DNA of 64,000 nt. Source: Microbotryum violaceum. Taxonomy: Eukaryota. The notes under the pieces are model-generated. The model saw only the letters and a program-made list of their open reading frames with translations. It made no database searches and was not told where the DNA came from. How positions within the stretch are numbered: the first letter of the stretch is position 1; every line of letters begins with the position of its first letter. Positions 1 to 64,000 of this stretch are shown here, piece by piece. The DNA lies in the NCBI GenBank assembly GCA_001244265.2, contig CDLV01000004.1, positions 558,001 to 622,000 of the forward strand, in the 5' to 3' direction. The position numbers were made by a program, and so were the translations under genes.

Positions 1-2040
1 AGGAGAGAAGGGGTGTGGTGGGTGGGTCCGAAGAGGGGGACCGAAATGGAATCGACGCTGAATGCGGGGTGCCGGCCCGATGCCAGCAAGGAGGGAGGGG
101 GGAGGGTGAACAGGAGGCGACCATGAGTCGTCGGGTGAATCATGGTGGGGTGACAGGGGGACCTGGTCTTCCGAGCTGTCGCCGTCTTCTAGGAATCTAT
201 TGCCGAGCGGCAGAATGAGCAGAAGATTTGGCCGCCATCTTTGCAAGTTTGCGTCCAATCCCGGTCTCGAGATTTGGGCAACCGCTATCACCAGATTGGT
301 GGTCCTTTGCCTCGCAATCGAGGCAAACATGCTCGCGACCGCACAACGCAAGCGGATGCGGCTGTCGTCTGTTGTAGCGGATACAGATCCAATCCTTGCC
401 ATTGGACAATTTGCTTTTCTTGGTGCGGGTGTTTGTCTCCTGGGATGAGCCTTGAACCCGCCAAAATGTATGCTCCTCGAGCTCGGGATTGTTTGGGAGG
501 GCTGCGACCAAGAGGATAGTGTTAACGTACGCCGCGTGGGACTCGCTCGCTTCGAGGAGGGAGGTGACTCTGTTGTTTGGTTTGGCGCACATGCGGCGAA
601 AGCAATCGTCAAAAGCGATGGGAAGTTTGGCGCCCTTGAAGCCGTTTTGAGCGCCGGCGTGCATCTCGTCAAGGAACTTCAGGTAGTGTGTCCAGTTGGC
701 GCCGTCGTATGTGCCGAAGGCTGCGTTTTCCACCGCTTTGATCTCCTTGAGTGCTCGGATGAACTCGGAGAAGTCAGTGACAGGAGGCTTGGCCCTTGAC
801 GCTTTCTTTTGAGCCCGGGCCTGGATCCCCTTGAACTCAATACCGTTGTTGTTGGTGTACGAGTCAAAGAGCTCGGCTTCTTGGCGGTGCACGACATCAC
901 TGATGTTGACAAAGCCGCCCGACATGATTTTCATCACTTCAATGACGTCCATCTTGACGACTCCCTGGCGTTGCAGCTGGGTACGGAACACTCCCGCGGC
1001 CGTCTTGAGCCAAGTTGGGTCATTGCGGGGGAGGTGGCATGCTTGGTCCCAGGCCTCCTCTTGCCAAAGCTGTTCGATCACCTTGGGGTCAGAGGAATAG
1101 GCCGGCGTGAATCGAGCGGCGGTGAGGCGGCCTAGGCGGTAGCGACGAGACTCATCCTCGACCTCGAGGGCACCAACAAGAGGGGTCTGAGAGCCAGCCG
1201 GCAGGGGCGGCGCTACGCCGAGCTGTTGTTGCACTGTCGGGAAATGCGAGCTAAGAACCTGCGACGGCGCCGTTTGCGCACACAAGGTCGGAGGTCGAGT
1301 GGGGGCGGAGCCGGCGAGTTGTATGAGCTGATCCATTTGCTGACTTTCCTCATCCACCCACTGGTCTTTGTTGATTGCGGCTTGGGTTGAGACGAGAGTA
1401 CCCTTCAGCAAGGGAATCATCTGGAACACGCAACCAGCAGGGAAATCCGCCATGTCAAGCTGGGTGGAGTCGACAAACAAGCGGTCAATAACGAGAATTT
1501 TGTCGTCGGTGCCTCTCGGAAGGTTGTTCACGCGGTATGCCGGGACATCGCCCATGCCTTCGATGGGCACGGTCTGCGGTCGCGTCGTCGTGCCAGGTGG
1601 CGCAGGGCGCGCCCCAGGGGTGGGGTCGGTACCGGGTGTGTTGCTGTCCGTGAGGGTCTGAGCCGGCGCTGAGGGAGCTCCCCTTCGGTATAGCCCGTCA
1701 TTGGTCCAGTAGCGCAAGCTGCTGGCCGCGAAGCGGCTGGGTCTTCGGAAACGAGGGCTGAGGCTACCACCGGGTGAAGGTCGCTAGTTGTCTCAAGCGA
1801 ACGTTTGACGCCGAGGGGGATGGCACGAACTTGGGCGAACCAAAAAGCGAGTTCGGCCTCCGCGGACGAGTTCCTTCTAGGCGGCCCGGCATCATCGCTC
1901 AGTTTCGAGATCAGGTCGGTTTGGGCCTCCTGCGTTAAGCAGCCGTCGTCGAGCGCGTCGAAGACCAATTTGACAGTCTGCGTTGCTTGCGGAAGAGTCC
2001 CGGGAATGGGGTTATTCTTGTCGTAAAGCGGGGCAGACAT
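1..2040 (-). mobile_element. DIRS/Ngaro-like (tyrosine-recombinase) retrotransposon, gag-like ORF1. The rest of the element runs off the left edge of the window.
   Basis: ORF 197..1717 ends in CIRYNRRQPHPLALCGREHVCLDCEAKDHQSGDSGC, the Cys/His cluster typical of DIRS/Ngaro gag. The probable start is MSAPLYDK at 2040 in another frame (frameshift near 1715). RT and YR domains are not visible in the window. Confidence 0.55.
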
Positions 2041-2719
2041 GGTGGCGCGGCGGAACGTTGCGCTTTGGAAGCTCAAAACAGAGGTCTTTGCGAGGCGTAG
2101 CAAAGATTGTATTTAGTGAGGTGCAACTATGACATGGGCTTTGCGTAGCGTGATAGCGTACCTTTACGAGGCGTAGCACGAGTGTCAATGAGAATTGAAG
2201 CAATTAGTGCGGTCTTGGCGGAGGTAGCCTATAGAATGCTAGGTGTCAGCTTGGATTGTCCAACTAGGGTGTTCCGGTAGGAAGGGCAGTTTCGTACAAA
2301 AGCTTGTGCGGAGACTGCTGTGATGCAAGTGAACAATGAGTACGTCGTGCAACTAGCCGAGCGTAATCTGGACACTTACCTCGAGTGCGTGGCAGGGCCT
2401 GCGGGCGTCGAGGGTTTTCTGGAGGCAGCGGCTGCTGTAAATCCTGTGTGAGGGGGGCTTCGCGTGAGCAACGGATTGCTTGGATGAGGATCCTAAGGTG
2501 GTGGCTAACTGACCCTTGGCAGAGGGTGGCAGTGCTGGAGCAGCGGGCTGGCAACAGAAAGTGTCGACGGTGCGGAACCGAGGAGGAGTAAGCGGCGCGG
2601 ACGCAAATACGCTTGAGGGGTGGAAAAATATTCGATCAACTCTACTACGTCAGCGATGTAGTTATAGCCAAGAGTGATGAATAGAAAGCTAACAGTAAAC
2701 GAGCCGCGCAAGGGGAGAA

Positions 2720-2970
2720 CTCCCGCGCGCCTAAGTTCTCAGCCGGCAAGCCTCAGGCCTGAGCCGGTGGGCCAGGCTTGCCCCGCGCGCCTAAGTCCTG
2801 AGGTGCCGAGCGGAGAGTGGATTCCTCACAAAAAACTATGAGGACTCACGGAGAGGCCTAGGGATGCTGAGCACTCCGGAGAGGCTCGGAAAGTACGCTG
2901 AGCCGCTCGCGGGGAGGGCTAGGCTCTGAGCACTCCGGGGAGGCTAGGAAAGCTGATGCTGAGTCAGGGA
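2720..2970. repeat. Cluster of short imperfect direct repeats, possibly the terminal repeat region of the DIRS/Ngaro-like element
   Basis: cccgcgcgcctaagt occurs twice (~2721, ~2782). ctgagcactccgg(a/g)gaggct(c/a)ggaaag occurs twice (~2867, ~2926). Confidence 0.45.
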
Positions 2971-3018
2971 CTGGATGCACGGATGCGCGCTTGAACATTG
3001 AGCGTGGAACTCTTACCG

Positions 3019-4225
3019 CTAAAGCTCAACAGACATCAATTTACCGTGAAAGACCCGTGCTACTATGTCGGGACGGTCGGATGCGGCTTGGCCAGGAAGC
3101 AAAGCGTTGACAATTTCCGACCAGGCAGGGTTGCATGTCATTGTGATGAATATGTCCGGAGCACCAAAAACACGAACGATGGCCATAGCATCTTGGTAAA
3201 GTTGGACCATTTGGCGTGGCGATCCGGTGTGTGACGACGGTAGGATGACTCTTTTGCCAATCTGCGCGGGAGCAAGTCCTTCAGCCAGGCTTGCTTGAAG
3301 GGACAAATACTCTTCGGCTCTGAGCTTTTTCTGATTTCTTCTCATCCAGTATAGCCGTTCTTGTTGAGTTACTGCCCAGGCGTCCGCGACAAATTTCTGG
3401 AACAAACGGCCCCCAAGGAACAACGTCGGGTAACTGATATTCGAAGGACAAATGTGGAAGTAGTACGCGTTGAATTGGCTCTGCGTCACACGTTTGGATC
3501 CGCCCTGTCCGGTTTGTGGGTTGGCGTTGGCGTTATCCGTTGTGCGTTGCAATACGCCGTTTTCGTCTCGCATGCGACGAACTGCCGCTGTTGCAATAGC
3601 GTTTTTGCTGAGGGGAATTCTGTTGTGGTACCAGTCTTTGCCATACGGTAACAATAGTGGGTATGTGAGTGCCATGAGTGCAGGGTGACCATCATGAATG
3701 AGCTGAATCCCGCTGCTGTCATTGTTTGGCGGGTGACGTAACCAAACGACGATCTCTCTTCTTGAAGATCGGTACTCGGTGTCGTCTCCGGGTAGTATGA
3801 CGGCCACCTCCTCTTGCGTCGGCAAGTTGTACGTTCTCGGGTCTCGATTGCGCGGGGCAAGTAAGCGCAGCTGGTACATGTGAGACGCTTCACTGTCCAT
3901 GAATTATTTTGCCGTTAGGAACAGTTTGACGCGCCTGTTGTGGAGTCGCAGCATGCCGTCGAATACAGGAACAATTTGCTGATACGCCGAGTCCAGACGT
4001 CGAACTTCTTCAGGCGGTCCGTTGAATCTATGTCGGGCTTCGATGCGTTCAGTCGGAGCCGCTGATGATGCCATGGCCCTTGCTCGTGCCGAATGATGCC
4101 ATAGCAAAGCTTTCGTTGAATGCAAGAATGCGGTCCCGAAAGATCTTCTCAACTGTTTCACAGATAATCAGCAAGGCCGTTAGTCCGCTGTACTCGTTCT
4201 AGCAAGTTGAACGAATCGACATGTA
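3019..4225 (-). mobile_element. Helitron Rep/helicase gene fragment (Helitron 1, 3' part, truncated)
   Basis: Motifs YNLPT.EEVAVI, YPLL.PYG, GGRLFQ.FVAD and ILPSSHTGSPRQMVQLYQDAMAIVRVFGAPDIFITMTCNPAW..I...DRPDIVARVF match the Helitron-like N-terminal Rep region. Confidence 0.9.
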
Positions 4226-4230
4226 CTAAC

Positions 4231-4575
4231 TATTGTCAAAATGTTCTCATGTGGTAACTGATGAAGACCACGACTCAGTCCAATGGAACGGGACGAGAAC
4301 AGAGTAAGTAGGATTCCAGAGAATGCATACCTGATGAAGACCACGACTCAGTCCAATGGAACGGGACGAGAACAGAGTGGCCAAAGGCTAAGGGACAAAC
4401 TCCAGAAGGACTAGGAAGGGATGATAAGCGGAGATAATAAAGAGCTAATAGTGACTAAAAAAGGGTAAGACAAATGAGGTGCTGAAGGGCTTCATGAAGT
4501 CGCTAGAGGCTCAAGATGAAGTACCATAACAGGTACTATACGTAGACTGAAGGACGATGCAACCATATAATGACA
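4231..4575 (-). repeat. 3' LTR of Copia A (5'-TGTCA...ACAATA-3')
   Basis: Identical by eye to 5972..6116 + 11087..11286. Contains a 48-bp internal direct repeat (4258-4305 / 4331-4378). Confidence 0.92.
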
Positions 4576-4854
4576 CTCCCCCGGTTGGAAGGTCCGAAGA
4601 TGGAGTAAACGGTACATGGTCGAAGACTTTTGACGAGATCGGGTAAAGCCGAAAGCGACGGGACTTGTTCGGGTAAAAGGGGCCGAAGACGGGTGGCGGT
4701 ATGACGGACAATGACGCCATAAAACGGGATGGAGAACTGATCTGAAAGGGACCAGTATAACCAAATGCGGGGACGGAAGCCAACAAACCAGAGTACGCTG
4801 GTGGACTAGTTGGCACTACTTGGACTTGGAGCGAAGGGCTGGTGTACGAAGCCA

Positions 4855-5967
4855 TCATGTTCGCAGACGGGGACGGTGATTGGCAAGAATACCAATACGA
4901 CTTGACGGTTGATCGGGCTGATGAAGAGACACCGATACGAAACTTGGATGGGTGATCGGCTTGAAGAAGACCGATACGACGAGGACTTGTGAGGATGAGG
5001 ACTTGTGACGATTAAAGCGAGTGACAGAAAGCGCTGTTAACAAACATAGCTTTGGCTGCTTCCTCCTTGACTGCTTGCGCTTTCTTGAGGGAAGGGCAAC
5101 CAGCCCACTTGGAACTATGCCCCATAACGTTGCAACTCTTGCAGTGAACCTTGGAGTGATCGTGACTTTGCGCGGACATAGCCAGCGCAGATTCAATCCC
5201 CCGTAAGCGTGGCGCTCGGCTCCATGAGTAGTAGAAGACGAGGCCATTTTGCGATCAACTTGAGCGTAGAGGACAGCAATGAACGAATCAATGTCTGTAG
5301 CGAGGGTGAGGTTGGTAGTAAGGCTACTTGCAATACTTTCCCATTCGGGCGGAAGCGAATGGACGAGTAGAGCGGCTTGCGCAAAACCAGGCAGTGGAAC
5401 ACCCATAGTGGAGATTTCCTCAACGGCGTTTAGGAAGTTGGAAACAAACGACTTGAAATTGGACGTGTTGGAACGCGTGAACGTGCTCCGGAAGATGACG
5501 GGGATGAGCTGGATGAAGCGAGCTTCAGCGCCTTTGGTGTGGTGAATCCGTAGGGCGGTCCACATCTCATGGGCTGAAACACAATTCTTGATAATCTTCA
5601 TTTGAGAACCGGTAATTGTGTTGTTGATCAACTCAGCAGCTTTGTCATCCTTGGCTTCAAGATCAAGGGTGTAGATGTCGACAAGTCCTTGCTGAGCAGA
5701 GGTGAGCGCGCGAGGCGCGGCGGGTGAAATCTTTGCGCCTGCGGAGGTTGCTTGCGAAGTGGACGGGGTGACAAGGGCGGCCTCATAGATCGCTAGCAGG
5801 GCAGGAATGCCCACAGTTGTGACATCCAAACATTTCTTGCGACGAAGATAGTTGCTGATCCAGACGGACCATTCTTCGTACGAGTTCGGATTGTCGCTAA
5901 GGTGGATCCTAGAGATGAGGGCGGAAGACGAAGGCTCGAGAGCAGCTTGGTAGCTCGTTGGGCTCAT
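4855..5967 (-). CDS. gag: Copia-type Gag of element A (frameshifted near the zinc knuckle)
   Basis: NSYEEWS..ISNYL, SAHEMW.AL..HH and LVHSLPPEWES motifs. A CKSCNVMGHSSKWAGC knuckle is present in an alternative frame near 5095-5145. No pol follows. Confidence 0.8.
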   Translation of the reverse strand: MSPTSYQAALEPSSSALISRIHLSDNPNSYEEWSVWISNYLRRKKCLDVTTVGIPALLAIYEAALVTPSTSQATSAGAKISPAAPRALTSAQQGLVDIYTLDLEAKDDKAAELINNTITGSQMKIIKNCVSAHEMWTALRIHHTKGAEARFIQLIPVIFRSTFTRSNTSNFKSFVSNFLNAVEEISTMGVPLPGFAQAALLVHSLPPEWESIASSLTTNLTLATDIDSFIAVLYAQVDRKMASSSTTHGAERHAYGGLNLRWLCPRKVTITPRFTARVATLWGIVPSGLVALPSRKRKQSRRKQPKLCLLTALSVTRFNRHKSSSSQVLVVSVFFKPITHPSFVSVSLHQPDQPSSRIGILANHRPRLRT

Positions 5968-6116
5968 AACCTATTGTCAAAATGTTCTCATGTGGTAACT
6001 GATGAAGACCACGACTCAGTCCAATGGAACGGGACGAGAACAGAGTAAGTAGGATTCCAGAGAATGCATACCTGATGAAGACCACGACTCAGTCCAATGG
6101 AACGGGACGAGAACAG

Positions 6117-9100
6117 AATAAAAGACTGACGAGCGTGTAATCCAACCCTCAGTTAATTGCATATGATAGTACCGTAGTGCTAGATGTACGTACCTGACGA
6201 GCGTGTAATCCAACCGTGGAGAGAAGACAACGGTTGGTGCGCATCGCCAGGCTTCACTAAACAAACGCGCGCTTCTAATCAAATAACCGAAAGCCGCCTT
6301 CCTGCTAATCCTCATTCACAACACGCCAACTCGCCCCTTCACGCGATGAATCTATAAGCCCCATCGCGTGTACAAACTGATAGTGCTTCTGTGTCCCGAG
6401 CCCCTTGGTGAGGACGTCCGCAGCCATGGTGCCCGTGGGCACCCAGACCATCTCGATCGTGCCTTCCGCGATGTGGTCCCGGATGAAGTGAAAGTGGATG
6501 CCAATATGTTTGGTACGAGCATGGAAAGCCGGGTGCTTGGCCAGAGTGATGGCGGACTGGTTGTCACCCCGCAAACGAGTCGGAGCGGTCTGCTCGAAGC
6601 CAAGATCCGCAAGCAAACGACGTAACCAAATCCCCTCGCGAGCGGCGTATGACATGGCCACATACTCGGCCTCGGTACTGGAGAGGGTGACGAGAGTCTG
6701 TCGCTTGGCGACCCAAGAGATAGCCCCACCAGCGCACATGAACACGTAGCCCGAGACGCTCCGGCGAGTGACCGGGTCGGCGCCATGATCAGCATCGACG
6801 AATCCCTCCAAGATTGCCGACATAGGCTGGAAGGACTTCTGATAGCGGATGCCAAAATTGCGGGTACCGACAAGGTAGCGCAGGATGTGTTTGAGCGCCT
6901 CCAATGCTCCGCCGTGAAGTCGTTGCAGAAACGAGCAGCCTTTGAAACGGCGAACGCGATGTCGGGTCGGGTGGTGCCAGAGAGGTATAAGAGCTTGCCT
7001 ACAATGGCGCGATAGGGGATCGAGGCAGGATCAAAACCGGAGTCAGCGCGATTCCTCAGAGTCGACGGAGCCGCGAGAGGCGTGGGGCGGGGGAGGCATT
7101 GGCCATGTGGTGTTCCTCGAGGATGGCATCGACGAAATGGCCCTGGTTGACAATCGCAGCACCCGTCTTGCCCTCACGACGGATGCTCTGGCCGAGGAAG
7201 AAGGAAGCCTCGTCGGTGCTGCGAGCTTCGAACCGAGCCTTGAGCTGACAGAGCACGCCGTCGAGATCCCCGTCACCCGTGAGCAGACCGTCGTCGACAT
7301 GAATGGAGAGGAAAGACCGTCGATCCCCCTCTTTGCGAACGAAAACGGCATGGTCACTGTCGGTGCGGGTGAAGCCAATGGACAGGATCCATTCAGTGAA
7401 GACCTTGTACCACTCGCGGCCCGCCTGAACGAGGCCGTAGAGAGCGCGCTGCAAGCGCACGATATCGCCTCCGGGTAGTCGCATGTAGATCTCGGTCCCG
7501 CCGAGGTTACCGTTGAGGTACGCAGACGAGACGTCGAACTGGCGGGTCTCCCACTCGTTCTCGACGGCGAGGGCGAGTAACAGTCGATGAGAGGCGGCTC
7601 GACCTGTGGGCGAGAACGAATTGATGTGCACCCCCCGACGTCTTTGCATGTCCCGCGCGCAACAAGTCGAGCTTTGTACTTGACAATTTGACCCTCCGCA
7701 TTGCGCTTGACGAGGAGCACCCACATGCTCCCGATGACAATGGCCCCGGCGGGGGTCGAACCGGCTTGGAGAACGCGTTCTTAGCGGCGAGAGCTCCCTC
7801 CTCCACCGACATGGCGGCCAGCCAGTAATCACGAAAGGGGCCAGCGAGGGCGGCCTGGACCGAAGGAGTGTCATCGCTGTCGATCTTGGCGAGGAGCGCA
7901 GAGACTTCCTCAAACGAGTACATCTGCGTGTCAGGGTCACCTTCGTCGAAGTCATCGAACTGGATGGCTGCGTGGTCGACAAACTCCCAATGCTGTGCCG
8001 CGTGAGCAAATCCGAGGTAGTCAGGCGGACGGCGGGTCCGGGTGGAGCGATCACCATCGGGCGGTGCGTTTGCCGGGCCAGGGTTCGAAAATGCGAGGGC
8101 GGGCGGAACGGGTGGCGGAGCGGCGGCAGCGGGAGCCACGGCCGGCGCTTCGGCGACAGGGGCGCAGCGGCGGAACCGATGCCGAGCGGCGCGGGCGGGT
8201 AAGACAAACCGACCGCAACAGGGATGGCAGGCATGGCAGGGCTCACCGCAGGGGGAAGAAACGGTCCTCAAAGAACCTGGCCTGAGACGACTCAAAGACC
8301 TTGTTGCGAACCGGATCGAAGAAGCGCCAGGCCTTGGATCGCGAGGAGTAGCCAACAAAGTAGCAGAGGCGGGATCGCGGGCCAGCTTGTTGGGACGTTG
8401 CTCGGGGCGAGCGGCACGTGAGCGGCACAGCCCCAGGTCTTGACACGGTCGAGGCGGGGGCGGCGGGTGTCCGTGACCGGGTCCGAGGGTTCGTGCAGCA
8501 CAGAGTCTGGGGTGCGCTGCTGGAGCGGCGACGAGGGGAGCAGATTTATGACGTAGATTGCGGCGTGCGCCGCTTCATCCCAAAGTGCGGGAGGCAGTCC
8601 CGAGCGATGGAGCCAGGCGCGAACGGAGTTGAAGATCGTTCGCCAGCTGCGTTCCTGAACGCCCATCTGGCCGTGCTCGTACGCTGTGGAGAGCTCGTGG
8701 AAAATGCCCCGCGCGGCGAGCCAATCCCGGAGCCTGTGGTTCACAAACTCGCCCCCTCTGTCCGTGCGCAGCGTCGTGACGCCCTGGCCCCCATACTGGG
8801 TCTTCGACATCGCAACAAAATCCTGAAGGACGGCTGACGAGTCACTCTTGAGCCGGATGCTGCTAGCCCAGCGGAAGCGCGAAAACTCGTCCGTGATGCC
8901 GCAGAGGTAACGAGCACCCGAAAGTGCGGGCACAGGGGAAGGACCCCACACGTCGGCAAAGACACGGGAGAAAGGTGCGTCCGCGGGGTGGCTCGCGGGT
9001 TCCCGGTTCGGGGAAGAGACGGTTTTGCCGGCGCAACAAGCATCGCACTGATCGAGGAGGCGAATCTGATCCGGAGTTACAGCTGCTACATCGAGTGGAA

Positions 9101-11081
9101 TTTGACCCGACCTAACAAGCTCTACCAAACGACCCCAAGAAGGATGACCCAAGCGCTGATGCCAAAGCACTACGTCTGTAGGCAAGGTGGTGGCAGTCAG
9201 CGCCAGGTGATCCGCCCGAGGAGGTGGGTGAGAACTTGCCTGAAGCACGTAGTGGTTGCGATCGAGGGCGAAGGAAAGGCGGGAGGTCGCGCTCGAGATC
9301 GCGATCCCGGTGTGTTTCCCAGCCGCGTCGCACTCGTTGGATAGCTCATACCCGTCCTTCATCAGGCCGGCGAGTGAGACGAGTTCAGCGGACAGACCGG
9401 GGACGAGGAGGACGTCATGGAGCTCGATGGACGCTTCGTCGACACCGAACCGGAGAGTGCCCGTACCGGTCGCCATGGCACTGGAGTTGAAGGCGCCGAC
9501 GACCCGGACGCGCTCCGTGGTGAAGGGCTTGAAGTCGATGAGGAGGTCCCGGCGAGTCGTCATGTGGCGGGTCGCACCCGAATCAAGCAAGTAGCGCGGG
9601 ATGTCGCTCAGGTACAGCGCCGTGTCGTCGTCACCAATGGGTACGCCGACGACCAAGTATCCCTCGTAGGCCTCGTCCTCGAGCTGAGCCTCGGGTGCAC
9701 GGTCGACGGCGACGAGCGCCATTACGTCGGCCGCGCCAATGGTGATGTTGTGCTTGGCGAGAACAGCGATGCGGCGGCGAGAGACCTCTGCCGACGGCAC
9801 CGTGCATTCGTCGCCAAGATGTCCCTGCTCGTAGCACCTTCTGCACTGCATCCGACCCAGTTTCAGGCGACCAGCGTGCGAGATCCCGTGAGGCCACCTC
9901 TCCTTGAGGCCGGGCACCCTCGAGGCCTGAAGGAAGGGGGCGCCGAGGGACCGGAAGGACGGCCCGAGGGTTTCGAGCGAGGACGACCCGAGGCTGGCTG
10001 ACTCCGAGACTGCACCCGTGCCGCTAATGCCTCCGCGATGGGCTCGATCTGCCGGCTCGAGGAAAGTGCGGCCCTACGTATCGCGCCCTCAACTTGCTCG
10101 AGCGATGGGAGCGTGCCGATGGAGTCGATGACCGTCACGAGGTTCCTCGGCATCCTAGCCTTCAAGAGGTCCATGCGAACGCCCTCGGACAGCGCTGGCG
10201 CTGGTACCCACTTGTCGAAATCGCTCTGGGTAAACGATGTGCCGTCGATCCTGGCGCGTTGATAGGCTTTGTCACGGGAGACGTGGGCGGCGACGAGGTC
10301 CTCAAACAACCGGTTGAAGTTCGCAAGCCATGGGTCTAGCGCTTCGCCGTCGACAAATGGCTCACACAAGAAGAGGGCGTCGAGCTTCGCTGAGCGCATG
10401 AAATCGTCCGAAGCGCGACCGAGATCCTTATCGAGCGCGGCCCACAAGTCGTGCGTGGCGTTGGCTTTGACGCGGGCGAAGGTGGACTCCCCCAAACATA
10501 CGATTAGCGTGTTGCGCGCCTGCGCAAGGGCCTGATCGAGAGCGTCGACATCCTGACGGTACAATCGAAGTTGGTTGCGATAGGTGGCCACATCGTCTAC
10601 CCGGTTGTCGCCCTCCAAGCGAGTGAACTCGGACTGCAAAGGCTCGGGGCCGACGTCTAGAACACCGGTGACGTGCTTGAGGCGGCCCTCGCCTTTCAGG
10701 ACGTTCTGAAGTCGCTCCCTGGCAACACCCCAGTTGGTGGCGTCGACTTTGTCGTATAGGTCGCCCATCAGACTGACGTGGTCAGCCGTGGGAGTCGCCA
10801 TCTTGGATATGCGCTGCGTCTTTTCTGCGTGCGGATCTGTGCCTTGCGGCAATACAGACGCTACCAAATAAAAGACTGACGAGCGTGTAATCCAACCCTC
10901 AGTTAATTGCATATGATAGTACCGTAGTGCTAGATGTACGTACCTGACGAGCGTGTAATCCAACCGTGGAGAGAAGACAACGGTTGGTGCGCATCGCCAG
11001 GCTTCACTAAACAAACGCGCGCTTCTAATCAAATAACCGAAAGCCGCCTTCCTGCTAATCCTCATTCACAACACGCCAACT
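6117..11081 (-). mobile_element. Full-length Ty1/Copia retrotransposon B nested in the 5' LTR of A
   Basis: 215-bp LTRs at 6117..6331 and 10867..11081, identical by eye. TSD AACAG at 6112-6116 and 11082-11086. PBS TGGTAGCGTC at 10857-10866 and PPT at 6332-6340. Domain order is gag-PR-IN-RT-RH. Confidence 0.95.
6305..10801 (-). CDS. Copia B gag-pol polyprotein, broken into several frames
   Basis: [14 protein letters not shown] knuckle; protease [20 protein letters not shown] integrase zinc finger; LRTDRGGEF integrase core; RT motifs [18 protein letters not shown] and IHVDD; RNase H motifs GFVDAD, SSTEAEY, DNQSA and ADVLTKGL. Likely start MATPTADH at 10801. Confidence 0.88.
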
Positions 11082-11291
11082 AACAGAGTGGCCAAAGGCT
11101 AAGGGACAAACTCCAGAAGGACTAGGAAGGGATGATAAGCGGAGATAATAAAGAGCTAATAGTGACTAAAAAAGGGTAAGACAAATGAGGTGCTGAAGGG
11201 CTTCATGAAGTCGCTAGAGGCTCAAGATGAAGTACCATAACAGGTACTATACGTAGACTGAAGGACGATGCAACCATATAATGACACTAAC

Positions 11292-11720
11292 CTGGGCCAT
11301 CGCCAGTCAGGAGCTCGAGCAGCTCGGGCGGGGCTTTTCGATCCCGGGCAATCGAACTTTGCCATCCGCGCAACAGATTTTGAACGGTGTGGCGCCGCCT
11401 GGGCCTGGGTCGGTAATTTTTTGAACTCCCAGTGTAGATGCGCCTCTGCTCTCAGTGAAGGTTGTCGTACAGGAGACGATGATGTCATTTCGGCAGTGGC
11501 AGGTGTTGTTGGCGACGGCGTCATTAAAGTGGGAGGGGTTGGGTGGAGGAGGACACAAGCAGCATCACTGGCGGCGCGTTCAGCCCTGCTCAGCCTCGCT
11601 GCGGCGCGCTCAGCTCGCTCACGTTGCCAACGCCTCTGGTAAAATCTTGCAGTTGACTTTTCGGCAGTGGCAGGAACTGGATGATTGAAGAAACTATATG
11701 CTACGATGTGGTAGAAATGC
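11292..11720 (-). mobile_element. Helitron 1, 5' part (continues 3019..4225 across the Copia A insertion)
   Basis: FKICCADGKVRLP motif (Helitron CCxxGKV.LP) lies immediately outside the CTAAC TSD. Confidence 0.75.
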
Positions 11721-12553
11721 AAAAACAGGTCATCTCAGTCTGCTTTGGGAAGCAGGGAGTCATGTACATGCGCCAGGCTGCTTTGATTGACAATGGAACC
11801 TCGGCGAATGTGGGCGAAACGGCCCGTGGCTGGGCGGACCCATTCTGAAACAGCGCTAGCTAATTGGGACGCAGTGGCCCAAGAGCCATTGCAGTCTACA
11901 TGTAATTTTTTATTTTTTTTTGTAGAACTTGTTCATCATATTGCCCCCAATTCCTGTTCCCCCTGATTGGCCTACGGAAAAACCAGATGGAAGTCGACGA
12001 TGATAACACAAACCGCCCGCAAGATGCGAGAAACGGGCCGGTGTTCACCAATCTGATACTTGGGATTCAAGTGCCCCAGCCAAGCGGTTGCTCCCTCCCA
12101 GGAGACGAATAAGAGAGAGAAAGAGAAAGGAGTAATAAAACAATTTACTAAGCGACAAGAGGCCCACCCCGCCGTCACTTCCCAACTTGTCAAGACAAAG
12201 ACAGGAGATCGACTGCGCAACTACCCTGACCTGCAAAGTCCTAAGTCTATGCTCGGTCACAACAAGATGCGGTGGAGGCCCCTCAAAACCTCCACCTCAG
12301 CAGTCCCTGGCCCTCAAAGCCGACTTTCTGCCTGTGTCCGCTGATCCCTCCCTTGACTCAGAACCCCGAAGCCAAAGAGCGCGAGTCACCGTCGAGTCAA
12401 TCTCAAATCGCGAGCCGGTCCATGAGCAACGAAGGCAGACCTGTAATAGATGAAAGATGAAAGCAAGATATTTAGTATACAGTGTTTTGTTGGAAGATGA
12501 AGCGTGATGGTGTGTGTGTGTGGGGTGTGGTGGGGGGAAATCGAACCCAGCCT

Positions 12554-15500
12554 CTACTGCCCTTGCCCGCCCCTTGCTCCTCCCGCCCTCAACTTCATCC
12601 TCTCCTCCAGTACCACCCTCCTCCTCTCCACGCTTTCCATCCTCGTCCCGTGCTTCTGCATCCTCCATCTCCCACTGCTGATCATCTCCAAAACCATCCC
12701 CGTGAAGATCTCGATCGTCCAGCCCACCCCTTCCTGTTTGCTGAGCTTGGCCTTGAGCTTGGGGAGGCCAAAGAGACGTTGCAGTGTCGTGTACTGGGCG
12801 TCCTCGATCGTGTCGCACCCGAGTGCGTCGCAGAGCACGCTCCTTGCTGCGATCCAGATGTTCCGCAAGTCAACGCAGCCAAAAAAGTAGCGGTCGGTGT
12901 TGTCCACCGGCGCTTCACAGACGAGGCACGCGGGAGAAGTGTCGTGCTTTTGTTGATGTTGCAGCTTGTGCATCGGGGTGAAGCGGAGAATCAGCTTGAA
13001 ACAAACTTCCCTCTCCCTCGCCGTCAGTGCCTTCGAGTTGACCGCCTTCCAAAAGCTCCTGAGGTCGTCCGGCTGCGGTGGTCCCTTGAGCCCGAGTGTG
13101 TTGGTAAAGGCCTTCGCGTGCAGGACCAGGCGCATGCGACGGATGGTGTACGGTCAAGCCATGTTCAGCAGCTTGTACTGGCTCGCCTGCTGTGGAAGCA
13201 CCGGGTCCGGAAGGCGCTGCTCCATTGCGAAGCGGGCCACGGGCTTGGGGAGAATTGCCTCGAGCGGTGCGCTGGTGCCGATCCGGGGGGCACGTTGAGC
13301 CGTCCCGCCGCCACCGCCACCGCCAAGGGCGTGTTCTTGTGTCGATCGACAGTGAACCGGTGCCAGGCCGCGATTGCCAGTCGATGCAGGAGCCCGCATC
13401 GATTGTACTCGCTGTTGTCGCCGAGCACATCCGCCGGCGGCGTCCAAAGGTGAAACCCCCACCCGCATACAACTTGCGCCGGTAGAGATCCGCCACCTTC
13501 GGGTAGCCTTGGAGACGAAGGTAGTCAAGTATATGAACCGCGTCGATGGTCTGTCTCCCTCTGATGGGGGTGTGGAGGCTGCCGAGCAAGGTGGGAAGCG
13601 CGAGCAGGTTCGCGGTGGTCAAGGTCCTCGGTTGACCTGCGCGTCTTGCTGTTTCGGAACCCCAATGCTGCTCGCCATCAGGGATGGAGGTCGCTGGGGA
13701 TGGGAGTGGATGGATGTGGCCAGAGATTGGTGGCCAGGTCAAGGTCCGACTGAGCTTGCTGGAGTGCCGCGCGCACAAGTCCTTGCCAGATCGCGCCCAA
13801 ACCGCCAAGAAGAACGTCCCAGATCCGTGCCGCAACCGCGTCCACAACGTCCTGCATCCTGATCACCCGAGTCCCCACTTGAGCTTGGCTGTGAACACGA
13901 TATCTCTGCCGTAGCTGGTCCTGCCCTTGCCCCACGGACGAAATCGACGAGCATGTCATCGAGCTTCTTGACGACTTTGGGCGGCGGGATGTTGGCTGCA
14001 AGGAAGTGCAGGATCTTGGGGATGGTGTACCAATTGACGTAAAAGGCACGGGTGTGGTGTGTGAGCCAGCGATGCTGAACCCCTTCCAGCGTCGCCTCGA
14101 GGCGTTCGATGAGATTTGCGTAGGCGAGTTTGGTGTTGCCGCTCGGGTCGAAGGGGAGGCCGATCCACTCGAGCAACTTGCCTGCGGCCTTGACGACGAG
14201 CGGGCATTGCCCCGGGTCCCAGCGGCATCCGATCGGTAGGACAACTGTCTTGTCCGTGTTGAGCTGGCCATTCGTTGCATGCCTCCAGTCGAGCGCCAGG
14301 TCATTGAGCAAGTTGAGTGACTCCAAGCCCGCGACGGCGACGACAACGTCATTGGCAAAAGCAAGTGATGTAATGGTGCGGCTCTGTGGGTACGGATGAA
14401 GTGCAGGTATGGACAGATTCAGCGCGATGTTTCGACAGTGTAGAGCATCCAGAAACGGCTGAAACATGATGTCCCAGACCGACGACGACGCCGGGTCCCC
14501 TTGGCCAAGCCCACACGTCAGTTGCACCGGCGCCGTTAGGAACCCATTGATGATGTAGCGGGCCAAGGTTGAGTCACCCGAGTAGAGCATCCTCAGCACG
14601 CGAAAAAAGGTGGCAGGAGCGCCCAGAGCGTCGAAGATGGCAAAGATCCAGTCATGCTCAACGAGGTCGTAGGCAGATGATTGGTCAAGAGACAAGAGCA
14701 CGGCCGCAGGGAACTCGATCCTGCGCGCGCCAACTTCCTCGATCAGGAGACAAAGGTGTAGTGCAGCGTCAGCCAATCGGCGGTCCTTGATGAATCCGTG
14801 CTGCTGCGGCCGGAGGAGATCGGGTAGAATTTGGTTCAAACGGGCGACATAGACCTTGGTAAAGCTCTTGTAATCGCACTCGCGCAGGGTGATTGGCCGG
14901 TACGACGAAAGTTCGGCGCAATCGGCATTCTTCTTGTGTCGCTTGAAGATGAGGCGCACGAGTTCTTGGCCCTGCTTGGGAGAGAGTGAGCCTCGCTCTA
15001 TCATCGCGTCGTAGGCCTTGGTCAGCACCTTGGCCCACGCCTTGGGTGCGGTCTGGTAGAGTTCGTAGGGCACGCCCGATGGTCCCGGCGATCGCCCCGG
15101 GTGTGTCGTCCCGATCGCGGCCACGACCTCGTCCTCGGTGATTGGTTGCTGGAGTAAGTCGATCTGCAATTCCGAGAGTCGGCGCAGAAAGAGAGGATCC
15201 GAGCGCGGGTTGTCGCAAGTCCGCGCCGCCCTGATCGGCGCGAGGAATTCGTCCCGAAGTCGGTCGACGCGGTCCGGGTCACGAGGCTTGATGTGGTAGA
15301 GGCGCTGGAAATGCGCCTGCGTGTGGTCAAGAGCGACATCAATGTCATGCTTTAGCTCTCTGTTGCTCAAGCGCAGTGCTGTGATCTTGGAGTCCGAGTT
15401 CCGCGCCGCAAGCTTGGCGTGGACCGGCCGCGACAGTCGTTCCTCGGAGGCGATCTCGGGGACGTGGGCTCGGATCCGGAGTAGGCGCGCGCGCTCCTCG

Positions 15501-16565
15501 ACCGCCCGCTTGAGTTCTTCGGATGTCCTTGTCCATTCTGCCGTTTCTGCCTCCCCCCATTCCGGTATCGCCTCCAGATCCTGCACCCTCCCACCAAATA
15601 CTCCATCCGTTCCGTCCGCTCCCAATGCAACCTCCTCGCCATCTCCCCACCCCTATCCCTGCACGCCTTCAGAATGACCTCGAGCTCCCCCACCGGTTCC
15701 TCCCGCTTGCCCCTTCCAGCCATCCTTCCATCATCCGCTGGAATTCCACCGTCTTAAAGGTTGTGGTGTTGATTCAATGTAGTTGGTTTGATGTGGTAGG
15801 TAGGCTGAGCTGTGGGAGGGTCGCATCAGGATCATCTGAAAGAGCCAGCACAATCAAGACCGGTCGGTGATTGGAAAGCTCCTTGGGATAGTCGTAGATC
15901 GTCGAGGCCTGGTCGAGTCTTTTTTGGTGTGTCCGTTGCAGGAGAAAGTAGTCAAGCCGGGAGAAGGAGTTGGTTCGCTTGCGATTGGGATTAGGTCGAG
16001 TGAAGGATGGGGTGATGGGGTGTTTGTAGCGGATGCAGTCCGTGTAGGCCGAGTCGAGCTTGCCGATCAGGATTGGCCAGTGGTGGCCGCGCCGACTTTG
16101 GTTCCGCCGATCGACTTCTGGGAGCGGGCAGTCATTGAGATCACCGCCAAGGAGTCGGAGGTGGGATTTCTGTGTTTTGTGAAATAAGAGTTTGTCAAAG
16201 AATTTCGCTCGTTGCTTTGGGTCAACGGGCGCATAAATGTTGTTGATTTCTAGAATTTTGATGTTGCCCCGCAGACGAAAGGATGTGACGAGGAGCCGGC
16301 CGTCGAGTGCCGAGTGGATGTGCAAGAGCTTGGCGTCGATCAGGGGGGAGTCAGCCGGAATTAGAGTCAGACAATGTTGGTTGATGAAGAACTTGCCCTT
16401 GTACTTGTCCTTGATGAGTTGCCAGAGGTGCGGTCTGATGATGTGCTCTTGTATGAGAATGGCTGATGCTTTGAAAAGGGATAGGTAGTTGTAAATGTCA
16501 TGTCGTTTCTCCGGGACCTCCATGCCCCTCCTCACGTTCCAGGTGATGATGGTGTACTTAATCAT
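12554..16565 (-). pseudogene. LINE-1 ORF2: AP endonuclease + reverse transcriptase + C-terminal zf-RVT-like region
   Basis: [47 protein letters not shown]; catalytic AFADD mutated to AFAND; C-terminal CLVC...YFF.C. Contains stops and frameshifts. Confidence 0.9.
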
Positions 16566-18828
16566 TAATGGGTAGTTGAGGTCGAAGCGCTCTTGGCGGT
16601 GGTGACGTCCTCAAAGAGGGGAGGGCGGGCAGGACATCGTCCTCGGGCTCGTGGTCGGACCATCTTTTCTCCTTGGCTACCCCTTTGCTTTCCCTCGGTC
16701 CACTTTCGTCACGCCAACCGGCATTGCCGCCGCCGCTGACATCGACCTCGTCACCCTCCGCCCCTCTGTTCCATCCTTGACAACAACGCGGCTCTTCCCT
16801 TTGATGATCACTCGCTTGGCGTCGGTTGGTTTCACTGAGGTCCGCCGCAGTCTGCGACCTCTTCATTACCGGCTTTTTGAACTTTGCAGCGGTCCCCCTG
16901 ATATTGATGGAACGTATCTCACCGTCCTCATCCCACGTGGAAAAGTTGTGACGCACCAAAGGGGGATTCAGCGTCGAGCCTCCTCTCGATGCTTTGGTCC
17001 CGCTCGAGTCGTGCCTGCTCAACCCAGTTAGCTCTGATCCTGTCCCACTCCTCCCCCTCGCGAAGCGACTTGGCAAGAGTTTAGGGTGACAAAGGTGGGG
17101 TTGGTTCGTGGGGTGTCGATTTGCGGGAAGCGGTGGCGGCAGTTGCTGTTGCGTCGCTGTCGTTGTCATGGTCCAGCCTGTTCGTCTCCCCTAAGTCCGT
17201 CGCTTCCGCGTTCTCCGCTTTCGTCGCTCCCCCTGCCTCGTCCACATTGTCCACCTCCGTCGCCGCCTCCTCTTCCTCCATCTCCGTCGCCACCTCCCTT
17301 TCCTCCATCTCCGTCGCCACCTTGCCTTCTGTTTCGCCCCTTCCATCCGCCATCACCTCATCCTCATCAATAACCTCTCCATCGGATCCTCCGCAGTCCT
17401 CTAAAACCAACTCGTCCTCGCTCTCAAGTTTGATGACCTCCGTTTTTGCGGTCGCCTCTGATTCCATCTCCGAGTCCTCCGAGTCCTCGTCATCCGCCTT
17501 ATCACCAGCGTCCTCCTCCCCCGATTCCTCTGGCCCCTGTCCGCTCTGGCCAGTTACCGCTTCCTCCTGTCCCTCCTCAACCTCGAGCCCGGCGAAGCGA
17601 TTCTATGATGCAATCCTGTTAACAACCGGCACAGGAATGGGGGCCTTGGCCTCCACGATGTTGGTGTCATTGGTGATGGTGTTCTTGTTGGCGTTGGTGT
17701 TGCCGTTGCCGTTGCCATTGTGAGCCTCCTTTCGCTTGCTCTCCTGATCCAGTCCGCAGTTCCCACGTGACCAACGAAGTGGCACCTACCGCAAGCCGCC
17801 TCCTTCTCATAGTCATAGCGAAGGGCGGTGACCGGGATGCCTCGAGTGGGAAGGCCGATTCTCGAAGGTAGGATCTCTTTCAAGGTCGTGTTAGGGCATT
17901 TGAACAGGGAGTCGTCATCAAAGTGTAGGAAAGCTGAGTAGTCTCCGGCAACGTGGGCAAAGGCCGAGGCGTTGTCCACGCTGATAATGCGCAGAACCTG
18001 CACAAGTTGGCACGAATGTCCCTTGCCTGACAAGTCCTGCACTAGTAATTGGAACGATTTGATGATGGCGTCCATGGAAGGCACTCCTTGAACACCGATG
18101 TTGATTCGAAGCTCGACCATGTTATGGTGGAACCTGTGAGATTTCGCGAAGCGGGCCTTCGCCGATCGCCAAGTGAGAGCAGGGGGCGTCGTAAGCGCAG
18201 CGTCACGTGCCTCGCCGGTGACGAACCCAACCGTAACGCGATGGTGAGCCGCCCCATTACGCAGGATTGATGAATGTTGTACGCCTAGGATCTGTGGTCG
18301 ATAGGCTGCAAGGTGGTCCAGCAGAGGAACTCCAGGCTCAAAGCAGATAGGAGAGATCGGCGATAACAGCCTCGTGACGCAGGCCACGAGATCGGTCTTG
18401 CCGGCATGAGACGCTCGCGAGGCGCTCTGGTGAGACAGAGTCACTTCAAGGGCGTAATCAAAGATGTTTTCGACAGACCGGTTCGCGTTTAAGGCCGAGA
18501 ATTTCAGCGATGTGGCGGTGGCGACGGGGTAGAGTTCGGCGAAGTAGATGGCCTGGACCCAACGATCCATGCGGTTTCCGGGTACAGCACCCATGGCTTG
18601 TAGGAGGCTGCCCAGAGGCTTGGCACGCTGTTGTTGTTGTTGCTGTTGTTCAGGTGACTGAGTCGCCTGACTCGCAGCGGCGGCATAGTTGGGTGCGGCG
18701 GTGGCGGGGCCCGTGACTTGCGTCTTCTTCGAGCTTATTGGGATCTGGTCGCGGGGTGGCTGGACGCTGGTGGCGGACACCGGTGGTGGCGGTGCCGGCG
18801 GTGGGGACCCAGGGTCTCCTGTAGACAT
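16558..18828 (-). pseudogene. LINE-1 ORF1 (gag-like, zinc knuckle, acidic C-terminal half), frameshifted
   Basis: Starts MSTGDPG; CGRCHFVGH knuckle; E/D-rich tract; homologous to ORF1 of LINE-3. Confidence 0.8.
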
Positions 18829-18937
18829 CTTGTCGGTGTATCACTTGTTAACTCGAGTACCGAAGACTGCGGTAGGGCGATTTCGAAGTGAAGTGAAGTG
18901 AAGTGAGGTGAGGTGAGGTGAAGTGAAGTAGAAGTGA

Positions 18938-21607
18938 TTTTTTTTATTTATTTTTTTTGACTGGGGCTCATAAATTGAAATCCTTCGGGTTGGCTGGGAC
19001 CGCTACAAAAAGAGCTAAAGGAGGTTATAAAGCAACGACGGCAAGCAGTTGGGTGAAAGTCAAACCCCTGCGCGCAAAGAGCGCTGCGCAGATCAAAACC
19101 CGCCGAGCACCTAACGCGGACTCCAACGGGCGGTGAGTACTGCTGCCGCTTCACGTCCCAAGAGCGGGAGCAAAGATACTCGAAAACCAGGCAAGAGCGC
19201 CTAGAGAAAGAAGGGGGAGAGTATACAGAAAGTCACGACTGGGGATACGGAGAACCAGGAATACTAAGACAGAGAGGAGGGGAACACCGAGGGGCCAAGG
19301 GAGGGGTCGAAGCCGGAGGTAGAGGTCCCCAGGGACTAACAGGCCGCAGCCAAGCCCCAGCTACTCGTCACCCCGACAGCGCCTGATGTCCTCCCTTGGC
19401 TGAATCTCGAGTGCTGGCTGTTGAGCCGTCGGGGCCGAGAGAAAAGCGATCCAGTACAACGAAACGAGCCTCGCCTTGACGCGAGGATATTGACCAGAAA
19501 CGAGCGACCTTCCTTCCCGAGCCATGCCGTAGATCTTGACCAACGCGAACGAACGAACCATTCAACGGAATCCAACACACGGCTTAGGAGTAAAAGGAGA
19601 AGTGACTGAAGCGTAGTCAACAACCGAGCAACAGGAACGAGAAGAGGAAGGGAAGGGAAAAAAGGGGGAAAGGAGAGGGAAAAACTTCACAAAGCCTCCA
19701 ACGCAAAGACAATCGACCTGGCTTGCCGATCCATCCAAGAACAAAAAAACCGCTACTGCGCAAAGTAGAGAGAGAGAGGGAGAGGTGCGCAGCCTTCCAC
19801 TGCGCAACAATTTCCAAGACAGTCAGCTTCTAAAAGAGGAGTCGACCTCCGAAAAAGAAGGGAGGAAAGGAGGGGAGGAAAATGGGAAGGAAGGACTTAA
19901 CTCGGTCATCACACCTCCCAATCTCGAGCCCCAGGCACAAAACCCGCTCGAGAGAGAAAATCTCGCTCGAACGCTCTGAGTGCACTGGGGAGCGAGGGAG
20001 GGGCCACGACCTTGTCCAGCTCGAACCGCTGATGAACGCGCCAGCGGAGCAGGTGCAGCCGCTGGAAGCCGATCGCGCAGGCCAGCCGAACCCACATCCA
20101 TCTCGAGGTCGTTCTCCCACGACCCCGCAAAAGGGGAGCCCCATAGTCAGCTGCTCCGGAGTGAACGTCGACGGATCGACGTCGGTATCCTCGATGCCCA
20201 GCTTGTCGAACAGAATGCGAAGCACCCCACCCCAGAAGCTGGTCGAGTACGCGCACTCGAAGAAGTAGTGCGACACCGTCTCGATGACCGCTGCATCGTT
20301 GCCGCAGAACAGACACGTCGGCGAAGAGGCATGACCCTGAGTATGCTGCCTCTTGCGCGTCGGCGTCACGTCGTACATGAGCCGCCAGTGGGTGTCCTGC
20401 TCCACAGCAGACGCAAATCGGTCATGAAGCCATCTCCAGAAGCGCTTCCTATCGCTCTGAGAAGTCCCATCACGGAAACGCTTGACACGATCCTCCCTCC
20501 CTGGGAACCGAACCACTTTCACAAGCCGACGAAGCTTGCGAATCGTGAACGGTCGAGTGAGCCCAAAGAAGTTGAAGCACCGAGGACGGGGAGCCTCCTT
20601 GAGAGGTATCCTAGCGGGTCGCAACGCGGTCTTGGGCAGCAAGGCTTTCGCCTTGAGCAACTGACCCACGCGCGACCACACGTGCTCGTGCTGTAGGGCG
20701 GGTTCCTTAGAGTGCTGCCAGAACCCGCGTCGATGACCAACCAGAGCCCAGCCCTTCCCTTCGTCCCTCCAGTACAGGTCCGCGATCTGCGCAAACTTCG
20801 CCACTGCGTCCGCATCGTCATATGCGTGCTTGGCACCTTCAGCATAGAGTGAAGGGAGGCGAGGCGGAAGCGAGAGCAATTCGGGAGCGTAAGGAGTTCG
20901 GACTTGATGGTTGGAACTGTGACCCTGGCAGCTGCAACGACTGCCCCCAGCGCGTCGAGTCGCGATACAGCTTCTCGACCCGAGCCGTGCTGCTGAAGAA
21001 CCCCCACGGACTGAAATCGCGGGTCGCAGCGACGAGGGACCTCCAGCTCTCGCGAGCTAGGGGCGCCCAGATCGCCTCGTTCGAGCCCGCCACAGCATCC
21101 CAAAATCGAAGCGCCACCGAATGAACGATGTCGCCGATTGAAATCAAGCCCAAGCCACCGTCCTCCCGAGCCTGGAACACGAAATCGCGAGCGACGGTAT
21201 TTCGCCCTGCTCCTCCCCAAACAAAATCCGTAAGTGCTGTCTCCGCCGCCTTAATGAACCATTGAGGCGGTATGTCGAAGGACAGCACGTGGAGGACCCT
21301 CGAGATGATGTGAGCGTTGGCATAGAAGACCTTCCCACTCGGCGAAAGTGTCCGGTCTCCAGCGGCGCGGGTCTTGGCCTTGATCCTGTCAAGAACATGG
21401 GTCCAAAACAGTTTCGAGTCACCGTGGCGAAAGAAGGCATAGCCGCACCACTTGAAGCTCTCCCCCTCCTGCACCGTTGGCAACGCCTGCGCAGTCTCGT
21501 CCCGAAGCCAGTTCGGTCCGAGTGGTAGCACCAGCGTCTTGTCCGTGTTGGTCTTCCCGTTGGTTGCCTCGTACCACGTCTGCGACAGCGTTTCCAGCTT
21601 CGACAAT
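18938..21607 (-). mobile_element. 5'-truncated L1-clade LINE of a different family (LINE-2)
   Basis: A-tail at 18938-18958. Post-RT motifs NGKTNTDKT and GGLGL; zinc finger CLFC..ETVSHYFFEC. About 0.9 kb of 3' UTR. Confidence 0.85.
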
Positions 21608-21895
21608 GCCGCCGGTGAGTGAAGGGCATGCCTTACAGAACAGCCCTATAAGTAGCCTCTGAGTAGCTAGAACTGCCGAGTTCTAATTACGACTAGTCTA
21701 GTGGTCAAGAACGACATATTGTATTTTATGCACGTCAGAGGCGCATACCTTACACTACCGAAACCGTTATGACGTCACGCCACATGGTTCCCGTTCTTTG
21801 ACGTTCTTTGTCTCCCGTTTTCTGACGTTCTTTGAAGTTCTTTAGCCACACAGTTCTTTTTAGTAGTTTAGTAGATTAGTAGATATTTTAAGGGA

Positions 21896-24040
21896 CCAGT
21901 GGGAACCCATTAAATTAACGGGAGGATGAAATTCAAAAAATAGCAGAATAATCGAACAATCTACATGATATCAGCGCAGAGGTTAAGAAAACACGAAATA
22001 CAGCAAAGAAACAAAATACATTCATCTTACATTCATCGCCGAAACAGCCTGCATGTCGCTTGTTGCCGGACTTGGCTTCAAACACTCGTGCAATGAGATC
22101 CGGACGGTTGCATGCTTTATCGGCCCCAGTGCAGCCTTGATTTCCGGTGAGTCGGGGTCGTACGTCATCGTGATGAGCAGCGGAGGCTTTCCATGTTTGA
22201 TAACGCACGCCATCGCATCCTGATATCGCTACGTGATGTCGCAATTTGGTTCGGGGTCAAGCCTGAGTCAGTCGGTCTTGACTTGGGAGTACATCCGTAA
22301 ATCACAAAGTCCAGGAAGGGACGTTGGTTGCAATGCGGGATTGAGAAGTACTCGTCGCGTTTGGCAAGTAGTGTGAAAGAATTGTGAACGCGAGACTCAC
22401 CACCTCGACCCCTTTACTTGAGCTTCGTCCTAGGTGTTCAAAAGTTCAATGTCAGTCTGTGCTTGCGCCTTAGACAGAATGGAACCTCAGAGAAAGAGCC
22501 GACGACGCGTACGTTCGCCATCACCATCCTCTTTGTCCCCTTCCTCGCCGTCTTCATCCTCATTGTCGCGGTCTTCGTCCTCCTGTTCGTCTTCGTCATC
22601 CAGACCAAGACCGGCAACTACCTCGCGCAATTGGACACCATTGTCGATCTGCTCTCGGTTTCTGGCGACTGGCGGCCCGGCTTGGTGGAACCGCAAAGAG
22701 GAATGTTGGGGTGGAAGCCATCTTCCCCGCGGGGAAGAGTAGTGGGTACCGGAGAGGCATCGCAGACGGATGGAGCGAGCTAACGGTTTGGTACTTGGGC
22801 CGACCATCGGACATCGATCACCGTGCACCTGGAGAATAAGGTCTTGCGGTCCACGATCTCCGGTGTTGGTGTCGGAATCGCAGATAAGCATCGTCATTTC
22901 CGTGCTTGACGTAGGAAGGTTGTGGGTGCGTCGGTTTCGGCCTGGTGGTAGGCAGAGGCGCAAGACCCACTCTTTGGCCGTATCCCAACCCGCACGGCCT
23001 TTGGCCGAAGCGAACTCCCTCACAAAACAATTGCCGGTGCGCAACATGGACTCGAGCTTGGTCAGCGTTGATCTTTGTATGCGAGTCTCTGCGCTGTCGG
23101 GTCCTTGAAGTCGTGTGTCGGTGGCCTCGGCCGGGTCGATCAGCCATGTCTGGGCAAAGGCTGGGCGTTGATTCACGGCAGGGATCAGGGCACCGAGTCA
23201 ATGATAGAGGCGGCCGAACACGCGAAACACGGGAGGTCCTAGAGTGCACACTTGGGTTTAGTCCCAGTGGGCAGCGAGCGAAGTAAAGGATAGTGCGTTA
23301 TTGTAAGACCGGGCATTCTCGCGAAATGCTTTAGCGTCTGTGTAGGTGCATCGCACAGTTCAGCATGTGGGCCATACTGCAGAGAGATGTTGTTGGACGG
23401 AGCAACTGACCGCTATCCGAGCCTTGAAGAAGCTGCCGATACTCGAGATTGGGCTGGGGAGGGGGAGGTAGCCGCACCTTGCCCTGCGAGCAGCACGCGC
23501 TGAAGTGTCTGGTCGACTTGGACCTTTCGCACTCCCAGTGCCGAGCCTTGCAGTGGGTGCACACGGCCGTCTGCGGGCCGAGGTCGTCGCGGATCGAAAC
23601 GTGGGCTTGAGGGGTTTGAGCGCGATATGAGCCCGGCGCACCCGCCTTTGCGGAGGAGGTGGTGGTGGGCGAGCCCAGCGTCGAGTTGGCCATCGCGCTG
23701 ACCACGCTGTCCGTTCTGCACAGCTGCACGGCGGGCTCGTATACGTGTCGCAATGCCAAGATCGGTTGAATTGTTGTCATGACGCGCCGGGGGCTGATTC
23801 TGTTGATCGGAGCGGGACGAAGAGGAGGGTCGAGCCGCGGGCGCCCAGCAGCGGGCGCTCGAGCAGGCCCATGGTACGGCGCTACCCTCGCGCCCAAGTC
23901 TTGGGCGAGGTTGCGATGGCCCTCCCTGGCGACCTTGGGACCGGGGCATTACACAGTAGCGAAGGTTTGTTCTTGAATGAGTGTCACTAAAATTGGATGA
24001 GAGTGGGAGGGAGAAAGGAAAGGTTCGAGGGAGTGGCACA
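21896..24040 (-). mobile_element. Non-autonomous Helitron 2 (internally deleted; 5' boundary uncertain)
   Basis: CTHCKARHW..FSACCSQGKVRLP, THNLPT, LRYPLLFP and YQDAMA..GKP.L.ITMT..NRPDLIARVFEAK motifs. 3' hairpin at 21906-21922 followed by CTGG|T on the minus strand. Confidence 0.85.
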
Positions 24041-24869
24041 GGATTATTTACGTGGTTTGTTTTGTTGTTCAGCCCCTAATGCCGCTGGTCGACTGCCGGA
24101 ATGACACTCCACCGCCGGCGCACCGCATCACGTGACAAACGCCAGCCCTCGCCTCGCACGTCAAGCAGAGCTCTGCTGTAGAAGCAATATCATGCAAAGC
24201 CACGCGCTTGCGGTTCATTAAATGCAATATGAGTGGAAGCATTGTTTTATGTGAGCGAAAAAAAGAAGGAAAATACTGGGAGCGCTGTAGCTTCGTTGGA
24301 ACGGCGCGGAAAATACAAAAGTCACCACAGCGCTTGTACATGACTTCTGATCGGAACATGGACACCACAGGCAGGTGCGGCAGACACAACAGTATGCTGG
24401 TACATCCACCACAGGCGGCCTTCCGGGCCGCAACCTAGTTAAAAACAGCGATTTTAGGTAAATTCCTTAACTCACACTTTTTTTTGACTAGTTAGGGTAA
24501 AGGCTTCCTTTAGCCTTTCCAGAAATTGACAAACAGTGGTCCTCTCTGAAGTTGCTTCTTTCCTTCCTGCAAGCAACAACTCTCTCATCCACACTCTCAC
24601 TCTCATTCTCACTCTCAATCTCCCCGCCTAAAACCTTTCCTCTTAAATCCTCACCCAGTATCATCTCGGCACCTCACCTCAACTCATCCACCCCCCTATC
24701 CTTGGCCTTAAGGAGCGGCCAAAGATCCGAGGATCATCGTAAGTGTGCGTATGAAAGACAACAAGGGTACATCTAGAACAAAGAGAGATATAAAAACAGG
24801 TCTAAACAAGCCCCACAGACCGTCTCCTCAAACAGCAGGCATCACCTCCCACCTCAACCCACTCCCACC

Positions 24870-26780
24870 TCAACCCACTCCCACCGCTCGACATCGGACT
24901 CGAACCCCTCGGTGGCGTCGCCGCACGAACGACGACGGCCCTGCCCTCAACGGCGCGCTGATCTTGTGGCGACGCATCATCTCCAACTCGAGCGAAAGCA
25001 TCAGCAAGTGACGTTGGTTCGAGACATAGCGAGGCATCATCACCGTCGGAGCGGGCGCAATCGGCACCGACGAGACCGGCACCGCCGACTTTTTCGCCGA
25101 GCCGTCGGCCGAGGTCGAGGTCGAAGCAGGATCTTGGCGCGAGTTGGCGGAGCTCGCCAAAGGTAGGGTCGAAAACGTTTGCAGTTGGAACATCGTCAAC
25201 ACCTCGTCCGCATTCTCTGCCCACGACTCGACGCTCGGAGTCGCACCCGCGATCGCGAGCGAGGAATCAACAGCGCCGAACGATGCACGGCGAAGCCTTT
25301 TCCAGGGTGCACGCTCACCGGCGTCTAGACCTTCAAGATCAAGCGAGAGAAGAGGTGGGCGCAGACCGGGGAGTTGCAGGTTTGGCAGCGAGATCGCGAG
25401 GGAGCGAAGCGACTTGGTCAGCAGCGACACTTTGGGCACTGTCGTCGATGTCGTCGGCGGCGGCAGCGACACGGGAGAAAGCGGCTTGGACGTGGTACCA
25501 CCAGATACAGTAGCGTCCCACGCCCCTGAGGTAGAACGAACGCGTTCAGCAGTCAAAATCGACGACGTCATCGAGGGGGAACTCGTCGAAAGAAAGGCGG
25601 GGAACGAAGGCGAAGTCGCGGGCATGATGGTCGGAGGGGTGGTCGTGGGGGACACCGAGGACGTCGTGAGAGGGGACGCGGGCAGCCAAGCCGATTTAAG
25701 CCCTTGTCTACCAAACGTCAGAATCGGCATCGGCGGTGGTGGAGGCGACAGGAGCGGGTCGTTGACGGCCATCGTCTTGACCGGTTCGCGGAGAAGGCCG
25801 AGCGATACACGGCGCACGGGGCCGCTACCCGCCGAGGTTGGAGTACACAGCACATCATTGTCCTCGTCATCGGTGTTGGAGAGGTAGTAAATGCGACTCG
25901 TTTCGTCCTCGTCGTCGTCTTCGTCCGAGTCATCGAAGAGGGGTGGGCGTGACGGCGACAAGGACGGGAGAGGAGAGGTCGACGACGCCGCCGACAAATC
26001 AGCCGGGGTCACACCGTCGAGGGAGCGGCCCACGCCGAACGGGTCATAGTGGCCGAGTCGCGTGTCGTAGCCACTCCTGATGCGTCGTGTAGTAGGTCCA
26101 GTTGTGGGTCTCGATGGGGTTGTGGTCGATGTCAAGGCCGGCTCGTTGTCATCAGATTCGTCGTCGGCGTCGTCGTCGTCGTCGTCGCCATCGCCGTCAA
26201 CTCGCTCCTCTTTGTCAGGATCAGCGTCGTGTTGATCAGCGGAGCACCGATAAGCGCCTTCGCGGGGAAATCGATTCGCTGCCCCGGACTTGGGCGGCGG
26301 GGCGGCAGCGCTACCGCCATCACGGGTCGGGGATGTGACTTGGCGCAACCAGCAAGTACACGGTGATGACGAGGACAGAGTCGAAGTCGAAGCTTTGGAG
26401 GAGTCGCTGGAAGAGGCCGTCGAGGCGCGGTGCAGGACGTAGGAGCGCTTGCGAGGCTTGGTCATCGTCGGCGGTCGCTGATGGGTGGCGTCCTCGAGGG
26501 CGGGCACGACAATCGCGGACATCATGTTGGCCTTGCCTTTGCCCTTGTCCGTCGCCTTGGCTACACCGTCGTCGTGCATACGGACCGAGGTGGCATATCG
26601 TCGTCGGTCAATACTCGACGACGCCCTGTACCAAGCCATCTGGGGCGGCAGGCAGTCTGTGCGTCGTACGCCGCGTGGGGAGTCAACCAGTGCACGCGGT
26701 GTCAGTCTCCGAAGTACAAGTCCGAGCGAGCGGACTGGGGAAAGGGTCGTAGACTTGGAGGCATGAGCAGGTGCAGGCAC
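24870..26780 (-). CDS. Ser/Thr/Pro-rich hypothetical fungal protein with a short ordered C-terminal motif
   Basis: 636-aa ORF with no TE motifs. C-terminal PRYVSNQRHLLMLSLELEMMRRHKI resembles a fungal 'E.xMxRxxK' tail. Exact start uncertain, and a 1-bp frameshift near 24940 is likely. Confidence 0.6.
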   Translation of the reverse strand: MPAPAHASKSTTLSPVRSLGLVLRRLTPRALVDSPRGVRRTDCLPPQMAWYRASSSIDRRRYATSVRMHDDGVAKATDKGKGKANMMSAIVVPALEDATHQRPPTMTKPRKRSYVLHRASTASSSDSSKASTSTLSSSSPCTCWLRQVTSPTRDGGSAAAPPPKSGAANRFPREGAYRCSADQHDADPDKEERVDGDGDDDDDDADDESDDNEPALTSTTTPSRPTTGPTTRRIRSGYDTRLGHYDPFGVGRSLDGVTPADLSAASSTSPLPSLSPSRPPLFDDSDEDDDEDETSRIYYLSNTDDEDNDVLCTPTSAGSGPVRRVSLGLLREPVKTMAVNDPLLSPPPPPMPILTFGRQGLKSAWLPASPLTTSSVSPTTTPPTIMPATSPSFPAFLSTSSPSMTSSILTAERVRSTSGAWDATVSGGTTSKPLSPVSLPPPTTSTTVPKVSLLTKSLRSLAISLPNLQLPGLRPPLLSLDLEGLDAGERAPWKRLRRASFGAVDSSLAIAGATPSVESWAENADEVLTMFQLQTFSTLPLASSANSRQDPASTSTSADGSAKKSAVPVSSVPIAPAPTVMMPRYVSNQRHLLMLSLELEMMRRHKISAPLRAGPSSFVRRRHRGVRVRCRAVGVG

Positions 26781-27185
26781 TCACCGTGGTAGACCTCTGT
26801 CCGAGAAAACGAGCGACACGGGGTATATGGGTTTATTGAAAAAGTGGGAGGTACGAAGCCAAGTGCCGGAAAAGGGGTCCCCGTCGAGGTCTCGTGAGGC
26901 GGTTGCACTTCGCTTACTGCCGGAAGCTGCCCGCGCTTGTCCGCGCGTGCGGCCGTGCCGCTAAAAACGGGCGGCGCTCGTTGATGAAAGGCTCTACTCA
27001 AAGAGTCTCACTTTTCGACCTTGGCGGAGTTGTGGACGTGCAGCAGACCCCTAACACAGGTGTTTCCTCGATCATCACGACCTGTGGTAGACTCAGGCAA
27101 CTCGCTAGGCCGTAACTACTCGGCTCATCTATTGTCTTAGCACCTTGCGCGACGATTTTCCGCGCGGCGGCTGAATATTCTGATA

Positions 27186-27572
27186 CAGTCAGACCTGAGA
27201 AAATTTATACCTGTCAAAATCCGACTTTTTTGGCTGACAGAACCTGTCCAATCTTATACCTTATAGTTTATGGGTTTACAGGTCAAATTATAAGATAAGA
27301 GAGAGCCCGAAATGAGCGATTGATCAGGAATTGGCCTCTCCTTCGTCGTTTTTGTTGACGAGCCGCCTGCCAGCCTGCTGGAACAGTCCGAAATGCCCCG
27401 AAACAGCCGAGAAGCGAGCACAGTAGAGCAAAGGCCGCGGTTGACACGTTGACAGGCTAGTCGCAACGTGCTTATGACGGTCCTCGCGGACAGGGAAGGT
27501 TTTAGACTATATATAGTGAGGACTATATTTTAGACAGGGGGGATTGCGAGGGATCTCGGATAGGTCTGGCTG
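27186..27572. mobile_element. Putative MITE in the divergent intergenic region
   Basis: Imperfect TIR CAG(T/C)CAGACCT at 27186-27196 and 27562-27572, plus an inner inverted match cctgtcaaaat / attttagacagg. No clear TSD. Confidence 0.35.
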
Positions 27573-27890
27573 GGCCGAAGCAACTGAAGGCCTTTTTCTT
27601 CTTGTAAACTCGACTGTTGTACGTGCTCAGTAAGGATGGGAGAGGGTATGTGATTTATGCGAGAGTTTTTATTCGCGATTGACAAATGTGCATGACATAC
27701 ATGACAGATGAGTCAGCTCATTGAAATCGATGTGATCGATCGAATGCGCGGGCGGAGGCGGGCGGAGGCGGGCGGCTCCTGCGGCCGAAGCCTGGCCACT
27801 CCTTTCCTTTCGGCTTGCTTCCCCTTACTCCCACCTACATCAGCGTGCGCCCCGAATCCACAGGGCATCTCATTTCTCGATTCGCCCAGG

Positions 27891-30193
27891 ATGGCTGCTA
27901 TGAAGGGTAGGTCCCCTCACGAGGTCGTACGATCTGCGCCGCTTCTGCAGATGTTCCCCCACCCCACCTCCGGCCGCTTCGCCGGCTTCGATCGCATCGT
28001 CATCACGTCACCGTGCGGAGAGATCTGTCTGCTCATAACTCCTGTCCGTCTCCTCCCTCACTCAGCCGCGCAGTTCGGCCTCTCCCGTCTTCAAAACGAG
28101 AAACCGCACTCTTCGATATCGGCCTTGATCGACATCCTCACCTTGGACAAGTACGACGAGGATGATTATGAGGGCATCCCCGAGTTGGTCGAGGTCACCA
28201 ATCTGCAGGCGACGGGACCAGCGGAGGCCTCGAGGGCGATTAGAAAGAAACTCAAGGTATGACTCTTGGGTACAAGGATTGATGAAGACCTAGAGGCATG
28301 CTGATCTGTGGGAGAGTCGTACTTGGGTGTGCAGTATAGCAACGTGCACGGACAGTTGAGGGCCTTGACGGTCAGTGCTCAGCATGCCACCGAGACCGCG
28401 TGTTGCAGGGTGGAGGCTGAAGAGCGGTGATGACGTTTATACACACAGATCCTCAAAGCACTGGTTGAGAATTGTGGCGCCAAATTTCAATGTAGGTCTC
28501 ACCTTCTACAATGGCCTCCTCCGCCAGTGTCCCCACCTTCTCTAGACTGATCAAACCCGCTCCATTCCTCAATCCTATCCCTCTCTTCCCCGAATACAGC
28601 CACTTTCGCCAACGAGCGTCTCGTTGAACGCATCAAACTCATGGCCGGGGACCCGCACACCGACGAACGCGTCAAGAAGAAGATCATGGCCACCCTCGCC
28701 AGTTGGTACCGCCAGTTTAAAGGCGACCCGAGGATGCAGCTCGTTGCGGGATTGTATGCGAGTTGCGGTGGTGGGAAGAACGTGCGAAAGAAACTCGTCA
28801 AGTCTTGTCTGTGCAAGGACGATCCATGTTGAAGGAAGAAGCGTTTGTCTCGTACAGGCCACCACACGAACGGGCGCGACCGAGGCGTATGAACGAGAAC
28901 GCAGGCGCTACGAGGAAGAGGCCGCCTCAAGGACGGAGCGGAAAGCCGCCGAACAGAGGGCCAAGTTGGAACGGATGGAGACGGAACGTAAAGCGAGGGA
29001 AGAGGCCAAGAACAAGGCCAAGAAGGGCTATGCGCCCAAAACGAGGAGACCCAAGTTTGATTTTCAAGCTGTGGGTATCGGGGACAGATGCGAATGGTCT
29101 GCCGGAGGTAGGTGGCGTACGTTGCGAGCTGATTTTTCTTGTTGATGGAGCCGACAGGAGAAACCCAAGATCATGAGTGCCGTAGGATCGGGAACCCAAG
29201 CCGCACAAGCGTGAGTGCGAACTAGCACGGCGGGCAATTCCTCACTTCCGGACCCCGCTCACCTTGACTCCCTTTCTTTATGATTACTGCAGCCTCATTA
29301 ACGCCCTCCAACTTGTGAAACGAGAAAAGGAATCCGTCACGACCACCGCCCGTGTCCAGGAATGCCTCGCCAAGGCCAAAGCCGATCGCAAAGTCGTCGT
29401 GCGCTACATCCAACTCGTCGACAGCGACGCCGAAGGCGACTACATCGGCGCCTTGATCGCGACGAACGAACAAGTCCTCGTGGCGTTGGCACTGTACGAT
29501 CGTATGTCCAAACCGATCGATTTGGATTCCGACGATGAGGAGATCACTCAGGCCAAGATGGAGTCGGAACGATCGGGGTTGACCGTTCCTAGCAGTGGTG
29601 GACGGGGTGGTGCGGATGATGACGATACGACCTCGATCCGATCTCGCCTCTCGGCATTTGAGATGCAGGATCGCGAAGTTGACAAGTTGCAGATCCGTCA
29701 GAGGCAACGCGTACAGAGGGCCGTCTCGAATCGCCAGATGGCGACGCTGCATCCTGATCTGCAGGATCTGGCGTTTGGGTCCTCGTCCGCTGCAGGAGCG
29801 CACTTGCCTCCTCCCATTGTGCCGAGGTCACGCGAGGATACTTATCGACATGGGTCGCTTTCGGACTACTCGGATTCGGAGGACGATTATCTCTCTTCAG
29901 ATGGCGAACCGTACCATGGAGCAGGCGCACCACCGACTTCGGCCTCCGCTTCAACCTCGGCAGCGGGCCAACACGCGAACGCGAGCGCCGTCGCTTCAGG
30001 AGGGAGTGCCAAGAGTTATGCGCAGTTCATTCAAGCTAAAGATAGGAAGGCCGGCAAGGGAAAGGGATTGTTGGATGAACCGGAGGAGGATGACCCGTTC
30101 GCCGATCCGACGGAGGATGATGGCGCGAGTTTGATGAGCGTCAACACGCCGGGTCTGCATGAGGGCAAGAGGATGGATTGGAAGCAGATTTGA
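27891..30193 (+). CDS. LSB5: VHS + GAT domain endocytic adaptor, Lsb5-like (multi-exon)
   Basis: Exons KPHSSIS..GIPELVEV.NLQATGPAEASRAIRKKLK / YSNVHGQLRALT / ILKALVENCG / ERLVERIK..TDERVKKK (VHS). LINALQLV..RKVVVRYIQLV..YIGALIATNEQ (GAT). C-terminal DPFADP motif. Short GT-AG introns between exons. Confidence 0.8.
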
Positions 30194-30660
30194 TGGAGAG
30201 GTTCTTCCTTCAGTAATGAAACGCTGGGTTGGTGACTTGCGGGGCAGCAGCAGAGAGCTTGGACAGAGTTTTTTTGTTATATCCACTCGCTTGTAATGGT
30301 ATTCACACCACACGCAATGGCGCAATGGCGTACGCAGTCTGTTCAACAGGCCAAGCGATCATCTGATGGGGAATTGATTTGACACCGTCGATTTGAAAAT
30401 AATTGGAACAGAGACCCACGCAGTGATAAGGGTACAGAAATGGATCGAGCCGTGTCGTCTCGAAATCTAGAGCGAGCATAAGCAATGGAGGGACCCAAGA
30501 TACAAAGACATGGAGAGTTCCTACAGAAGCACGACCGATTATGAAATAGGGAAGGAACAACGCGATAGCATCCTCAGCTCAAGGAGAACCCCTTCAGGAC
30601 AGTGGAAGGAGGGAACGGTCAGCCAGGTAACTCGAATCATGGAAATGGCTGCGGCGAGGC

Positions 30661-33600
30661 TCACATGGTCATCAAATCGCCCAAATGCGACAAAGCCGCC
30701 GTTTCCCGACTACGAGGTGCCAACGTGCTGTAATGCTCGGGAAGGGCGGGAAGAGGAGGCCAATCTTGGCTCGGAGTGGTGGGTGCGACCCGCTCTTCGA
30801 TGTCCAACTCCTCGACCGGGGGAAGGGAAGGGGACAACGGCGCAGTGCCCGCAAAATGGTCGTGGGAAGGCAAGTGTGACTTGCTCGTCGAAGCGACGGA
30901 TTGTGTCTCGTCCTCCGAGCCGGCACCGTTCATCATCGATTCTTCGTCACCAAAGTCGATTTCGTTCATCTGGGACATCAGTTGGTCGATATCGGCGCTG
31001 AGCCGATGGCGAGGTCGCATTCGACTAAAAGGTGCTGCGTTGTTGGGTCGAGTGTAGCCCTGTTCGTCCCTCAAGGCCGAAGGGGTGACTGGAGCAAAGA
31101 TTGGGTGAACTCCGGGGGAAGATGGGATGCGGCCGGGTGTGACGGGATTATAGTCCGAGATAGGCGACCGGATCGCCAAATTGGAATCGAATGGTCCAGT
31201 TTCCAGTGAGAAAGCCGAGCCCATGAAGGTCTCCGAGTTGGGCGTCGGGGATGAGGGAAGTAGCGGCTCGAACGTACGTGCGGGCCTAAGGGACGAGGCG
31301 AGACCGAAGACGGGCAAAGACGGTCGCAGCGAGTCAACATCCGCGACCGATCGGGGTGACAAGGCGGACGATTCGATATCTCCCGCGGGTGATGATGATT
31401 GTTCGTACAAGGAAGGCGGGTGCTGGACGATCCTCGGCGAGTTGGCGTCGTGCGCGGAGGTCGTGCTCCTGAAGAATAATTCGGCTCGAATCTCTTCGAT
31501 GGTTTGTGCGGGGGCCACGACCGCCAGTGGAGCAGCATCTGACGGCTGGAAGGCACGGGTCTCGCCATTTTGAGATGGCGGCACAGTGAAAGCGGCTTCG
31601 GACGGGAGAAGTGGCGAGGCGGGTGGACTCGCGACATCTGATGGTGCGTAGAGGATGTTTGGGTTAGTCAATTAGTTCTGGGGACTAAGAGCGAGCAAGT
31701 CAAAAGCTACTCACTTCCGGTTGTCGTCTTGGGACTCTTGCTGAACAATCCATTCAACTTGCTGAATGTCGACTTGCCGAAGAATGCCGGACTCTTGGTA
31801 GTCTGGTCAACAACATCGGTGTTTTCTTGCCATGCTGCCTTACTGGGCTTACTGTTGCGAGCTGACTTGGCCGAAGACCGGGATGACCGCGAGGGCAAGC
31901 TATCGGTCTCGGCTTTCAAGTTGGCAGCTGTTGGGGCCGATCCATCACCAACCACCGGTACGGGTGGCGGTGGCGGCACGCCGCTTAGAATTTCGGCATC
32001 CGAAGCGACGGGAACCTGAGCATCGGCCATGAACGCGATCGGGTGTACGAAGCGATCGAAGTGCTGCGGCATCGGTGAGGGTGGCAAAGGGATCTGTCGA
32101 GGGCTCGAATCGGCTCGCCTGCTTAAGCTCGTAGATCGCGGCGTTCGTGTCGTTTCAGGTAGATCGGAATAGAAACCACCAGATCGAGTGGAAGACGGCG
32201 CCTCTTCGAGCGAGGGTCTAGACGATGATGCGCTTCCTTCGGTGTCAAACAAGCGCGGTGGAGGCAGAAGCGGAGCTTCTGCCTCCGTCACCGTCCGAGT
32301 GTGTTGACTGAACTCTGTCGCTAAACTGGCTTTGCGAGGGGGGACGATCACACGGGCTGCGGGCTCCTCCACGTCTGACGAGACCGACGGGACCAAAGGC
32401 GAAGCGTTACCGTAACGGAACAGAGGTCGGCTAGATAGCGTGGGAGACGGCAGTGGATGTACAGTGGAGAATTTGGGCGGCTCAAAATCGATGGAGAGGG
32501 AGCTCGGTTCGGCATTTGCCGCAGACACAGGAGTAGTCTCGGGAACCGCATGGAGAGAGGAAACCACGGCCGAACACGCATTGCTAGGCGCTTCTTGTTG
32601 GGGCAAAGGAACGAGAGCGGGAGCGTGAATGGGAGAACCGATCGGAGTGGCATCGTCTCGGGCCGAGAGCAGGGGTGAAGTCGGTACACGACGGCGAGAT
32701 GTGGTCGGGGACAGGTCGGCCAACGCGCGCTCCAGATCATCCAAGTTTTCCATCAGACCAACGGTTGAGTCCCGCTCTGGCTCGTCAATTTCGACATTGG
32801 CGATTGAGGCCATGGAAGATGAGGCCGACAGCGACTTGTCCACAACCGGCGGAATGTTCGTCCAGCCTTGTCGTTGCTTGCGCACAGGGACGGAACTGGG
32901 GAAAGACTCGACTGTGGAAGGGGCGTCTGTCTCGATGGTAGGTGGCTCGTCGTCCGCAAGCCGGGGCCACGGCGAGCCCTGCGGAGAAGGGAATGCGGCG
33001 AGCACATCGGGCGAGTGTCGCTTTCCCGCTGGTGGCGACAGATCCTCGTTGTCAGAGGTGGTTGTCGCTGCAAACACTCTTGTTGATTCTGCAGAGGTGG
33101 CTGCCGAGTCTAGACGGATGGGCGACGCTAGACTCCGGTTGACGGGCCGAAGCGTAGAGTCGACCTAAATTGGCGTGCGCCAAAGGAAGATGCATCAGTT
33201 TGGGATGGGTTCTCGTTGCTACATGGCACGCACTCTCGAAACTAACTTTGAGCAAGTTTTGGACGTCGGCAATGACATCCTGCGCTGGCATAGTCTCATG
33301 GTCCTCTTCAGTCTCAATGCGTTCTTCGAGGACGCCCTCGGGAGCGGTTGAAGCCAGGGAAGCAACGCGCGTATGTTGAAGACCTGAACTGGTAATCTCG
33401 CTCGCCTCCTGGCTCGGCGCTGGCTCAGGATGGGTGCCATCATCGGCAATTTCTCTCCATGTCCGTTCATCAGATCCGAAAATGTCGCTCAAAGGGTCGG
33501 GGCCGACATCGAAGTTGGGTGTCGGAACACGTTCGATGACTCCTTCTGAGCCCGCGTAGTGCGACATTTCAGAGTCCATCGTTTGGCGATGGAACGCGTC

Positions 33601-36600
33601 GGGTGGATCCATTGGAGATGCGAAGGAAGTATCGGCCTCGTCCGGAACGGGATCCGACGAATTTTTATACTCGACAGATTCTCGTTGTAAATCTCGTTGT
33701 TGCAAAGTCGATGCACTCGATGGCTTTCCGGTAATGACATTGTTGTCGTCGTCATCGAGCGGTCTATACGATTGAGTGAGTCCTTGATCGGAAGCCAAAT
33801 CGTCGTCGTCATTTTCATCCCCCAGATTTGCGTATCCGTGCTGCTCTCCGCCCCGCTCACTCGAAGACGAACTTTGCAAAGAGGAAGCATAAGACGATCG
33901 CATTGAGTCACGACTGTCGTCCAGTGGAGCGTGTTCGAGTTCATTTACCTGGCCCTCGCTTGTCGGAGCAGTTGGCTGCAAAGTCGGCTCCTGGCTCGAA
34001 GTGACAAGTTCGCACGCTCTGTCGGTAGCAAGGTCTTCGTCACTGTGACCGGCCATCGCTGCGAGGGAGTACGCTGATGCGGCCGAAGGTGAAAGCAGGG
34101 AGGACCGCGAGCCAAGATGGCCGGGCAAGCTGTCGAAAGCTGCGATGGGTTTCGCGCTGGATGCCTCCGTCGGATGATGTTGAGTAGACGAGGTCCTGGC
34201 GATCTGCGTCGCTGCGGAAGCCGCCCTTATTCCCAAGGCCCCGAGTTCCAGCGGCTTCAGTCCACTGCCGCGAGCTGTGGCTGATACGGGGGCAGAAAGT
34301 GTCTCGGACCCATCTACAGGCAGCTCTGGCTTGAGATCCAGGATTGGCTCCTTGGTGTGCTCAACAGGGAATCGCCACTCAGGTACGGTGGAGGAAGATG
34401 CGGAAGTGAATCTCGAGACAGCGGGCGGATGACCGGGCAAAGAGCCCGCTGCAAAAGCATGCACTGCGGGACTGCTCCGCAACGACTCGTCTCCGCTCCG
34501 CGAGGTATCAGGTGCACAACGGCCGAGCTCGTGGGTCGAGGGTTTTGGATCCGTGGTCGTTGTCATCGCCGGTACTGATGGGGATAGCGAGGCCCCGGCT
34601 ATCCAGTTCTCGTACCATTTACTGCGACCGCCTTGCCTGCGGTCGATGTCGAACTCGACCTTGCCGACCACAACTGCTGGTCCAACCCCGGAGGAGCTCG
34701 TCGAAAAGCTTCTGAGCGAAGCCGCTCGTCCTGATGTTTGGTACATCCGTGAACTGATGGATCGAACAGACTGGCGTGATGGGTGTCGCATATTGGGCTG
34801 GGAAGCGAACGAGCTGAGCTGGGGAGCGATACCGTTTTCACCACGCGACGATGCAGCCGAGGAGAAAGGAGGATTGTTTGACGGGTGGCCGCGACCAATG
34901 CTGTGGCTCGCGCTCGATGGTGACCGAGTAGCGACACTCGACGGACGGGTCGAAGTTCCTGCCGTCGTGGCACTGCCAATCTGGCTCGTACCGACCGACG
35001 CCGATCGATCTCCGGCTCCCGCAGCCGTACTCGAATGCGTCAAGCTCTCGTGATCCCCGGTGTCACTCGAGAAGCTGGCCCTTTCCAGATCGCCGTCAGG
35101 CCCATCGCTGCCACCCACGTTGTCCTCATCCGAAGCCGGCCCGGTATGTCGTTGCATCTGTGGCGGCGACAAGGCATCGGTTCCGGTGAAATTCGACTGG
35201 TGATGGTGGTAGCCTCGATGGCTGAGCGGAATCGGAGGTACAGGAGGGGCGTAGTCGTCGTCGTATTCGTCGTCGGTATCTCCCGGCCCAGTCGAAAGGC
35301 CCGCGCCATCTTCTTCGAACAAGCGACTCCACAGCAAAGACCATGCTTCTTCGCCAATACGAGGTCCGTCGGCCCCTGCGAGACCTGCACTTCGGGGCAG
35401 TGGAGTGGCGGTCACTGAGAATGGGTCTATCGTCGACAAGAGGTAGATGACGATGCCTCCTGTCGAGGGTAGCCCGTACTCGCGCGCGATCGCGGCCAGC
35501 TGGGATGAGAGCGTCGGGTACAGCGGAATGAGTGTCCCTCGCCTGGCAGAGTTACAAGGAATCGAGGAGACAACACAAGATAATGAAAGTAGCAGAAAAA
35601 AGACCAATGGCGGCCGTCTCAGCAAATCCCGTCCGTTTCAGGTCTCGGTTATCGTCTGTCTAGACTCACTTGAAATGCTGCGGAGGGCCGTAGCCAGAGC
35701 AGTGTTGCGATGTCCTCGGGTGCGGTGGGTCGTGGGGGATATGGTCCGGCGGAATGACGATCAGAAGATACGGTGGACCGGTCGAGCTCGAAGTCGATGC
35801 CATGGCGCCGGTCGTTGCATGCTGACCGATCATGCTGGATCGCAGCAGAAGCCTCTTCGCAGGCGGCGAGACCGAAGCACCCGCGGTCGAAGCGCCTGGT
35901 TGAGCGAGCAGGAACAGGGACTAGTCAGCTCGCCATCCGTTGTACATCTTGACTAAATCGGGGTTCCTATTCGTTTCAATGGAGCGAGATTGAAGTTTTG
36001 AGGGGGTCATTGATGTGTTTTGACTTGCCTGTTGTGGATGCAGAGCTCGAGAAGATCGCTCCTCGAGGGTCACTGAAGCCGGATCGCGAGCGAGATCGCG
36101 CAGGTGAGAGCGTGCTCGAGAAGGACGGGGATTCGACGGAACTTGCAGGGTGACTGCGATACAAGATGGTCGCCCTGGGTCGATTGCTCGAGACTACGTT
36201 GCTAGCGCTGCGGGACGAGGACGGATGCGCGCTTCGCGACGGCGGCGCTTGCGAGGATGACGACGGCGACGGCGACGGCGACGGTGAACACAACGAAGAC
36301 GCTGGCGATACAAGCGGTATCCGGTTCGAGCTTGTTGCAGAGTTCGGTGAGAAGAGAGCTAGCGCTGGATCGACGTCGGGGCCGCTGTTTGGGGTAGCAG
36401 AGCTGGCGCTCGCAAGCTGGGCAAGACGCGGCGCGGCTCGCAAGGGGTTGCTGCCGCTGCTGCTTGCGCGGGTCGTGGGCGCTAGTTCGGTGAAATCCCG
36501 TGGCTGCGAATCGGTCGAGGCGCCCGTGTCCCGGTCCGCGCTGACACGGAGACCGACGTCGGCGGCTGCATCTGCTGCAACTGCAACGGCATCTTCGGCG

Positions 36601-37091
36601 TCAAAACCCGGTTTCATGTCTTGATGTACGGGATCGACACGTTTTTGCGTCTTAGCCTGTGTCGCCGCACTCTGCATAAACATGTAGGTCCGGGGCGAAG
36701 TTGCATTCAGATCGATCGAGCGCGGACTCGATTCGGCGGCGGCAGCAGGCGCGGCGCGGGGAAGATCATCTTCCGACATGGACGCGTCTTCCCGCAGCGG
36801 TAAAAGTGGAGCAGCCCACGACGGTACATCACTGTGGCTGGTCGGCGCGGTTGGCGATGCTGGATTCGAACGGGGCAATGATACGGACCGGGAACTTTTG
36901 ATGTCAATCGTGGTCAAGGGTGCCGTCTGTACGAGCTGCAGCGGTGTCGGCCAGTGCGATCGTGGGCTCAGCGTCTTTGCGTTGGCGAGTGCTCCAAACG
37001 CCGAGGTGAAGGTCGCTTTCACCGCCGACTCGGACTCGGCGCCGAACGCGTGCTCACAGGTCGGTACAGGTGAGGCGGTTACGGTCGCCAT
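30661..37091 (-). CDS. Large multi-exon Ser/Pro-rich protein of unknown function
   Basis: Consecutive long minus-strand ORFs are linked by short introns (e.g. gtgagt at ~35669 and ~31714). Ordered motifs PPYLLIVIPP..GYG..FK|RGTLIPLYPTLSSQLAAIAREYGLPSTGG and VVGKVEFDID..WY. Whether ORF 35976..37091 belongs to the same gene is uncertain. Confidence 0.6.
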
Positions 37092-37943
37092 AGGTTGGGG
37101 ATTTTCAAAACAAGCCTTCGGCGAGTGATGTGGTGAGCGGAAGTGGGTGAGGGGCCTCTGTTAACGCCAGAAGGACAAGGTCGGGAGTTGGGAGCTTGTA
37201 GATGTATGCGCAGACGCGCTGGGAACCCCGACCAGATGTCGAATTCTCTCATTCTCATACTCCCGGGCGCGGCGCACTCGAATGGGTGCTTTGTACTTAA
37301 CTTAAGTTACCCTCGTTGTTCACCTATCTCGAGTTTTACCTCATAGTTGCTACCTATGTATGTAGCCAGTCACAACTCTTCTGATCACCTGCATAAGTAG
37401 GTGTCGACAATGCGTGAAGGTAAAGTTCGTGGCACAATCCAGCCAGGCGTGTTGCTGCCGAGCTTTACGTGCCTTCGATGTCAAACCAATGGATTATGGG
37501 ACATTCCTTCATCCCAAACTGTCAATTAAGTGGCGAATAGCGTAGGTTGACTTTTCCGAAGGTTTCTAGGTATTAATATAATATACTGTTATTATTCAAA
37601 GATATCGAAAACATAAACAAAAAAAACAAAAAGGTTGGTAGGCTGGTACCGGCCTCCTGCTTACACATGCGCGCGCGAACTTTATGGATTTCGCAGGACC
37701 CGCGGTATGTCTTCTCTACGGAGGTGTTGGAATTTATGTAAGGCGGTTTTATAGAGCTCCTGTAAGAGCAAAGCTATTTTACGGCTGCCTTAGGCGGTCG
37801 TTCTAGTATCCGTATGGACATTGGGTTATCAAGTCCGTAGGGGCGCCGGTTTGCGGTGACCCTACGCGTGCCGTACACAGCTAGCGTAAAAACGGCCTTT
37901 GCGGCCCCGGTGAGGATTCAACGTTGCATGCTCTAAGGAGCGG

Positions 37944-38210
37944 TTAGTCGGGCGCGAGTCGAGGTAGTCGGGCGCGAGTCGGGTGCGAGTCGGCGCTTAG
38001 TCGAGCGCGAGTCGGTGCTTAGTCGGGCGCGAGTCGAAAATGTTTGAAAGTCCGACTTGCGAGTCGGAAGGGAGTCGGGGACGAGTCGACCCCAGTCGAC
38101 CGCGAGTCGTGCCCGAGTCTGTTCAACTGGGTGACGGCGAGTCGGATTCGAGTCGACAGAGTCGGACGCAAGTCGGATGCAAGTCAGCTGCGAGTCGAGG
38201 CAGTCGTGTT
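37944..38210 (+). repeat. Array of about 20 AGTCG motifs, mostly about 10-11 bp apart
   Basis: Reads agtcgggcgcg-agtcgaggt-agtcgggcgcg-agtcgggtgcg-agtcg... directly. Confidence 0.85.
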
Positions 38211-38271
38211 AGAGTGGGGTGCAGGTCGAATTTCTGCGCTGGGCATTGTAATCTGAACCTTTGGACTGCCA

Positions 38272-38305
38272 AAGAAAAAGAAAAAGAAAAAGAAAAAAGA
38301 AAAAA
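38272..38305 (+). repeat. (GAAAAA)n microsatellite
   Basis: Reads aaagaaaaagaaaaagaaaaagaaaaaagaaaaaa. Confidence 0.8.
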
Positions 38306-38949
38306 GGTTAATGGCCCTGGTCCGCCCCCTTCCTTGGCGTTGGGCTTGGACCAGGCTTCCCTTCCACAGCGGCTTGTATACATGTAAGGATATATCCTTA
38401 CACATGAGTTAAGGTCAATACACAACCAAATCTGTTCATCTTGATATTGTAACATCAACATATAACTATTTCTGAATGGTGTCTGCAAGGACTACATGAA
38501 AGCATGTTTATTGCAAGACTTGTAGTGATTCAAAATTCCTGTGTCCTTACCGCACCTCCCGTATCCTTACCGCACCCTCGTATCCTTACATGTGTCGACA
38601 TGTGTAAGGATACGCCCGCGCGCGCACGTGACATGCGTAAGGATACGCTCGCGCGCAAAGAGCACTGGCTGCTGCTGGTGAATAATTGACTCTTTCCGCA
38701 CACCAGTGGTTGTCAAAGTATCGCCATGCCCATTTTTGCACTAAGTTTAGTTATACATACTATTGCTGACCCCTATCATAGCCCCTACTGTACACTACAT
38801 TAGTGATTGACAAGGCCAAAACTTCACTGGACCACTGGGGCACAACTTTGTGAGTCAAACTTGCCATCAACATGAATGTTCCTCACTGTGATTTCCTCCA
38901 GGAGCACTGCACCGCTGGAAAACATTGTAAGAGGAGAGCATCGTCAGCT

Positions 38950-40587
38950 CTATTGATCTGCTTTTTTGGCGTTCCCGACACTCACTATCTCGCATTCATG
39001 AAAAAAAGCCGACGCATCTTCCATCTTCCGGACACCTTGTCCTTCTTCAAGAGTCCCTTTGGGTGGTAGACTTGACACTTTAATGCCGATATCGGTAGGA
39101 TCGGAGGGCTCATGGTATAGACTCCACATTTCGTTCCACTGCCGCGTTAGCATTAGGTTGAAGGCTTGCAAGAAGTTCAATGACTTCTCTTCTAACTCGT
39201 AGAAAAGAACGGAAACTAATCCGCCAGCGTTCCTGTCCCCTATCGGCCTAGCGAGAGAGCCTTTCATTGCGTCGAAATGATAGCATGCGGCCTCTTGCCC
39301 GTATCCAACCGTCGCGTTCGTAACGAAATGTGAATTGTTGATGTTGTACACTCCTGACCGAAGGCGCCAGACCATCTCTGGCATTTGGTCCGAAACACCG
39401 AAGCGTAGCTCAGCTGGGGCCAGTGGATGTTCCGGGTAAATATTGTTGATGTTGATCACAATCACACGGGGACGCGAGGTGATTGAAACGAATTGCACGT
39501 AAGAGCCTCCGGGGCAATTGCGCTTGTGATGCCGACGGCCTGAGTTCTTTGCCTCTGTACAATTTCAACGGTTGCCCAGCGATTGAGGCGAGGACGTCCG
39601 ACAACGTTTCCAGCGAATGCGAAGGCAGGTGGAGACTTGAGATGAGAAGGGGCCAGTCAACCATAAATTGTTGTCTTGGGGACACCTCAATCTGAATGCA
39701 GTTGCAGGCAGTGCAATACCCGGCTCGTTGAAGATGTAATTCGACGAGAGTTCGGTCGGGATCATTCAACGTGACAGCGCTTGGCAGAACCGGATGATCG
39801 ACGGTGAACGAGTGAAGTGTCTCGAGCCAGGTCTGCCAAAAAAAGTGATGATTAGCGTCCAGTTTTAATCGTCTTGGGAGGGCGGGGTTCGCTAAGTGAT
39901 TGACTGACTACTGGGCTACTATAACTCCCCCGCTTAAATGGAGTTGTAAAATGGCTTCCGCGCTCTTTCGACATCCCAACCACAGTGGAAATCATCCGTT
40001 CTCGTGTTTTGTGTGTATGCTTCAATGGCGTTCGCCGCCGGTTTCATATCAAACTTTCGAGCCAATGCTGTGTATTCGCGAATCGCATCCCATAGCTCGA
40101 GTGCCAAATATCGAGGGCGGAGCCTCAACACCATCTCATCGCCAAGTGGAGGAATCACGTAGGCCGTATGGGTGTTAAGGATATCCAGACACTGCAGCCA
40201 TGGTTCCAATCTGTTGGCGACCGAGAGCAATGCGATAAGCGTTGAGTCAATCCAGCAAGAATTATCGCTCCACGGGCCTTGGATAATGACGACTGGCCCG
40301 TCTTCACCTGATCGAAGCCAGAAGTCTGCGTGGAGCTGCACAATCGTGCTACCGAGCGATGTCGACGTCGATGTCTTGGGCGGAGCGAATTTTACCCTTG
40401 GTGCAGCTCCAGAGTCCTCTGGGAGTTTGTCACTGGTGCGCTCGAGTGACGTCGACGTCGAAGCAGGTTTTGGCGTGGCGATTTCTACCTTTCTTGCAGA
40501 TTTCGATGGCGCCAACTCCGACTTGGATGCGGGGAAGGCCAATCGTTTTCGAGGTATCCGGTATTTTCGACCACTGGGGGCTTCCAA
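38950..40587 (-). pseudogene. USP-like (papain-fold) cysteine peptidase domain carried by the transposon
   Basis: Cys box WSDNSCWIDSTL, CTAC zinc-finger-like pair, PRVIVIN, His box WRLRSGVYNINNSHF, YHFDA and VLFYE occur in the order found in USP domains. Confidence 0.6.
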
Positions 40588-40740
40588 ATTTCGTGCATTG
40601 TGCTGCGCAAGAACTGTGAGACGGAGGATAAATCAGAGCAGGGATTCCGTCAGCCAGGCCTCAGCGCCTCTGCACTCAGTCAACAGTCTAGGGCGGAGGC
40701 GTACGTATTTGGGACAACTCCGTTTCTTCATTGAGCGCCC

Positions 40741-42420
40741 TCACAGCCATAGGGACAACGGGGACTCGTCGCGATGGGCCGCTGAAATCTGAGCGGGGAG
40801 GACTACCTTTCGATTTGGAATTGGACGTTTGATGGAGCTTGATGGAGCGATCCGTCGGGGAATGGCCTCGGATGAATTGCAATGAATTGAGGGCGTCAAT
40901 CCAACGTCGTCTGATGATTCGTTCGAACTATGCTCGTCAGACGGCGGGTCAGGAATCTTGCGCTTGTGGGGGTAATCAACACGTGTTGAGCCCTTTTTGG
41001 AGGCCATCGACTGCGCAGTGGGCCCACTGCCCTGCCTTGACCGGTTCTTTGGTTGCTGCCGGGAACGATTTGACGTGGAAGGAGGTAATTTGGTTGATTC
41101 GCTCAGTGGTGGTGTTGCAGGACCCTTTGACAGGTCTGAAGGTCCTTGTGGTGACTCAGAAAACCCGATGCCAGCTAGACGAGCAGGTGCAGCGAACGAG
41201 ATCGAAGGCTCAGGCATGTTGGCGTCACTGACGTAGGATGAAGGTACCCGATTGCGTGACTTGATCTCTTTGATATGAGCGCGGACGTTGCCTTGCTCGT
41301 GATAAGTGGAACTCCTGACATAGCCGTCTGTTTTCAAAGCAAAGGCGAGAATGGTTTTAGATGAGGATAATGGGTTGGTGGTAACGCTATGCCAGGGCCT
41401 TACCGGTCGCATGACTTTCAATTCGGTCTGTCGTTTTCGCGAAGTCGATAAGTCGCATCACCCCTTCCACCGGTCCAAAGCGTTCGCCACCCCATGAATG
41501 GATTAGGAGCCAGTGGGAAGATTCCACCGCATTTGTTGTGGTAGCCACGCATCTTTCTGCGGATCCATTGAGTTCCTTGAATACCACATTTCGAATCGCC
41601 GGTCGTGTCCATCATTTAATCCAATTCTCTGACACAGGAAACCCGTCGATTGTGCGCTTTGCCATGGACTCAATCGATGCATGGGACTTCACGTTGCGCA
41701 TGGTGTTGACCAGCATTGCAAATCGTTCGCGCTCCGTTTGCGTACTGAGATGTCGGACCCCGAACCTCCTGACCTGCTCAATGAAGTAAAAGGCGCACCC
41801 GCTTGCCGCCTTCTCGCCAATCTGAATAGCCTCTGCAGTCCACTGTGACACCTGATTGGATTGGGTGTGACGTTCAAGCGTCCCACATCTGCGGTCTTGC
41901 GTGCCATGTACCAATCCGAAATGGCTTGGCGAAGACCCGAAATCTGCGCGCTTGAATAATCGACAACAAATGTGACTCCGTTGACGATGTCCTCCACGCT
42001 ATAATTGGCATCGTCAAAAATCTGGAATAGGTGCGCAAAATGTCGGCGGTAGAAGCCCGATCGCTCGTGGTTGCCGACGGAGTACAGGATCGGAAACCAG
42101 CGACGAGCGCTTGGCGAATAGCAGACCGTGGCGAGCAACACCCAATTGTCGCGAAAGTAGGTGTTGTGAGCGTCGGTAGGCCATCCCAAATTGCCTTCGA
42201 CTAGCCGGTCGTCAATCGTTTCCGAGAGCCTCGCTTTCATTTGAGGAGTCTGGATGCCAAATGACGTCTCAGAGTCGGTTAGCGAATTGGAGGTGATCTT
42301 CGACTTCGACCGCGACCCATCGTTCCTGGGTTGCTTCCGAGGGTCAGGATCGTGTATTTGCTCGGCAAGTGGCTGCCCTTGGCGCTGTCCGGTATTTCAA
42401 TGTACGCGAAGCAACCGGCA
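40741..42420 (-). pseudogene. Mutator-type DDE transposase core and downstream low-complexity linker
   Basis: PTDAH..WFPILYS, VVDYSSAQISG, GCAFYF (CxxH with H>Y) and TTNAVESSH motifs, spread over several frames. Confidence 0.7.
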
Positions 42421-42423
42421 TTG

Positions 42424-47089
<4,666 letters not shown>

Positions 47090-47094
47090 CATTG

Positions 47095-47912
47095 GCAACA
47101 GCTTCAATAGCTGACATCAACGTGTCGGGCAGGGCTCCATTCCGCTTACTGTGGCCCACTCTTGGTGCGTACCTCGAGATTGATCGAGTGCTGTCGAATA
47201 CAGGGCAAATCTCAGAGGCGGACGGCCGATGACGAGGGTCCTGCGAAAATGCGGTCATTTATCCCATGTGCGGCTCGGCGGCCGATGCTTGTGGAGCGGC
47301 TTTACGCAATTGTCGCAGCTCTTCCAGATGTTGCGGGGACGGACGCGACACCGGAGGCGGAGGATGCAAATGGTACCCTGAACGCCAGATATATATATTT
47401 CCCCGGGAATTCCTCACGCTGCCCTCGGGCAATCGTAGCGGAGCACAGGATGTGCCTCATCGGTCCGTTACAGCTTGTGATTGGACACGGCGGTAACTCG
47501 TCTGAAGGCCTCTCAACGTTTGGAGCGAGGTGCTTGCGGGTGGCAGCCTTCTTGGGGCGTCCTGTGACGAGCTGTGGAGTCTCCTCCTGAAACAACTTTG
47601 ACCTACTCGCTGTCGACAGCGATGTGTGAGGTCGACGCTTGCCAGGGCATGATTGATCCTAACCGACGAACACGCCCATGCAACGTCTTTTGCTGTACTT
47701 GCTGTACTCGACGTTTGCATCCAAACGTGGGCCTTTCCATCGCCCTTTTGAATCGGTTCGAGATGATGACGCCGAGAAAGCCCACATGTGTGACGAGCCA
47801 CGGCTCGAGCCTGGATCCATACGAACAATGAGGACGTCGCCCAAGTCCCGTTGGGCCGCCAAGGATCAAGAACAATCTCTTGTGGGTATGCTTCGAGCAT
47901 CAAGTCCGTCAT
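47095..47912 (-). pseudogene. N-terminal GCM-like zinc DNA-binding region of the transposase
   Basis: Across frames: HMWAFS..KRRCMGVFV..SCPGKRRP...CPITSCNGPMRHILC...GYHLHPPPP. This parallels the GCM domain pattern WAM..KKSCLGVVVC..C..RP..CPNCDGP..IPC..GEHDHPKP. Confidence 0.6.
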
Positions 47913-48989
47913 CGTTGTCCTTTCTTCACTATATGTTGGTAAATTCGCATGATCTTCACTGTTGACGAGCTTGTCATCCGTTGAATATGGTTCGGTGTTC
48001 GGACGTAGATTGCCGGAGATCCTGTCGGTAAGGATACGGGAGGTGCGGTAAGGACACAGAAATTTTGAATCACTACAAGTCTTGCAATACGCATGCTATC
48101 ATGTAGTCCTTGCAGACACCATTCAGAAATAGTTATATGTTGATGTTACAATATCAAGATAAACAGATTTGGTTGTGTATTGACCTTAACTCATGTGTAA
48201 GGATATATCCTTACATGTGTCGTGGCCGAAAATGCACAGGGGGCGAACCGCTTGGGAGAACCTTCTTGACCTGCCCGATTACAGTCGATTTTATGCGGAT
48301 GTCCGAGAGGGGCTTTTTACCGGTCGCAAGTGCGCCTCAGGATCTCCGACGCCACTCCCCGTGACTGTCCATGGGCACCCCGGGCGATTTGCACACACCA
48401 TCCTCCGTGAAGGTGATCTGTGTGCGCTTGTCTGCACCGTCGAGGCTCGCGCTTGGAGGGACAGGTCCTCCGGCAAATGCAGTGGCACGGGCGCCTAAAC
48501 TTCGTGCCCCTCAGGATTCGCGTGCACCGCCAGAACGACGTGAGTACTTCTTGAATACATATTTTGTGCATATTGCATGTGCCTGATGTGCGGCAGATGA
48601 CATGCCAAACCACGCCCCCGCCGACCGTCCAACTCAGTCCAAGCGGTTCATCGCCTCCCCTGTCAAGCGCTCGGCAATGGACGCCGAGCTGAATATTGAA
48701 TTATCGAGCACCGAAGGTCATGGTAGTGAGTTCAAGCCCGCAAATCGCAACACCTTTTGTACCGACTCACTACTGCCGGTTTCGGTTTCTTGCGCTTTAC
48801 AGTCACTGACAACTATCGCAGAAAACATGCGAGCGCGGAAGATAGACTTCTGATAAAAGAGAGGCAGCGACGCCGAGAAGTCAGGACCAGTCCACGAGCG
48901 GCACAAAGGCGGACGACGAACAAGATCGTCGTGATCGACGAGACAAGAGCAAGCGTCTTGTTGTAGTCGATCCCCAGTCGTGGAGCAAA

Positions 48990-49360
48990 GCCTTGGACGA
49001 CTAGCTAAGCCTTGTAGCTGATGATGTTGGGCTCGACGTCTTCCTTTCGAGTAAACACCCAACGATAGCCCAGGACACGAGCCCCAGTAGGTGGACTCGA
49101 AAGCTTGAACACCTTCTGCAAGCCCATGGAGTTAAGTTCCTTAACCGTCGCAGCGTACCAGGACTCGGCCTCGGGCGAAGCCAGCGCATCCTTGAAGGTC
49201 TTGGGAAGCGGTGGATGACGAGTGGAAACCAAAGCGATGAGCTCTGGTTGTGGACACAATACTGAGGGCGGCGACGCGACGCTGAGCACGCGTGCGAACC
49301 GGTAGAGTGTTGCCCTCGTTAATGTTCTCGAGCAGGCCCGGGGTGCGACCGACACGATAA
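48990..49360 (-). pseudogene. Copia RT N-terminal relic
   Basis: PKTFKDALASPEAESW..KEL...GARVLGYRWVFTRK..YKA*LV. No LTRs recognised. Confidence 0.75.
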
Positions 49361-49476
49361 GGCCGGTACTCGTGATACAAAAAAACGAAGAAAAAAAAAC
49401 CCCTATACGCGACGATCGTCATCTCACCGAGATACCTACGCAAACGAAGCTCCATCTTGCCTGCCACGGCCCGTCC

Positions 49477-52400
49477 TCACAACTCCGCCGCGACGCGCAG
49501 TTTGTTCTTCTCGGTCTCGTCAAGAACACCGTCCAGCAGTTGGGCGCGTTGCCCGGCGCGTGCGACTTGGGTTTGCAACTCCTGAATCGTCCTTGTGAGC
49601 TCAGCGACGCGCTCCTTCGCGCCTTGTCGTTCTCGCTTGACCTTCTCCTCCGCGGCCCTAAGCCGAGCCTCCATCTCCCGCAACCTCGCCTCCCACTTGC
49701 CCTCGGCAACGGCGACTTTCTCCCGCGCATCTCCAAGCTTGTCCTCCGCGTTGCGCAGCTGGGTTTGCGTAGCTGCCAATCGCCTTTCCGCGGTCGTAGC
49801 ACGCCTTGTGAGGGTACTCAATTCATGAGACATGTCCGGACTGCTGGGCGAGCTGGAGGCCGACGATCGAAGCGCCGACAATTGCGTCTGAAGATTCTGT
49901 ACCTCGGTACGGGCCGCGTCTACTTCGGCTTGTTTGGTATGCACGCGGTGCCGCCATTTTCTCTGCGTCTCAGTAGCAGTCTTGATCGCGGCCTCGAACC
50001 GATCCAATTGCTTCAGCCTTGAATCGTGTTGTCGCTTCAGGGCGGCGAATTGGTCAGAGAACTTGGTCTCGATCTCCCGTGTCCGTCGATCGAACGATAC
50101 TTGTAGTTGATTTACGCTTTTGAGTCGGCTGATCAAACTGTCGTGGAAAATGACAAAGTTGGTGAAGGGCTTGGGCTCAGCCTGGGCAGATTTGCGCTGG
50201 GCGAGTGTGAACTGTGGGTCCGTTCAGCTCTGTCTTGAGCACAATCGCAGCTGGGGTCGCTTTTTGGAAACTCACCTGGCTACCTCCGACAATCTTGTCC
50301 ATGTACTGATGTACGGTCAGTAGCAGAGTGTTGCGTTCGGTCAATTGATCGCGGTACTGGTTCTCAGTGCGGCTGAGCTGGCGATGGTCGGTGCTGAGTT
50401 GATCCTCAATAACACGTAGTCGATCGCGGGCAGCCGAGAGCTCGAGCTGTGTGTCGCGCAACGTCTTGGCCGCAGCGTCGTGCTTGTCGGTCAAGGCAAG
50501 ACGTGCTTGCCTCTGTTCTGCCAGGTCCTTTGTCAGGTCCTTATTCTCCGACTGCAATGTAGCCAGAGTCATGTCCTTGGCGCGTATAGAGGCTGTCCTA
50601 TCCTCGAGGTCTTCCTTGGCGAGCTGCAGTTCTTGCTCGCAACGAGCAAGATCGCGCTTGAGGCGGTCGCATTCGATATCGAGAGCAAAGCGATCATTGA
50701 CGTGTGATTCACCCAGTCGGCGGGTCGAACTTTCGAGACCGTTCAGAGCGTCTTGCAGTTTCTGGATATCGACTTCTCTCGCGTCAAGGACGGTCTTGTA
50801 GTGCTGCAGGTCGTCACGGGCTTGCCCCAGCTTCTGCAGAGTAAGACAAGTCGGCTCCTCAATCAGTATGTGAAGCTGGAGCCTTAAGGTCTTCCGAACA
50901 AAAACTCATTGGCTTACTCTATGTTGCTCATCGAACCGAGATTGCCACACGACTTCTAGTTCGCGTCTCCGTCGTGCCGAATCCTTCTGGTCCGCCTCGT
51001 GCTCCTCTTCTTCCTTCCGCAGCGCACGCATGATCGCGACCGCTTCATCTTCGAGCTTGCGAATGTTCTCCTTTGCAGCTCGCAGTTGCGCCTCCAAAGC
51101 AGCGAGCTGGGCAGCGAGAGTTTCAGACTTCTCGCGCAAAACTCTGTTCTCGAGGTCCTTCGAGTCGTGCTGCATCGTCAGTTCACTGACGCGAGCTCTG
51201 TGAGTGGCGAGTTGCTCCTGCATCGCGGCGAGCATTTGGTCGTGGGTTATCTGCTTTTCATGGGCATCGCGTTCGACCGTATTAAGAGCGTCGGTGAGCT
51301 CTTCGACCTTGATGCCCTTCTCGTCGAGTTCAGCTTCCAGCTCCCGAATCTGACCAGCGAGCTGTGTTGTCATGAAAGGAAGACATTAGTGCCAAGGCGC
51401 ACAGCCGCTTTCCGACAGCCAGTACTCACTTTCTCGAGGTCACTGGTGAGTGCCTGCCGTTCGTGGGCATTCTCTTCACGTTCAACTTCGAGTTCCTCAA
51501 TATCCTGGACCAATTGCTTGCACTTCTCGGATAGATCCTGGACATCCGCTTCCCGCTCCTCCAGCATCTTGAAACGCGGAGGAAGGCTCATTAGCACCGA
51601 CCGTCGCCCCTCTCACCACAGAAGGGTAGACTCACATCCAGAGCCTCGATCTTGCGCGTTTCCGCTTCGTCGACAGCCTCTCGCCACTCCTCGTCGATCT
51701 GCTTAATTTGCAGATCCTGGTCCTGGCTTCGGTTGTCATGCTCTTCGAGCAGTGCTTCAATTTCGCGTTCCTTCTGGGCCAGTTCGATCTGCAATTGCTC
51801 GACCTCGAGTGCATGCCCAGCGGCGCGATCACGGTGCTCGTCGTTCTCCTGTTCGAGCTGTGCGATCGTTTTGCCCACGTCGGCACTGGACATACTGCGT
51901 TCACTCCGAGCACGTATACGCTCTTGCTGTTGGAGCTCCAATTCGAGGTCGTGGATGTCGTGCTTGGCATCCTCGAGTTGGTCCTGAAGGGTGGTGAGCT
52001 CGTCGGCCCGTGCAGCCAGCATCTTCCGTTGTGCAGCTGATTCGGCCCGTAGCGTTGCGAGCTCCTGAAGTAATGTATTCGGATCTCAACGCAAGAGCTC
52101 ATGTCAACATCGTTATGTATGATTTTGCTCACCTGAAGGAGATCTTGAGAACGGCCACCCCCCCTGCCGACGCTACTGCCATCATCGCCTCGCGCGGAAC
52201 TTTGGTCCTCGCGCCCTTCATCTCGAAGCCTGATGTTCTGCTCGACCATCTCGTCGAGTTGCCGCTCCAGCTCGCGTATCCTGTAGTGCAGATCATCCTT
52301 TTCGCCAAGGTCTTCCTCCCTTGCTTCTCGCTCGAGGTCAAGCTCATTCCGCAGGCCACCAATCTCAGTCTGTGATTGGGAAGAGTAGTCAGCCCACTGT

Positions 52401-53612
52401 GATGGATTTGTGCGAAGGGAGGGAACTCACGCGCGCATCTTCTCTACCGGGATCGGCCGACCGGTTCCGAATGTCCCTCATTTCACGCGTCTGCTTCTCC
52501 AATCGAGCTTCTAGAATTTCGTTGTTTCGACGTTCCCGCTTACTCGCATCCTTCCACCTTGCCAACTCCTTCTCCAGTCTCCGCTCGTGCTCGCTGGCCC
52601 CGCTTCCACTCTGGGTCGCCGAATCGCGCTCGATCTTGAGCGTCTCGATGGCGCGATTCCCTTCGATCAAAAGTTTCTTGTACCGTTTGAGCTCGGTGCG
52701 TAGTGTCTGGAACTCGACCTTGAGATGCACGTTCTCCCTCAGGGCTTGGTCGATCTGCTCGGGGGCGAGTCGCTCGAGCCGTTGCTCGTAGAAATGGATC
52801 TTGAGCTTGAGATCAAAGTTCTCCTTCTTGAACTCGTCAATGACCTGGCCGCAAGTGACACCAGTTCATGAATACATTCATATTACTTTAGTCTCAACAT
52901 GCTCAGCTTGGACCTGATCCCTCACCTTCTCCTGCTCACGAAGCGTCATGTTCTGGCCCAATCCCCCGTTCGTCGCTTTGGCCTTGCCCGCCTTCTTGCC
53001 TTTGTTTCCGGTCCATCTTGCGGATTCATCATCGAGGTCCATCTCGTTCAACAGACCCGTCCTGTCTCCGACAACTTTGGACTCGTCGTTGCCTTCGCCC
53101 TTCGAATCGTCCAATGCGTGCAAGGCGCCGGTCGAGACGTATCGGGAGGCGTGTTTCGGCGAAGGCTCGGTCGTCGCTATCGTAGAAGCCGATAGATTCC
53201 TCGATGAGGAAGCGGCTATCGTCGAGGCCCTGGACGTAGAAGACGTGGGTTGGCATCGACCGCTGTGGGAAGAGAGAATGGTGGCGGTCGCCTTGGTCGT
53301 CGTCTTGACCTTGCGACTCGCCAGACGTTCGGATTCAACGGGATCGGGTCTCATTTCCTGCTCATCTATCAAACTGCTCTCGTCTTGGTGTCTTTCTGGG
53401 GAAACCTCGTGGTTGTCGTTGGGTTGAGCCGTGGCAGCGGGGGCGCCCGAGCCGATCAGTGGTGGCTCATCGTAGTCCTCCGAGTGGAACGACGGCGTAA
53501 CCGAGCCAAAGGTGATCCCGCCATGGGTGATGCCTTCGTATCGAGACGGTCCACCAGCATCGGAAGAGTCAAAGGACTGCATCCCGGCCATCAACGCCGC
53601 GGTCGAAGCCAT
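49477..53612 (-). CDS. apsB: ApsB/Mto1-like microtubule-organising coiled-coil protein (multi-exon)
   Basis: Centrosomin motif 1 MTLREQEK|VIDEFKKENFDLKLKIHFYEQRL. Long coiled coils. C-terminal KWEARLREMEARLRAAEEKVKRERQGAKERVAEL (Mto1/ApsB-type). GT-AG introns. Confidence 0.82.
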
Positions 53613-55387
53613 GGTGACGACGGCGCTCTACGCAGAGGCGCAGGAGGGGACGACTGTATTCGGGGAGCGTGGGCGGGTGTTGACAAGGGTCAGGAATCGA
53701 GTGGCATCAGGTACATATGGGAGATATGGATGCAGAGAGGATGTCAAATGTACTCACAGTAGCAGGGCGTTGGATTTTCGTCGACGAAAATTCCGTCAAG
53801 TAGGCGTTGTGTCTGTTCGTGCCAGGTTGAGGAGTGGGGAGGAGACCCGGACGCGAGCGCCCCCGCGCGTGTTGAGCGATTCTCCAATTTGAGCAATTCA
53901 AAGCGTGACCGCCGGCGTGTGCCCCTAGTATAAAATCAGCACTGCAGTCTCCGGCCGCCAAACGGAGTCAAAGCCAAAATTTGTAACATCACGTTGGTAT
54001 TACAATATTTATGTCATTCGTCTGGAACGGAATCTACGTGTCCATAAATCTGCGGCCCCGCCGCCCCGCTCACTCTGCGCCGTCGGACTGGAGCCAGGTA
54101 TGTATGAATGAAATCACGTGCGCTTCAACCACGCAAGTGGCCGCAGGCGCGGTCATTTCACCGTAGGGAATAACCGGACCAATTCATCTCGAAGTTTGAT
54201 GGAGAAACCGAAGAGCTTGGGTCACTCCGTGGCGTATGTTTATTCCTGACTCGAGTGACCAAGTGTAATTTGCCAGCTCAGTCCACCTAGCTACTACTCG
54301 CAGGGCGGTCCGTTGGCAGCAACTGAGCACAACGCGCGGTGTGGGCTTCGAAAGATGCTTCCATTGGGAAAGAGAATGAAGTTCATGGCCAGCTTACTGC
54401 AGAACATGTGTCGGGCGAGAGCAATTCGCCATTTCGACCGGCTCTAACCCCTGACTGACACCCACCGATGGGAACAGTCCGAAGGTGCTTTCAATTCCCT
54501 GGGCCCCAAACGATCTCAGGGTTTCGTACCCGTAAGTGGTCACGCACCTTGACTTCCCATAATTCAGATGGGCGGGCATCACTATAAGCCTACCCGGGTT
54601 GATTGCATTCGTGGGTCATGTCGTGTTTCGGTGGGACGTCGCGCAAAATGTTTCGCGATGGGCCGCGGCGGTGCCAGACGCAAGAAGCAACCTCGAACAA
54701 AGGATTGGACGATAGGAAAGGACCTTTTTTTTTTTTTTGTAGAAAACGTTCATCATATTGCCCCCAGTTCCTGTTCCCCCTGTTTTGGCCTACGGAAAAA
54801 CTAGATGGAAGACTACGATGATAACACAAACCGCCCGCAAAAGTGCGAGAAACGAGCCAAGTCCACCAATCCGAGATTCGGATTCAAATGCCCTAGCCAA
54901 GCGGTTGCTCCCCCCCAGGAGACTAATGAGAGAGAAAGAGAGATGAAGAGAAAAAAAGAAAGAAAATAAATGTACTAACGACAGAAGGCCCACCCCACAG
55001 CCACTTCCCACTCGGTCGAGACGAAGACAAGAGCACGACTGCGCAACCACCACGACCCTCGACGCTCCAAGTCTCTGCTCAGTCACAACAAGACGCGGTG
55101 AAGGTCCCTCAACCCCCCCCCCCCCCCCCCATCGGCAGTCCCTGGACCCTCAAAGCCGACTTTCTGCCTGTGTCCGCTGATCCCTCCCTTGACTCAGAAC
55201 CCCGAAGCCGAAGAGCGCGAGCCACACCGAGTCGACGCCAAATCGCGAGATGGTCCATGATCCGCAACGGTGAACCTGTAACAAATGAAAGATGAAAGCG
55301 ATCTATTTAGTGTACAGTAGGAGAAAATGATGTCACGAGAATTTGGTGTGTGTGTGTGGTGGTGGGGGGGAAAGTCGAACCCAGCCT

Positions 55388-61654
<6,267 letters not shown>

Positions 61655-61811
61655 GCTAATGTAGGCTGATGTATCACTTGTAGCTTTAAAGGTGGCGGGT
61701 GGCGCGATATCGAAAGTGAAAGTGAAAGTGAAAGTGAAAGTGGATTTTTCTACAGCGACCTGTGGCCAGGACCCTGTTGAAGGTGTTAGTAGACCTTGCA
61801 CTGATATCAGG

Positions 61812-61884
61812 GGCCGGATAGCTTAGTTGGTCAAAGCTTTTCCAATGAATGGAAGCGACCCAGGTTCGACTCCTGGTCCAGCCG
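61812..61884 (+). tRNA. tRNA-like gene or pseudogene (identity unclear)
   Basis: Acceptor stem GGCCGGA/TCCAGCC (one mismatch). D arm GCTT-AGTTGGTCA-AAGC. T arm CCAGG-TTCGACT-CCTGG. A and B boxes intact, and a T-run follows. The anticodon loop AATGAAT is non-canonical. Confidence 0.65.
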
Positions 61885-63402
61885 TTCTTCTTCTTTTGTT
61901 GATCATTTCGGGATCATCGCTGATTCCAACAGACCCGGGTGGACAGCAGGTCATACAGCCGCTACCAGGGATCAGAATGCCGAATTAGGGCCAACTCCAG
62001 ACGACAACAATTTGGGATGTGGTGAGGAAGACCTACCGGCATGCAGGGCTGTCGAGAGGAGTCTTGGGCGACCAGGAAATCGCGCCTCTCGGGTCTGAAC
62101 GTATGAGGGGTCAATAGCTGAAGGGTAGGCTGCCAAACGGGAGTAAGGGGGCCGCCGTGACTTGCCCGAGAAAGACTACCAGTGCGACGCCGGAACCCGC
62201 AGCGAACAAGGGGAGGAAAATTAGGCGTCAATACAATACGTCCGATGTTTTCTGGGAGGTGGTAGACGAGAAGGAAGCTCCAGAGCTCAGTTGCATCTTA
62301 CTGATGCGATGTGTATGCGGGTGCATGACGTATTCGGGCCGCACCGACCGCCGGCTACCGAGGGCATCGGCCCGCTACCCACTGCATCCAACGGTTCGGG
62401 GCCACATTCCACGCGAAGCACATGTTACAAACTTAAAAACAACACCAAAATGGACACACCGAATAGCGTGTCATGCTTTGGTACCAAATGTCGCGGTCTC
62501 AATATTCGACGGTTGCATTGGTATTAGTGATGCTTCGGCACCGAAGACGAAGCCCCTGTGCACCTGACACCTCGCTTCACGGTGAACATTCCCGGCCGCA
62601 CGCAAGCCAAGGACTGCCGTCCGAAGCTGATTACTCCTGAAATCATCAACTTCAAGTAGCCCGTGACCGAAATCGAGTGGTGGATTCGCTGCATGACACG
62701 CGGGATGATTCGCATCTGGAAGTGACGGGTCGCGGTCACTGCATCCCGAGATCGATGCTAATTCTGACAGGATACCGCCGTAGAAATTGAGGAAGATGGA
62801 GGTCTACTGTAACTATAATCCATAAAATCCTGTTCATGAATGTACTCACCAGTTAACGGGTGATCATACCATGGAGCACTTGCGAGGCTCGGACCGGACT
62901 GAAGTTGTTCAGGGCTACGTTCCTTGGTAGGTGGACGACAGCTAGCGTTTGATCGCCTGCAGAGTTGACTTACATGGGCTCACTCGGTTTGCGCTGCTAG
63001 CTGTGTACAAGGGCCACTCAAGTTTCAAGAAGGCCCTGCCGCCCCTCGTACGAGTGCCGATGCCTATGAAGTCAGAAAGGCAGCAAGCTGGCAGCTCAGG
63101 ACAATCACAGCGCAGACAAAGGCGGCCAAAGAAGAAGGCTATCACCTTGGCAGGGTAAATTTTGCAGGATTTCGCCCTCAGCTCCTGTTCACTGAATCAG
63201 TCCTTTCCTGAGGCTCAGACCGTCTGGGATTGTTTAGGGGTCAATGGGCATGAGCTCATGGCATCAGCAAAATGGCCAAACGCGCGTAAGCGCGCGAAAC
63301 CTCGTAAAGCAGTCGTTAAGCGGCCTAGAGCTGCTCTTAAGCGCCCTTAACCACTCGTTAAGCTGCGCGCGCGTTAAGTGTCGCTTAAGTGTACCCTAGA
63401 TA

Positions 63403-64000
63403 CCAGTGGGAACCCGTTAAATTAACGGGAGGATGAAATTCAAATAGCAGGATAATTGTACAGTCTACGCGATTTCAGTTCAAAAACCCCAATACGAAGA
63501 AGAAACAAAATCCATTCATCCTACATTCTTCGCCGAAACAGCCTGCATGTCGCTTGTTGCTGGACTTGGCTTCAAACACTCGTGCAATGAGATCCGGACG
63601 GTTGCATGCTTTGTCATTCGGCCCCAGTGCAGCCTTGATTTCCGGTGCTTCGGGGTCGTACGTCATCGTGATGAGCAGCGGAGGCTTTCCATGTTTGACA
63701 ACGCACGCCATCGCATCCTGGTATCGCTGCCACGTGATGTCGCGCGGTCTATTCTTGAACGTCGAGCCCAAGGTCATCGAACTTCCAATTTGATTCGGGG
63801 TCAAGCCGTTGATGCCTTGGGTCGTGGTGAGGCGTAGGTTCTCTTCTTGATGCAACCGGATATGTTGAGTCGATCGGTCTCAGCCTGGGAGTATCTTTCG
63901 ATCACGAACGCCGGGAAGGGACGTCGAGTGCTATGCGGGCTTGTCGCGTTTGTGCAAGTAGAACGCAAAGGATTTGTGAACGCGAGACTCACCACCTTGA
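63403..64000 (-). mobile_element. 3' end of Helitron 3, same non-autonomous family as Helitron 2 (continues past the window)
   Basis: YQDAMACVVKHGKPPLLITMTYDP..NRPDLIARVFEAK. Hairpin CCCGTTAAATTAACGGG at 63413-63429, then CTGG|T. Confidence 0.88.

Follow-up and report, generated by a model that had tools for sequence, protein, structure and literature searches.

Two copia-type LTR retrotransposons, one nested within the other, carry the same module in their LTRs just before the primer-binding site (PBS): an exact repeat (E and its second copy, E') encloses a unique spacer (I) and is followed by an LTR tail (T), and a GT..AG unit of exactly one repeat period runs from the 3' boundary of E to the 3' boundary of E'. 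The anatomy of the module, its position, its recurrence in two unrelated families and the match of its repeat boundaries to splice motifs were read directly from the window, by which we mean the whole 64-kb stretch of DNA that was analysed. The module is probably a real leader intron. For the whole reading, in which a short spliceosomal intron lies in the R-U5 leader, E' comes from a template switch and rebuilding of the intron is possible, we judge the sequence evidence to be evenly poised; that the intron would in fact be rebuilt by strand transfer is a tentative proposal, and one that we think is on balance unlikely to hold.

The module was originally noticed in a minus-strand element (here element 1), a copia-type, gag-only derivative with an internal region of 1,395 bp, in which PF14223 is the sole domain (E 6.3e-16) and pol is missing; judged by its sequence, element 1 is a non-autonomous copia derivative. 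Its 3' LTR (4231..4575, minus strand; 345 bp, TGTCA...GACAATA) is identical to the 5' LTR at 345/345 positions. The 5' LTR is split by the second retrotransposon (element 2), inserted 8 nt into the upstream copy of E, so that its distal part (LTR positions 201-345) is found at 6116-5972 and its proximal part (LTR positions 1-205, that is, U3 and the first 8 nt of E) at 11286-11082, both on the minus strand. The target-site duplication GTTAG (4226..4230 and 11287-11291, minus strand) flanks the whole, and an empty-site contig from another sequencing run (X1 record 1), which stops at 4230 and resumes beyond 11291, confirms the ends of the element. The LTR ends of elements 1 and 2, as fixed by the target-site duplications and the empty-site contig, are non-canonical, being TG...TA in element 1 (TGTCA...GACAATA) and AG...TT in element 2 (AGTTGG...TTTTATT). 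Element 1 itself sits within a Helitron-like gene (3019-3903 and 11307-11734, with PF14214 on the low side), of which run X1 holds an uninterrupted paralogous copy, about 94% identical.

Element 1 has both a tRNA-Met-complementary PBS beside its 5' LTR and a polypurine tract before its 3' LTR. The PBS, GGTTATGAGCCC (5960..5971, minus strand), follows the 5' LTR directly; the polypurine tract GGGGGAG (4576..4582, minus strand), read from the sequence, is just upstream of the 3' LTR. The PBS is complementary to the anticodon arm of a tRNA with the anticodon CAT, and contigs matching 5948-5971 continue into tRNA T-arm-like sequence (with a loose end at 5972 in run X2), which indicates that the PBS of element 1 pairs with the anticodon arm of this CAT-anticodon tRNA; we take this mode of priming to resemble that of Ty5 and copia. 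The copia-type gag (5012..5967, minus strand; PF14223) has its ATG inside the PBS. Because gag thus starts right after the LTR, the entire 5' UTR of element 1 is LTR sequence, and the putative intron occupies the leader position that the original prediction had assigned to it. In element 1 (5965-5971) and in a third copia of the window, element 3 (46805-46811), both on the minus strand, the gag start codon falls within the PBS (GGTT ATG AG[C/T] CCA ACG AGC TAC), so that the gag ATG is the complement of the CAT anticodon of the primer tRNA, with complementarity to the tRNA extending over the first gag codons. P0001, a gag annotated in Microbotryum silenes-dioicae, is a protein of 318 aa with a zinc knuckle and is 98% identical. 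Compared with P0001 and other copies, element 1 has lost 1 nt near 5197, which disrupts its gag frame, and contigs of runs X2 and X12 have an extra C behind 5197. A frameshifted gag between identical LTRs may mean that a defective copy was moved in trans, or it may be an indel error of the assembly. Gag-only, non-autonomous LTR retrotransposons are known from the plant literature as TR-GAG elements; element 1 shares with them its LTRs, PBS, polypurine tract, zinc-knuckle gag and lack of pol, and differs from them in being fungal, of copia type and equipped with a PBS that matches a tRNA anticodon arm.

Read along the minus strand, the 3' LTR of element 1 presents E (4378-4331; 48 nt, ACTCTG...TTCATCAG), the putative end of exon 1, which closes with CAG; then I (4330-4306; 25 nt, GTATGC...CTACTT), which opens with the potential donor GTATGC and contains ATGCAT; then E' (4305-4258), identical to E at 48/48 positions and likewise ending in CAG; and finally T (4257-4231; 27 nt, TTACC...GACAATA), which would be the start of exon 2 and the end of U5 and which reaches the LTR end, with the PBS next. 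The sequence thus agrees with the order originally described, in which E, a GTATGC spacer and an identical E' precede TTACC on this strand. The putative intron (4330-4258, minus strand; 73 nt, GT..AG) consists of I and E' and would read CAG/GTATGC...CAG/ (a slash marks the junction); its excision would take out exactly one 73-nt repeat period, as had been claimed. A second copy is also where it was predicted to be, at 6071-5999 (minus strand) in the 5' LTR, in a module that is the same as in the 3' LTR.

Element 2 (6117-11081, minus strand; 4,965 bp, target duplication CTGTT) is the nested copia, with LTRs of 215 bp that are 100% identical and with gag, protease-like, integrase and RT domains that show frame breaks. 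Its domains follow the copia order on the minus strand, with rve PF00665 (8292-10073) upstream of RVT_2 PF07727 (7056-8267); the pol region (6305-10073) runs through at least three frames, with a shift near 8400-8450 in the integrase for example, despite the complete identity of the LTRs. The module is found on the minus strand at 6126..6215 in the 3' LTR (E2 at 6215-6194, putative intron at 6193-6126, tail at 6125-6117) and at 10876..10965 in the 5' LTR (E2 at 10965-10944, putative intron at 10943-10876, tail at 10875-10867). E2 is GGTTGGATTACACGCTCGTCAG, 22 nt long and ending in CAG; I2, of 46 nt, starts with the potential donor GTACGT and contains both ATGCAA and CTGAG; and E2' is identical to E2 at 22/22 positions. 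Together I2 and E2' make up a putative GT..AG intron of 68 nt, again one repeat period, with the splice-site reading CAG/GTACGT...CAG/. The 9-nt tail leads into the PBS, TGGTAGCGTCTG (10866-10855, minus strand), and we take TGGTAGCG in element 2 to resemble the 3' end of initiator tRNA-Met.

The two families are, on sequence comparison, unrelated. Matches between the two LTRs in blastn all had E > 1; the best local alignment of the LTRs is the junction itself (TCATCAGGTA versus TCGTCAGGTA), and its score does not differ from the shuffle mean; a comparison of the gag proteins gives E = 0.069; and the PBS types differ, pairing with the anticodon arm in element 1 and with the 3' end of the tRNA in element 2. 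Common descent of the two LTRs was considered as a source of the shared module and was rejected on the LTR and gag comparisons.

A scan of the 64-kb window for exact repeats of at least 15 nt with a period of 35-200 returned 8 rows per strand, which represent 5 distinct loci. On the minus strand, GT..AG falls exactly at the 3' boundary of the repeat in 4/8 rows, namely both copies in each LTR family, and in 0/4 of the remaining rows; on the plus strand a GT..AG offset was found in 1/8 rows (at 11488), inside the repeat. Among the 5 distinct E-I-E loci, a GT..AG at the boundary is therefore confined to elements 1 and 2, on their sense strand. The motif AG/GTNNGY, built on a GTNNGY donor consensus that we assume to apply and for which a literature search gave no confirmation in print, occurs exactly once in the LTR of each of these elements, at the junction of E and I; the window as a whole holds 43 such sites among 128,000 strand positions (3.4e-4 per position), and at one fixed junction it would be expected with a probability of about 4.7e-4, given the composition of the window. 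A 48-nt exact repeat cannot be due to chance, and chance is an unlikely source of the same-site motif in two unrelated LTRs; it is the occurrence of the module at the same structural place in both that argues against it.

Neither is the module a simple tandem duplication. I has no other match of at least 11 nt in the window, by which a copy from elsewhere in the window was also discarded as its source; and neither T (TTACC... in element 1, TCTTTTATT in element 2) nor the sequence before E resembles I. With I unique and T unlike I, the layout is E-I-E-T, without the two full copies of the unit (E-I-E-I), and on these grounds tandem duplication was ruled out.

Several features of the module resemble those of short fungal introns. 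In Cryptococcus, 5' UTR introns have a median length of 65 nt, according to the available part of the source (PMC3990503), and by analogy the 68 and 73 nt seen here fit the lengths of basidiomycete 5' UTR introns. The CTGAG that the original prediction had pointed out within the 48-nt repeat is present, its A being 18 nt before the acceptor; in element 2 the corresponding A is at -24. A strict CTRAY branch motif was sought 10-40 nt before the acceptor and is found in neither LTR of elements 1 and 2. The hexamer ATGHAH occurs exactly once in each of the two LTRs, within I. ATGHAH marks poly(A) sites in Cryptococcus, as the accessible text reports (PMC7049704); this is a distant basidiomycete, and as a candidate poly(A) signal in the present fungus the motif is only a lead. 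Each I also holds one ATG, which in element 2 is in frame with gag and in element 1 opens an upstream ORF of 17 codons. In element 1, an initiator-like CCACTCT (YYANWYY-like) is found where E begins.

Other copies were read from the contigs of 4 runs (X1, X2, X4 and X12) among the 16 listed. In 3/4 runs there are contigs that cover I and reach into both E and E' (X1 record 5, X4 record 26 and X12 record 13). A diverged copy in a 77-nt contig (X4 record 24) reads ATCAG/GTCAGC..., with GT, +5G and +6C kept, so that in this single copy the donor is conserved in a diverged member of the family, as the original prediction would have it. The spacer of this copy is about 73% identical to I and lacks ATGHAH; its E' is about 92% identical, with 4 differences in 51 nt. 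The identity of E and E' (48/48 positions in element 1, 22/22 in element 2) in the face of this spacer divergence hints, if the duplication predates the split and as far as one 77-nt contig can indicate, at repeated re-copying of E; against this, both elements are very young (100% identical LTRs), and E = E' could simply reflect recent duplications. Two joints were listed, neither of which skips 73 nt: a 164-nt skip at 5783-5948 (X2) and a passage from the internal region into the 5' LTR (X12), which is expected. X4 record 27 and the X12 loose end at 5948 join a PBS-like tRNA segment (plus strand) to spacer and E' of the opposite strand, a join that appears to be a chimeric locus elsewhere in those genomes. 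Searches of metagenome contigs gave 100 pattern matches and 0 relatives for the gag of element 1 and 0 matches for a 29-nt stretch of E; in viral contigs there were 0 pattern matches to the element 3 polyprotein, and 3 pattern matches with 0 relatives to the integrase ORF of element 2. An atlas search with a neighbouring ORF pointed weakly to Basidiomycota.

Three LTR elements were found in the window in all. The third (42424-47090) is a copia that looks intact: it has an ORF of 1,389 aa, LTRs of about 280 bp and a PBS of the same anticodon-arm type as that of element 1. Its LTR contains no E-I-E layout, no AG/GTNNGY and no ATGHAH, from which it follows that copia elements of this genome can do without the module. 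In the same LTR, ACAATAGGTCAT, possibly an old duplicate of the LTR end and PBS, stands about 45 nt before the true end, ACAATAACA/GGTTAT. About 9.5 kb including element 3 are bracketed by a 193-nt inverted repeat pair (38380-38572 and 48026-48218, 97% complementary), and a GAGTCG-rich short-repeat array (37944-38200) adjoins this pair. Elsewhere in the window there are two copies (12060-22230 and 54877-63728), 73-97% identical and 42.8 kb apart, of a LINE-like region that is about 10 kb long and carries RVT_1 and zf-RVT ORFs.

The module could have arisen with no splicing at all, as a duplication of R/U5 sequence through slippage of the reverse transcriptase or an aberrant strong-stop transfer, which would have been kept as neutral or as an aid to strand transfer; the splice-like motifs would then be a coincidence, or would act only as a U1-binding site that modulates a nearby poly(A) signal. 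Template switching by reverse transcriptase commonly yields direct repeats in LTRs, both elements are young, the CTRAY branch motif is missing from both LTRs, and no spliced form is seen among the contigs, which cannot separate a one-repeat from a two-repeat form, the 48-nt repeat leaving the joined form without a unique 31-letter word. What such an origin does not readily account for is the boundary match to AG/GTNNGY in two unrelated LTRs, for which the probability by chance is about 2e-7 at fixed junctions and on the order of 1e-4 even with any offset inside the repeats allowed; further points against it are that the motifs read in the sense direction, that the units have intron-like lengths and that the diverged copy has retained the donor. 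We regard a module without splicing as unlikely, if worth keeping in view. The resemblance of the start of I to a PBS suggested another origin, in which the junction of E and I would be an old U5/PBS junction and the LTR would have grown when priming moved downstream: (G)GTATG may be compared with GGTTATG in element 1, and (G)GTACGT with GGTAGCGT in element 2. This likeness extends over 6-8 nt that overlap the donor consensus, and a shift of the PBS yields no exact copy of E after I; the idea was dropped because of the shortness of the resemblance, and we find it very hard to credit.

The intron could also be real and the repeat without any role in replication, if only unspliced RNA were packaged and copied and E' served as the region of branch point and acceptor, or were a historical footprint. 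Retroelements such as retroviruses keep their splice sites in this standard way, by packaging and copying unspliced RNA, and an R region composed of E-I-E' would work normally with no special step. This account leaves unexplained why an exact copy of the exon end should reach up to the junction in two unrelated families, and also why E should equal E' where I diverges (as seen in a single contig); we give it a rather low probability.

The reading that we prefer is that of a spliced leader intron with an E' obtained by template switching. Splicing, the transcript ends, the origin of E' and the rebuilding of the intron are here what we infer from the anatomy of the LTRs. Splicing at the junctions of E with I and of E' with T would produce a leader that is colinear with E'-T, and would remove the ATG in I (the only upstream ATG there) together with ATGHAH. 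On such a spliced leader, the reverse transcriptase may have copied T and part of E and then switched into an unspliced intron after I, which would have placed a copy of the exon end (CAG) before T, where it could then act as acceptor. Since E' would in this way be derived from spliced RNA, the match between repeat boundaries and splice motifs would be best explained.

Once in place, the repeat may also serve to restore the intron. Nascent minus-strand DNA made on spliced RNA could land on E' of the 3' LTR and recopy I and E, and both kinds of RNA, spliced and unspliced, could then transmit the intron. In the full form of this scheme, mRNA would be spliced at the 5' LTR, with removal of the intronic poly(A) signal and the upstream AUG; transcripts would be polyadenylated in the 3' LTR inside or just after the intron; strong-stop DNA would land on E' and the intron would be re-synthesised; and E would overwrite E' in each cycle. 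That all of these parts hold together is, on the sequence evidence, a doubtful conjunction. For full-length strong-stop DNA made on spliced RNA, the upstream E would be the best annealing partner, and the intron would then be lost; to escape this loss, transcription would have to begin exactly with the first base of E, or the jump would have to be premature. Given this preference for the upstream E, rebuilding could at most be partial, and the intron would also be handed on by unspliced RNA alone, which needs no special step.

Retroelements copy themselves from processed RNA and are expected to lose introns, and in intron-rich fungi expression often depends on introns. If the proposed scheme is true, a repeat layout that keeps a 5' UTR intron, met twice independently in one 7-kb stretch, would be a new answer to this conflict between intron loss and expression, and strand transfer would have a new role. 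The layout would also provide a simple signature that can be searched for in other genomes: E-I-E-T, with CAG/GT at the repeat boundary, just before a PBS.

The enzymology that rebuilding needs is familiar, as retroviral reverse transcriptases carry out deletion between direct repeats, homology-driven template switching and premature strong-stop transfer; these processes are known in connection with deletions and recombination, and not with the keeping of introns. In the model attributed to Rogers, introns are reportedly created by tandem duplication of a segment containing AGGT, which predicts E-I-E-I. As in that model, splicing here would remove exactly one repeat period and restore the sequence that preceded the duplication; the difference is the layout E-I-E-T, in which T and the sequence before E are unlike I.

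In the literature, of which supplementary files may hold more, we found no account of a natural intron in an LTR that carries a repeat of the exon end. Even without rebuilding, as far as the search and the available texts go, the only precedents for a functional intron that lies entirely within the LTR of a compact fungal element are a maize preprint and the Penelope-like elements. In maize, spliced transcripts within LTRs are reported in a 2026 preprint (PMC13192763), whose authors claim the first evidence of LTR introns. These introns differ from the present ones in being long (mean 1,303 bp) and in belonging to LTR-contained non-coding RNAs, and the available text of the preprint mentions neither a repeat layout nor any connection with reverse transcription. 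Penelope-like elements have a 75-bp intron in the 5' UTR, inside a pseudo-LTR (Arkhipova, 2003; Schostak, 2008; both via the accessible part of PMC8557442). As would hold for the elements described here, their terminal repeat, according to that text, houses both the start of transcription and a short 5' UTR intron able to persist through retrotransposition. Penelope-like elements, in contrast, are not LTR retrotransposons: they rely on a GIY-YIG endonuclease and on target-primed copying, and the persistence of their intron is attributed to partial-tandem insertion, with no copy of the exon end in the intron described in that part of the source. In split-intron retroviral vectors (Ismail et al., 2000, via the accessible part of PMC3182074), the copying of LTRs assembles an intron in the provirus. 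These vectors, as described there, share with the scheme proposed here that an intron is built by the LTR-copying steps of reverse transcription and that the transcripts are spliced and better expressed. They differ in being engineered. Their donor, which copying carries over from the 3' LTR into the 5' LTR, works with an acceptor in the internal region, so that the intron takes out the packaging signal, and no repeat serves to restore this intron from spliced RNA. If the scheme is true, the module described here would be a natural, convergently evolved counterpart of these engineered vectors.

Follow-up and report, generated by a model that had tools for sequence, protein, structure and literature searches.

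A retroelement that passes through spliced RNA should lose any intron on its sense strand, a rule on which retrotransposition reporters rest, so how could a Copia retrotransposon carry an intron inside its long terminal repeat (LTR) and keep it through transposition? The question is raised by Copia element B in a transposon-dense stretch of Microbotryum DNA (the whole 64 kb analysed here, below called the window), in which Pfam matches mark a Helitron, two LINE copies and three Copia families (A, B and C). One resident Copia polyprotein is 99% identical to M. silenes-dioicae proteins, and an Rfam search gave no family match within positions 4200–11320. Both LTRs of B contain, on the sense strand, a 22-nt leader exon block (E), a unique segment that begins with GTACGT (L), an exact second copy of the block (E') and the last few nucleotides of the LTR (u5), and the repeat-intron arrangement that an initial annotation of this DNA had described there was recovered to the base.

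Element B has the general features of a Ty1/Copia (Pseudoviridae) retrotransposon, namely a pair of direct LTRs, a 5-bp target duplication, a primer binding site (PBS), a purine tract and the domain order gag, protease, integrase, RVT_2 and RNase H. The Pfam matches on its minus strand are, in order, Pol_BBD, gag_pre-integrs, rve and RVT_2, and its RNase H part aligns with element C. TGGTAGCG directly follows its 5' LTR and GAAGGGGCG precedes its 3' LTR; the LTRs do not have TG..CA termini. In the window sequence the reading frames of B are interrupted, and these breaks are most likely assembly gaps, since four sequencing runs (below) add single bases at at least 10 places. Features of B and of the neighboring element A are listed in Table 1.

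Table 1. Positions in the window of the features of Copia elements B and A.
Feature	Position	Strand	Remarks
Element B, complete	6117..11081	minus	LTR, PBS, gag, protease, integrase, RT, RNase H, LTR
Target duplication of B	6112..6116 and 11082..11086		5 bp, CTGTT
5' LTR of B	10867..11081	minus	215 nt
E, 5' LTR of B	10944..10965	minus	22-nt leader exon block, ends CAG
L, 5' LTR of B	10898..10943	minus	unique part of putative intron, 46 nt, donor GTACGT, branch-like TTAAC
E', 5' LTR of B	10876..10897	minus	exact copy of E, 3' end of putative intron
u5, 5' LTR of B	10867..10875	minus	final 9 nt of LTR, TCTTTTATT
PBS of B	10855..10866	minus	TGGTAGCGTCTG, abuts 5' LTR
gag start codon of B	10799..10801	minus
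3' LTR of B	6117..6331	minus	215 nt, 100% identical to 5' LTR
E, 3' LTR of B	6194..6215	minus
L, 3' LTR of B	6148..6193	minus	GTACGT first, AACTGAG last
E', 3' LTR of B	6126..6147	minus	identical to E, ends CAG
u5, 3' LTR of B	6117..6125	minus	TCTTTTATT
3' LTR of A	4231..4575	minus	345 nt
E, 3' LTR of A	4331..4378	minus	48 nt
L, 3' LTR of A	4306..4330	minus	25 nt, GTATGC first
E', 3' LTR of A	4258..4305	minus
u5, 3' LTR of A	4231..4257	minus	27 nt
gag-only ORF of A	4858..5970	minus	after PBS
PBS of A	5960..5971	minus	GGTTATGAGCCC
5' LTR of A, downstream part	5972..6116	minus
u5, 5' LTR of A	5972..5998	minus
E', 5' LTR of A	5999..6046	minus
L, 5' LTR of A	6047..6071	minus
E (part), 5' LTR of A	6072..6116	minus
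5' LTR of A, remainder	11082..11286	minus

The 22-mer of B occurs four times in the repeat listing of the stretch, with a spacing of 68, and the proposed intron of B is L plus E', from 6193 to 6126 and from 10943 to 10876. The 68-nt length first given for it holds for the window sequence at both places, although all four sequencing runs have one additional G behind 6171, within L, so that the segment is 69 nt long in those genomes. Its ends are GTACGT and CAG, and the corresponding segment of A runs from GTATGC to CAG; the extended donor consensus of spliceosomal introns is near GTRNGT. The TTAAC of B lies 27 nt upstream of CAG and is at most branch-like, and a GAG stands 5 nt past it. On balance we consider it probable that this segment of B is itself an intron.

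Element A has a gag-only interior and a GTTAG target duplication, and B is inserted into its 5' LTR, 8 nt into block E. The LTR of A has the same layout of E, L and E' as that of B, with a 48-nt block and a 25-nt L, and as had been claimed from the sequence the two LTRs are otherwise dissimilar (local alignment score 16, compared with 17.6 ± 2.3 for 200 shuffles) and are followed by different PBS types, read as GGTTATGAGCCC in A and TGGTAGCG in B, which putatively correspond to two parts of the initiator tRNA-Met. The gag proteins of A and C are only 22% identical. Two of the three Copia families in the window (A and B) thus have the layout, and element C is without it.

Could the 22-nt repeat be an ordinary partial duplication, of a regulatory site or by reverse-transcriptase slippage, with an incidental GT and AG and no splicing in B? 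Direct repeats are common in LTRs, and both copies are kept in all four sequencing runs, as such a duplication would have it. We nevertheless consider this very improbable. Non-array exact direct repeats of at least 14 nt with a period of 40–150 number few in the 64 kb (one 15-mer at 2722 and the repeats of LTR A and LTR B only), and in each of the two LTR repeats the sense strand reads AG|GTRNG precisely where the first copy ends, with none on the antisense strand. AGGTRNG occurs 55 times in 128,000 window positions (4.3e-4 per position), and the chance of meeting AG|GTRNG on the sense strand at some register is about 1% for a 22-nt and about 2% for a 48-nt repeat. Nine further elements are alike and none has the layout in antisense, as follows.

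The polyprotein of element C was aligned with 19 homologues, metagenomes were then scanned, and exact direct repeats were listed in 80 of the 574 matching Copia loci. The layout is defined here by an E' that reproduces the leader exactly, from the first base through the last donor, ends in AG and stands 0–80 nt ahead of the PBS, and by GT after the first copy. Nine of these 80 loci (L007, L008, L013, L015, L022, L039, L044, L050 and L060) have this layout, always on the sense strand, as do B and A, and wherever a contig has two LTRs (L008, L039 and L050) both show it. Several of the metagenome contigs are circularly collapsed assemblies, which accounts for their order of LTR followed by PBS. 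The initial annotation had proposed scanning fungal Copia LTR libraries for direct repeats ending in AG whose first copy is followed by GTRNG. Among 376 distinct exact repeats (at least 12 nt, period 25–220) in the 80 loci, the sense strand has AG|GT precisely at the end of the first copy in 11, and in 19 if a shift of up to 3 nt is allowed, while the antisense control gave 0 of 376 both exactly and within 3 nt. Given the AGGT frequency measured, 11 or more would be expected with a probability of 1.2e-7. Four of the 19 are in a satellite array of L010, one is in L021 and 14 are in the nine loci. A chance origin of the LTR repeat layout is excluded, in agreement with the earlier argument that the recurrence of this design speaks for a general mechanism rather than a chance duplication.

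The layout is unevenly distributed among Copia elements. In a reverse transcriptase (RT) tree its bearers make up 9 of the 20 rows outside a large 58-row clade and 1 of the 58 inside it, with long branches between them and two PBS types among them; among loci with a GGTTATGRGCCC-type PBS, 7 of 25 have the layout and 18 do not. A further 37 loci, collected independently from eukaryotic sequences that contaminate prokaryote assemblies, gave one weak candidate among 97 repeats (L089, 12 nt, period 34) and none in antisense, which indicates that the layout is confined to a subset of Copia lineages and is not shared by all Copia. These lineages are apparently fungal. A metagenome scan with the protease-integrase piece of B returned no relative, and viral contigs scanned with element C and with alignment A2 returned no match.

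The elements with more than one leader exon bear most directly on splicing. B, A, L007, L022, L039 and L044 have the one-exon version of the plan, and L008, L013, L015, L050 and L060 have a two-exon version whose order is E1, I1, E2, L, E1', E2', u5. In the latter E1' and E2' adjoin, each matches its upstream partner bar single mismatches, and the I1 segment of about 50–60 nt is absent from the downstream copy. I1 begins with GT and ends with AG in all five elements (the donors are GTGTGT, GTTAGT, GTATGT, GTAAGC and GTAAGA), and its boundaries played no part in selecting them. Duplication of DNA cannot excise an intron and cDNA of a spliced RNA can, which argues that the leaders of these relatives were spliced and then copied into the LTR. 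The downstream E1-E2 copies are thus DNA-level evidence of splicing followed by reverse transcription in five relatives and lend strong indirect support to the intron reading; they also cannot have come from the plain DNA-level duplication considered above.

We compared the stretch with four sequencing runs, three guessed to be RNA (X15, X16 and X18) and one of DNA (X1). All four count as DNA, because they give contigs of flat depth and contigs that join flank, LTR and gag; one X16 contig covers the flank, the whole LTR and gag in unspliced form. None of the four contains a junction that skips 6126–6193, in contigs, which drop rare forms. One-copy forms of LTR A are present in X15 and X18, where loose ends at 6046 run into the sequence after the second copy, and the repeat makes an origin of these forms by splicing indistinguishable from one by recombination. 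No one-copy form of LTR B was found in the four runs.

Several regularities of the blocks suggest what the second copy might do. E and E' are exactly identical in B (22 of 22), A (48 of 48), L022, L039, L015, L008 and L060, and only L050 (its LTR pair 96.5% identical) and L013 show single mismatches between them. Between the sister elements L008 and L015, no more than 24 of 35 aligned columns agree in E1 and 13 of 17 in E2. Identity of E and E' within elements together with divergence of E between sisters implies that some process holds E' equal to E. E' begins exactly at the first base of E and ends exactly at a usable AG. A TATA-like motif lies 32–39 nt upstream of E in five of the seven metagenome elements that have upstream sequence, and E of the metagenome elements often opens within an initiator-like CTC|AGTC; this spacing and motif together suggest that transcription starts at the first base of E. 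No TATA-like motif was found upstream of E in A or B of the window. L starts with GT in every element with the layout, and its 3' end just upstream of E' is A/T-rich and AATAAA-like in the metagenome elements, while the L of A and B is not clearly A-rich at its 3' end. The putative intron (L plus E') is 48–79 nt long across elements, and E' lies 0–80 nt upstream of the PBS, within 0–30 nt in 8 of the 10 elements whose PBS can be read.

The initial annotation did not name the general mechanism for which it argued; the strand-transfer mechanism that we propose would operate as follows. The LTR would consist of promoter, E, L, E' and u5 in that order, with transcription starting at the first base of E (10965 in B). 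L plus E' would be removed as a spliceosomal intron whose donor follows E, whose branch point is in L and whose acceptor is the AG that ends E', and in the two-exon elements I1 would be spliced out as well. The spliced leader would then read E-u5-PBS, and because E' equals E it would be identical, letter for letter, to E'-u5-PBS of the DNA, so that a minus-strand strong-stop cDNA made on it could pair without gaps. This cDNA would pair with E' in the unspliced 3' LTR of an RNA, and synthesis would proceed through L, E and U3, so that the new LTR regains the intron; should the cDNA pair with the upstream E instead, the intron would be lost and a one-copy LTR would result, a form like those of LTR A in X15 and X18. 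E' would be rewritten from E in every cycle, which would explain their identity. The net effect would be that a spliced leader is gained and the intron is nevertheless kept through transposition. That leader splicing and landing of the strong-stop cDNA on E' rebuild an intron-bearing LTR in this way is a proposition for which we judge the chances about even. We are equally divided over its broader form, in which a widespread group of fungal Copia elements keeps a sense-strand intron by means of a copy of the leader, in its spliced form, that lies at the intron's 3' end and gives strong-stop cDNA from spliced RNA its R acceptor, so that each transposition would rebuild the intron and rewrite the copy from the exon.

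Two features of this strand-transfer model constrain it. One is a difficulty: in the two-exon elements I1 must escape splicing in the 3' LTR of RNAs that serve as template, and the model gives no explanation for this. The other concerns the 3' end of the RNA. With a u5 of 0–10 nt in B, L007, L008, L015 and L050, the model requires that the RNA of these elements end within E', at the LTR terminus or farther downstream.

If the intron is real, E' might instead be a passive relic, left behind when one ancestral aberrant strand transfer or template switch placed cDNA of a spliced leader in the LTR. One such event would account for the spliced-junction copy, the layout is missing from many relatives, and the rebuilding step set out above is a proposal of ours; we nonetheless think such a history unlikely. 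A relic would drift, yet E equals E' within elements while the sisters L008 and L015 have diverged in both exons as described above. The layout has also been kept across RT lineages on long branches and with two PBS types, and in every case E' begins at the first base of E and ends at a usable AG.

It is also conceivable that the intron is real and that only unspliced RNA replicates, with R extending from E as far as a poly(A) site within L; the A/T-rich ends of L could be poly(A) signals used ahead of E'. E' would then have another role, and it may give the spliced mRNA and the unspliced genomic RNA the same context at the PBS and the LTR end (an integrase site or contacts with the primer) or be a binding site, with which its position 0–30 nt from most of the readable PBSs agrees. 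We regard this arrangement as decidedly unlikely, since it does not account for the start of E' at the first base of E or for the copying of both exons in spliced form, and it offers no process by which E' would be held identical to E. Base pairing between E and the gag start of B, in the style of retroviral U5:AUG, was tried as a candidate role and rejected: its predicted energy of -19.2 kcal/mol is not significant, 18.5% of 1000 shuffles being as low.

What might an element gain by rebuilding a leader intron through strand transfer? One possible advantage is intron-dependent accumulation of its mRNA. According to the relevant passages of the two reports, mRNA accumulation requires introns in Cryptococcus (PMC3744415) and efficient reporter expression requires them in Armillaria (PMC4935854). 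Another possible advantage is that splicing would rid the 5' part of the RNA of any poly(A) signal that L carries. If the strand-transfer model is true, the layout is a new cis-acting device in the replication of LTR retroelements that preserves an intron, and it explains how such elements manage in hosts whose mRNA accumulation depends on introns; it would also be a signature, readable from DNA only, of splicing and of the transcription start. LTR annotation would be affected because these repeats resemble plain duplications, and dating would be affected if E' is rewritten in each cycle. Public RNA data and marked elements both offer direct tests of the idea.

How does this arrangement compare with known ways of gaining an intron? 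In the Rogers model an intron is gained by tandem duplication of an AGGT-containing segment, and splicing restores the one-copy sequence. The likeness is an intron bounded by repeats. That model duplicates a whole unit, however, whereas L of B is unique, without a duplicate in either the LTR or the window, and in the two-exon relatives the copy lacks an intron that is present in the original. An introner family, which would have many near-identical copies in unrelated genes, was considered and rejected, as the two LTRs are the only places in the 64-kb window where L of B occurs; in addition, the flanking repeat of 22–48 nt, which begins at the putative start site, argues against the short target duplication of an introner. 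A search for a source of L of B elsewhere in the window gave no match.

Among replication systems, the R region of retroviruses and LTR retrotransposons, present at the 5' end of the RNA and near its 3' end, guides the first template switch, and E and E' would act as such an R. The classical R is one block per LTR that extends from the transcription start, whereas here there are two blocks per LTR with the core of an intron between them, and splicing would bring the start-proximal copy into the place of the landing copy. In DIRS elements an internal complementary region holds an internal copy of a junction that is used to rebuild the element's ends. The likeness is that an internal copy serves to rebuild ends; DIRS elements differ in having a tyrosine recombinase, a circular intermediate and no splice junction.

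Splicing of Copia RNA by the host has been described for BARE and for an Arabidopsis Copia element, whose RNAs are spliced into a gag-only RNA (PMC3735527, PMC5580714). Those introns are in the coding region and not in the LTR, have no exon copy, and mark RNAs that are translated but not copied. A splicing-type reaction has been tied to the first strand transfer of a Copia-group element in the Ty1 lariat model, which (PMC1266399) proposes a 2'-5' branch in genomic RNA and not a conventional leader intron with a duplicated exon.

In the full-text literature searched (subscription journals lay outside its scope) we came across no LTR intron whose 3' end duplicates the leader exon, and the pertinent passages of PMC4469406, PMC3601003, PMC13148404, PMC8557442 and PMC5014426 contain none. 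The closest described case in those passages is the 5' UTR intron retained in the terminal repeat of Penelope-like elements: it is 75 bp long in Penelope, lies inside the pLTR and is retained after retrotransposition (PMC8557442, citing Arkhipova 2003), and the same source terms such intron retention "highly unusual among retroelements". By that account the likeness to the present layout is close, in that a short leader intron within a terminal repeat survives transposition. The corresponding passages of PMC8557442 attribute the retention to an unusual mechanism of these elements' own and make no mention of a leader-exon copy where the intron ends. Penelope-like elements differ from those described here in using another RT and a GIY-YIG nuclease, with no tRNA primer and no strong-stop transfer.

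Comparison of the window with four sequencing runs that behave as DNA (X1, X15, X16 and X18) showed single-base insertions relative to the window at no fewer than 12 places, present in all four runs except for one that was seen in X18 only, and 11 of the 12 insertion places listed lie within the complete Copia element B; the run differences listed for these four runs include no deletions relative to the window. Single bases are probably missing from the window assembly, so that the frameshifts of B are probably artefacts.

The second Copia element, A, whose 5' LTR is split by B (the insertion point is 8 nt into block E of that LTR), is about 2.1 kb long once the nested B is subtracted, and consists of a 1386-nt interior between 345-nt LTRs. 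Its interior ORF encodes gag only (Retrotran_gag_2), and A is probably a non-autonomous derivative. Other copies of LTR A in X1, X15 and X18 part from the window to the left of 5980, within the terminal 9 nt of this LTR, which suggests a sister family with a different LTR end. In one X18 contig the match to the window ends at the A primer-binding site (at 5972), and T-arm-like tRNA sequence then stands in place of the LTR. This contig could represent either a tRNA-Met gene or some odd copy, and in that case the half-tRNA reading of the A primer-binding site would gain support.

The third Copia family is represented by element C, which has an intact polyprotein ORF of 1389 aa, and whose LTRs, owing to indels, run past the reported 199 nt. 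The exon-copy layout, in which a segment starting with GT lies between a block E and its exact copy, is absent from element C. An inverted repeat encloses 9.5 kb that include this element; its two arms may be the termini of a DNA transposon or a pair of LTRs in inverted orientation. The two LINE-like copies in the window are 73–84% identical across several blocks.

Features of the window and places of extra bases in the runs
Feature	Position	Detail
Element A	4226-11291	includes nested B
Element B	6117-11081	minus strand
Extra bases in runs, within B	behind 6171, 6900, 7088, 7651, 7747, 8158, 8250, 8255, 8378, 8403, 9935	8255 in X18 only
Element C	42424-47009	
Inverted repeat	38380-38572 and 48026-48218	193 nt, 97% complementary
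LINE-like copies, two	12300-17000 and 55200-60000	RVT_1, Exo_endo_phos, zf-RVT
Helitron-like ORF	3022-3903	

Copia was also found in 37 contigs (L081-L117), some of them 0.6–2.8 Mb long, from assemblies labelled as bacteria or bacterial MAGs; the contigs appear to be eukaryotic contaminants or eukaryotic sequence assigned to the wrong bin. The long Copia leader of one metagenomic locus (L011, 1-260) is without an exon copy and has a GTAAGT...CTAG segment ahead of the primer-binding site; this segment may represent a different kind of leader intron. The polyprotein of element C is 99% identical to Microbotryum silenes-dioicae proteins.
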